From the NCBI GenBank assembly GCA_973895155.1, contig OZ316894.1, positions 6,348,234 through 6,412,233 on the forward strand: a stretch of 64,000 bases of DNA, given 5' to 3'. The notes beneath the pieces are model-generated. The model saw only the letters and a list, made by a program, of their open reading frames with translations. It was not told the origin of the DNA and did not search any database. Numbering within the stretch: the stretch's first letter is position 1; every line of letters begins with the position of its first letter. Below are positions 1-64,000 of this stretch, piece after piece. Position numbers and translations under genes: made by a program. This DNA is from Marsupella aquatica (lineage: Eukaryota; Plantae; Marchantiophyta).

Positions 1-781
1 GTTGCAGGGCGCAAGGAGGGCCGGTCCATAAGGAGTTGGGCCAGGGCATTTATGGAGCGGAGGGCGAGAGGAAGGAGCGAGCGCATCGGGATCGAGGGGA
101 GGGTGATGCATCGCTCGAATATGTATATCCCAAGGGGGGGTCCATAATGAAGGCATGGGAGTGGGAGGCCCTTGCCAAAGACACGGGGGAGACCCTCAAT
201 GACACGACTGACCTCTTCACAAGCATTATTAGGGCGTCTCAGATATGGGGAAAAATCTGACCTTACGGGCGGCCCTCAAAGCTGTTGGGCGGACCAAAAC
301 TAGGTATACTCGGGCCAATATTTGCTGGGGTAGTTAGCAATGAGTTGTGTCGCGGCTCTATGCGTGAAGTGGTTTTCCTACTGGGGGACTCAAATATCAC
401 GCCGGGAGAGTTTTGCAGTCGCCCGAGTTAGGTTCGGGTGGACACGGCCTGAAAATGTGCGGGAGACCCTTAGGCTAGCCCATGACCAATGCAACATTAT
501 AGATTCCTATTTCCCATAGGGTCTAAAACCTAGAAGCTAGAAGCCTAGGCCCAAACTCTAGCTCATAGTTGGCGATTCATAAGTAAGATACGATTGCAAT
601 TTAATAATAAGATACACCACTGAGTGGACACTGGACAATCAGTATCTACTGAGGACCCCATAATCATTCCAGTACATCACTAACAATCAGTACATTCCGG
701 GCCAGTCGCCGACAGTGAAATTAAAGCCATAATTATACAACAATTCAGCTTGTAGCCAATTCTATTCCTCGCCAGTCTGAC

Positions 782-968
782 GATTACTCTCTTTGAGAAA
801 CCACCCTAGATTTTGCCCTACATTCGTGCCATTTAATTGACACACGGTTATTATGTTGTAGAACCATCCTACATGCCGCGCTACATCCGTGCCACTGAAT
901 TGACAGACGATTACTCTCTTCTAGAAACCAACTAGATTCCGCCCTACATTCGTGCCACTTAATTGACA
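782..968. repeat. Three degenerate ~63-bp tandem units
   Basis: cgattactctct...ctacattcgtgcca..taattgaca recurs at ~782, ~845 and ~908. Confidence 0.7.
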
Positions 969-1162
969 ATATCCACAGTAGTGAAGAGTAAAGACTATAA
1001 AGCATTGAGATGATGTCTAAACTGCCGATTCCCCATGCATTGCACATTCTGGTTACTGGATAATGTAATCGCACATAAGCTCTCCCTTCCTTTGCTCCCA
1101 ATAGAAGAGTCTGTCCTCTCACTCCAAATTCTTAGTCTCGGTCCGCATCTCTTGCTTGCAGG

Positions 1163-1669
1163 GTGATGGCTAAGCCGGTGAGCTCGAAGAATGTGGATGT
1201 TCCAACAGACAATGCAGAAGATTCTATCTATCATGGTACTCCTTTCAGATTGTGTAAGCGATGTGATATCATGTTTGCGGTGACTACATCCAGAGGTCAA
1301 ATGTTTTGTGAGAGAACCCACTGTTCGCCACATTTGACGACGGAAGATAAGATGGAGAGCAATCCAACCGTGTCGAATCCAAAGATGGAATCCGGGGAAA
1401 AGTTGAAGGCCAAAATACGCGTCGATTCTATTACGGTCAAGGCAGCAGCTGATGCTAAGAAAGTCAAGAAGGAGGCCAAGAATGTGGACGCAACTACAAA
1501 AAGGAAATTAGAGATGAAGGAAGATTGTGAATTGTATTATAGGAGGAGGAAGCCAAGCAACGCACGCAAATTTATGGACCATAGAGCTTGGGCAAAGGAG
1601 GCATTCTTGGATTCTGGCGAATCCACGCCAGACACGGATGAGTGGATGCCATCTTCGTGGAATGATTGA
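1163..1669 (+). CDS. Hypothetical 168-aa ORF with CxxC/CxxxHC and a Lys-rich tail
   Basis: Open frame only; no family recognised. Confidence 0.25.
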   Translation: MMAKPVSSKNVDVPTDNAEDSIYHGTPFRLCKRCDIMFAVTTSRGQMFCERTHCSPHLTTEDKMESNPTVSNPKMESGEKLKAKIRVDSITVKAAADAKKVKKEAKNVDATTKRKLEMKEDCELYYRRRKPSNARKFMDHRAWAKEAFLDSGESTPDTDEWMPSSWND

Positions 1670-3046
1670 CTCGATGTAAGGCTAGAGCTTATTGAATTTG
1701 AGTAAAACGTAGTCCAAGTTAGAACTCGGTAGGGATACGATGTAGCTAGATTTCATTCCGTAGGGATATATTTTAACAAAATCAGTTCAATGGAAATGGA
1801 TTCCACATTTGAAGTCCTTCGGGATGGATGTAGTCTTTTTTGGTAATCGACGAAAAAATATTCCACAATGGTCATTTATGTTTTCTGGCTTCTACTATAA
1901 TTCAAGTCATTTGAATGAAGTGAATTCTTGTTGAAATGATTCTCAAGATGGCTTCTCAGTCAACAACGAGAACCGCTAAGACTGGAGTGATACTATCCTA
2001 TATCTAAATTACCTTAGAAGACAACAATAATTTTGACTCGACTGTGCGCGTGCACTGTGAACAAGACTGGGTATTAAATCCGCGAATAGTGCTCCATGTA
2101 TGTACATGTTGGAATGCCTTGCATGTTTACCGGCGTCTGGAATAATTAGGTTCATCTGAATGAAGTCAGTTTAGACCACCTAGGGCTGAGACACTAGAAG
2201 AATCTGAGGTGAACTGAGACCGCAATATATGACTCATTTTGGCTCATGTGACTTCATTGTGACTCAACGTGACTTGACCCACGCTGTGACCCTTGGAGTT
2301 GCAAAAGTTGAGACCAAAAAATAGAAGTCACTATTGATACTGGGCTTTGCAACTTGCTTGATACCCATTTGTGACTGATCTGTGACTTTATTGTGGAGTC
2401 TAGCCTTGTTTCGACGTGACTGCAATATGACTTCAGCGAGTCACATCGTAAGTCACATACATGACTTACCCGCATTCAACAACGACTAGCGTGTGACCAT
2501 TTAGTGTCACAGGAGAGACCAATGGAGACCCTGGCCCGCGTCACACAACAGAACCATTTGGGACTCTATATACTCATGTTTATAACTAATAAGGTTCACA
2601 TGCAAGTTATAACCATGACTAATGAACACAGAGGGACAGTTCATAAGGAGAGAGAGAACTCGACATTACAATACATAGAAACCTGATGTTCTAAATTTAG
2701 AAATATAACACATTGAATACAAGAAATGAACATAGCATGAATGACATCCACATGAAACAAAGCATCATATAAGCAGATCCTACATAAAACATTCATAAGA
2801 ATTAAACACAATCACAATCTTGCTAAAAAATGAAGATCATTTGAATTCCAATGGAATAGTTTACAATGTGATCAATGTAATTCAGAAAAAACAGGAACTC
2901 ATAATTGATGACTGCAGGATGAGATAACTGAAAGCACATGCATGATACCATGAATCTCCAAGAGGACATGATTCTTGTACTGCTTCTTGACATCTAAAAT
3001 CTACATAACATGATTCACACTACAAACAAATAATGGCATGACATTG

Positions 3047-6000
3047 TTATGGATCCTCTATGAACTTGCTTGGCCATAATACCAAAGAACCTGCAGCATC
3101 TCCAAGTGTCTTTTGAGGAGGATCATCATTTGTGTTTGGAATGGGAATGACAGCTTTAGGTTTCACTAGTAATGTGACTAACACTACTGAATAACCTGGG
3201 GGAATCCTCTTGCCATGGAACGTTGTGGAACCAACCTGCACTCTGCCAAATCCTACTCGTGTTCCACTCTCATCAACAGCTAACAAGCCACTTTGTCCCT
3301 CAGCATTAGGTGCTTTCCCCACTTCCACCTTAGATCTTTCTGCCAGCACCATTCTTGGAGGTTTGTATGAAACCTTTGACGTGGCTCTGCTCCCACCAGC
3401 AGACTTGCTTCGTGTGCGCATGCTTCCTCTCTTCACAGTAGTGAAGCTAGGCTCAGTAGGTTCCTCTGTTAGGACTGTCACAGTAGCAGGTTCATCACTT
3501 GGGAGTGTCATACCAACTAACTCTTTGGTTGGATTTATCTCAACAAGAGGCACACCTGTCATTGAGAATGATACATTCTGCAAATCATTTATCTCTGCAA
3601 TGGAGTCAAGATCTACATAGCATGAATCTGGCTCAATGGTATCATTGTCATGCTTGCTGATATCCTCATTTGCCCCAACATTGATATCATCCACTCCCTT
3701 GCCAATGTCATCCTCATCCAAACATGGTTGACTGCCCTCTGTCAAACAAGTTGCTTGTACAGACTGCAACTTTGTTGCCTCTAAATTACAGCAAGTATTT
3801 GCCAGGTTCTCATACTTCTTCTTTGTAGCACCTGTCTTATTCTCTATGGACACAACAACCACAATATATGTTACTGAAAATAACACATTCAACAAACAAT
3901 GTCAATGCAAACTATACATTTAATAATCATATCCCACACAGTTGTAAAGGCCTTACCTTCAAGCCTACATGTCATTGGCATGCCAGAAGAGTGCATCGAC
4001 TTTGCCACCTCAAGTGGTGATGGTGGAACTCCTGCAGAATTGGAATCAATTTTATCTCTCACCAACACAACAGCTTCCATTAATGTCTTGAAGTTCACAT
4101 GGAACAAGTCAGTCAATGAATTCAAACGTTCATTGATCTCTGGAAGACATGTTTCGACAGCCTTCAAATGACCACTTATCTCTGTAAGTGAAGATCCACC
4201 TCCCTACATGACACAAGGGTATAGGTTCAATCACTCCATATGAAATGTTGGGCAATATATGCACAATCAATGTTATATACAGTGTACACCTGAAATTCAA
4301 CGCAGGTCATTCAATTACCAATCAGAACTCATATAACTTACATGCTTGGAGGATTCAGATGCACCCTCTTGAGCCCGGGTGTTCACAATTTCAGCCCTCA
4401 ACTCTTCTTTTGAAGGGCTTCGCCCCAATTGGGCTTTCTACACATGCATGGCAAACACAAGTTATCGATCAATATTCAGGGAACGTACACTAAAAAACAA
4501 AGTTTACATGTATGGGTTTACACTAAAAAACAGTACATAGTGTAGCATAAATTACATAGCTAGGCCATTCATTCTTACCAAACGTTTAGCTGTCGGTGCA
4601 GTGCCGGTCCTTCCTGTCAGATTAGGGTTCTGAACACTCAACCTGGCCTCGGTCATCTGTGAACTCTTCTTTTTTGAAGCATCTGTTATAAAATAAGCTA
4701 CTAACCTTGCCCACACTTTATCATCACAACTGGCTGGTGGAGGCATATCTGGCTTCTCCCCACCTTCCTTCCAAGCCTTATGCATTCTCCACCTCTCTTG
4801 CTTGATGATTTTACCTGCTATACTCTCTAGGCAACCTATGTCCACGCCATCATCACTGCCCACATAATTCCATTTGGCAGCAACATTTTCACATACAGTC
4901 TTCCAATCTTTTGGATGCTGTTTTTTAAAATTAATAACACTCACATCTAACCAACGCAATACTTCAGCTTTCAAATCAGCATGCCATCGGTTCTTGCGAG
5001 GACACTTAGCATCCACCCATTGTCTCTCATTCAACTTTATGTTCCCTTTCTTTGTCACCTCCCCTCGTGCACTGCTCTCGGTAGTATTGGGCGTTGTATT
5101 GGCCACCCCTTCATTCACCCTACCTGGGGTTCTGAAGCCACCTAGGAAAATACAATGCCATTCATGCTTGAGAACTACATATAGCAGAATGGATGACGGC
5201 AACATTCAATGCTTCACTTCAAGAAAAATTCTTCAAACATACATACCTGTAGCTTTGCCTGTAGATGCCTGTGTAGGGACTGCACTCTGAAATTGTTGCG
5301 ACCCTGGACCACCTGTCCAGCCTAGTACAGGGGCCGGATGATGTCACTTTCTAGGTATGTGTGTGAAAACATATGTACTGAAAACTAGGTACAAACTGTA
5401 GAAAAACAACTGAACATTCACCGACATACCTGTCCCCCTTCTGTGCTGCATCTGCATAGGGGCATTAGTGAATACTTGAGTCGATGGTTCGACTGTTCAA
5501 CCTGCACACATACATTTTCTATCATTATACATGTGCAGAATCCCCCCCACGTGAATGGACTCCAGATATAATGAGTTCTTCCATTGCTGACAAGATCAGA
5601 CATTACCTGCCCCTCTTCCAGCGTTTGTAGGTACTATATTTTGATATCCCTGCCAATTACCTTCACCACCTTCCCAACCTTGTTCATTCCACGACCCACC
5701 ACCATCCTCCCAACCTGGTTCAACCCATGTCTGCCCTTGTGGACATTGGAACTGATCATTACTAGCATTTGCCCAATCAGGTTGGGCAGAATCTGCATGC
5801 AATGGTAGGTGGACAGAATTTCATGTTGTCTGAATCCAATACATCCCAAACAATGTCAAAAATTGATATGCAGTCTGAAATTCAGGAGTGCCATGCCTTC
5901 ACAAAGAACTGGCATATAGATATATACTCACATCCCCATGGTTGAGGTGGACGTCCATACCCACGAGATTGTGGGTTTGGACCTGCTCTGCCTCTACCAC

Positions 6001-6760
6001 GGGCATAACCTAGAGCTTGCCCCCTGCCATAGTATTGGGCACCAGCCTGGGATCTACCACTACTACCACCTCGCCAACCTTGATCAGAGGTCAGCCCCCC
6101 TGCTGGTATGGTGCATGCATAGGCTTCGAAGGCAAAACAGAACTGGCAGGACGCTGCATCACATCACCAACTACAATGTCAGGAACTAAGTAAGGTACAT
6201 ATGTGTAGTACTGAACATATGAAACCTCTAAACAAGAGTTTTTAACTCAAAACCTTGTTGGGAAAACTACTTACCTGTTTCTTTTGGGGCTGCTCTGCAA
6301 TGTATTCATCTTCATAACCCCCATCCTCATCCATTTCCCCTGGAAAATACTCATCATCTGCACCTTCTTGTCTAGTGTCTGCACCCACCTGTGCAGCATC
6401 AATGTCATCTCCACATTCTGCCATTGTAGGTACGACCTTCTTGCTCAACCTGTCACTCCGACGCACAGGCCCAGAGATAGTGCTGGTCACCCTTCTTGCG
6501 TACTCCTTTTGTTTCTTTGAAAATGCTGTGGCTCTGCGACATTCCAATATGAGAATACAGTCACAATTTCAGTGCCACATTGAACTATTCATGTCACACA
6601 AACTCAGCGGAGGGGTGTAGTTGAGAATCGTTCCCTTACAATTCAGCCACATTCTTTTCCAGATCCAGTTCTGCGATTTTGGCTTTCACGTATGCTCGTT
6701 GTTCCATAGCTTTCCTTTCATACTCACACATCTCTGTGTCACTCTGTTCCATCCTACTGG
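3047..6760 (-). CDS. Multi-exon TnpA-like (Ptta/En/Spm ORF2) gene of CACTA-1; exon limits approximate
   Basis: ORF pieces: EYERKAMEQRAYVKAKIAELDL (6636-6760); W..LVAYF....KKKSSQMTEAR....TGRTG (4552-5205); C-terminal HGKRIPPGYSVVLV...PIPN...LGDAAGSLVLWP (3047-3300, DUF8039/Tnp1-like). Short GT-AG introns lie between them. Confidence 0.7.
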
Positions 6761-6908
6761 ACCACAAAAACATGTCATCTATGGTCACCCCGTATAACAC
6801 AATGCAACCACAATCACCAGGCATCCATCCATACATTTGTGTTGCTTCAGAATTACTTTATTACACATCCTTCCCCTCACTAATGTCCATGCAAACAATT
6901 CACATTAC

Positions 6909-9900
6909 TCATGGCACAGGCACACTGTTGGCATCTGCATCTCTGAATTCGCCTACTTCAGCAAATGCATCTACCCTTGTCACAGGAATGAAGTCCCCGC
7001 TATCATGAACTACAGGCACTTGGTCTGAACGCCGACGATCAAAGGCACTATGAGAGTGTAAATGAAACTCAAGGTTTGATCCTTCCATCCGACGTTGCCT
7101 GGCCTGTTTATGACACACTACACGCCAACCTGGGGAGTCTTCCACATCCAGGAAGAAAGCTTGCTCCACCTGACTAGGAAACACAAATGGCTCAGACCAT
7201 TCGGGCAATTTCCCTCTGAAATTGGTCAGCAAGAAACCGTCGTTGTCTCTCTTCATGGTAGCCCTGTTACCAAGCCAATCCTGCCGCACCCATGAACCTT
7301 TCATAAGAATCACAGGACTGGACACTGCCCCATAGTCCAGAGCCCATATGTCAACTAATTCTCCCACATATCCCATCTCCATCCAGGCCCTGTCGTGATT
7401 GTGGCTCTGTTGCTCAAATACAGTGATGAGCCCACAGTCATTCGTCACCCTGTAGGCACTGTCACCATCCTTCACTCGAAAGTGATTCCCATATGCTCTC
7501 ATCCGTTTGTAAGTCTTCAGTTTCAGGCTAGGGGCATTAGACAGTAGGTAAACATCTGCATCCATGTCTGGGTGGGTCTCGTGATGCTCTCTAATTGCCA
7601 CTCTGATCCACTCCATGAAACCTGGAAAAGTTGTTCCTGCAATGGGATGGGCCGCCTTCAATGACTCATACTCCCTGAACAAACAACCACACAGCATTAG
7701 CTTGGGTAAACATGAACAGGCTGAAGGAGAAAACCACACAAACACAACATTTAAGCTCATGAACTGGATTATAGCACATGTATGCACTCACTGTATCCAG
7801 GGTTCCATCACCACAGTGTTGTGCAATACAAAGTCATGTGCCAAGTCTCTCATAGATATGGTCAGGTTCTTTGTGGTTGCAGCCCCTTCCAGTACTTCAC
7901 CTATCACCCCTTCCTCCTCATCAGAATTCCACACCCTGGTCTTCACATGCTCATATTGTGCTATGTATTCGGTCAAAAATCCCAGAGTCTCATCCTTGAT
8001 GTAACCTTTAGCCATGCTTGCTTCAGGTTTGTAATATGTTCTCACGTGACCTTTGAGTAGCTTCATGTACCGTTCCAAAGGGTACAACCAACGAGCACTC
8101 ACAGGCCCAAATTGGTGTAGCTCTTCCACAACATGGACAAGTAGGTGGGTCATGACATCAAAAAATGCGAGAGGAAAATAAATCTCCAGGTCACACAGCA
8201 CCTGAGTGACATCTTCTGTCAGTTGTGGGAAGTGTGTTTCATCCCAAACCTTCACACAAATACGACGAAACACATCACTGAGTCGCATGATCACAGTACG
8301 AACAGGCTTCTGCAACAGGCCCCTCAGGCATAAAGGCAACACCTGTTGCATCAACATATGGTAGTCATGGCTTTTCATACTACCAAGATTTCTAGTCATG
8401 ATATGCTTCTTGAAAGCACTGCCATAGTTTGAAGGAACCTTCAAAGAACTCAACCTCTGCACAAATAGTTCCCACTCTGTGTCTGTCAGAAGATAGGGCG
8501 CTTGGTACTTCAAGAGCACATCAGCTCTGTGGGCATGTGGCCTCAACCAAAGATGGGGTTTCATTCCCCTTTGTTCAAGATCTAACTGAACCAGTGTCTT
8601 TCTCTCCACACAAGAATCTGAGTAGACTCTCACAAATATTCTTTTCAATGTGCATAACATCAATGTTATGTTTGCTTGGCTCAAACTCCTGCATCGTTGC
8701 AATGCAAAAGCGTCAGGAAATGCCTCAAGTTTAGTCTCTCTCTTCGAAATGAATGCACATGCTCTGAACCAAAACATGTATCCCAATTAGCATCAACTCC
8801 AAGAGGCTTACCCTCCAGTACTTAAGCTCCAAGTCCAATATGCTCAGTCTTTTTACACCATATCGCTTTATTGGATCACTCACTCCATCTTCCCTGCCCC
8901 CTCGTTTGATATAGTCATCCCTCAATGCTCCCCACTGCCTGATCTCCTCTTTGGTCACTCATGCCAGGGGTCCACGTTGCTCAATCTCATTGCCAAAGTG
9001 TGCAATCAGTGCCTGTCTTTCTCTGTAAGGGTGATCTGCCTTCAGAAAACGACGATGGCCCATGTATATCACTTTCTGCAGGGCTCTGGAGTACTCACTG
9101 GTGACATTGCGCCCACAGATAGTACAAGCACAATATCCTTTTGTTGTTTGGCCTGATATCATCCCATGGGCTGGGTAGTCAGCTATAGTCAGAATGACAA
9201 TGGCTCTAAGGATGAATGGGTTTAACCTCCCAAGCCTCTGTAGGACATCATATGTGAGAACTCCTTCCTCCCAAAGCTTTCTCAATTCCTCCACTAGGGG
9301 AGCCAGAAACACATCTATGTTGGCAGATACAGCACTGTCTGGCCCTGGTATCAGTAGGACCATCAGAACAAAAAATCGCTTTGTAGTCATCCAAGGAGGA
9401 AGGTTATAATTCAAAATAGTTACAAGCCAACACAAAAATTTGTTGTTCTTGTCTCCAAATGGGTTTACCCCATCCAATGACAGCCCAAGTCTGACATTCC
9501 TCGGCTCAGCAGCAAATTCGGGATACATCTCATCTATGAGTTTCCATTGCCTTGAATCTGCAGCATGACGTTGTAGCCCATCATCACTTTTCTTGTCAGT
9601 TGCCCAAGTCATCATCTCTGAGATGGCACGGCTTCTGAACATCCGCTGAAGTCTGGGAATGAGTGGAAAATGACGAAGTACCTTGGCGGGAACCATAGAC
9701 TTTCCTGAGTTCCGATACCTGTGCTTCCCACACTTAGGGCATGTCAACGATTCTTTATACTCCTTTCTGAAAAGAACATGCCCATCAGGACAGGCATGGA
9801 TCGAATCATAGTTCAATCCAAGATTAGATATGCATCTTTTTGCCTCGTACATGTTCTTGGGAAAAATATTACCATCTGGTAGCACAGTTGTTCGCAAGAA

Positions 9901-10635
9901 TGCCAACAACTCAGAAACCAAAACGTTGGGGACATTGTGGTTGCCGCAAATGTTCAGGAACATGATGACAAATCCCAGTTTAGAACATTTGCTACCGGGG
10001 TACAAAGACTTCCTGCCTTCCTGTATTTGCAGGGGAGAGCCAAACATCCCATCATGCCCAGGGGTTTCCTGCCCTATCTCAAACTCATCAAGAGGCTCTT
10101 CGACAGGGGGCACACTTGCATCTGCAGCCGTATCCTCTTCGTTGTCCAGCCCATCATGAAATGCATCCAAGTCTTGGAAGATGTCTCTCACCATCTCTTC
10201 CACATGAATTCCTTTGTCACGTGGTGCTGCCTGAGCACCATCCCGTTGGAGAGCTGACAACCCACAGAGACCAGCTACAACATTTTCAAATGCACCAGGC
10301 AGAACCTCACTTGCCCGTCTTGCAGCATTGGCAGCATCAAATTCTAACCTCCACTCCTTGTTGGAAGAATCTTCCTCTGCAGGATCATTCCAAACTCGAT
10401 GTCGTGGATCTCTTCCATGAACCGCGATATGCCGCCAAACCTCATTCAGACCCCTGGTACGGGATCCTTGGCAGATTGCACAAGGACATCTCATCCTACT
10501 GGCTCCTGAAAGTCTGGTTCGTAACCTTTCACGCTGCCAAAGCTTATTATCATGGCGTGATATCCTTGTGGGATGATGCAAAGGCAGTGCCTGTGCCCTG
10601 GGCTGGGTCTGGGGAGGGTGGTGACCAGGGTGCAT
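6909..10635 (-). pseudogene. CACTA transposase TnpD (transposase-associated Zn finger, Transposase_21, DUF4218, DUF4216), disrupted
   Basis: CPCAICQG...WRHI; IHACPDGHVLF; RHFPLIPRLQRMF; RNVRLGLSLDGVNPF; NYNLPPW; MKSHDYH; FFDVMTHLLVH; WLYPLERYM; EPFVFPSQVEQAFF. In-frame TGA at 8959 and a frameshift near 8590. Confidence 0.93.
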
Positions 10636-11061
10636 TGTAATAGGCTAGGAGCTCTGCAGTCATGGACAGCAGTGAACAAGGATGCCTAATGGTGGTATTT
10701 GTGTTCCATATATCCCTGACTGTATCTGCCAAAAGAGTTAACATAACGTGTACTAAATTCTCACAAACCCTAAACCACCCCAAAAGAAAAAAACAGGTTC
10801 GCAAGTAGTGTACCTATTGTCAAGTGAATGACACAAAATTCCTAAATGTTGGAGGGTGTCACCACCTCCTCCGCTGTCCTCAAATGTACCGCCTCTGCAT
10901 GTACGTTTACAGTGACACCCCTAGGCAGCAGGAAACAACAATCCGCCAACAGTAAAATAAGCCCAACTGCCACCAACCATAACAAGGTACATTAGTTCAA
11001 AGATCACATTTATTTCTGATTTATACAAAAAAACTTGTGTCCAAACTGATGCTACTACTCC

Positions 11062-11894
11062 TCACTCTGATTCAGAATCGCTAATGACCCATTCCTCACT
11101 TGTTGTCTCATAGTCCTCTCTGTAAGGATCCTGACCCTTCCGTGGCCAGGCCTCAAAAAGATCATAGTCCATTGGGTTTTGACGCTTCCCAGCTGCTACT
11201 GATTCCACAAGCCAAGCATATGAAACCACAAACACATTATGGGACATGACATAAAAGTGAATGTCTCCCTTCCCAAACTTGCGGCAGGCTTTGGGATATG
11301 ACTTAGTAATGACATGAGTGGTGTCCTCTGTTATATTCTCCTCCACTGTCCCACCTAGGTCAAGCACCATGGACTTGTACACTTTGCACTTAACCTCTCC
11401 AATTCCCGCCTCCACAAATACCATGCTCAGCCCTTTCAGAATGGGGGTTGGTTGCTTCGTCCTTTGTTGAGTACAGGTCCATATTGGACATCAGCAAGCC
11501 GTGCCTTTGCTTCCCAGACTTCTTGTTCAGCCCAAGCTGATGCAGTAGCTTCTTCATCCTCCCATAGCTCATATTGCTCAGTATCCTGTACAATCTGATG
11601 TGCTATGGAATCTGTGATCCAAGAGGCCTCAACTACTTTTAGGCCTTGCTTAGTAATTGCAGAATTCATGTAGGACCATGACCACTTCTTTATCACTGAT
11701 AGCCATGTCCCTGCAACAACATGTGTAGTCTCTGGAGTGATGTCCTGAACTACAGTGCCATGGAGCTCAGAGAATCATTTCTGTACAGTTGGCCAATGCA
11801 CTTTGGTCAACCCATGCTGGCCATGGACCAAAATGGCTCTGACCCCTATAAACACTGCTAGGTGGTCACACTTTCTACGTTTCCCAGGCTCCAT
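11062..11894 (-). pseudogene. Tandem BRCT-domain gene, CACTA-1 cargo
   Basis: Two BRCT-like units: LHGTVVQDITPETTHVV...VVEASWITDSI...YEL and LGGTVEENITEDTTHVI...VVSYAWLVESV...YDL. ATG at 11894, one TGA near 11775 and one frameshift near 11440. Confidence 0.8.
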
Positions 11895-11947
11895 GTACAC
11901 ACACCCTACGTGATGACAGTGAATTTTGGAAGAATGGGTTCACCTGA

Positions 11948-14900
11948 TGTGGTGCGTCCCATGGCTCCCTAAACCCAAGAAACCCCCCAGCTCAAGCCGA
12001 TTCCCGCAGGTTTCGCGCTTGGCGAGGCCGTTTCCGCGGCTTAGCGGCATGGGACGCTGCTAACCTTCTACTACTACTATTAACATTTTACATACATATA
12101 CTGGACAGATCCTTCATCGGGTCATGAGATACGTAGCCGGCCTAATCTAGGCCTTCCCCTGTCTTCCCCTCCGTCTTGTTAGGTATGTTTGGATTCCGCC
12201 GCCGGAATGATCCCCAATAGGCTTGGTTAAGCCGCTAAGACCTCTCTCAGCTCGACACATCCAACTCTCACTCCCCTGCTTACTTTCCTTCCTTTTGGTT
12301 GATGTGGGCACTCTTCACACAAGTTAATGCAACACACAAATAGCAAAATGACTCATTCTGACTGAGTCATACCATGCACTTGCCATACAAACAGTACATC
12401 TCATACACAAGTTCTACGAACTAAGCCGTGAGGCCAACTCTATTCAGCTCTTAGGCATGAGGAAACATGAATATACACAAGGGTCACTGTATGACTAACC
12501 GAGAGCTTCTCGTACTACTTGATCCCAGCCCGGCTGGTGCAAACTAAAAACTTGCTAAAGAAGAGGCCCTGAGCTCCCCGCTGCCCAGGTACTTATCCTG
12601 GTAGTGGATCCGCCATTCTTTGCATCGTAAGCCTAATCTACCTAACAGTAATCTACTTGCCCGAATCTACCTATGTACAGCAAGGCAGGAGCACAAGTGT
12701 TGCTCCTACCAGTGGAACCGCAATCCCACTAAGCTAAGTGTCAGGGCCGCTCCTGGTTCTGATCCTAATCCTAAACTTGGAGATCAGCGCCCGCCCTGCC
12801 CACTCACGCCTCCTCCCTCCACGTCCGCCCTCCCTAAAAGGAACGGCGCCCTTGCACCGTCACGACACCGGTGGTGGATCCTTAATGGACGCCCCCAACG
12901 CTTCCTCCTCAGCCACTGCCGTAGGTTCATTCTCTGACAGATTACCTGCCCTTGACTGAGTCAACTCTCCATCGGCCTGACTGGGTCCACCATCGGCGTC
13001 GGCATCGGCTCGGGAACGGGTTACGGCCTCAGCCTCGGCTACGGTCTCCCCGGCCTGCTCAAGAGGCGGATCTGGGATACCGGCCTCATTACTGAGTAGT
13101 TCGGCTTGGGCCGCACCACCCCCACCTGTGATGATAGCGGGATCTATTGCCGTATTCATGCCGGAGGATGGTGCTGGTTCTACCTCCTTGGTCACCACGG
13201 CTTGTGGAGTCGGATTACTCCTTGACCCTGAAGGTTTCCGCTTTTTCTTCTTTTCTGGTTCGGCAGCTGGTCCCTTCCCCTTCCCACTTACTTCCGGCAC
13301 TGGTACAGGTGGTGCGGCTTTTTCTTCGGCCAGTACCACTCCTGGTAACTTGGTTGCCCCAATTGGAGTTGGGCCTGATGAAGATAAGCACTTAAATACT
13401 GCGGCTTGTTTCTTCAGCCACTCCGTTTGGTTGCCGGCCCGCCGCTGGAGGTTCTCCATCTTCCTCGTGATTTCCTCCAACTCCTCCTGGGTCTCATCCA
13501 GGTCCTTGTGTGCCTCCTCTAGTTCCTTCTGGGCTTCCTCCCGTTCTTGTTTCAAGGTAGTCCTCTCCTCCCGGGTTGCTCTTAGCTCCTTGTCGAGCTC
13601 TGCAATGATGACAGACTCCATCTGGTTCATCTTGGCGTAAGTCTGTTCGAGCATCTCGTCCTTCTCCCTTAGGTCGGCCTTGAAGCTGGCCGTCAGGGAC
13701 GCAAGCTCCTGCTGCAGCACCATAATCCCTTGATAGGATTTCCCTAACTCGGCCTCCTTCTGCTCAAGGGCTCCGCGGATTTTCTCGAGCTCCCCCTTCA
13801 ACGCCCATTCCTTTCTTTGGGTCTCCGCCATGGCCCGGCTGTTGGCTGTTATGTGGGCCTCCTCTGTATTCTTCAGCTCTTGCTTCCACTTCTCCCTCTC
13901 TTTGATCGTGTCGGCCAACTCTCCCTGCGTCTGAGTCAGTTTATCCTTGATATTCTGATTATCAGCCTGCGCGGTGTCCAACTGCCCCTGCATGATGTTC
14001 AGCTCATGTCGTTTAATCCGCAGTTCATCTTGGGATTTCTTGGCCGCCCTTAGATCTTCAATCTCGGCTTCCATCCTCCTAAGCCGTCGAATGACCTCGT
14101 CCTTCTTGCTTCTCTCTAAAGCCACCGCTTCTTCTAATTGGTGCTTCTCCAACTGCTCCCTATGGAAAAAGGGTCCTACCTCCAACTCCTCTCCAAAGAT
14201 GCCGAGTGCAAGTTCCCCACACATCTCACCATACTCCATGGCTCTATTCTTAGCGTAGGTGGAGTAAGTAGAAGTGATCGGCATCGCCCATCGCGGCCTC
14301 TGCTCCCAACCCGTCTTGCGGATCTCTTCAATCGTGGCTAGAGGTTTGCTTCCTTTTTTGGCTAGCCGCCTGATGTCCTCCGGCCAATCTCCTCCTGGTA
14401 AATCCTTTTCCCTAGCCAGGGCTGCCTCCTCTTCCTGCTTGATTCGCTCCTGAAATTCCTGCACCGTCTGTTTTATGCCGTCGAAGCTCGGGGGAGCAAC
14501 ATCTGGTGGGGGAGACTCAGGGCTACTCTGCTGGTTGGGGTCCCCTCGCACTACCCTTGGAAGTGTGGGGACAAACCGGCCACAGGTCCTTACTCCTGGG
14601 ACGTGATGGTCCGACCCATAGCCGGAATTATCATGGCTGCAATCCTCCACTGCCTCCTCTACTTCTTGGCCGTCCAGCTTCTCCCTCTCCTCTTCGTCGG
14701 TAGGAGCTTCAGGCAATTCTGCCTCAGATTCGGAGCTTGAGATTCCCACATACATTCGAACACCTGGCTTGGATTCAGGCCTGATTCTCTCCTTGTCTCC
14801 AGCAAAGGGGTTTTCTCTTGTGAGCCGGTGTAGGCCTACCTCTGTAGTAGTGTCCTGCATTGTTGCCGTTGCCGTTGTTGTTGCCGATGCCGATTTCTTT

Positions 14901-16610
14901 TCTTTCTCCAGTAGTTTCAGCAGACTCTGCATGCCTGGTTGCTGCATCGGCAAGTCCTCCTTCCTGGGCCTAAACACCTGCTCGATCGTAGGGCTAATAG
15001 GTGGTTGAGGCTTCTCAGCCAACGGCCTCGGCGTTGGAGCTTCCTCGGGTGCCCTTACCTGCAGGGGAAGTACCGGGGCAAAAGTCTGACCTCTGGCATA
15101 CCGGCACAACAGCGGCATGTGATAGCCAAGCCGCGACACGCTTCCCATGCCGATTACCTGCTGCTCCTCCTTTAAGATCTTCTTCAATTGGTTGAGGAGG
15201 TACCCGTTGTAGTCCCGGCTTGGGTCTGGCCTTTCTGCCAGATAGAGCTGTGCCTTGCCGATCTCTGCCCTCGGCAAGTTACAATGCATGGTCACCCGCA
15301 AGAAGTCGATCATCTCTCCTATGTGCGGGTTGGTGCAGGTGTTCCGGAAGAAGCCATTCTTCGTTGATGGCCCGGGGAACGACCGGAACTCCTTGTCAGG
15401 CAAGGTCTTCCTGGTATCAACTTTGGTCTTATTGCCTATCGGCAAGCCAAACACTTCGGCAATTACCTTGGGAGTAAGATAGAAATCCTTCCCATATATC
15501 CTCGTGCAATTGGTCTCGGGTTCCCATGACCCCACGAATTCTAATAGGTCTGACTCCGGTACCTCCGGCTTCAGCCATGGTAATCTTACAAAGGCCTCTA
15601 AGCTGGATCCGGCCATGAAGCCTTGGTACTTCTTGGTCTGCATGGCCGTGAAGCATGCATCCTCCTCCCGTGCAAAATGTAGTTGCACCTCCACCGGTAG
15701 GGTTGCCGCCCAGCCCTTCCAGGTGTCATTCCTGGTTGGAATGGCCTTGATGGGATCGACCTCCTCCTCTTCGGCTTCTCCCTGCCTCCTGCTCTGCTGC
15801 TCGGCTGGCTTCTTTGGTGCCGCCGACCTCGTTCTTTTTGCCGGGGTGGCTTCATCGTTGATGGCTCCCTTCCTCTTCATCTCTGCTGCCGTGGAGGTTT
15901 CTCCTAGCACCGTTGCCTGGGTCCACCTTTCCGTGCTACCCTTTAATTCCCAGTGTATGTCGTTGCAGTTCTTGATGGCCTCTCGGATGCCGACGACGCT
16001 GTCTTTGCAAAACAGAAGATCGTCGAGTTGATTGGAAGTAGGCGTCCACAAGAACTCGTCCTTGATGAGTTCGCCTCCTAAGAAAGCCGTCTTCTGCAGC
16101 TCCCACAATCGAGCGAGCTCCTACCGTTCTTGAGCTGCCCTTTCTGATTCCTCGTCCTCGTAAGTCTTGATGTACTCAGTTGCCCGTTCGAACAGGCATC
16201 CCTAGAAATGTGCCGCTTGATTGACGTTGCTCATACCCTCCTTAGGTCGATCGTCGGTATCTACTCTCTCCTCGAGTGCTTGCCTAAGCAGCTGACAGTA
16301 GTTGGCCTCCCGTAGTCGTCTGCCTAGTTCGTGCTCGCAAATGAGCCACCATCTCCTGCAAGCGCTCCTTACCCCTCTCCTCTGCCGGTCCTTCTTCCCG
16401 TTGATCCTTCCTAGCCGCCGAAGCTTAACGCGCCCTAACCCTAATCGAGTTTTCACCCTCAGCGTCCTTACCTCCGGCCTCGGCCCGGGTTCCATGGTTG
16501 CCCCTAATGGTTTATATTTTCCTTGTTTTGTCCCTATACTAAGGTGTTCCTAGGGTGCCTTCCTGCTTTACCTACTTAACTGGCCGAGTGATTCCTGTCT
16601 AGGCATCACA
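11948..16610 (-). mobile_element. Solo LTR (4663 bp) of a Ty3/gypsy family, carrying a large ORF
   Basis: Termini TGTGGTGC...GCATCACA (imperfect inverted, TG..CA); 5-bp TSD CCTGA at 11943-11947 and 16611-16615; CpG-rich compared with the flanks; no gag/pol inside; its ORF is homologous to the LTR-borne ORF at 28881/38978. Confidence 0.88.
12860..16234 (-). pseudogene. LTR-encoded large protein (conserved globular domain, Pro/acidic linker, long coiled coil); 1082 codons open
   Basis: The frame extends upstream to an ATG at 16234 through two TAG stops (16202, 16121). LPW...EFVGSW...TRIYGKDFYLTPKVIAEVFGLPIG...NGF...C..P.I.E..DFLR..MH...PR aligns by eye with the 880-aa LTR ORF. Confidence 0.75.
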
Positions 16611-17154
16611 CCTGACAATACAAGGACAACAAAATTCCTGCTTTTTGAGTTGATCTGGCCCACTGGTGCTCAGGTCCGATTTTGATAGGTACAAGGGATA
16701 TGTGAACAATACGTACTAGGCACCTGCACGGATGAAGGACATTGTTTGAATATATACTACAAAATCCATATCGAAGGTGAAATGAAGTGCAACCAACTTG
16801 TCATGGCACATACATATTTTTTTGTAAAGGAGGATACGTTCAATGACAAACTTATAGGGCAATTTGATTAATTGCATGCCTGATAATTTATACGCTTACA
16901 ACTTAGAAGTCCTGTTTTAATTTAGCAGTCTAATGAAAGTGTTTATGAAAATGACCACTCAGCCTAAATACTTCCAAGAAGGCTTGTAAGGATAAGTTTT
17001 TATAGGCATGTACCCAGCCACTGACGCCAGAGCACAAGATAAGTGCTGCCTATATAAACTCGCCTACCCAACTCCTTTTCAAAATTGGAATCTCTGCAAT
17101 CTCAAAAAATAGTACATCCACATCAGGTGCACTGTGCATGTACAATGTTCAGCT

Positions 17155-17835
17155 TCATAGCCAAGATATGTGATCTCTCACAGGAGTGCGCGAGGTAGGA
17201 TCAATGGCATGGCGATGACAATAAAATATCCATCGATCAACACCATGTGCAGAGTGATCATAGATTTCTCTATCACAAGCATAACCCTCTGCTTGACGAT
17301 CTTTCAAGAAATGATAGTGCCACATGGTGGGACACCTAGCACAGTGGACTATGTCAGTCCAGTACTCATGATCATGCTCACCACATGCCTTGCACCTATG
17401 AAGTGGGCAAGTTGTGGCATGAGCAGGCAAACACTCAAAACAGAAAAATCTCACACAAAAACGGTCTGGACATTTCCTAACATTTGCTACAGCATCAACA
17501 AAGCCCTCATAGGACCCCAACTTCCCACACTGTGCACACTTAGCCTGCTTCTCCAAACAATCAGTGCACATCCAGTCTCCCTGGTGTGTTGACGGGAGGC
17601 CCACCCCTGGACAGTTGTTTTCTGCAGCAAGGTCAGACTCCGGGTTGAGGTGGAAATGCCTCATGCAAGGGCCCTCACAAATGACCAGGCCCCCACCATT
17701 GTCACAAATGGCACAACAATGAGCTGCCTTCTGGAAAATCTGACTTGCAGAGAAGTTAGTAGCATCTGCCCCAAGTACACCTGTGTTTCTCACCTCTGTC
17801 ACACGCTTTTTGGCTTGAATTTTAGGTCGTGCCAT
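17155..17835 (-). CDS. Stand-alone EDM2-type composite PHD-finger protein, CACTA-1 cargo
   Basis: CAICDNGG.L..CEGPCMRHFH, WMCTDC....KCAQCGKLGS, TCPLHRCKAC, HCARCPTMWH and IFYCHRHAIDP..RTPVRDHI match the EDM2 PHD region; intronless 226-aa ORF. Confidence 0.82.
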   Translation of the reverse strand: MARPKIQAKKRVTEVRNTGVLGADATNFSASQIFQKAAHCCAICDNGGGLVICEGPCMRHFHLNPESDLAAENNCPGVGLPSTHQGDWMCTDCLEKQAKCAQCGKLGSYEGFVDAVANVRKCPDRFCVRFFCFECLPAHATTCPLHRCKACGEHDHEYWTDIVHCARCPTMWHYHFLKDRQAEGYACDREIYDHSAHGVDRWIFYCHRHAIDPTSRTPVRDHISWL

Positions 17836-17848
17836 GCCTGCGCATGAG

Positions 17849-17990
17849 ATAGACTCTACTGTTTAGCAGATTGCACAGAAAGTAATATATATTTAGCATT
17901 TAAGGTACAAAGGCATTTAGATAGACTCTACAATTTAACAGACTGCACAGAAAGTAAAATATATTTAGCATTTAAGGTACAAAGGCATTT
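17849..17990. repeat. ~70-bp tandem duplication immediately upstream of the PHD ORF
   Basis: tagactctac...tgcacagaaagtaa.atatatttagcatttaaggtacaaaggcattt occurs twice. Confidence 0.8.
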
Positions 17991-20061
17991 GCTACTGCAA
18001 TGAATTGGAATGGCCACACAAGGATGCAGAGCAGACATACTTTTGGTATGTTGAGCCCACACACAAACCTGATCCCCTAATACAATTGCTCCACCAAAAC
18101 CTCAATTTTAATTGTGGCTATGATTCACCAAAGGAGATCTACAACAACATTTCATGCATTTGAATCACATACAATAGTCGTGACATGTAAAACAGGCATT
18201 CTTCGAAGAGGATTGGTATGAAGCAGTGTCATAAGGGTTGAAATTTATACATCCTAAATAGGCTATGATAGTGGCTGAGACAAATAAGTGATGCATAAAT
18301 CACATTTTACAGGTTATCACATGGCCCATTAATTCATTGAACGTTGCAATGTTCACCAGGTTAAAGCAGTCATGAAAGCAGTCTTTCAATAGACTTTTAT
18401 GCGAGTTTGCTAGCCTCTTAAATTAGGATATTTTGCTTAGTGCAGGCATAATAGGATAAGTTATATACTGTTGACCCTAAACCCTGGACCCAAAATTGCT
18501 CATACATCAAAAGTTTAAGTAAATATCCTCTATGTTGAAGTGAGAGTGTTAAGCTATAGGTCAATGGTATCTGGTCTGTGCATGCGGTGTGACAAGTGGT
18601 CCTCTAGAGCATATGATCCAAACATGTGTAGACACCAAAGTCACCGGTGGTGGGGTCTGGGAGGGCAGGACAAGTGACATCACCAGGCACACTGCAGGAT
18701 GGCGAGTGGTTCTAGATGATACATTGTGCTCTGTGCAAAAATCGGCATCCAAGAGAACGGTCATCCAATTCTGGGCCAGAAGCCCTACAGGCAGGACAGT
18801 CATATTGGCAACTGTGTACAAACCCTTGGCACCTAATTTGTGGCGGGTCATGTACAAGAGACACAAATACCAAGGATGTCGGGAAAGGTACTGAAGCAGG
18901 TAGAGGCTGGCTGTAGTTGTTCCTGGAAACAACAGGGTACTCAAAGTACCATGCAGACTGGGCTGGAAGGATCCCAAGTCTGACATACTCAAGGCGCAAC
19001 ATCTCTGCCTTGCGTGCAAGTCGCACATGTTCAGCGTTGCGGGTCCTCACCATAAGTGTTGCTTTCGTTGTGATGTCCTCTGTTCACGTCCTTTGATGAG
19101 CAAGGTGAGCAGGAGGTCGACTTGCCTCGCCAACAGTAACCACCTAAACTAATCAGTTCCCACTCATTGTCTTGGTTCCAACTACAGGTCATAGTATACA
19201 CATAGCATGAAACGTGCATAGTACATATTTGATTCTGAGTTTATGAGTTTCCTAAGACAAAGAGCTTGGTGATAAACCCATATTCTTGACGGACATGTAT
19301 ATCAATCGTATTAAATCCTGTTTTTTCATCCAGAAAGACCGAAAGTCTCACCTTGCAGGTTGCAGCAGAGAGAAAATTCACTGGTTGTCGTGTTGTGCAA
19401 GTGAACCTCCACTGATGCCCCCGATGTAGCCCCTCAGATGCAGGTGACACTTACCAACTCCCAAGTTGCCTGGTCTAACAGAAAATGCTTATATCTTCAG
19501 AACTTTATAGAGCAAGTACATGATCACATACTTCTGGATCTATTCATATTTGGAACTCTTGCCAACTACAACTCCCATTATGCACAAGCTCACATCAACA
19601 GAGAAAGATATAGAATGCATACTTACTATGGCTCTAAGCACCTTCACTACCTTGTTGAACCCAGTCCTGAAGTCTTTTCAGCGTGTTTGTTGTGCTATCT
19701 CCTTTGGCACCCAACACCTTAGTCCTTGATGTAACAGAATGCGATTTTACAAGTTAGATGCTTTGGAACCTTCTATGGTCTTAGCTGAATTGATGTCATC
19801 GTAAGTGGTGAAAGACAAGGAAGACGAAAGCTGGTTGAAGAGCTGTGGACAACACACTAGCATGAAGTGCTTCAACCAATCCACTGCCAAACGGAACTCT
19901 TACACAGTCACATTCTTTCAGTAAACAGAAACTCAGTCAAACTTCATAATCAAAGTACAGACTCTGAAGGACCAAAGGAGGATGTTGTGAGTTTCTCTGT
20001 TGTTTAATGTGTTACCCTTCTAGTTTTGAAGTTAGCAAATGCTAAATAATGTGTCTATCAG

Positions 20062-20403
20062 ATCTTCGAAAAGAAGCCCACCACAATTAAGAACTTCGGT
20101 ATCTGGGTGAGGTATCAGAGTCGTACAGGTTATCCCAACATATACAAGAAATATTGTGATACCACATTGAACATCGCTGTAGAGCAGATGTATGATGAGA
20201 TGGCTTCTTGTCATAGAGTTTGGTTCCCTTGCATCCAGATCATCAAGACTACGACAGTCCCTGTCTCTTTGTGCAAGCGAGAAAGTACCAAGCAGTTCCA
20301 TGATTCAAAGATCAAGTTCCCCTTGATGTACCGCAAGATTCAACCTCCATCGCGAAAGCTAAAGACGACTTACAAGGCCACCAAGCCCAACACATTTGTT
20401 TGA
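20062..20403 (+). pseudogene. RPL18A: Captured last exon of 60S ribosomal protein L18a (eL20)
   Basis: After an acceptor (ctatcag): [98 protein letters not shown]. Several conserved residues are substituted and no upstream exons were seen. Confidence 0.9.
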
Positions 20404-22104
20404 GTAGTGCGGGTGCAGGTTCCCAATTTTGAAACAATTTGGCTCATTTTATGTCCCGAGGGACTCCAGGAGTTTATGTATTGAGTTTCTAGGTTAGGAT
20501 GCTTAATATAAGGAAATTCAATTTTCACTTCGTTCCCAGCTTCTACTAATTGAATATACACGAGATGGAAGCAAGAAGATAAGCCACAATCTAGCATCTT
20601 AGCCAAACACATTCGTCCCGACAAAGCAAAACTACAATCACACAGTGCGAGTTGTGTCTGCACCGGCACCCCCAGTGAGACTGATCAGCATTTGGACTGC
20701 ATCATTGTCTAGAGCTAGCAGTGGAAGGAATCAACATAGCTAGCAGTGGAAGGTGCAATGGAGATAGCATGGGGACAGGGAAGGAAATGCAGGTTCCTTA
20801 AGCATAAATTTCCAAAAATGGAACAACAGGAAATGAAGAATAGGCACTGAAGCGGTCAACTAGACAAACGTTGTAACAAGGCAGCAAGCATTGGATTAAG
20901 AAGAAGCAAGGTTTCATCAGCAGAAGCAAGGTTTCATCAACAATGGCATTGTGAGACAAACCACTCCTTACAAATTTCTACAGACATCCTCCCCACTTGC
21001 AGCTTCTCGGCCAGGCTGGATTTCTTGTAAGACAGGTTTCTTGTAAGAAAGATTTCTTGTTTGGTGAGGAAAGATCAAAAAGCAACTGATCAATACCTTC
21101 TTGTCATCTAGAAGAGCTGGATGCAGCCCTGTCTCACATTTAATGTTAAACTGAATGAAAGACATTATGCGCATGCACAAAAGAAAGACATGAATATAAT
21201 TAAGGTACGTTTTAAGGAGCGGAGTCAGCAGTCAGACTTAGAAAGTTCAAATTGAAGCGCCATTAGTTTGGCGTGGTCAAGAGTAAATAAATGTTGGTCA
21301 GGGATACTCACCCCTTTTGAATGTATTACTGACTCAGCTAAGCCCAGCTAGACAGAAGTCACTCAGACCCACAAAAAAGTGAAGATCCACCTCCAAGCCG
21401 GAGCTCTATCACTTCAGTAGAGCAGCTTCTGGACGGAACCAACTCTAATCAGCCCCACAGAACACAAATGTTAAGGCTCCAAGTCAGAGCTCACTTCAGC
21501 CGAGGTGGACATCGAAGCTAGACCATTCAGTATAGGCAGTATGGAGCCTGAGACTACACTCATTGTTCAGAATTGAGGTGATGAAAGTGAGTTGGCATCA
21601 GTGGATACAATGAGAGGGGAACAAATTCTGACCAAATCGCACCTCTATAATCAGAGAGGTTCTATTTCCAGGGAACTCATTCATTGACCAGAGTAATATG
21701 GCCCACATTTAATTAGACTATGATAGACTCTTCCTCTACAGACTCAAACTCGAGGAACCCCCACGGATGCCAGCATATACACGAGCTAGAAGCAAGAAGA
21801 CAAGTCACAATCTAGCATCTTGGCCAAACACATTCTTCCTGGCGATAGTAACTGCAAGCAAGGGGGAGACAGGGAGAACAAGGAGAATAGGGAGGCAACT
21901 CACAATGGAGCTAGGTAGCTCATGATCAAGCAGCTTGCAATTGCAGCAACAGTAGTCTTAGCAGCAAGCGATTGAGCTCTAGGAAATGACAAACCCGCAG
22001 CTGAGTCCTCAACTGACAAAATGTTCGCCACTCGACCCTCCTTCCAACTGCAACCGCCAGATAGTAGGAATAAGATAGAGAGGTGCAGCCTTCTCAGTGA
22101 TCCA

Positions 22105-22400
22105 ATAGCACCTCTCTTACCACCTCCGCTCTTAGCACATCCGCTCGCACCTCCACTCGCACCTCCGCTCTCAGCACCTCCTTTGGCACCTGAGCCGCTC
22201 TCAGCACCTCCGCTCGCACCACCTCCGCTCGCACCTGAGCCGCTCGCAGCACCTCTGCTCGCACCGCCGCCCAAACTGAAGCTACGTAGCAATCCTCAGC
22301 AGTGTGTGACAGAAGCACTCCACTCCAGCTCCACTCCGCTCGAGCTCCACTCCAGCTGCTCTCCGCTCGTAGCTCCTCGGCCAGACCGGCGGCCAGAGCA
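22105..22400. repeat. GC-rich minisatellite (ccgctcgcacct / ccactccagct-like units)
   Basis: 12-15-bp units repeated more than 10 times. Confidence 0.75.
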
Positions 22401-25400
22401 GCTCCCAAATTGTAGCTCCTGCCCGCCAACAGCTCCTCCCAATCCTAGAGCTTGTCGTCCACTGCAGCTCACCTCTCCACTCCGCAAGCCGGTCGCCCTC
22501 TCAGCTTGAATGCTCTAGAGCTTTGAAGGTAAACCTTCAAGCTCCAAGCGCAAAACTCCCCTACGCGAAGGAACTGCCCCGATCGCGAAACACACTCCCC
22601 ACTTCGTGAGACCGCGCACAATGTGACGACCTTCAGGCACGACGAATGTCCCCGTAATGGACAAGTGAGTTTTTCTGAAACAAAAACCTCCGAGTTCCCA
22701 CGCACATTGAACTGAACTTTGCACTCTGCTGGCGTGTTTAAACCCTAAACAAAACCCGCGCACCCTAAACTCGTGTCCAAAGGCACACTCACGCACAAAG
22801 CATACCTTAACACTTAGTGACACTTAGTGAACCAAACCCAATGAGCCTCGACCACTTTGCGTTGACATGAGCCGTTGATACACATGTTAGTACCCTAAAG
22901 CAAATTGGACACGACACTTTGTGAGCAAAGATTAAATGAACGCAACTGTAACCTCTTAGAACGCAACTGTAAATTAACCCTTACACATGCCACTTAGGGA
23001 GGGTGGACAAAGAATGGGGGCCAGACACTACTTTAGCCCTGAATTGAAAATGATATCACCCCAATATTCTTGTCAAAGTTGCCCATGAACTCTAAGGAAT
23101 CCATTGAGCAACACAAGACTTACTATTATAGAGGCAAGTACTCCCATGCACGTTTAATTAGGCTAGGATAACTACAATGCTCTTGACATGAAGACATTTA
23201 ACTAGTTCTGCAACCCTAAACCCCCATTCCTTCTATGTGCACCTAGTGCTCCCGACTCCGCAAGTTGCAAGTCAAGGGTTGTAAATGGAACATTCCGTGA
23301 TGTCTAGAGTGCATGTAATCCTTCTTGCACTCTATTTCAGAATGCCGTAATGGAGAGTAGCTTATTCAACTTACATATGACTGCCCTACTAGTGTTACAA
23401 TTGCTACTTTATCAGAAGTTGTTGGAATGACTTTCACAAATATCCCCCAAAAATCAGTTGATAAAATGTAACAACAATGACTCCCCTAAACTTGGAGTCA
23501 TGTATTTTTGAAAGTCTCCCTAAAGTCACAAAGCATAGGGTCTCAAAAGGGGACGTTTTCTTCTAGTGAGAGTCTTTTCCTAATGATCAAAATAACAGAG
23601 GCTTGAGTGATACTATAATACATCTATATTACCTTAGAATACAGCAGGAAGAATGATGCGACTGTGCGCGTGGTCAATCAACCAGAATGGGGAACGTGCC
23701 CGTCATCCCCAAACAAGGCGACCAGGGGCGGTAAATGTACAAATATTGGCTTCAATTCTTGAGAGAATCTGACCTGAGGTCAGTTATGTCACGCGACTTT
23801 GCGCGTGGAGTTCTACTTAATGACTAAGTAAAGTAACTAATAAATAGAGATTAATTGGATCTCAGAAATGGAGCGTGATTAGATTTAAGAGTGGAGAGTA
23901 TATCCTCTCCTCTAAAACAATCACGCGACTGAGCGCATGATGAAACGAAGACTTTAGATATAAAAGTAAATTATGGCTAATTTGCTAGAGTTGATTGTAT
24001 GTTAAAATACCCATATGTACGACCATGTAAAATTGGATGACACACTAGTTTGGACTGCGAAGATTTCATTTTGATCGACGACTACCGTAGTATTTCATAG
24101 AAGGAATTCATGGTGATAGATTTATTCCGGATTGGACTTGATTGAGGAGTGATTGAATTCGACCAGAACTTCATGGAGTCAATTCATGAATTGAATGCAT
24201 GATTGAAGGCAATTAATCTCATCATTGATTGCAGAATTGCATACTTACAAGATGTTCAGTTGATTGTCTCCGTCAGCAATTATGGCGACAACCCTCCTCC
24301 CAGCCAAGCCTTCTGCTTCTCGCAAACCTTTCGTCGGACTCCAATTGCCTTGAGTATCTTGATTGTATCCAGACCGAATGCCTCAACCAGAAAATGAAAG
24401 CTTCTTGATCGTATCGAGATCAAAATCCTCAAACAGAAAGTGCCTTCTAACTAGCCGCTCTTTGTTGGTCCACTAGAATGCTCCGAATAAGCGAGGATGA
24501 CTATAGAGATCCTATAACTTTGTCGTCTCGCTTCCGCCAGAACTCCTATGCTAGGATCGGTTGAGCCCTTCCCTAGAATGTCATACAATGAACTGCGTCT
24601 GAGTTGCTTGCATGAGCCCCGCCCCGCCTGGAATGGTCGAATGATCCAATGAGCTCCGCCTCAAATTTTCCTTGGATCAACATCCGCTGAGAGTTTCGCT
24701 AGTCAGGAGAAACTGAAAATGAAGAATGATCCGTGAACGATGAGAGTAGTCTGACTCCATGAAGGATGTGTTCATCTGGATCAGTTTTGATTTTGAAAAT
24801 TGATTCAATCTCCAGTCGTGAGATCATTGTACATTGTTCAGGAATTAGGATTTGGCACGATACTTTCTTGAGTTTTGAATTGAGTTGCTATTCAACGTGC
24901 GAGTGGACATACAGATCCGGTATTGTCCACTTCCAAAATGGATTGATTTTGAATATCGGTTCACTCCGATTGTGAGAATCTTTTTATGTTATCCAGGAGT
25001 TCGGATTTCAATTGGCTCGATACTCAAATTTGAATTGGCACGATGTAGAGAGTGGAGATACAGATCCGGATCCGGGGGTCTCCACTACCAAAATCTATCG
25101 CAACTGCATAATTACCAGTTTAAATTTCAAATTGGCGATCCAACTAAAATCTCGTTGAGTACGGCCAATCAAGAAGATTCCGGTAATCTTCTTTTCACGA
25201 TTGCCTACTTCGTACTGATTGAGTCTTAGGAAGGTGTACGGAGATCATCCGGAAGCTTTCGATCCATAGGATGCGTAGGCTTATTAGGGTTATGTTAAAA
25301 TGGTTACCCTAATTTGCATTACTTAGTGACGGCGCACTCGGTCTCGAGTTCATTGTTGTTCACTTCTTGTCAGTTCTCTCGTTCATTGTTGTTGTCTCCC

Positions 25401-25655
25401 GCGCCAGCTCCATAGGACCTTCAGGCGCCTACTCTCGTCCGCCCCATTTCATTTGTTGCAGCTCGTTCATTGTGGTCAGGAGCTCTCGTTCGTTGTGGTC
25501 CGGAGGTGGTTGGCGCGCTTCAGCTCGATCTCACATCTTGTATTCACTTCTTGTTTGCTTGATTGAAGGGCTTCTGGTTTGTTCGAAGGGCTTCTTGGGT
25601 TCGTCACAACTTGTTTGTTTGGAGCTCTAAAGTTGTGAGAGTTGCAACTTGTGTT

Positions 25656-25716
25656 CAGCTCGTATCAGCTCTTATCAGCTCGTATCAGCTCGTATCAGCT
25701 CATATCAGCTCGTACC
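25656..25716. repeat. 10-bp tandem repeat (cagctcgtat), about 6 copies
   Basis: Directly visible. Confidence 0.85.
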
Positions 25717-27980
25717 AGAAAATTTCAGCTTGTTCCAGGAGCTCGAACTCATTTTTGGCAGCCTGTCTTAGATCGTTTTATTCATCAGGTTTGTTTCAGC
25801 TCTTTCATTGATCAGGTTTATGCTTTAATTCATTCTCAGCATTCTACCGATAGCGTATGATTCTATCTCTAGAAGTGGTTGTTTACCTTGAGACAGTGAG
25901 TTCCTTTCCGCCTTGATTGCAATTTTAGTGGAAGAATTGTTTACCTCAAGATATTCGCTTAGCTTCTATCTTTAATACATCAATTTGGGATTTCAATCTT
26001 ATACGTTCTTTCTGGAATGCCGTAGCAAGGTCTTGAAGTGGAAATTGATTTCTATCTCTCAGACGATTACATCGATCAATTACATCGATCAATTTGTCAG
26101 AATTCAGGTACTTTTCCTGAGATCATTCTACAGATCATTAAGCTGAGTTTTGATGCAGTTTGTGTCTGTAAACTCAAATATGACCGAATCACACAAGCTA
26201 ACTCAAATATAACCTGATCATATTAACGATGTCATACAACTTCCAGGCTGTGCAATTGACTCATCTTATTATATTACACTAAATCATATCAATCGACTCA
26301 ACAACCAGCAGCAGCCTGTACAATTTAATAATTTTAACTGACCGATGCTCTGTGAATCATGCTAAACTGAATTCTTAGTTTGCAATATGAAAACTTCTGA
26401 TATATGATTGTTTCACAATCACAACGCGCTAACATCTGAATAGTAATATTGGAAACTTCATGAATGTTCTGATTGCTTATAATTATGAATGAATCCCATT
26501 GATCCCCTGTTATCTAAATGAATACGCTCAATATTGGTCTGCCTGAATCCAGTTAATAAATATATCTTCGCATGAATATATCTCACTTTAATAATTCCAT
26601 GTTCGCATTCGGATTTATCAATCTGTACAGGTATCAGTCGGTATTGTGACTACTCCTGGTTTGTTGTTCGATCAATTTTGGATTATCTTTTGACGCGACC
26701 AGTCGCGTGTGAGGTAGATCTCCACACGGGAGGTTTAGAGAGACGGGTCGACTGAAGAGCCCTAGCACTACCCCTAACTGTATCGGACCGACGAGGAGGG
26801 GGTATGGCCACAATCCCCTCCTCTGGGTCCAACGACTCTGAATCAGATTCGTTGGATCCCCCATTGCTATGCCCTGAGCCCTCGTCCGCCGAGTCCTCAC
26901 CCTCCGATCCCTCCTCGTCTGAGCCCTGCATATATCCAACCAACCACCCAAATTAGTATACGCTTTTTAGAAATAAATTTTAACACCCCATTAAGACATT
27001 GCATTTAAAATAATCTCCTTACCAAACCCAGCTCCTCCTTCAAGTGAATCCGAAGAGCCCGTGGTCCTTGTTTCTTAGCCAACTCCCTCTCTTCTGGCAA
27101 TATTGGTCGCCCATGCTCGCGCTCCTGCCCCCCTCAAAAAATGCATCGACAACCAAATTAGTCCCAATTAGTGCCACCGGGTCACAACCCAATTAGATCC
27201 ACACTGGATCACCCCCAACATGTTTTAAAATGGTCAGTGGAACCAACCACGATAATCCGCAAGGGTAACCGTCAAAAAATTTGAAAATTCAAACTGTCCG
27301 ATTATTTTCCGATTGTTTGTCCGATAGCATCAAGGTTGAATTGGAATCAGACACGACGTCCAAAAAAGCCATAGCAGTATTTCCGACTGTCTTTCCGATT
27401 CTATTACTATCAGACCATAATCTAAAATAGGGCCCCGACAAAAAAGATGGAGTTATCGATCGCATGCATAGCGCGCTTGCAGGGTCCGCACGGCTTGACA
27501 ATAAGAGGGGACTTTGGGCCGGGGCTCTTCAGGCAAAGAAGGGCCTCAGGTGATCAGGTGAATGGAGGGAAGAGCTTGGAGAGAGGAGGTGGAGTCTACT
27601 TACAAATTCTGCCTTGAGACGTAGTGACCCGCCCTGCCCCATTCTGTGAGTGACTACTGGCCTATTCTCAACTCGAATCAATGCCTTTTGCATATGTGAG
27701 GGAGGGTCCCCAAGCTGAATTGACTTTGCATCCCAATGTTGCAGGTTTTGATCAGCATGGCGGGTGTCAATAGTCTCCCCTGCCTGGGCCCTCATTGCAA
27801 GGACTTCTAGCTCAGCTTGGCAGTATCTCCTTGCCTGCCAGGCTCGAACCTGCAGCTCGGTCTCAATCCAAGCTGGCCATACCTCCACAGGAATATCATT
27901 TGGGCACCCTCTTTGCCTGATCACCTCCTCACTGTCCTTGCACTCACCAAGGTACTTCCTCAGCTTCTCCCTGATGTGAT

Positions 27981-30900
27981 TGTCACGTCGTAGGCTTCGG
28001 CTTTAACTCAGACTTCAGCTTAGACGGGCACATCCCTCGTAAATCTGAGGGTTCGGGCAGGAAGGGAAGCACGTAATGCACCTTATTCTAGTAAACTAGC
28101 GCTAAGTGCGCATACTGCTAAATACGGACACCTCCTAGGTATGGTTTGTGTTCCGCCGCCGGAACGTACCTTAGTCGATAGCAGGATCGACCCCGGCTTA
28201 AGGGCTTCTAAGCCTTCGTGCTGTCCGCCTTCGATCCGGATTCGATGATACAGGTCCTCAACCCGTGCTCGCAACCACTTACCCGCAGGCTGCACCCTGT
28301 GCACGTCTCGGGTAGTGCGTTCGGCCCGGCGCTGCCACCCATATACGAGAAACCCACACACATATGCGCACACATGCATACAATCTCGATTTACACGAAG
28401 GAAAAATGATGGGAAAGGATTTTTACTACAAAGGGAACATATGCGTACACTTAGTTGACACGACAGCCCTGGAATGCACAGGTTCAAGGCCAAGGGTGCA
28501 CACTACAACGGAGCCCGGCTCCGCACTCGCCCGGCAAGCTCAGTCCTACCCCCTCCCCTTGGTACTCTGTCATTCCCAGAGGTCGGGACTCCCCGCATGT
28601 CCCGCGGATGTCCGACTCTAAAACTAAAAACCCCCCCCTGCCTCTACCGAGGGGTGCACTAAATACTAAGAGCCGAGGAACGGGGTGTCCTCCCGCCGAA
28701 GATTCGCTGACCAAGGTCCTAACTAAGCTGACAGTCAGGCCGGAAAACGGCTGTGTCTTATTAGAAGATCCTAATCTACGCAGGCTGGACAGCAGGGCAG
28801 CGTTGCCGTACCTAAGGCAGGTGCCTGCCCCAAGAGCCTGACCAAGCCAATCCTAATCCTAATCTATTCCTACTCCGCCGCTAATGCCTGGCACGCTTGC
28901 CAGAGCCGCCCGAATGGGAACGGCCATCCCGCTGCCTTCGAAGCCTGTCATTGTCCGCTTTGAGGAGCTGGACCTGGTCCAGCAGAGATTCGTTCTCTCG
29001 CCTCACCGCGTCCGTCTCCTCCGCTGCCTCCTGACATGCCTCCTCCAGCTGCTGGGCGTCGCTCGCCAGTTTACTCGCCAGCTGGTCCTGCTTCTCGGCC
29101 TCGGTTTGGAGCCGCGCCATCTCGGCCTGCAGTGTGGCTATCTCCGTCGCGTCCCGCTGGGCTCGCTCCTCGGCCTCCTCCAGGTCTTTCTGCCAGGTGA
29201 CAGCTTGTTTCTTCAAACTGTCAATCTGGTTCCGGAGGCGTGTAATCTCGGCCTCGTTCCCAGCTTTGGCCTGTTCGGCTAGGGCGGTAAGAGCGTACGC
29301 CTTTGCTAACAACTCATCGGCGGCTGCAACCTTGGGTCGTAGTTGCAGAAGCTCAGCCTCTTGAGCCGCCACTTCGTTCTTTAGGTACACAAACTCCACC
29401 CGGTACCGCTCTATCCTCTGAAGGGCCTCCGACTGGGCCCGCCCTGCCTTTACGGCGGCAACCAACTCCTGATTGAAGAAACAGGCTACCTTCCGAGCCA
29501 TGAACTCCCCGGTATCCCGGGCAATTTGATGAGAGAAATCCCCCAGAAGCCCGTTCAGAAACGTACCCTGTACGAAGAGTTCCGGGTGGTCCAAGTTGTG
29601 CCTGTCCAGATTTGGGCACGGGCAGACATCAACACGCGCAGGGGCCGGGGCAGTGACGTCCAGCCCTGGGGACATAACGTTGGAAGGGGCCGGAGTATCC
29701 TCCTGCAGCGATGTCCGGTTCTCCGGAATTGCCACCGGCGGGTCCTTGGGAGACCCGGGTTCGGGTAAGACCTCTGCCGTACCAACTTCTGTACTTAGCC
29801 CGGCTAGTTGGGTCGCATCAACGGTTGCGACGACCGACCCCTCCGGCGCCTCCTCGGTTACGATTACAGCTATTTGTGGAGGTGGGGTGGGTGAAGCTGG
29901 CGTGTCCACTGGACTTCGGGCCTCGGGTTGGGGCCGTCTCTCCAATGCCGGAAAAACCCACCTAGCTGGGACCAGCTTTGTAACGTTGATGCGGGGAAGG
30001 GTTCGTCGATCAAACCGGGCATACCACTCAAGAATGATTTCGATCTGGCTAGCGAAATACGCCTTCCCGCCAATGTACAGCGTCTTCCTTCGCCGCTCCA
30101 TCTCTTCATGGAATTTCTTAGCGAAGTACGACGCCCACTTCCTAGGTCGATAGTTCTCGACCTGGATGACCTGGGCGGCGGAGATCTTCCCCCGGGGTTC
30201 CATCAAGTGGAGAGCGTACCTCTGGAACTCCAGCCGCTCAGCTATCTCGGGCATGAGGCAGGTCCTCATCACGAACCCGTTGTCTACTGATCCCTCTGAG
30301 GGAAAACTTGAAGATTGGTACTTGGCCCCCTTGCCCCCGGGAGCCCATGATTCGACTCGATGGTCACCTTTGGGTAACCCGAAGATCATCTTGAGCCGTT
30401 CTTCTGTGAGGGACATATTCCTTCCCCGCAGCCGAGTCTGTTGACGTACGTCGTCATAATTCTTGATGAATTCTGTCATGTCCTCCCCGTAGTACCTGCA
30501 AGTGTTCCAGGGGAGAGAGGCGAGGTGCTCAAATCCCTGAGTCTTCAGGTACACCGCATGCTTGGGATGGAGGATGTTGCTGTGAACGTTTTCCCCCATG
30601 CGATGCATCGTTACCTTGGCTACGGCTACCGTGGCCAACGGTAACCCGGATGCACTGGCGGATTCCTTTCTCTTCTTTCCCCGTGACTGACTCGGGGAAG
30701 GTGATACTTCCCCATCCTCCCGATCGGGCCTGGGGAGTGCCACTGCGGTTGGTAACGGGCCCGGGGCGGCCACGGTCACCATGTTGTCTGCTGGGGCCGC
30801 TCCTGGGGTCAGAGCAAGGGGTGGGGACGGTATAGTGTCGGCCCCCCGAGCGCTTGTTCCTCTGGGCCGCCTGGTCAAGGGTGGGGTAGCCTCGTCGTCA

Positions 30901-31989
30901 TCGCTAAGATCTACAGCGTTGATGACGGAGCGTACCTGTGCTGGCTGGGTGATAGGTGGTGGGGTTTGGCTAGGCTGCGGCTGAGGCTGAAGCTGAAGCT
31001 GAGGTTGCATGGGCACGGGTACAGGCACGGGTACGGGTACGGGTGAGTTGGTCATGTTGGTTGATGGCCGAGTTCCCATGAAGCTCTGTAGGTGCTGGTA
31101 GAAGTTCTCCGAAGCGAGTGCGGACGCCCTTGTCGAACGGTTGGTACTGGACTCGCCGTTAATGACTGCCCGAACCTGGGCAGGGATGTGGTCGAAGTGA
31201 TGTCGCTGCAGGTCGATTGTACCCGGGATATTGAAGACCTCGTCCGGAAGCCGAAGCAATGCTTCCCAGAACCCGATATATTTGTCTCCGTCAAAGAAGT
31301 ACCCAGATACCTCAGCTGGTCGGTAAAGCTCGCTCTGAGACGGGTAGTCAAAGTTAAGGACGTAGTGGTGTCGTCCTGCTAGGCGGATGGCTCTCTCGTA
31401 TTCGCGTTTGATCTCGTATCGGCGCGGGTTGGCGTGTTTCAATGAATCGGCCAAGTGCCTTCCGGTAGATAGGAACTGCGTCCAGAATCGAATGGCCGAG
31501 CTGGAGAGGATCGTGTGCGACATTCAGAGGAGATAGTAGTGGCGACCTAGAGAGAACGAGAGAGCTGGGGTCGAAGCTGGCGCGCGGACTGATGGACTGG
31601 TGCACTACAAAGGGTTGGCTCCCCTTTTATACTTTGAGGGCTTGTCGATCCCCGACGTCTCCTCGACGCCCATAGGTTGAACCGCTCATGCTTGTGGTGT
31701 ACCGGCCACTCCGCCGGTCTGAGTCAGCGTGCGTCAGTGGCCGCTTCCTTAAGTTCGTTATACGGACCCGAGGGAGGGGCCCCTCCATGCTCATAACCCG
31801 GGTGTGCGAATAGCGACCCGCCGCCAGCCCGAACCTGAAGTCCCCCTTATTGCCTAATGATGTCCTACCCCTAATGATTACCTAAATACTGTCGTTATGC
31901 TAATAATAGCGGCCTAAGACCCACCTAACGCGCGTGCCGAGCGCAGTTAGACTGAATCACTCATTAACCGCCGTACCGGCGGTGTCACA
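27981..31989 (-). repeat. 3' LTR (4009 bp)
   Basis: Near-identical to 38080-42086 (about 10 substitutions and one 2-bp indel found by eye). Confidence 0.97.
28881..31523 (-). CDS. LTR-encoded 880-aa protein (3' LTR copy): globular domain resembling Athila ORF1/plant mobile-type domains, Pro-rich linkers, C-terminal coiled coil
   Basis: Uninterrupted ATG-to-stop ORF; LPWN...MTEFIKNY....TRLRGRNMSLTEERLKMIFGLP; heptad-rich C-terminus; TATAAAA about 100 bp upstream (31625-31631). Confidence 0.85.
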   Translation of the reverse strand: MSHTILSSSAIRFWTQFLSTGRHLADSLKHANPRRYEIKREYERAIRLAGRHHYVLNFDYPSQSELYRPAEVSGYFFDGDKYIGFWEALLRLPDEVFNIPGTIDLQRHHFDHIPAQVRAVINGESSTNRSTRASALASENFYQHLQSFMGTRPSTNMTNSPVPVPVPVPVPMQPQLQLQPQPQPSQTPPPITQPAQVRSVINAVDLSDDDEATPPLTRRPRGTSARGADTIPSPPLALTPGAAPADNMVTVAAPGPLPTAVALPRPDREDGEVSPSPSQSRGKKRKESASASGLPLATVAVAKVTMHRMGENVHSNILHPKHAVYLKTQGFEHLASLPWNTCRYYGEDMTEFIKNYDDVRQQTRLRGRNMSLTEERLKMIFGLPKGDHRVESWAPGGKGAKYQSSSFPSEGSVDNGFVMRTCLMPEIAERLEFQRYALHLMEPRGKISAAQVIQVENYRPRKWASYFAKKFHEEMERRRKTLYIGGKAYFASQIEIILEWYARFDRRTLPRINVTKLVPARWVFPALERRPQPEARSPVDTPASPTPPPQIAVIVTEEAPEGSVVATVDATQLAGLSTEVGTAEVLPEPGSPKDPPVAIPENRTSLQEDTPAPSNVMSPGLDVTAPAPARVDVCPCPNLDRHNLDHPELFVQGTFLNGLLGDFSHQIARDTGEFMARKVACFFNQELVAAVKAGRAQSEALQRIERYRVEFVYLKNEVAAQEAELLQLRPKVAAADELLAKAYALTALAEQAKAGNEAEITRLRNQIDSLKKQAVTWQKDLEEAEERAQRDATEIATLQAEMARLQTEAEKQDQLASKLASDAQQLEEACQEAAEETDAVRRENESLLDQVQLLKADNDRLRRQRDGRSHSGGSGKRARH

Positions 31990-34900
31990 TAGCTCCCTGC
32001 TTAATTGTGAAGCGTCCTCGCGAACATCGCTATCGGCGTCGTCATCTTGATGGTGGTACTTTTTTACACGATCGTAGCTGATTCGCGTGGGGAGTAAATC
32101 GCCGGCATACGTCGCAAGCTCCAAAGATCCGTTTCGATAGATCTGATTGACAAGGAAGGGCCCCAACCACCGGGTATGCAGCTTCCCTGGAAACTGCATG
32201 TACCTACTATCGTACAGAAGGACTAGATCGCCTGCCACGACATCGACCCTCCGTAGTCCTTTGTCGTGCTGCTTCTTCGAAGTTGCCTGTTGCTTCACGG
32301 TGTGTCGAGCTGCCAGTAGCCATGCTTCTTCCAAGGCTTCAATCTGATAAGCTCGGTCTGACAGACTTTCAGATTCAGGTAAGCGATCCCGAATGCTGAC
32401 CCGTGGAGTGTGCACTTCAAATTCGACGGGCACCAACGAATGTTGGCCGAACACCAGAAAGTACGGGCTATGACTCGTAGTAGTTTTGTAAGCTAGATTA
32501 TACGAGTACACCGCCGCGTACAACTTATCATCCCAATCCGTTTTGTGCGCAGCTACAGTTTTGTTGAGGATCTTCCCAATGATACCATTTGCTCTCTCCG
32601 CCATCCCGTTGGCTTTAGGATGATATGGGGTAGTCTTGCGGTGCTTGACTAGGTAACGCTCCGTAAGCTGGGCTACGGTGTCATTGAGGAAGTGGGTTCC
32701 ACGGTCGCTTACCAATTCTAAGGGCGGTCCGAATCGGGTGAAAATCTGTTCGTATAAGAATCTGGCACTGGTTGCGGCGTCGTCCTTTACCGTAGCCCGC
32801 GCTTCGACCCATTTGGTGGAGTAATCAATAGCTAATAGGATGTATCTGCACCTTCGCCTTCGGGTAACGGGAGTGAACGGTCCGATATAATCAATTCCCC
32901 ATTTTTCGAATGGTGCCAATGGAAGCACAGATGTGAGCGGGTGATGATGAGCCCGCCTCGGGGCCCCCGCTCGCTGACACAATTCACAGCCCTTAATGAA
33001 GTGCTGTACATCCCGATGCAACGTAGGCCACCAATACCCCGAGTCCAGAATCTTTCGGGCTGTCGTAACTGCCGCGAAATGGCCTCCAGCTTCTTCTTCA
33101 TGCAGGGCCCGTATCACGATAAGTGTCTCCTTATACTCTAAGCAGCGTCGTAACTTTCCGTTAATACCTTCCTTATGTAGGTGACCCTGTATCATGACGT
33201 AAGGCCCGGCTTTCCGTAAAAACACAGCGGCGGCCTCCTGATTGATGCCGTCAGGGATGCAGCCCGTTAAAAGGAAGGTGATTATTGAGCCGTACCACGT
33301 TGGTGTCCCTTCCCCTACGTGGAACAACTCCTCATCCGGAAAAATATCATCAATTGGCTGAACGACTGGTACGCCGTCCAGTCGTGAAAAGAAATCGGCA
33401 TTGAGGTGTACCCTTCCTGGCCGAACCCGAACTTCGTAATTAAATTCCTGGAGAAGTAGCACCCACCGGGCTATCCGTCCTGTCACATCCGCTTTGTTGA
33501 CCATGTACTTCAGGCTATCATGATCCGTGTGGAAAATGACCTTGTAGCCTAGCAGATAGTGTCGGAACTTTTTACACGAGTAGATTATTCCCAAAGCTTC
33601 TCGATCAGTGGGGGAATAATTCTTTTCGGCTGCAAATAGTTGACGGCTAGCGAAATAGATGGGGTGATCACGTCCATCCTCATCTAGCTGACTAAGTACG
33701 GATCCGATACAGAACCCTGACACATCAACATACACGTGGAACTCCTTATTCCAGTCTGGGGTGACCATGATAGGCGCGGTGGTGAGTCGTTTACGGAGTT
33801 CCTCAAAAGCAATCCGTCTCCGGGGTGTTTCCTCGACCGCTGCGTCCTTCTTCATCATCTCAGTTAAGGGCAACGCAATTTTAGCAAAGTCTTTAATGAA
33901 CCGGCGGTAATACCCTACGCAGCCCAAGAAGGATCGTACTGCTTTTTGATCCAAGGGGAACACCACCGCCATCCAGGCCGCAACTTTCTCTTGGTCCACC
34001 TCAATGCCCCGTTTGGACACACGATGCCCGAGTAACACCCCCTCCTCTACCCCAAAGAAGCATTTGGCGGGATGTAGTTTGAGGTTAACATCTCGGCATC
34101 GTTGCAACGTTCGTCGTAGGTGTTCGGGGTGCATGGCAACGGTTCCGAAGATGGCAAAGTCATCGATAAATATCTCCAAAAATTCCCGTAGGAAATCGTG
34201 GAAGATATTCATCATAAGGCGCTGAAACATAGCCGGGGCGTTACACAGACCAAAAGGCATCCTCCGAAATGCGAACGTTCCCCACTCCGTAGTGAACGTT
34301 GTTTTGAGCTGATCCGCGAGACGAATCCAGATTTGGTTATAACCTGAATACCCGTCAAGAAATGTATAGATTTCATTTCGGGCCACCATATCTAGAACCA
34401 TATCCGTGAATGGTAATGGGTAATGGTCTTTTCGGGTTGCGTCATTCAGCTTACGGTAGTCCTGACAGATACGAATCTTAGGTTTTCCATCCGTACCTCC
34501 CTTCTTTGGTACAATGACAATGGGAGAGACCCAGTCGCTGGCCATTACCGGGTAAATGATATCGGCGGCGAGGAGACGATCAATTTCCTCCTTCACTAAG
34601 ATGGAGTACCTCGGATTCATGCGATGTTGTCGCTGTCGTACCGCATGGGCTCCTAGGTTCAGATCGATTGTGTGTTCTCCCAACTCGGGGGAGACGCCTG
34701 TTAAATCATGATGACTCCATGCAAACACATCTTCATATTCCTTGAGCAAAGCTTGGATGGCTTTTTCAGCCTTCCCCGTCAAAGCGTGGCCCAGGTTAAA
34801 AGATTTGTCCATCCCAATAGTGTACTTCCGGTAGTGCTCCTTCCTGATGACTTCAACCTGGTTTCGCAGACTCGGGTCCAGGCTCGCGTCAAGCTCAGCT

Positions 34901-37900
34901 AACCGAACCCCTCCGTACATGGGTGGGACCGGGATTGGTCTCGGGATGGGGTTTACTTCCTCCAATTGCGGAATGGACGGATCCCATGAGACTCACTTTT
35001 TATGTCTCGGTCTCGAGTTTTCGGCCTCAGGCGGTTGTTGGGCTGGTTCATGGTTACAAGGCTCTGAAATGGAAGGAGTAGCCACGGCTCCCTGCTTGGC
35101 TGGAGCCGTGTCCTCCGTCTCGACGAGTTGTTCGTGCGTTTCCTCATCCCCGACAGTAGATGTACTTGGGGTGGACTCAATGGCAGCCCTCGGGTAATTT
35201 AGGAGATGTGTTTCTCGGGTTGCTTCAACTCCGAAGACATCTTCCTCGGATAGGGACGAGATGAGTTCGATCATATTGAGTTCCTCTTCCTCCGAGGTCT
35301 CCGAATCATATTCCTCGGGTCCTTGTGGGGTTTCTCCCTGATAATCGTCCATTGCCCAGGATACCCGTACGGTGGGTTCCCCGAACCGTAGCTCCTTCTT
35401 TCCCCAATCCGTGACTACACGGCCACCGTACAGCCACGGCCTGCCCAGAAGAACCGGATAAGAGGAGGGACGAACCGGCCTCATGACTAAGAAGTTGAGA
35501 TAGAACTCTACCCCTCCCACCAGAGTGAGCACTCGTGTGAGCGTGCCTAATGGGAGGACCCTTGCCCCGTTTGCTAATCTGATAGCTCGGGCCGTGGGTT
35601 GATACGTGAGGTATCCTAACTTGACTGACGTTTCTTCAGTCATGATGTTGACTCCCGCTCCTCCGTCTACAAGGACCATCTTGATGGTACAGTTATTAAT
35701 TTCGATCGAGATGTCCGGCGCTCCAAGGTCCTCGCATATCATGTTGCAGTCCGCACTCCCAACTCGGGGTAGTCTTCTCCTTCGGCGACCCATGAGCAAC
35801 TCCCTCAGTTGTCGTCTGTACTGTGGGTTGTTCTGCAGCAGTTGCCCCACCGTCGCTGTAACCGGGCAACTCTTCACGTCCTCCTTAATATCATAGTCCT
35901 CCTTTGTTTCTTTCGTTGGCTGCTGCTTGGCTTCCTCTTGTTTATCTTGCTTTTCTTGCTCCTGACGCCGGGCTGTCTCGGCTGCTTTGATGTCCTTATC
36001 GATTGCCTTCTGGTATTCCCGAGCTTCGTAAGCCTCCAGCTATTTCTTTACCAATTCTTCGATGCGGGGGAAAAATAGCTTCGGGTCGTCCCGTCGGTAG
36101 TCATCGTCCTTTTCCGGGGGTATATTTATCGCTGGCTGCACTGGAGTAGTATCTTGCTTTTTCCTCCTTTTCTCCTCCGTCTTTTCTTCCTTCCGTTCGG
36201 CCCTTGTCGACACTCGGTAGCACTCGGCCTCATCCAATGGATTAGGGTGTTCCGCCACGTCCACCAGATTCACCCACTCGGTGTTGTCATCTTGCCATTC
36301 TACAGCAATCATTTGGACGACTGCATCGCTCGTGACTGGTCCAGCCTGGGCCGGTCTAGCCGCACTCGTTCGAGCAGCGATTACCAACGGACAGTTGGCC
36401 GTGGAATGAGCCTCCGTTTTGCAAACTTGACATAGTGGGGTGCCTCGACCATCTCCCTGACGTCTTGGTTCGGTGCATTCCCTTGCAAAGTGTCCTGGCT
36501 TTTCACAGTTGTAACAAACCGGGGACCGCCAAATCCCTGGCTTAGGAGGGATGCTCGGGTTACTGATAACCTGGAAACTCCGGCCATTACTTGGGTAGGG
36601 GTACGCAGTTCTACCCGCTAAATTACGCGGACCAACCGTTGAAATCTGGTACACGGAATCAGGAGGGTCCTCAAAGAAATACTCCGTGGACTCCGATTCG
36701 GGGCCCGGGTTGTCAACATCATCCAGCTCTACTTGGTGAACTCGGTTCTTCCACCTTGGGCATTCCTGCACCACATGGCCGGATTGGAAGCACTTTGAAC
36801 ACCACGCATGGGCTCGAATCTCAGATGGCTTCTTCTTCTCCACCGGCTTCTCCGCAAGATGTACTGACAGTGCTTTGAGTCGATCCGTGATTTCGTTCAG
36901 CTTGTCTGCTTCGGCAGCCTTTGGATCTGGTATCGTTCTTCGCGCCCGGGGTTTAATCTTCCCCTCCTTCTTCACTCGTCTCTTCTTCTTTTTGCTCCGG
37001 CTTTCGCTCTCCAAGTCACTTCCTGATGAACTGGAGGTAGAGGATCCGATGCTTGAAGCTGAATCCGAACTGGATTCCGTCTCGGAGTTGGACGAGGTCG
37101 AACGATGTTTCTTCTTCTTCTTCCGTTTCTTCTTCCTCTCGTCGTCCGATTCGGAGTCACTGTCACTGAAGGTTTCGTACTTACCCTTCCTGCGGCGTGC
37201 TCGCTGGCTCCGCCGGGAGTTATAGGTGGACTCCCGGTAAGTTTCAGCGCACGCTATGGCCGCCTGCATTGAAATTGGATTATTCTGGCGTACCCAGAAT
37301 TGCATATTCGTGGGCAAACCATGAAGGAACCATGTAAGCTGGAGCGCGTCTCCTGGCCTGGGCCGGATCTTGGCCGCAAGTTTCTGAAACTTCTGAATGA
37401 ACTTCCGCAGGGACTCTTTTTTTCCCATGCGAAGCTGGCCAATCTTTAATAGAGAACGTTGTTCTGATCCAATGGCACGAAACTCCTGCAGCAATGCAGC
37501 TTGGAATTGTGCCCAGGTAGTCCCGGGTGGTAACGAGTTGTACCATGGACGAGCTTCTCCCCGCATTACTCCCGGGAGGACGGTTAGCTTAATGGCGTCT
37601 TCCCCATTAGCTTTAGCAGTGGCTTCAAACTCATCCAACCATTCATCCGGATCATCCCCATGACGTCCTTTGAAAGGTCGATAATGAAATCGCGATCGTT
37701 GCGATATTTGTGGAGGCGCCTGAGCAGCGCGGGCCACCGGTGGAGCGACTGCCATAGGTGGTGGTGGTGGTGGTGGTGGTGGTGGAACCGCAGCAGGGCC
37801 GGTCGAACCGGACCCCGAAGATCCCGGGGGTATGTTCATACGTCGGGACGATTGCGAGTCCTCCGAGCCCGACGAGTCGGAGCTTGTTGTGGTTGCACTT

Positions 37901-37956
37901 TCCCGTTCGCTGGTCAATCTCCTCAAGTAAGCTGCTTGAGAACGAGTGACGGGCAT
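31957..37956 (-). CDS. gag-pol polyprotein in a single 2000-codon frame with two in-frame stops
   Basis: Gag with three CCHC knuckles; protease LVDGGAGVN; RT (DYRKLN, LDGYSGYNQI, MPFGLCNAP, FIDDF); RNase H (YVDVS, DREAL, TDHDSL); integrase (GHF...CELC, WGIDYIGP, SDRGTHF, NGMAER). ORFs 36040-37956, 34993-35877 and 31957-34965 share a frame, separated only by TAG (36040) and TGA (34993). Confidence 0.95.
31990..32004 (-). other. Putative polypurine tract
   Basis: Minus strand ...TTAAGCAGGGAGCTA directly abuts the 3' LTR; only modestly purine-rich. Confidence 0.55.
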
Positions 37957-38049
37957 TTACTCATATAAATGCAATGGTTAGTACTACGTCCTGATGTATC
38001 CTGCCTAGGTGAATACGCACATGTCTCCCCTCTACGATATGTAGAGTGC

Positions 38050-38067
38050 CCCCTCCATCTAGCGCCA
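38050..38067 (-). other. Primer binding site, probably tRNA-Asn
   Basis: Minus strand TGGCGCTAGATGGAGGGG is complementary, with one mismatch, to the 3' end of plant tRNA-Asn as I recall it (...CCCTCCTTCTAGCGCCA); 12 nt from the LTR. Confidence 0.8.
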
Positions 38068-38079
38068 AAACAAAGGCTA

Positions 38080-41000
38080 TGTCACGTCGTAGGCTTCGGC
38101 TTTAACTCAGACTTCAGCTTAGACGGGCACATCCCTCGTAAATCTGAGGGTTCGGGCAGGAAGGGAAGCACGTAATGCACCTTATTCTAGTAAACTAGCG
38201 CTAAGTGCGCATACTGCTAAATACGGACACCTCCTAGGTATGGTTTGTGTTCCGCCGCCGGAACGTACCTTAGTCGATAGCAGGATCGACCCCGGCTTAA
38301 GGGCTTCTAAGCCTTCGTGCTGTCCGCCTTCGATCCGGATTCGATGATACAGGTCCTCAACCCGTGCTCGCAACCACTTACCCGCAGGCTGCACCCTGTG
38401 CACGTCTCGGGTAGTGCGTTCGGCCCGGCGCTGCCACCCATATACGAGAAACCCACACACATATGCGCACACATGCATACAATCTCGATTTACACGAAGG
38501 AAAAATGATGGGAAAGGATTTTTACTACAAAGGGAACATATGCGTACACTTAGTTGACACGACAGCCCTGGAATGCACAGGTTCAAGGCCAAGGGTGCAC
38601 ACTACAACGGAGCCCGGCTCCGCACTCGCCCGGCAAGCTCAGTCCTACCCCCTCCCCTTGGTACTCTGTCATTCCCAGAGGTCGGGACTCCCCGCATGTC
38701 CCGCGGATGTCCGACTCTGAAACTAAAAACCCCCCTGCCTCTACCGAGGGGTGCACTAAATACTAAGAGCCGAGGAACGGGGTGTCCTCCCGCCGAAGAT
38801 TCGCTGACCAAGGTCCTAACTAAGCTGACAGTCAGGCCGGAAAACGGCTGTGTCTTATTAGAAGATCCTAATCTACGCAGGCTGGACAGCAGGGCAGCGT
38901 TGCCGTACCTAAGGCAGGTGCCTGCCCCAAGAGCCTGACCAAGCCAATCCTAATCCTAATCTATTCCTACTCCGCCGCTAATGCCTGGCACGCTTGCCAG
39001 AGCCGCCCGAATGGGAACGGCCATCCCGCTGCCTTCGAAGCCTGTCATTGTCCGCTTTGAGGAGCTGGACCTGGTCCAGCAGAGATTCGTTCTCTCGCCT
39101 CACCGCGTCCGTCTCCTCCGCTGCCTCCTGACATGCCTCCTCCAGCTGCTGGGCGTCGCTCGCCAGTTTACTCGCCAGCTGGTCCTGCTTCTCGGCCTCG
39201 GTTTGGAGCCGCGCCATCTCGGCCTGCAGTGTGGCTATCTCCGTCGCGTCCCGCTGGGCTCGCTCCTCGGCCTCCTCCAGGTCTTTCTGCCAGGTGACAG
39301 CTTGTTTCTTCAAACTGTCAATCTGGTTCCGGAGGCGTGTAATCTCGGCCTCGTTCCCAGCTTTGGCCTGTTCGGCTAGGGCGGTAAGAGCGTACGCCTT
39401 TGCTAACAACTCATCGGCGGCTGCAACCTTGGGTCGTAGTTGCAGAAGCTCAGCCTCTTGAGCCGCCACTTCGTTCTTTAGGTACACAGACTCCACCCGG
39501 TACCGCTCTATCCTCTGAAGGGCCTCCGACTGGGCCCGCCCTGCCTTTACGACGGCAACCAACTCCTGATTGAAGAAACAGGCTACCTTCCGAGCCATGA
39601 ACTCCCCGGTATCCCGGGCAATTTGATGAGAGAAATCCCCCAGAAGCCCGTTCAGAAACGTACCCTGTACGAAGAGTTCCGGGTGGTCCAAGTTGTGCCT
39701 GTCCGGATTTGGGCACGGGCAGACATCAACACGCGCAGGGGCCGGGGCAGTGACGTCCAGCCCTGGGGACATAACGTTGGAAGGGGCCGGAGTATCCTCC
39801 TGCAGCGATGTCCGGTTCTCCGGAATTGCCACCGGCGGGTCCTTGGGAGACCCGGGTTCGGGTAAGACCTCTGCCGTACCAACTTCTGTACTTAGCCCGG
39901 CTAGTTGGGTCGCATCAACGGTTGCGACGACCGACCCCTCCGGCGCCTCCTCGGTTACGATTACAGCTATTTGTGGAGGTGGGGTGGGTGAAGCTGGCGT
40001 GTCCACTGGACTTCGGGCCTCGGGTTGGGGCCGTCTCTCCAATGCCGGAAAAACCCACCTAGCTGGGACCAGCTTTGTAACGTTGATGCGGGGAAGGGTT
40101 CGTCGATCAAACCGGGCATACCACTCAAGAATGATTTCGATGTGGCTAGCGAAATACGCCTTCCCGCCAATGTACAGCGTCTTCCTTCGCCGCTCCATCT
40201 CTTCATGGAATTTCTTAGCGAAGTACGACGCCCACTTCCTAGGTCGATAGTTCTCGACCTGGATGACCTGGGCGGCGGAGATCTTCCCCCGGGGTTCCAT
40301 CAAGTGGAGAGCGTACCTCTGGAACTCCAGCCGCTCAGCTATCTCGGGCATGAGGCAGGTCCTCATCACGAACCCGTTGTCTACTGATCCCTCTGAGGGA
40401 AAACTTGAAGATTGGTACTTGGCCCCCTTGCCCCCGGGAGCCCATGATTCGACTCGATGGTCACCTTTGGGTAACCCGAAGATCATCTTGAGCCGTTCTT
40501 CTGTGAGGGACATATTCCTTCCCCGCAGCCGAGTCTGTTGACGTACGTCGTCATAATTCTTGATGAATTCTGTCATGTCCTCCCCGTAGTACCTGCAAGT
40601 GTTCCAGGGGAGAGAGGCGAGGTGCTCAAATCCCTGAGTCTTCAGGTACACCGCATGCTTGGGATGGAGGATGTTGCTGTGAACGTTTTCCCCCATGCGA
40701 TGCATCGTTACCTTGGCTACGGCTACCGTGGCCAACGGTAACCCGGATGCACTGGCGGATTCCTTTCTCTTCTTTCCCCGTGACTGACTCGGGGAAGGTG
40801 ATACTTCCCCATCCTCCCGATCGGGCCTGGGGAGTGCCACTGCGGTTGGTAACGGGCCCGGGGCGGCCACGGTCACCATGTTGTCTGCTGGGGCCGCTCC
40901 TGGGGTCAGAGCAGGGGGTGGGGACGGTATAGTGTCGGCCCCCCGAGCGCTTGTTCCTCTGGGCCGCCTGGTCAAGGGTGGGGTAGCCTCGTCGTCATCG

Positions 41001-42086
41001 CTAAGATCTACAGCGTTGATGACGGAGCGTACCTGTGCTGGCTGGGTGATAGGTGGTGGGGTTTGGCTAGGCTGCGGCTGAGGCTGAAGCTGAAGCTGAG
41101 GTTGCATGGGCACGGGTACAGGTACGGGTACGGGTACGGGTGAGTTGGTCATGTTGGTTGATGGCCGAGTTCCCATGAAGCTCTGTAGGTGCTGGTAGAA
41201 GTTCTCCGAAGCGAGTGCGGACGCCCTTGTCGAACGGTTGGTACTGGACTCGCCGTTAATGACTGCCCGATCCTGGGCAGGGATGTGGTCGAAGTGATGT
41301 CGCTGCAGGTCGATTGTACCCGGGATATTGAAGACCTCGTCCGGAAGCCGAAGCAATGCTTCCCAGAACCCGATATATTTGTCTCCGTCAAAGAAGTACC
41401 CAGATACCTCAGCTGGTCGGTAAAGCTCGCTCTGAGACGGGTAGTCAAAGTTAAGGACGTAGTGGTGTCGTCCTGCTAGGCGGATGGCTCTCTCGTATTC
41501 GCGTTTGATCTCGTATCGGCGCGGGTTGGCGTGTTTCAATGAATCGGCCAAGTGCCTTCCGGTAGATAGGAACTGCGTCCAGAATCGAATGGCCGAGCTG
41601 GAGAGGATCGTGTGCGACATTCAGAGGAGATAGTAGTGGCGACCTAGAGAGAACGAGAGAGCTGGGGTCGAAGCTGGCGCGCGGACTGATGGACTGGTGC
41701 ACTACAAAGGGTTGGCTCCCCTTTTATACTTTGAGGGCTTGTCGATCCCCGACGTCTCCTCGACGCCCATAGGTTGAACCGCTCACGCTTGTGGTGTACC
41801 GGCCACTCCGCCGGTCTGAGTCAGCGTGCGTCAGTGGCCGCTTCCTTAAGTTCGTTATACGGACCCGAGGGAGGGGCCCCTCCATGCTCATAACCCGGGT
41901 GTGCGAATAGCGACCCGCCGCCAGCCCGAACCTGAAGTCCCCCTTATTGCCTAATGATGTCCTACCCCTAATGATTACCTAAATATTGTCGTTATGCTAA
42001 TAATAGCGGCCTAAGACCCACCTAACGCGCGTGCCGAGCGCAGTTAGACTGAATCACTCATTAACCGCCGTACCGGCGGTGTCACA
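38080..42086 (-). repeat. 5' LTR (4007 bp)
   Basis: Copy of 27981-31989, followed on the minus strand by the PBS and gag. Confidence 0.97.
38978..41620 (-). CDS. LTR-encoded 880-aa protein (5' LTR copy)
   Basis: Intact ORF differing from the 3' copy at six residues; TATAAAA at 41722-41728. Confidence 0.85.
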   Translation of the reverse strand: MSHTILSSSAIRFWTQFLSTGRHLADSLKHANPRRYEIKREYERAIRLAGRHHYVLNFDYPSQSELYRPAEVSGYFFDGDKYIGFWEALLRLPDEVFNIPGTIDLQRHHFDHIPAQDRAVINGESSTNRSTRASALASENFYQHLQSFMGTRPSTNMTNSPVPVPVPVPVPMQPQLQLQPQPQPSQTPPPITQPAQVRSVINAVDLSDDDEATPPLTRRPRGTSARGADTIPSPPPALTPGAAPADNMVTVAAPGPLPTAVALPRPDREDGEVSPSPSQSRGKKRKESASASGLPLATVAVAKVTMHRMGENVHSNILHPKHAVYLKTQGFEHLASLPWNTCRYYGEDMTEFIKNYDDVRQQTRLRGRNMSLTEERLKMIFGLPKGDHRVESWAPGGKGAKYQSSSFPSEGSVDNGFVMRTCLMPEIAERLEFQRYALHLMEPRGKISAAQVIQVENYRPRKWASYFAKKFHEEMERRRKTLYIGGKAYFASHIEIILEWYARFDRRTLPRINVTKLVPARWVFPALERRPQPEARSPVDTPASPTPPPQIAVIVTEEAPEGSVVATVDATQLAGLSTEVGTAEVLPEPGSPKDPPVAIPENRTSLQEDTPAPSNVMSPGLDVTAPAPARVDVCPCPNPDRHNLDHPELFVQGTFLNGLLGDFSHQIARDTGEFMARKVACFFNQELVAVVKAGRAQSEALQRIERYRVESVYLKNEVAAQEAELLQLRPKVAAADELLAKAYALTALAEQAKAGNEAEITRLRNQIDSLKKQAVTWQKDLEEAEERAQRDATEIATLQAEMARLQTEAEKQDQLASKLASDAQQLEEACQEAAEETDAVRRENESLLDQVQLLKADNDRLRRQRDGRSHSGGSGKRARH

Positions 42087-44142
42087 GTGATTCCTTCTGT
42101 CTGCAAGGGATAGACTGATTTTCTTGTTTAAGAACCTGTCATCAATGAATGAGCCATTGCAAAAACGTTCCTTCACCTGCTCACGAACTCTAAACTTCTC
42201 TTCTTCCTTTTTCTTCCCCCAGTAATCTAACACTCCAAAATGGGATCTAAGTACTTGCCCAAGCTGACTCCTAAAAAGATTATAGCTCTTGGCCCTCGGA
42301 GCTCCTCCCTCATTCAAATAAATTTTTCGCCTCTTGCTTCTCTCCTCTGCTCGCAGCTTCTCCTCCTCGACTCTTTTCCTATCTGCAGCCCGTGCCTCTC
42401 TACGTAAGGCCTTCTCTCTCTCTCGTGGTGAGAGGGCCTCCACAGGTACAGTCTCCTTCTCCTCCCTTCTCTTCCTCTTCTTCTCTTTCTCCCTAGTATG
42501 CTGCCTCTCCTCAAATGTTTTCTGAGCTTCAGCAAGAACAGTGCTCCTAGAAGAGTCTAGCAATCCTTGTGTCAATGCAGCCACCTTTTGCGCATGCTCT
42601 ATGGAGAGCCCTACCTGCTTATGGAAAATTGCAGCCATGATCTCCCCAAAGTCTTTTGATGGCCCTACTCCATCCCCAGTAGCTCCTCCAGCCCCACCTT
42701 GTCCGGCTCCTGACCCTCCATCTCCACCATCTCCTTGCCCTCCAGTTGTTCCTCCAAATTCTATTCCTGTCCCTCCTCCTGCCCCTCCCCCAGCCCCTCC
42801 ATCGCTCCCCTCCATAGCCATTTGCTCTTCGTTGCCGTGCGCCATGCGCTTGTTTTTCACAAAGACATGAACTCCCGACTGTTTTTCGATGCAAAGCCCG
42901 ACTCAAGTGCGTTCGCACTTAGGTCGGGTGCCCTAAAAATGCTTCCGACTACTCATCCGATTCTATTTACATCAGAAATTCCCATTAAAAATGTATCGGA
43001 GATTGTATCGGATGAACATCGGACCCCTCCTGCAAAGCACTAACCTAAGGCTCTTCCGATATAGAGAACATGGTACTAAATGAAGTTGGTCTTTCTTTGG
43101 ATGACACTACGTTGGTTCTATGTGTTGGCCAGGGGTTCTACGGATAGGGCGGACCATCGGAGCCGTGGTATCCCTAGTCACATGCATGATTTTGGAGGTG
43201 GTTGGTATGTATAAGGGTTGCGGGTTATTGTTAAAGGTTACTCCAAATTTTTAGGGTGGCATTTAATTTGGAGTGCCAAATACAATTTGACCTAACTAAC
43301 CTTATGCATCTTGCATTCGGAATTTTGCAGTTCCTTTTTGCGGAGGGTTAGGTTATTGCGATTATTTTGGGTCCCTTTTTGCAATGCATCATGCACAGTG
43401 AGAGCCCGCACATCTGAAAGGTATTACCACCTCTACAATGTGAGCTATATTTACTATGAAGCATTACCTATAATTACTATGAATTATTGATATTGGTCAC
43501 TACAACACTACCGACCCCTTTTGCAAACCCCGTCCCATCGCAACTGACAAAGGACCAAATTATGAAATTTTGGCGTTTGCAAAACGCTACACATCGCAAC
43601 CCTTTTGCATTCTTTGAAACCCACAGCTTCGCAATCGGACTTTCGCAACCCCTTCGCAACACCTTCGCACACTGCGAAACTTATTTTATCGCACATAAAT
43701 CACATTTATGCGATCTCGACAGACTCTTTATCGGTTTGCGACGCGCTCTGAACTATAACTTATTTGCGAAGCTGTTGTCTTGACAATTCCGTTGCCATTC
43801 ATATGGTATCGCATAACTGCGTCAGTCAGGGTGTCGCACAATTGCGGAACCAAAAGTATCGCAATGTTCCAATACTCAATGTATGGCAAGTTTGCGATAG
43901 TATGGCGTTCGCATGTGTTTCACAAGGATAGTTTGAGGGTTGGGTTTTGTATATTTGGGTTCATAATTGGGTTGGGGTCTTATTGCTCCACATGAAGATA
44001 CCAAAGCAAAACTTTATATATGCCAAAAATCCCTGAATGTACAAAAATTAGGGTTTTCTAAAACCCTATGGGGTATCAAATACCAAGACACTGTCCTTTG
44101 ACTAATCCATATGCCATATGGAGTGAACTATATCTGCATCCT

Positions 44143-46202
44143 CTAGAATGGAGCCCGCCTACTCCTCTTTGCTGGCCTCTTCCCCTTGTCCTTCTTGCTT
44201 TGGGCGGGACGAGCTAGACGGGAGGGGGGTGGTGGTGGTGGTGGCGGTGGTGGTGGTGCCTGCTGCTCCTCCCCATTTGGCTCATCCTCATCATCGTCAT
44301 CATCCTCATCATCATCCTCCTGGTCTCCTGGTGTGCTAGGTGTGGCAGCACTCCCTGCCCCTCTGGACCCACTCGTGGTGGCCCCGGTAGTGTCCACATC
44401 ATCAGCGCCGCTATCCTCCTCACTGCTATCCTCACTCCCCTCCTGATCCTCCTTATCGTGCTTCCATGTCACAAGGTTAATTTGGGTTTAGGGTTAATAG
44501 GAAAAATGTATAAACCTTATAAATGGAATGGGTGCGGGTTTAGAAAGGGTACTACAAATCACTCACACTAGCCAACTCTGCATCAACCAACTCAAAGAGA
44601 TGTCTGGCCCCATGCTCTGCCCCTATCTCCATCTCCTTTGTTGTTATCTTGCGGCGGTACCTCTTATACTACCTCAAAAAAATGAAACACCAAAACATAA
44701 GGGGCCCGGGTTAGTAACTAAGGGTACTTAAGCAAAAAAGGAATCCTAAAAAGGGTAAAAAGGGTACCCTAACCAGAAAAAAACCCCATTACCCTAACAA
44801 ACATTTGTCACTCGACACTAAACGTTTTTCAAAATGAAACAAGCTTTGCGAAACTCCCACCTTCGCAAATTCAAATATATTTAAGTTTGCGAAATAGACT
44901 GCGAATCGGATTGCTTCGCAATGGCTTCGCAAACCTTACGGGACAAAGGTTATAATAGAGTTTGTGAAACAATTGCGAGGCAACCCGCTTCGCAATTGTT
45001 TCGCAAACTGTGCTTTTAAAAAAATCCGAGAAATGGCTAAGGCACGCAATGCGTCAGGGTGACCTAAAACGAAAGGGGAGGCCATAAGGGGTAAAGCAGA
45101 GGTCTGCGAGGGGCATTGCAGGCAAGCAAACAACAATTGAAGGTGAAGGAAAAGAAGCAGGGGAGGAGGGGAGAGGACTCACGAAGGTTGCTTTCAGGCC
45201 GGGAAGTCCACCTTGCCCCATCTTGTGTGTGGTCTTGGGGCGTTTGCTGACTTGGTCTGCTGCAAGGATGAACTTCTGGGGTGGTGTCCCCACTTCATCC
45301 ACGATGTGCTGCAGCTGAGAGACCTTCTCAGCCAATGCCTTGAGGTCTTTGTCTGACTTCCCGGCCTGAAGTGCCTTGGCCTCCTTCTCCTTCCAGAATT
45401 GGAGGTCCTTGGCTGCTTTCAGCTGCACCTCGACCTTATAGAATGCGTTCCACACATCCTCTGTGAATTGCACTGGCCTCCTCACGTTCCTGTACTCCTG
45501 CAAGCTTGCCAGGTAGGCCCTCACCTTCCTCCTATCATGGTATCGTGCTTGAGACATTGAATTCAAAATTCTATCTGCAAGCCACTGGTCATCAATCTCT
45601 GCTCCATTTCTGAATGAATCTTTGACTTGAGTCATTACTTTCCTCTGCTCTGCTCTGCTTAGTTTCCCCCACTCAACACCTCGTGCAAAGCTAGTCCTCA
45701 TAGCAAGCCTGATAGTGCTCTTTGCCCCAGTGTAGGCCAACTCAGTAGGAATGCCCTCAACCAAGGCAATCAATGGTAGCTTCTTCCTCTCTTCCTCCTT
45801 TTTCCGCTGCGCCTCACGTTGTGCTCGAATCTCATCTCGTTCCTCCCTTCTCCTCTTCTTTTCGAGGGCTGCAGGAGAGAGTACTCCTGCCTTAGCCCTC
45901 TCCTCCTTCTTTCATTTCTTCTCTCTGGCCTTCTCCTCAGCTGCAGCCTTTGCCTCTTTCTCCCTCTGAGCCTGCCCTGCTGCAACCCCGGTTTGCAAAG
46001 CTTGCCCTAGAATTGCACTCAAAGAAGCAATCCCAGCTGGTGTACTCAAATCCAAATGGCTCAGTTGTGTGGCATTGAGATGCTTGGCCATCAAATTCGT
46101 CCATTGATTACTCTCCTCATTCCTGTTCCCTCCATTGCCATTGTCACTCCCACTCCCACTTGCCCCTGCCCCATCCCCTCCACGCCCTCCACTAGAATCC
46201 AT
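44143..46202 (-). pseudogene. TnpA-like gene of CACTA-2, divergent from TnpD; three predicted exons
   Basis: 45912-46202 and 45054-45773 are in frame across one TGA; W..L/RP...EDVW...H.MG.GG motifs of Ptta/En/Spm-type ORF2; donor near 45183, a small exon at ~44568-44670 and an acidic/Pro-rich last exon. Confidence 0.65.
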
Positions 46203-47558
46203 AGCTATCCAACACCAAGTGCGCGCAAGCTCTCCTCCTACCCTCCCTCACTTCAAAAAATGTCGAATGGGCCTCGTAACCCGGCGGGAAGGTCCGAATG
46301 CCCAGACAAAACACATTTGCGATGCAGTCCGCATCGCAATTTGCGAATCAGCGCGCTTCGCAACTAGTATCTCAACTTTCCAAAACCAATGCGAAACCAC
46401 ACGCTTTGCAAAGCCTTCGCAAAGCTGTAGAGACGCGAAGAAACGCTCTCGGGTTGTGTTTTTTCGAAGCTGTTGCAAAACATTTTGCTTCGCAAATAAT
46501 GTGACCAAATTCTGAAGCAGGTTGCAAAGCAGGTCAGTTCTCAATATCGTGGCAATTCTTGGCGAATGTTTTTTTCACATTCTTTCCCTCCTCCTTTTGT
46601 TTAGGCCATGTAAGTTATACTATGCCCTTTTGTGTAATTAAGAAATTCCGCCGTTTCAAATCCCGGCGTTTGTTAGGGTTGGGTCTTGGATGAAGCTGGT
46701 TTTTTTAGGGGTTAAAAGCGAGATTACCAGTCAAACCTTCCGTTTTTTAAGCTATACATGGTGTGGGTGTAGGCTAATTTTGATAAGGGTTGGGTTTTGG
46801 TTTAAAATTAATAAGTGAGGAAAGGGTTTAGGATTAAAGTTGGGTTTGGGTTTAGGGTTTAAGTCTTTAATTTTGGGTTTAAGCAGGGTTTGCATTTATG
46901 GTTGTAGGCTTTTAGGGTTCAAGCAAGGGTTTAGGGTTTAAAACAAAAGAGAGAAAGGGGATTGGGAGTGAGGGTCTAGGTTTTTGTAATAGGTCAGAGG
47001 TTTGGGGGTGAGTGTTTGGAAAAGGCAAAGCAAGGTTAGATGAGATTAATGTTTTAGTTGTTTTACCATGGGTTTTATGGGTTTTATGGATCTTTTGGGT
47101 TTTAATGGTTTTTCCATGGGTTTTATGCTAACAAAGGAGGAGGAGCTATGACAACTTGCAGGGTGCGGCACTTTTGCATGAATTGATACTAGCTACTGCG
47201 TATGCATCGTGAGAGCCCAGGCATCTGGAGGTACGGACTAAAATAGATGGGTCTAGTTAGGCTTATTCATGTAATTAAAATTTTTGGTTCCCACTATCTA
47301 TAAAGAGGACATGTATGTAAGGTGTTCGCTTTGTGTACTTGCAGCTTTTCTCATACTTCCAGATTTGGTTCATTATTTTAGAGCCACAAGACCTATTGGC
47401 ACCGCTGAGCCTGGGTCTCAAAAAGGTATTTTTTAGTGTTCCTTTTGTGTTTGGTTTCATGTCATCATTACTTGAGAACTTACATTTGTCCAGCTTGATA
47501 TTGTGATGTTATTTGGTAATAACCCCTAACTTGCAAATTATACATCTTTGTAGGGGCA

Positions 47559-48709
47559 ATGTCTTCATCTTCTGAGATCTCCACCACAGATTCTTCCTCC
47601 TCCGATGAAGATATACCACCTCCTCCTCAACCTCACACGACTGCACCTCCTCCTCGTGGTCCACCCCGTCAGCTTTGCCAATGTGCCAAATGCATGGGTC
47701 AGGTTTCCCAAAAGTCCTATATATGCATCCAGCATATTGAGAGATATGGACGTTACGGACGTCATACAACAGGGGCTTCCTCATCCCATGTGGTAAGTGT
47801 TTACGCCTTAGTTTCTACCCTATTTCCACATCGCAATGGTGAAGGTTTTTAATTTCACACCTCTTGTTGTTTGTTTTGGTTTGGGTGGAATAGGTATCTA
47901 TTAGGCCTAGACCTGCGGCATCAGCACCTTATGTCCAATCACAAGGTGTTCTAGATGCTATAGGCAATGCATTCTCACAAGCCTTGGGTCTAGCAACAGC
48001 CCCCTCTAGTCCTAGGGCAGTTGGGGGTGAGCCTGTTGTCCCAAGAGGGAGAAAGCGTTCCAAGAGACGGCCCCGAGGGGATACTGATTTGTACAAGGCA
48101 GTGGTTACCGGTAGGTGGGGTGATTGTGAGTTTACTGGCAGATGTGTTCCTATCATCAAGGACTGGGATCCCCAGACTCTTGGTTTGCCACAAGAGCTTT
48201 CCTATGGTGAGGAGGTAGAGGTTTGGGGAAGACGTTGGGTTATCAAACCTTCCACACTTGGGGATAGACATGGCTATGGAGTTTTTGCTTGTGAAGACAT
48301 CATTGTGGATACCGAGAGTGGTAGTGGTGGACGCAGTCGAGAAGGACCTACGTTGTTTCCTTATGGTGGACCCATCTACAAGAGAAGACATTGGAACATG
48401 ATCCTTGCACAACATCCTCAGTGGAAGACTTATGCCTTGGAGTTAGATACTTTTGATGGAAACACTAGGAGGTATAGTGAGCAGCGGGTGATAGATGGGG
48501 ACCCCATACGAACTGGGAATATAGCTGGTTTCATAAACAATACTGTGGGGACTCACTCCAAGCGTAGGCAAAATTGTGAGTGGGTTTTCATTGAGGGTCC
48601 TCCACCAGCCCCTTATGGCCAGACATATCATCATGACCATTGTCTGGTTGTAGCTACTAGGACCATTCACTCAGGTGATGAGTTGTTTACTCACTATGTG
48701 TGGGATTAG
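47559..48709 (+). CDS. Zn-finger plus SET-domain protein (exons 47559-47792 and 47894-48709)
   Basis: Exon 1: CQCAKC...CIQHIERYG. Exon 2: IKPSTLG...GYGVFACEDI, FPYGG, YAL, IDGD...GNIAGFINN, N.EW, VVATRTIHSGDELFTHY, i.e. SET motifs. A phase-0 GT-AG intron restores one open frame. Confidence 0.85.
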
Positions 48710-48852
48710 AAAATGACCATACACATGGCGTTTGGCCACATTTTGTATTTACACCAGTACCGATATTATTTCATGTTTGCACACCCCCATATATTCTTCT
48801 ACATGTTGTAACTATTTGCTTTGTAACTTTCAATTGTTTGCATTGTTTTTAG

Positions 48853-51800
48853 AATGTGCGACCCTCTCAAAATATGTTACCGCGGAGATTGAGAGCAGCA
48901 TATCGGGAAATGGGTATGCCGGAAGAAGGACAAGGCTCTGAGTCACATTCCTCATCAAGTGACAATGGAAGCAACAACCCTGATCGCAATGTACCCAGAA
49001 CATATGAACAGGTTATTGATGACCAAGATAGAGCCATGGATGATTTTATGGTTGATTGGTTTGGTGTTGACGTCCCTGGTGATGATGCTGAGGTGTCTGC
49101 TGATCAAGGAGGTCATGTGCCCCCCAATGATCCACGACCAAGACATACCCCCGAGGGACAGCGCCAATGGGAGGAAGCAGAGGAACATGCCCGAACTCCT
49201 ATCTATGAGGGTGCTCGATTGAGTCATCTTTCGGCTATCTTGGGGTTGATGAATCTACAGGCCAAACACAAGGCAAGCAATGCCTTGTTATCTGATATGT
49301 TTGCACTTTGCCATGACCTTATGTTACCTTCTGGCAATGTGTTTCCAGGAACTTGGAAGGAGGCCAAGCGTGTTCTCTCATCAATTGGCATGGAATATCA
49401 TATCATTCATGCATGTGTGAATGATTGCATGTTATTTCATGGGGCCAATGAGAAGAAGACACAGTGTACTGAATGTCATGAGCCACGGTATGACCCCAAC
49501 ATGATTACAAAGAAGGTGCCAAGAAAAGCTGTTTGTTGGTTTCCCATCATTCCTCGGTTGTTGCACATGTACAGGTGTTCTGATTTGGCAGAGTTGATGG
49601 TATGGCATAAGACTCATCGATCAGAGCCTGGTGTTATGCGGTTGCCAATTGACTCTCCTGCAGTCAAATATATTGAGGAAACATGGCCAGACTTTGCACA
49701 TGATCCTCGTCATGTGAGGTTGGGATTGGCATCTGATGGGGTTAGTCCTCATGCCCTTGTAGGCAAGGGAAGACCTACATCAGTTTGGCCTGTGGTTGTG
49801 ATGAATTACAACCTTCCACCATGGCTATCCATGAAGAAGGGGTTCCTCTTGCTGTCTTTGATTATTCCAGGTCCAAAAAAGGTGAAGAACTTTGACACTT
49901 ATTTGGCACTATTGATCGGAGAACTCCAAAAACTGTGGGGTGGAGTGTGGGCATATGATGGCAGGAAAAATACAGGAGGCATTCCACGTGTATTTAAATT
50001 GAGAGGGGTAGTTTGTTGGACAATGCATGACTATCCTGGTAAGATGACTTTTTGACCATATGCCACCCTTCTTTGATATGCTCTTTAATATACTTGTTTG
50101 TCATGTGACAATCCTAACATTTAGTCTGGTTTTATTTTTGGTGTAACCAGGGTTTGGCTTTGTCTCTGGATTGCAAACTCAGGGGTACAAAGTTTGCTCC
50201 ACCTGTGGTCCACAATTGCAAGATATGGCAATTTGGTCCCCATGGCTTAGGAAGATTGTTTACATTGGGCATACAAAGTTTCTTCCGATGGGGCATGAGA
50301 TGAGGTCTGACCCACTTTTATTTTCCTCCTTTGACATGCCCCTTGGTGATATGCAGGAAATTCCGGAACCAACAACTTTTGGGCATTGGAAGTCACTAGC
50401 TGATAGGGTGGCAGACCCTGATGATCCCCTCACCTTTGATGGTACTGGGTTGACGAGGTCCAGGAGTATACTAGCCAGTTTGCCCTATTGGTCAGAGTTG
50501 AAGATCCGCCATCTTTTAGACCCCATGCACATAGAGGGAAATGTGGGGAAGGCGTTGATAGCTCATTTTTATGGGGAGAAGGACACTAACTTCAGGGAGG
50601 CATGTGAAGAGTTGGAAATGCATCCAGATGTATGGGTACAAGTTGATCCTGCCACAGGTTTGGAACATCGTCCTTCTGCTCCTTGGGTGCTTAGTGTTGG
50701 CCAAAGACGTGAATTCCGGAATCGTATAGGGGAGATGCGGTTTCCTACAGGCTATGGTGCCAATTTGAGGAAAGCTTTTGGGATGGAGGACAATCACAAA
50801 TGGCCACGGTATCTCAAGACACATGACTATCACCGCTTATTGCAGCATATATTGCCAGTGGCAATTATAGGGTTGGGGACCAAAGAAGTGCAAGATGCCA
50901 TTTGGTCATTGGGTCGTTTGTTGAGATGGATATGCTCAAAGGAGATATATGTGGAAGAGATTCCTGGAATGGAGGTATTGGCTGCTGAGGTGGTTTGCAA
51001 GTTGGAGAAGGCCCTCCCTCCTTCCTTCTTTGATTGTCAGGTTCATTTACTTGTGCATCTTGTGAGGGAGGTTGCCATTGCTGGTCTAGTTCATTGTCGA
51101 TGGATGTACTGGCTTGAGCATTACATGTCAGTCTTGAAGGCTTATGTACGTAACCGTGCACGAGTGGAGGGAAGCATAGCTACAGGATACTTGGCTACAG
51201 AGAGCATGTTTTATTGTAGTAACATCTTGGCCACCATTGATCGGACTTTACCACGTACTTGGATGGAGGAGAGGCAAGAGGAGGAGGACCGTTTAACAGG
51301 AGCAACAAAAACATGCATGCTTACATCAACAGAGTGGACACAGTTGAATACATTCATGTTGAGTAATAGCAATGTCATGGATGAATGGAGGGAGTTTTAT
51401 GACAATGCCAAAAGAATGAGTCAAAGGGCAAGGATTTTTCCTAAGTTGCATGAGTTTATGAAGGAAAATTTGGTTGAGTTGGATGGGCATTTTGGCACAA
51501 GGAGGAGATGTCTCACAGTTTCCTACTATGACAAATGACATTCGGACCATTGTTCATGGCCCTTTGAGAGTGGTAACATCCAAGACGGCCATGTGGACCC
51601 AAGGGAGACACTTCAGCTTTCACTAGTTCCTAACCTTGTTTTCCATATTCATGTACTACTACTTAAGATATAGTAATCATTTTACTTAAGATAAGTGTGT
51701 TTTTCTCTTTTGGTATGAAAGGTTCCTCATAACATGATTAGTGTTTTTTGTGTAGTAGTAACAATATATGGGTCTTGTTAATTCAGGATTTCTTCCCTTG

Positions 51801-52273
51801 ATGAGAAGAGGGCTCGTACTTTTGATTGTGGAGTTCAAGGGCAGTTTTGTCAGGACTCCCGGAGTAGCCGACATGACAGGAACATTGTTCGTGATGTTGT
51901 GCCACACTATGGGAAGATAGAGGAGATTTTGGTGGTCTCATATGACAACCAATCTAAGTTTGAGGAGTATGTCTTCAAGTGCAAGTGGTTCAAAGTGAAC
52001 CTTGTTGGTAATAATCGCACTGTACTCCAAGATGAGAGTGGGTTTACACGGTTGAGGACAAGTGCCACTAGTTTTCAAGCATCTCATTGGCAAACGTTAG
52101 AGCCATTTACTTTCCCATCTCACTTGGAGCAATGTTTCTACGTTCCATACCCCTTAGACCCAGAGTGGTCACTTGTCATCACATATGTGCCACGGTCTCG
52201 TTCCATTGTTTCAGACAAGCCAGACACTATTTTTGTGTCAGATGTAGAGGACATTGAAGGTGACCAAGTGTGA
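48853..52273 (+). pseudogene. CACTA-2 transposase TnpD (intron 50039-50150; frameshift near 51490)
   Basis: IHACVNDCMLF, FPIIPRL, RHVRLGLASDG, NYNLPPW, HDYPG, LDPMHIEGN, LKTHDYH, FFDCQVHLLVHL, YGKIEEI, FKCKWF, EPFTFPS..EQCFY. Confidence 0.95.
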
Positions 52274-53409
52274 GAGACACTTATGGATATTTAAACCAAA
52301 AATCTATATCATGGATTGTTCATGTTGTTTCTTAATTAATATTTCATACACCATTAGTGTGGTAGGTATTTTCATTTTGGACTCCTACTTTCAAAAGAGG
52401 TCATGCATATAAGTGACATGGGTACTCCCTCCCTTATCCCTCCTCCCTCTTTGAACCCAAACTCTCCTTCCTCTTCCAAAAACTCCATAGCTTTTTCTCC
52501 TCCCTCCCTCTTCGCTAAAGTCTCTCCTATTTTTAGTAAACCCTCTTTGGACTCCCTTCTTCCTCCATCCCTCATCCACCTTCCAACTCCCTTCCTCCCT
52601 CTTTCACCTTTCACCTCCCTCCCTCCTCCTCCCCCATTCAAACTCTAACCTAGATGCACACACAATTCTAACATAAACGTTTGCGAACTGTTTGCGAAAC
52701 TAAACAAATCCCAACCAAATCGCAATTCTGCCATTTAAACCGTTTCTCAATTATTCCATACTATACGCTTCACTATTTTGCGATATCCAGACCATCCCAC
52801 CTTTACCATCCACATCGTTTCGCACATTTGCCATACAAACCCATCGCAAATTGTTTGAAGCTAACCTTTTCGCAAACATCCTCCAATACTAATTGTTTCG
52901 CATCATATATTAATGTTACCGTGGTTTCGGACTTTCAGAGCGGTCGCGGAGCCTTCGTAATGTGTTTTGTAATCTCTGTAGTTTTGCAAACTATTGTGAT
53001 ACAATAAAGTTTGCAAAATGTTTGCGATGCAAATCGCATGGAAGACCAAAGTTGCGATACCACAAGTATCACAAATTGCGATGCGTATTGAGTCATCAAC
53101 GGTTTGAAGCATCTGGAATCGCAAACGTGTGTCCGGACTCAAATGAGCTTCACAAAATGGCAAAATATGTTGTAGTGAGTGTACCCCAATTAAGCTCAAG
53201 TGTACTTGTGCAGCAATTTCAGATTTGTCTTAGAATATAATCTAAGGCCAAGATCCTAGTCGACACTGCAAAGCGCGGGTCTCATTCAGGTATTATTGAT
53301 ATGAAAACATCTCTATGTTTTTTTTGCCTTCATATTTATTGCATTGATCTTACATATTTAATTCCCACAATGGCACATAAAAGGTTATTTTTGTATGGGT
53401 GATGGACAG

Positions 53410-54654
53410 ATGTCTTCTTCCGAGAGTTCAGAGTCAGATTCTGACTCAACCTCTTCATCTTCTGAGGGGGACATTCCTCCCCCCCTCCGAGGCTTCAATG
53501 TCCTCCTCCTCTAGGACCTATTCCATGTTGGTGTGTCCGATGTAAAGGCATGGTGGTTTGTCAAGCCTGGGAAGCCATTGAGCATATTGAGAACTATGGC
53601 AGACACGAGGGCAATTTACCAGTATATTCTACTCGCGAGGTATGCACAATTAATTGCTCTTGGAGACATTGACATGTACAATTTGCCACATTTCACCCAT
53701 ACATTTATTAATTGTTGGTTTTTTTGTGATTGAATAGGTGCCTCATAGGACCCCTCCTCCATTGGTCTCTAATGACTTATGGGTAAATACGCTTTTGGCT
53801 GGTGCAAGAGAGTTGCTTGCATCATCATCAGCTCCCTCTCCATCTAGCCCCCCCGTGTTCAGCCAGAGAGTGTAGCAGTTCCATCTAGGGTTGGACGCAC
53901 CCAAGCACGTTCCCAGAGACAACATTGCCGTTATGAACCCTTGCCAGGCACTCATGAGACCGAGGAGCAAGTTGTAGACCGTACTCTTAGAGTGCCACCA
54001 GGAGAGGACTATGTGGAAGTGGAAGGGAGGTTGGGGTTGTCATATGTCACCGAGAAGGCATTGATAGTGTTGAAGGATTTCTCGTCTGAGAGATTCAAAA
54101 TACCCCCTGGCCTAACCACTGATACCCCTATCCACATATGGGGTCACCAATGGATAGTGAAGGCGTCTTCCCTTGGCCCTGACATAGGATTTGGGGTGTT
54201 TGCCTTGGAGGACATTGTGGTCCCGCCCAAGCCGTGGCCCCGAGGTTATGATGGTGAGCACCTATTTCCATACATTGGTCCTGTGTATACTTCAAAAGGT
54301 TGGAACATTCTATTGCGCCAACACCCATCGTGGGGTGTCTATGCATTGCAAATGGATTCTGATCTAGATGAGCTCATACGGAGGCCTTGGCATTCTCGGA
54401 TGATTGATGGCGACCCTGTTCGCTCCGATAATATAGCTGGGTACATCAATAGTACTCGTGGTAGAGGGAGAGGACTTAGGCCTAATGTAGACTGGATTCA
54501 GATATTTGGTCCACCTAGAGAGCCTTACTATGTAAAACATATGGATGATCATGTCATGACTGTAGCCATTACAACCATTAGGGCTGGCCAGGAGTTGTTT
54601 TGTGACTATGAGTGGGATAGGCCCAAGAAAGCATTGCTTTCTCGACGCATGTAG
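53410..54654 (+). pseudogene. Second Zn-finger plus SET gene (CACTA-3); SET domain open, upstream part frameshifted
   Basis: Exon 1 MSSSESS...CWCVRC...IEHIENYGRH, donor 53640, acceptor 53737. SET: VKASSLG..IGFGVFALEDI, FPYIG, YAL, IDGD...NIAGYINS, PNVDW, VAITTIRAGQELFCDY. Confidence 0.85.
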
Positions 54655-54887
54655 GGCAGACATATATGTATATACCACCTTTTTGTTTAACATAAAATAC
54701 ATGATACAGGTTTTCAAACTAAATTGGTTAGTTGTGTAAGTCAATCTTTGATCAAGGTTTGAAAGTATACTAGTAGAATGTGTAAAGAGAATTGTAATTT
54801 TGCGGGGAAACCAAAAAGCCTATACCTTTAAACACTTGTCTCATTGTGGCCCTTCTAATATAATATGTATGTTCGTGAAATGTTAGA

Positions 54888-55674
54888 ATGCATATGTTCA
54901 ACCAGATATGGGGGTATTATCACGAGCAATGCGGCAACACCTTGTTGAGGCCATGGGTGATTGGCGTAGGGCTCAAGCATCAGAGAATGAAGATGCCCCT
55001 CCTGAGCATGTGTCGATCTAATGCCACCGAAGATAGACTTGAGGAGGAGAGGGCCATGCATGATCTTATGCACCAGTTCTATGATGTGGAGGATGGTGAC
55101 CATGATATGGGTGATGCATTTGACACCAATGCACATCCTCATGGTGACAATCCTTCACAAGGTTCTTCCTCTAGACAATGGGAGGAAGCTCGTGACCATG
55201 CGCAAACACAAATTTTTGAGGGGTCACAACTATCTCGGCTCTCAGGAATAATGTTATTGTTGAACTTGCAGCAAAGACATGGAGCAAGCAATCTCCTTCT
55301 TGATGATCTCTTCAGGACCTTGCATAGTCATATTTTGCCAGAAGGGAACTACTTGCCTAGTTCATGGAAAGCGGCAAAAAAGGTGTTGAAATCCATAGGC
55401 CTCAAATACGAAGTCATACATGCTTGTGTGAATGATTGTGTTCTGTTCAGGGGGGAACACAAAGATGCCACTACATGTCCTACATGTGACCACCTGAGGT
55501 ATCGAGAGGACATGCTGACTGGAAAAGTAGCACAGAGGTTCATGAGGTATTTTCCTCTTATCCCCAGATTACGGCACCAGTACCGATGTGCAGAGTTGGC
55601 TGAGTATATGGTGTGGCATTCCAAGAACCGGTCAGATATGAGTTCAGATCGGCCAACCATGCGTATGATGGTGG
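54888..55674 (+). pseudogene. CACTA-3 TnpD, 5' part (interrupted by the Sola-like element)
   Basis: QWEEARDHAQTQIFEGSQLSRL, IHACVNDCVLF, YFPLIPRL; homologous to 48856-50055. Confidence 0.9.
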
Positions 55675-56211
55675 AACAAGAAGCCTTAAATGATGAGTAA
55701 CAAGCCCATACTTTAGGAACTCTAGCCAAAAAATCAGAAAAACAACGAAAAAGTAAAAAAAAATGCAAAAATTAGCACCTATTTTAGAGCAAAAATATGG
55801 AGCGAACAAAATATGACATAAACTAGCTATGTTTTGACACCTAAAAATGACCAAATTCATCTGAAGTTACATTCCACCAATAAATGATCTCAAATACAAC
55901 ACTATTATCTACAATGGTCTCACAATTACACGAGGTGTCTTTTGAAACAACAACTCAATCACCTCCAAAAGCCATTGTCATTTAAAAACCAGAAAATAAA
56001 TTACTACAACTTAACCTGATACACATTATTGTGAAAAGAAGACAAGGAGAATAGAAATGACACCATCTAATTGAATTGAAACACAACCCACTAAGATAAT
56101 ATTAAACTACAAATTTCTCAAGAAACTTTAACCATGAATTCATGAATAAGTGGTAAAGGCAAGTTATCCATGTTTTTCAATGGTAATGTCACAAACAATA
56201 ACTACTTTTCA

Positions 56212-59200
56212 TTACTCAGATCCAGAAGTCCTCAATTCTTGAAACGAAATATCCCTAGATTTATCTCCTAGCGGGGTTCTAGTTGATCCATTCTCTTGTT
56301 CTTGCTCTTTCTCTTCTGCCAAAAATTCAGTCAATCGGATTTTGATTCGATCTACTGTCTTTTTGTACAATGTATCAGATTTTGTCAACATGAAGTTGTA
56401 AGCAAAAACAGTCGTTGAAGATAAATCAAGCTCTTGGTGAAACCATATTGGTTTCAAAGTTCCTTTCCCACGACCACTTTTCTTCTTTTCGTAGTTTAAG
56501 ACTTCTGGTAAGTACTTGGCTTTCCAAGGATCTGACCCGGTTTTTGTAGCATGCCATAAAACATAAATCATTTTTGGAATGTTGAACTCATCGCGCTGGT
56601 CAATTCTTTCCACCTTGGCCACCCAAAATGTTTCCGATTCTTCTCCAGCAACAGAAATATAAGTGTTGACTTCAAGATCCGAAAAGTCTCCTTCCATATT
56701 CTCCTTCTCTGCATCTATCTTTCCTTGATTCCGATAAGGACCCACGTATATATCTCTGGTAGGTCCGTATACTCTCTCTTCAATTTCCTCTTCATTGACA
56801 AGGACTCTGGGAACTTCAGCAGCAACAGCAATCTCCCTTTGGGAGCGTGGCCATTGAAAAGGGAAAATCAATGGTCTTTGATCAAGGAGCAAATATTTAT
56901 TCAATTCCCGTTGCTCTTCAAAAAACATTCTCCACCAGTTCACTTCCTCCTCTGAGAATAAAGTTTCAACTGCAAGTATTCCCTTTTGAATCTCATTTAA
57001 CGAATCATCCATCTCCTTCAAAGTCATTCTTGAAGAACTAGACATATTTGGTTGAGTCCTTGTAACGTTCTTATCCCCCTTTTTGAAAAGGGGTAATCCG
57101 GGAGCACAACCCATCACCTTTTCTGGCTCCTCTTCCCTCAAAAATTTCACGCCTCCGTCAGGTTTCCAAGTTGAGTCCGTGGAAAACTTCTTCCCCCATT
57201 GGGTTGGAACTTGATTTTCCAACTTGTCAAATGCAAATTTGTACTGGTGGTGGAAGGTAACATTTCAAATCCTTTCAATGACTAAAGGTGGATTTGAGAA
57301 GGCATATTGACGGAAATCATATGTTTCCTTTAAAAGAGTGATATTTGGTTGGGGTTGATATGATTCACAAATAATATCACATAGGCTTTCGTATGTGAAT
57401 GCCTTAAACCTTGCTAGTCGTTTAGAAAATCGACTGAACATTTGATCTATTTGGTCGTGTGTGTGTCCAACCAACAAAAATCCTAGTTTGATTTTCCGAA
57501 AAACCTTTCTTCGAATCAACATATGAAGATAGGCAAAGAGTAAATTATTTTTATTTTCTCTACTGGTATTATCAAGTTGAAGATAGAGAACAGGCGGCAA
57601 GCCACCAGGCTTTTCTTCCCATTCGTGAAACACCCTTTGCAGGATTGTGACTGTCAAGTTTCCATCATTATGCAATACAGGATAATTAAGAAACACTCTT
57701 GAAAATAGTGCACCATTGAAAACCAGGCATCCGACAACGTGCATTTAGATCAAACATGTTTCGTCCACCGATTTTGGGGGCCGCGGCCAATGAGGCAACC
57801 TTGTCTTCTTCTGATCCATCCCATCAATGACAACTCCCAAATATTTATCAGAATTTGAAAAACATTTCTTACGATGCTTCGCGAGTTTCTCACGTTCTTT
57901 GGATTGTTGGTCTCTATGTTTTTGTAACATAATTTCCCCTCGCCCTGGAAAAACAACTTGTTAGTTTCTTAAAAAAAAATTAGAAATCATGTGTTAAGCC
58001 ATATTCTTGAAACAAAAACTTGTCAAACTTGTAAGTAACTTACTCTTTTCGGTCTCCGAGACAGCTTTGTCCCGAATTGATTTGAACTCCTCGCAATCCG
58101 CGCAAGCACTGAATCGATTGACTGGAGGAATCTTCACATGACCAAATTCTTGAACCCAAACTTTCAAGAATTGTCGATAGGATATTTTTGAAGATTCATC
58201 AATCTTGGCATAGTTGGAGTCGTAGATCTTCCATACCTCCAGCTTTGAATAATTATCCGGTAAATGTGAAACTTCTTTATTTGGCAATGTTTCCACGCGT
58301 GTCTCAAAAAACGACCTAAGCCAACTGACCAAGACTAATCTTTTAACAGATGGAGGGCGTCCAACTGGTTTAGAATATCCTAAGTCTTGGTTGTCTAATT
58401 TCAAAATTCTATTTAATCTATGATTGCCAACGCAAAATATAAGCTTGAAAGCTTTCCGACAAATACTCTTTTGACCAAACGTGTAAGATATAGTCTGCCT
58501 CCCTCCTTCATTTCCATCTCGCTTTATAAGCCACTGCAAAGATAAAGATCGATCCTGAGATTTCTGCCTCAAAAATTTAGAACGCGCCTCACGAATTTCT
58601 TTTGGAGATAGACTTAGGAGACAATGACTCTGACAACAGTACTTACTATTTGTTTTCTTGATATCCTCCTCTTTCAACTTTGTTTCACACAAAGTGGCGT
58701 TGCTCGTACGTTTGTAACGACTAGATGCCACCGGAACATCATCATCCTCCCCACTCTCCGAAGACTCGCTTTCATTCGATGATGAAATGGTCACCAACAT
58801 TTGCTTCTGAACATGCCTAGATTCCAGACCTGCAGCCTTCGGAGATGGAGGCTCTTCCTTCACTCTATGCACCCTTGGAATACCTGGGCGTATTTCAGAA
58901 ATCCCTCCATTACCGTGTAGGGACCCTTTCAATATTTTCCTAGGGTCCCTCTCCACCAGGTTGGTTTCCCTGTTTGAGTTTCCGTGACTTGATCCGCTCC
59001 CTGCCCCAACACCATGACTCCTAGGTAAAACTGAGGAACGCACATTAGAATTCTTTTCTGGAATACTTTTCAATAACACTGGTCGTCTAGTTTCTTCCCT
59101 CATCCCCCTGTGAAATGTTTCCGACGGTGGCTTACCAAAGGTTTTACTTTTTGGCATTTGCTTCAGCCGCTGAACACTTTGGAGACTGCAAAAATCTCTG

Positions 59201-59610
59201 TCATTTTCCCCACTTAGTGCCTTCTTCGTCTTTCCAAATCCAGTCTTCATGAATTCATGAGACCGTTTCCCAGACATCCAAATAGGCATTGAACCTTCCA
59301 GATTACTCCCCAATTTGTCCTTTGTTGGTGACAAAAGAGATACAACTTGACGTCCAGGGGGACCAATACTCTCCAAGGAGTTAGAGGAGCTCCCTGACCT
59401 CTCTTTACCACCGACCAATGATTTCTTCCCACTAATTGCAAGTCGTAAAGGACTACGTTTTAACTTGCTCATAGGGGTGGGGGGTGGCATATCTAAAACA
59501 GTAGTTATTCCAGGGATATCTGGGCCAACCACTGTGCAGGGGCCATCCGGCAATGAAACATCATCAGAAACTCCATCTGAATAATCATCTGATTCGTAAC
59601 ACGCCGCCAT
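56212..59610 (-). pseudogene. Sola-type (DUF7869-like) transposase; intron 58043-57945; two premature stops
   Basis: CCQSHCL, ICRKAF...F.V, F..CADC, VIDGMDQ, LYLQLDNTSRENKN, FLLVGHTHDQIDQMFS. Pieces 57745-57944, 57265-57744 and 56212-57264 are in frame across TAA (57745) and TGA (57265). Confidence 0.85.
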
Positions 59611-60155
59611 TGGAAAAACTAGTGCAAATTGACAAGAAACTCAGAAAATCAGTAAAATCTAACAAATCTTCTCAAAATAATGACCAAGAGTCATGAATAA
59701 ACGAGCCTATTTATAGTTTTTCACGGATTCTTGGGACTTTTTAACTTCAAAAATATCAAATATTCATGAAATTTGCAAGCTTTTTCCCGTTAATACCCCG
59801 AAATATTCATGAATAATTGGCCCAAAAACATTGATTTATCATGATTCTGGGTTAATTTTACTAAGTCGCGCCTGATCCGTGATTAGTATGTATAACCAAG
59901 GAACACGGGGCAGCCCATTCATTTTCACTCAATGTCATTTGGATTTCCTTTGTAAAAGAGTGAAAAACAATCTCGCTATCCAATTTTGTGCCATTTTCAG
60001 CACTCATCGGCGACGTGTCGCGAGTTGTCGCGGTCGCACTTCATTTCGACCTTGGTTTAGGTAGTAATTTAGGCCCTGGGTGATTTCTTCACGTCACCCC
60101 CCTCCGAACCCTATTTTAAATACCCTTCTGCATCACCGAGGTGTACAAGCAAAGA

Positions 60156-60273
60156 GAGAGGAGACTCCCTTCATGAATTCATGAAGGTCGGAGCGAGAGG
60201 GAGACTCCCTTCATGAATTCATGAAGGTCGGAGCGAGAGGGAGACTCCCTTCATGAATTCATGATAGGAGTCC
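60156..60273. repeat. Three 40-bp tandem units containing palindromes
   Basis: Unit agagggagactcccttcatgaattcatgaaggtcggagcg contains AGGGAG-A-CTCCCT and the perfect 20-bp palindrome CCTTCATGAATTCATGAAGG. Confidence 0.92.
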
Positions 60274-60429
60274 TGGGGTGGCCGAGAGCGTTGTTAGATC
60301 CGTAAGGACACGGTTTTAGTAGCCATTTGTTGGCACATTCCTTGGTTCTGTGGCACTTTGTCTCGCAGGTTGGGGTTGAAGTGGACTGATTTTGTGGTAT
60401 GTTCTCAGGTTTGAAGATCAGGCAAAAAC

Positions 60430-63400
60430 ATGACAATGTCGTAGGAAGAGCTGGTGGATGACATCTTTTCGCGCCATCCTTTGACGGACTTCCACAACTC
60501 ATCCTGGACGATTTCCTTAGGGACGGAAACATGGAAGAAGCCCTTCCTAATGCTGTGTGTATTTGAGGGGCTTCCATCGGGGGCATTAGGGTGGGTAAAT
60601 TATGGCCGCATCGATGTATTTCGACGGGGCGACGAAGTTGTGAACATGTTGATCACAACGAAGGAAACATCAACTTTGATTGTCGTGGATGTGGAGAGGT
60701 TTTCTGGAACGGCTGCCACCTGCTATCTCGATGAGGACATCGATAGCATCATTGAGACTGTCAAGTCTCTTTCGAGTGAGGAACGTTACCACGACATCGC
60801 GGGAAAGATTTCCGGTTTTGTGTTTGAATTTCACGCTAGCACTTTAAAGAGTGCAATCCGAAAATCAAGAGAGATTCTCCGGAAAAGGTCGGCAGAGAAG
60901 GGAGTAAGTCGTCCACCCAAATCTGGGGCTTCCGGTGTTCCTTCTGGATCGAGGCCTAGCATTTTACCCAATGATATTTTGACCGTGGTAGCCCCTACAA
61001 CCTCCCGGGAAGCAGCAGCATCTGGAGGGGGATCTCAAGTTGGCAGATCATCCCAGGGAACGGCTTTGACTGGTGGGTCGGCACAAGGTACGACTGGAAC
61101 TCGCATTTCTTCAAAGAAGCGACCTGCTATGACTCCTGAGCCTACCGAGCCCAGTGCTACAAAGTCAAAAAAGAAGACTTTGGAGAAAATTCCAACGCAT
61201 TTGGAGCAAAAGGCTCAATCAATGTCAATGGATGCACGGGTATTGTACCAAGAGGAGATTCTGGGAAGATGTGGTGTTCAAGAGGAGACCGTGACCGTTG
61301 ACATTGGTCAACTTTACCCTCCAGTGAGAGAGAAGGCTGTGGGCTTGCCCATTTACCAGGTCCGACACATCCAACCATATTTCTTGACCCAATTGACCTT
61401 GCGGATGAAGACTGTAGGTGCCAGTCCACTTGCAGCTCCGTTTGTCCTCTTGGTGGATCCGAAGGAGTGTGCTACTAGGCAAGACTTTGATTTTTCAAGG
61501 AAAGCTGATTACCATTATTATGTGATTGGGGGCAACCATTCAGCCTGTGCCAAAGCAGACCTTGCTCTTCAGTTCCCTAACAACAAGGCATTTCGGAGAG
61601 TGCAATCTTGGATATTTGCGGGATTGAGTGTGCAAGAGGCAAGAAACCTTGCGTGGAGTCACAATATTGATTCTGAATTTCGACAACAGATGACGACAAT
61701 CCAGAGAGTAAATTATATTCACATGAGATTTGTTGAGAATGGATTGTCGTCCAACCAGGATTTCAAGAAAGAGTGTGCTACTGAAATCAATCTCAAGGAT
61801 TGGGGTGTACGAAAGGATGTTGAGGTTCTTAATGCCAATGATAACCTATTTCAGTTGGCATTCCGACAAGATCCTGTGTGGTCATTTGTGAGGCAGATTT
61901 GTGACAAGTGGGAGATGTGTGAGATCAAAGGTCAAAAAGGAGACAAAGGCAAGAAGAAAGTCTCTAAGTCTGGAGATGCCAAATTGCCTTATGAGGACAT
62001 GAAATTAACAGAGTGGAGACACATGCAGGCCTTGAAAGATCCTGATATGATTTGCCCAGTGTTACAGAGAGTTCTTACTAAAGAACTCTCTTTACAGGAA
62101 ATGGGTCACGAATTTACTCGACACAAATTTCAGATGCAGGTGCAGAAGGCCTTCCTCACGTGTCTACACGAGGAGAGTTGGTCAGGTTGTAAAACCAAGT
62201 ACCCTGAGCATTGCACAGACAATGTGCTTAAGAATTTTGTACCTGTTTTCCAGACATGGGTAAGATTCTGTCACCTTTCTTCGAATGATTGTTTGAATTC
62301 ATTTAATATTTGGAATCCTTGTTTCTAATTCTACAGTTCCTTTTTGTAGAAAGATACCACCTCCCGGAAAAAGAAGGGAGATGAGGAAGGCAAAGATCTC
62401 AAGTCATTCCCGGACAAATTCAATGCGCATATTGTGCAAGCCCAAAATTGGCTATCCATGAAAACTTCTAGTCGGCAAACCCAAGAGGGGGAACTTCATC
62501 CAAATTCGTTTGAGCATCCAGAGTTTGGTGATCACTATGATATTTTTACTTAAGATGCTCAGCGATTACATGAGGTGGTTCCGGGTCGGGCTTACACATT
62601 AGCTTTAGTGGATATTCCCTACGGGTTTGCATTGCCTGGATGTCTTCATGAAGACACTATTGGATGGGGAACTGAGGAGATCACAAAAATGGTCCAATCG
62701 TTCAAGGTGGCTACTACTGCAAAGTTGTGGCGTATTATCATTCACCACAGCCTTGACCAATATGAGGCCATCAAGACCGTTTTGAAAGCGGAGTGTAATG
62801 GAGGGTTCCAGAATTGTGTGTGGTAAGAAATATTTGTTTTTGAAAAAAACAACTATTAGTTATTCATGATTTCATGAACCATGTTTCTCAATTTAAATAA
62901 CTCCTTGACTTTTTGTGACTTTTCAGGGTTAAGGATAATGTGAAGAATGCTGGTGGACCAAGATTGAACAGCAACTTTGAGTGCTTTACAATTGGCTTTC
63001 ACAGCCAGGATGGTAAACGGTCATTGGAGCACTTCAATTTTGACACAAATGAATCAAGGAACAATGTGGTTGTATGCGCAGCTGTGACTAAGAAGCTGAA
63101 ACACAACGGGGATAACAAGGCAGTGAATGTTTATCAGAAACCACGTGCATTGTTAGATTGGGAAGTGAGTCATTTTAGTCAGGTTGGAGACTGGGTTTTG
63201 GATATTTGTTCAGGATCAGGGACTGGGACAACCTCCTCCTTGGCCATGGGGAGACATTGCGTTGCCATTGAGATTGACGAGCGACAGAGCAGTGTGTTGA
63301 AAGGGAGGATTCTTAACCTTGCAGATAACATTGAAGAGGAAGACGGACAGGGGGAGATGGATGAGGAGAGTGAGGAAGACATTCCTCAGGCCGGAGAGGA

Positions 63401-63488
63401 TAGCGTGGTTGACGATGCCACAATTGTTCCAGAATTGACGACAGGGACTTCCGGAACCGAGGAAGGGGAAGCGGTCCCTTTGGATTAG
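60430..63488 (+). pseudogene. ParB/Srx-like domain fused to a beta-class N6/N4 DNA methyltransferase (exons 60430-62259, 62350-62822, 62927-63488; ~954 aa; two premature stops)
   Basis: ParB-like VR.I....L..L...M.....APFVLLV...YYVIGGNHS. MTase motif IV LALVDIPYG precedes W.K, QKPRALL and motif I GDWVLDICSGSGT....AMGRHCVAIEID (beta order). Both GT-AG introns keep the frame. Stops: TAG at 60442 and TAA at 62551. Confidence 0.85.
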
Positions 63489-63809
63489 ACTAGATAAATA
63501 GAGGGACTCGTAGCATTTGAAACCACTTGGGCTTAAGTTGGGTTATATTTTGTAAAACTTTGAGTTTGACTTAAACTCTGATCGATGAGTTTGATTTTGA
63601 TTACTTTTATAAAGTGCATATTTCAAGGTTTATACAATTGTGAGAATATCATATAAGATATGCTTAGATTTTGGTGGTAAAATTCTCTTGAGTCTAGTTT
63701 GGAAAATACATACCATTTTTTGGTGGTTTTTTGGTATACACTTTTTAATATCATGAAGATTTTGAAAAGAGAAATAAGGCTTTGGACTCATCCCTTAAGG
63801 CTTCTTGTT

Positions 63810-64000
63810 GTGGACTCACCTGCAAATAGGTTTGTGGAGGACCGATGGGGTGACTTCAAGACAGACCCATATCATGTATGACTAGGTTTGGCATCAGATG
63901 GGATCAGCCCCTTTGCATTGGCCGGGAAGGCCCAACCATACTCAGTTTGGCCAGTAGTCCTTACAAATTACAACATCCCTCCATGGATGGCCATGAAGAA
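63810..64000 (+). pseudogene. CACTA-3 TnpD continuation
   Basis: VDSPANRFVEDRWGDFKTDPYHV*LGLASDGISPF...SVWPVVLTNYNIPPWMAMK. Confidence 0.92.

Follow-up and report, generated by a model that had tools for sequence, protein, structure and literature searches.

A decayed Sola-like transposon of a liverwort carrying a conserved gene for a predicted ParB-fold/amino-methyltransferase fusion and a candidate parS-like palindrome

The question raised by this locus is whether 8.1 kb of DNA within a 64,000-nucleotide stretch from the liverwort Marsupella aquatica (the whole stretch is referred to as the window below) is a genuine transposon and, if so, what a transposon would do with the second gene that it carries, which resembles bacterial and phage genes for DNA-modifying enzymes. 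Positions 55675-63809 are a real but decayed Sola-like cut-and-paste transposon (Table 1). Its terminal inverted repeats (TIRs), 32 nt long, 84% complementary and exact over the first 15 nt, are the longest among 51 inverted pairs in positions 54000-64000, and they are bracketed by a 4-bp target-site duplication (TSD), GTGG, inside a Tnp2 gene of the CACTA type. In-silico excision of the element with one GTGG yields a continuous Tnp2 frame that aligns through the junction with a paralogue in the window (49% over 276 aa, E 9e-100), whereas retaining both GTGG copies breaks the frame; the right flank inside the window is only 191 bp long. Hence, the boundaries given in the preliminary description of this DNA hold, and so do its counts of two nonsense changes per gene (transposase codons 589, TAA, and 749, TGA; cargo codons 5 and 678) and of no frameshift, none being seen in the cargo frame. 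With four stops, the present copy is dead, and C-to-T decay fits three of them, since relatives have Q or R codons at those places. The suggestion that intact copies may exist is weakened by two related loci, L001 (one stop within the region compared) and L002 (a TAG two codons past the likely start). The TAG at 60442-44 could conceivably act as a splice acceptor instead, L002 likewise reading ATG-TCG-TAG, but this is disfavoured by the Gln found there in relatives and by the L002 stop, which aligns three codons off.

Table 1. Features of the element and its insertion site (window positions)
Feature	Position	Strand	Remarks
Left target-site duplication, GTGG	55671..55674	.	
Left terminal inverted repeat	55675..55706	+	starts 5'-AACAAG; 32 nt, 84% complementary
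Transposase exon 2, DDD core (DGMD / LDN / GHTHDQID), DUF7869	56212..57944	-	stops TAA 57745-47, TGA 57265-67
Transposase intron, GT-AG, 99 nt	57945..58043	-	comparison with homologues
Transposase exon 1	58044..59610	-	begins MAACYE, as does divergent ORF of L001
Palindrome in transposase exon 1	59247..59260	.	L001 copies in matching region
Three 40-bp tandem units upstream of cargo gene	60160..60279	.	palindrome in each: 60171, 60211, 60251
Cargo exon 1: unnamed conserved N-terminal domain, low-complexity linker, ParB-like region	60430..62259	+	premature TAG 60442-44
ParB/Srx-fold N-terminal domain (GGNHS 61528-42), then helical region	61264..61662	+	fold comparison
Cargo intron 1, phase 0	62260..62349	+	kept in relatives
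Cargo exon 2: linker and MTase N-half, motif IV DIPY 62611-22	62350..62822	+	premature TAA 62551-53
Cargo intron 2, phase 2	62823..62926	+	contains palindrome 62864-77
Cargo exon 3: MTase C-half (QKP; motif I LDICSGSG 63198-221), acidic tail	62927..63488	+	PF01555 match
Right terminal inverted repeat	63778..63809	-	pairs with left repeat
Right target-site duplication, GTGG	63810..63813	.	
Interrupted CACTA Tnp2 gene (insertion site, outside element)	left part 55029..55670	+	resumes 63814-64000

The transposase gene (1099 codons, one intron whose acceptor was picked from three in-frame candidates by comparison with homologues) matches DUF7869, which we take to be the Sola1 transposase family, at 164.5 bits (E 2.9e-48, Pfam), and the three aspartates of the DDD core (D46, D130 and D172) are invariant in 12 aligned rows. 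A literature search on DUF7869 found no papers. TIRs with a 4-bp TSD are as expected of the Sola superfamily, in the accessible descriptions of which 4-bp duplications are given (PMC3627910; PMC12477816 supplement). This agrees with the original assignment to a Sola-like element with a Sola-type transposase; however, the AWWT target preference named as a hallmark of Sola1 (PMC3845634) is seen at none of five sites, that is, the GTGG duplication here and the four bases past the shared 3' end of L008, L009, L012 and L017, and hence we class the element as Sola-like rather than as a canonical Sola1.

The divergent cargo gene encodes 954 aa in three exons separated by GT-AG introns of 90 and 104 nt, and all of the motifs on which its first annotation was based (IGGNHS, DIPY, QKP, LDICSGSGT and AIEID) lie within the one spliced frame. 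L001 and L002 have both introns at identical positions and in identical phases, and 9 of 12 homologues stop just past the intron-1 donor. On modelled folds, the cargo protein joins a domain of ParB fold to a beta-class amino-methyltransferase (MTase). The MTase assignment, made earlier from motifs only, is upheld by a PF01555 match in exon 3 (35.3 bits, Pfam cut-off 26.7), by the permuted order of motif IV (exon 2) ahead of motif I (exon 3) that defines the beta class, and by the model of a full-length relative, P0066, from which, rather than from the window protein, the fold is taken (Z 24.0, rmsd 3.0 and 228 aligned residues against CcrM). The family profile matches M.MboIIA (E 3.8e-14), M1.HpyAVI, M.RsrI, M.BceJIV and CcrM (1.9e-11), compared with 1e-5 for N4CMT and 0.076 for M.PvuII; the P0066 model scores Z 20.2 against N4CMT. 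The predicted product is thus likely to be 6mA rather than 4mC, by a modest margin in the structural scores, and according to the accessible part of one report this enzyme family has switched specificity repeatedly (PMC8885841). Motif IV, for which the catalytic pattern is (D/N/S)PP(Y/F), keeps the Asp, the second Pro and the Tyr of the canonical DPPY, with the first Pro replaced; relatives have DFPY, DLPY, DAPY or DIPH, four more distant homologues have DPPY itself, and the motif is degenerate in animal and amoeba homologues. Across plant homologues the motif IV Asp, QKP and the SAM-binding motif are conserved.

The ParB/Srx-like domain proposed from the IGGNHS motif is borne out at the level of fold. 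All 12 of the matches listed, out of 13 Foldseek matches against the PDB at E<=0.001, are ParB/Noc chains (best E 2.2e-5), the best of them covering both the N-domain and the DNA-binding domain, and all eight VIA-align rows with Z>=5 among 48,161 chains belong to the ParB/Srx superfamily (top PadC, Z 9.0, rmsd 2.9, 94 aligned). At the sequence level, exon 1 has no Pfam ParB match, 15 homologues of the ParB region match neither ParB nor DUF3723 in Pfam, and a PDB profile search with the query A1 returned noise only. The helical region after the ParB fold may be a DNA-binding domain, with weak matches to those of KorB, ParB and SopB (Z 3.3-4.5; Foldseek rmsd 8-15 A). The GxxR nucleotide-binding motif of ParB would presumably fall at GGNHS, where the place of the arginine is taken by S here and by R in 2 of 34 rows; therefore, we do not file the protein as a ParB/Spo0J CTPase clamp. 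Separately, the ESM Atlas offers DUF3723 as a look-alike (score 0.96, 22-99% of members), an unconfirmed lead; in the accessible literature DUF3723 is a fungal Starship gene.

Homologues of the cargo occur in the stonewort Chara, the liverworts Riccia and Calypogeia, the fern Adiantum and Ginkgo. The dN/dS ratios (about 0.04-0.15 overall; by NG86, 0.07-0.12 for the MTase core and 0.06 for the ParB region, L001 vs. L002) indicate purifying selection on the protein, MTase core included, although the values are rough since synonymous sites are near saturation (pS 0.66-0.79). The comparison of loci also shows that the gene travels with the transposase as conserved cargo. The pairing recurs in Riccia and on a metagenome contig. 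The two genes of L001 start head to head as they do here (its divergent transposase N-terminus was recognised by eye, full-length tblastn having overlooked it), the Riccia locus tags R1sor_010795 (DUF7869) and R1sor_010796 (ParB-MTase) are consecutive, and in two further cases both genes match contigs of equal size (8829 and 8915 bp). Only one of four Riccia cargo locus tags was seen to adjoin that of a transposase among the 120 (of 177) matches listed for the transposase, the few named rows from Chara and Adiantum included no such neighbours, and the flanks of L002-L017 gave no transposase match. Pattern scans for close matches found no close relative in candidate stretches from viral contigs (0/9, 0/65, 0/6 and 0/7) or prokaryotic genomes (0/94). 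The selection and the pairing agree with the expectation of a conserved, non-neutral cargo, and the shared introns, together with a ParB tree that clusters named rows by host lineage, agree with long eukaryotic residence. However, old vertical descent accounts for the same tree no less well than spread does, which weakens the proposal that the element is a vehicle spreading such enzymes in plants.

A 14-bp palindrome, TCATG-N4-CATGA, is a candidate parS-like site, judging from its distribution. Five exact copies lie in the 8.1-kb element and none in the remaining 55.9 kb of the window, and the counts of 5, 4 and 3 in the element, L001 and L002 compare with shuffled means of 0.004, 0.016 and 0.002. 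Across these three diverged elements the palindrome occupies corresponding internal positions (ahead of the cargo gene, within intron 2 and in the 5' part of the transposase gene), the half-sites being kept while the 4-nt spacer changes. It has no exact copy in any of the 15 AT-rich cargo-bearing loci L003-L017, and no common palindrome was evident in six AT-rich loci that were scanned.

We consider it reasonably probable that the cargo protein binds the palindromes within the element and methylates the DNA of its own element, 6mA being the likelier product and 4mC the less likely one. Such a mechanism would start from a discrete insertion, bounded by TIRs and a 4-bp TSD, and from a protein with both folds and motif IV before motif I, which co-travels with the transposase under purifying selection; the palindrome, element-specific in the window, recurrent at matching places and variable in its spacer, would be recognised at its two half-sites by a dimeric ParB-type protein, as at parS, and the tethered MTase would methylate adenines nearby. 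The methylation would aid continued transcription of the element or regulate the two divergent promoters. What a plant element would gain from 6mA is less obvious in view of two findings, as far as the accessible account goes: the DAMs of retrotransposons produced no 6mA in E. coli, and streptophytes lack abundant 6mA as well as AMT1-linked DAM-LTRs (10.64898/2026.05.21.726589).

It is also conceivable, if unlikely, that the fusion acts as a regulator with sequence-specific affinity for DNA, or as a cofactor of transposition, its MTase fold having little or no catalytic activity and being retained for dimerisation or for binding DNA, and that binding to the palindromes autoregulates the divergent promoters or bridges DNA. 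The clustering of palindromes upstream of the cargo gene and the non-canonical motif IV, decayed in animals, would fit such a role, as would the inactivity of transposon-borne DAMs in the heterologous test available in part (10.64898/2026.05.21.726589), but the retention of catalytic and SAM-binding motifs in plants, the low dN/dS of the MTase core and the canonical DPPY of more distant homologues argue for an enzyme.

An active MTase need not be guided by the palindrome. The transposase or a host factor could bind the palindrome instead, or the palindrome, with its two CATG, could itself be the target of the enzyme; the ParB part would then be a nucleotide-binding or nuclease-like module, as in the packaging loci of phages, where ParB-MTases near terminase genes provide a prokaryotic analogue (MTase half aligned with the cargo family by hhalign, probability 97.9%, E 5e-13). 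We regard this as distinctly unlikely: transposase binding sites are usually subterminal whereas the palindromes are internal, constant half-sites with a variable spacer fit a dimeric binder, and the top structural matches span both ParB domains, even though the DNA-binding match is weak and the AT-rich clade has no palindrome. Finally, the four stops could point to a host gene picked up passively (Pack-TE), to an assembly error or to contaminating bacterial DNA, an explanation that is very improbable and already largely refuted by the clean insertion in a plant-type CACTA gene, the spliceosomal introns common to relatives, the purifying selection and gene linkage in other species, and the lack of close relatives in prokaryotic (0/94) or viral (0/9) candidate stretches. 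We favor self-directed methylation guided by the palindrome.

Land plants are not known to have abundant genomic 6mA. We tentatively consider it possible that, in the course of streptophyte evolution, a Sola-like lineage has kept a 6mA writer guided by ParB, in charophytes, liverworts, ferns and gymnosperms alike, and that this writer is aimed at its own element through a parS-like 14-bp palindrome and is active in land plants. What is new here is the streptophyte lineage, the evidence for selection and a defined candidate site; in the openly accessible literature we found no report of ParB-MTase transposon cargo in land plants. With a compact land-plant element, evidence of selection on the enzyme domain and a concrete 14-bp site, binding and methylation become directly assayable, and the algal cases below are described, in the accessible accounts, without experimental test (PMC12477816, 10.1101/2025.02.11.637652).

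The architecture is not categorically new, and the novelty implied by the preliminary description is reduced accordingly, since both design and self-marking idea are, from what is accessible, published for brown and red algae (PMC12477816, 10.1101/2025.02.11.637652). Sola1-1_Ec32 of Ectocarpus likewise pairs a Sola transposase with an opposite-strand ParB-like/N4/N6 MTase gene, has a 4-bp TSD and AAC-starting termini (AACCG there, AACAA here), and was already proposed to modify itself; however, it is a 21.5-kb element of a brown alga with 282-bp TIRs, as opposed to 8.1 kb and 32 bp in a land plant, its 1104-aa protein is likened to the cargo by described architecture only, and the accessible part of the account mentions neither a binding site nor a test for selection nor homologues in plants (PMC12477816). 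In red algae, the Plavaka accessory genes PAG2/PAG3 likewise provide a cut-and-paste element with a PF01555 MTase and a ParB-like protein, with inverted-repeat arrays beside the ParB gene and proposed parS-like self-binding, but the transposase is EnSpm/Plavaka and, as described in the part available, two separate genes encode a fusion of ParB with a 2OG oxygenase and one of the MTase with SET (10.1101/2025.02.11.637652). In phages, fusions of ParB and N6_N4_MTase, such as gp16 of Streptococcus phage Javan93, have the same order, ParB then beta-class MTase; their ParB half gives no sequence-level alignment with the cargo family, and they have neither the long helical insert nor introns and adjoin terminase genes rather than lying in a TIR element.

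N4CMT of bdelloids and MpDN4MT1 of Marchantia are, like the cargo, bacterial-type amino-MTases in eukaryotes, and N4CMT shares the beta fold of P0066. By the accessible accounts, these are host genes with SPPY/TSPPY, no ParB and, in N4CMT, a chromodomain, as opposed to the transposon-borne D-x-P-Y/H family described here (PMC8885841, PMC10406627, 10.1101/2021.02.12.428880); together with profile and structure scores nearer to 6mA enzymes, this loosens the link once drawn to domesticated 4mC writers. Transposon-encoded DNA methyltransferases proposed to favour element expression are also known, from sources seen in part, in DIRS/LTR retrotransposons with DAMs, reported absent, for DAM-LTRs, in streptophytes (10.64898/2026.05.21.726589), and in virus-borne Mariners (PMC3627910), though with another MTase family (NPP motif), another transposon class and no ParB (10.64898/2026.05.21.726589, PMC3627910).

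If active, the cargo would be a localised enzymatic source of 6mA (or 4mC) in plant genomes and a possible tool for site-directed methylation. In VANDAL elements, the accessory protein VANC of a plant DNA transposon targets the element's own sequence and causes loss of 5mC, an anti-silencing strategy. VANC has no MTase or ParB domain; the likeness lies in a self-targeting accessory protein, and an active cargo would add to that of VANDAL a second epigenetic strategy by which plant DNA transposons target themselves.

The element of the Marsupella window is real and its ends are exact, since removing it together with one of the two flanking GTGG copies (the target duplication) restores an unbroken CACTA Tnp2 frame, whereas keeping both copies breaks the frame. 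The restored frame aligns across the junction to a paralogue in the window (49% over 276 aa, E 9e-100). The preliminary description had placed the element at 55675..63809, as the terminal inverted repeats, the GTGG flanks and the restored frame now confirm, and its anatomy was also accurate. A minus-strand transposase gene (one intron, 1099 codons, two stops) diverges from a plus-strand cargo gene (three exons, 954 codons, two stops, frameshift-free). The transposase matches DUF7869 (E 2.9e-48), with a D-D-D triad invariant among 12 aligned proteins, and we file the element as Sola-like because it does not show the AWWT target preference. C-to-T decay would account for three of the four premature stops, since relatives have Q, R, Q and K at these positions across both genes.

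The cargo encodes an amino-methyltransferase (MTase) behind a ParB/Srx-like domain, and both identities, proposed from the sequence at the outset, were borne out. Exon 3 scores higher against N6_N4_Mtase than the curated Pfam cut-off, and a 22-row family alignment (A3) used as query against PDB found beta-class enzymes, with 6mA enzymes on top (M.MboIIA 3.8e-14, M1.HpyAVI, M.RsrI, M.BceJIV, CcrM 1.9e-11) and 4mC enzymes ranking lower (N4CMT 1e-5, M.PvuII 0.076). The fold was modelled on P0066, a full-length, single-frame relative (pLDDT 79), in place of the spliced window protein; the model is close to CcrM (Z 24.0, rmsd 3.0, 228 aligned) and scores lower against N4CMT (Z 20.2) and PvuII (19.7). 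Based on the Asp motif, the A3 ranking and these structure matches, we estimate that 6mA would be roughly twice as likely a product as 4mC. A Pfam search of the second half of exon 1 gave no match; its model (pLDDT 83) has ParB/Noc as top Foldseek matches (E 2.2e-5; 13 at E<=0.001), retrieves phage ParB proteins in BFVD and, against 48,161 chains, yields only ParB/Srx proteins at Z>=5 (8 of 8, best Z 9.0). In this model the N-domain is firmly ParB-like, and the likeness of the helical, putative DNA-binding part is weak (Z 3.3-4.5). What we take to be the position of the GxxR arginine is occupied by serine.

The ParB-MTase gene is a conserved cargo of the element. Homologues numbered 12 in a word search (4044 candidates) and 234 at E<=0.001 in a full scan, 150 of the latter listed; the 30 named ones include Chara braunii, Riccia sorocarpa, Adiantum nelumboides and Ginkgo biloba, as well as the more distant Ptychodera, Actinia, Exaiptasia and Clastostelium, and Calypogeia fissa also has a homologue. 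N6_N4_Mtase was above cut-off in 8 of 42 proteins scanned. Seventeen metagenome loci were recovered from 184 candidate stretches; two of these loci (L001 and L002) are 65-67% identical to the window in amino acids and have both introns and DIPY in common with it. Where it could be computed, dN/dS for the cargo lies at 0.04-0.15; synonymous sites are close to saturation. As for linkage, the divergent ORF in L001 begins with the N-terminus of the window transposase, and Riccia tag 010796 (cargo) is next in number to 010795 (transposase), both on the same chromosome; in two more pairs, transposase and cargo come from contigs of equal length (8829 bp and 8915 bp), probably one contig per pair. Over these four pairs, the two genes give one and the same order of distance to the window (73/52/39% and 67/34/24%), a parallel ranking that is suggestive only. 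Three other Riccia cargo tags, which lack an adjacent transposase tag among the matches listed, and the 15 AT-rich loci (L003-L017), with no transposase seen nearby, count against constancy of the cargo.

When 34 ParB regions are placed in a tree, named rows fall into groups by host (Chara; Ginkgo plus AT-rich loci; Adiantum; Riccia; Calypogeia plus window), the support applying to the groups and not to the order among land-plant groups; the nearest named row to the window is Calypogeia, which makes a leafy liverwort the likely host. Pattern scans of viral contigs and prokaryotic genomes found no close relative, and phage MTases align to the MTase half only (23-29%). Five distant homologues from a hemichordate, sea anemones and an amoeba (P0159, P0190, P0192, P0129, P0146) keep the ParB half with a degenerate motif IV, the MTase catalytic motif. 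Four AT-rich copies of the cargo gene, 90-97% identical, have a common sharp 3' boundary ~830 bp past the stop, followed by unrelated flanks, so the Ginkgo-allied AT-rich clade also appears mobile; the last bases there are TTGTT (L012: TTGAT), resembling the right end of the window element.

Several further features were observed (see table). The SET-domain ORFs are possible cargo of CACTA elements, one of these being the insertion target, and the 4.0-kb repeats represent either a young Gypsy-type element whose LTRs contain an ORF or a tandem arrangement of LTRs. The DUF3723 resemblance hints at a ParB-like element protein in this family as well.

Coordinates of observed features (window positions unless a locus is named)
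Feature	Position (strand)	Remarks
Terminal inverted repeats	55675-55706 / 63778-63809	32 nt, 84%; longest inverted pair within 54000-64000
Tnp2 paralogue	48853-50052	
First 150 cargo residues	60445-60880 (+)	domain conserved in close relatives (WTVSLG...YGRIDAV); no Pfam match
DUF3723 look-alike	61225-62259 (+)	by language model; fungal, recurrent Starship gene
Extra intron, 5' part of cargo gene	L001:2085-2311; L002:1034-1125	approximate; absent in window copy
3' boundary, AT-rich copies	L008:3731-3762; L009:4612-4643; L012:4227-4256; L017 (minus), ending near 3722	
SET-domain ORFs	47894-48709; 53848-54654	PF00856, 29.4 and 27.5 bits; directly 5' of two CACTA Tnp2 genes
4.0-kb direct repeats	27981-31989; 38080-42086	99.7% identical; each with intact 880-aa ORF, coiled-coil end, no clear Pfam family
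gag-pol region	31957-37956	between the repeats
1086-aa open frame	12860-16120 (-)	no Pfam match; layout resembles 880-aa ORF
PHD-finger ORF	17155-17862 (-)	amid transposon sequence; PHD-1st_NSD E 4e-5, below cut-off

Beyond what the preliminary description had observed, the palindrome TCATG-N4-CATGA is a candidate binding site. It occurs five times in the element and is absent from the remaining 55.9 kb of the window, with four copies in L001 and three in L002 (shuffled means 0.002-0.016 for the three elements); three of the five window copies sit in one 40-bp tandem array and are therefore not independent. Two locations are common to all three elements, one upstream of the cargo gene and one within intron 2; a third, the 5' transposase region, is common to the window and L001. 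As spacer, the window has AATT or ATTT, L001 ATAT or ATTT and L002 CTAG. The palindrome is absent from all 15 AT-rich loci.

We favor, as the most likely mechanism, that a ParB-type dimer would bind these palindromes and that the enzyme fused to it would methylate the element's own DNA, presumably to the element's benefit. An active but unguided MTase, the palindrome being read by another protein, seems improbable to us, the weak likeness of the helical part speaking for it and the half-sites conserved around a varying spacer against it. A catalytically weak DNA-binding regulator has a somewhat better, yet still small, chance, the degenerate motif IV of the distant animal homologues speaking for it and the low dN/dS of the MTase core against it. 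Passive capture or artefact we consider very improbable, setting the four premature stops of this copy beside the low dN/dS and the restored Tnp2 frame. Returning to self-methylation guided by the palindrome, its broadest form would be a 6mA writer that occurs across streptophytes, is addressed by the palindrome and works in land plants; this may hold, although we entertain it only tentatively.

The literature searched gave no land-plant report of such cargo; Repbase, Bao 2009, Iyer 2011 and bioRxiv supplements could contain one. Section 8 of Iyer 2016 has no such streptophyte clade, and the 2026 DAM preprint, in its available part, deals with retrotransposons only (10.64898/2026.05.21.726589). 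Sections of the Bostrychia preprint describe Plavaka elements with ParB genes beside inverted-repeat arrays, plus a PF01555 gene (10.1101/2025.02.11.637652). The ParB-MTase cargo design itself is already known from Ectocarpus, where, according to the portions of PMC12477816 consulted, the 21.5-kb Sola1-1_Ec32 (termini AACCG, 4-bp TSD in the supplement) carries a 1104-aa ParB-like plus N4/N6 MTase gene; the paper puts forward a class of accessory proteins, each of which would bind the element encoding it and modify it. In that element, as in ours, the ParB-like plus MTase gene lies opposite the transposase strand.
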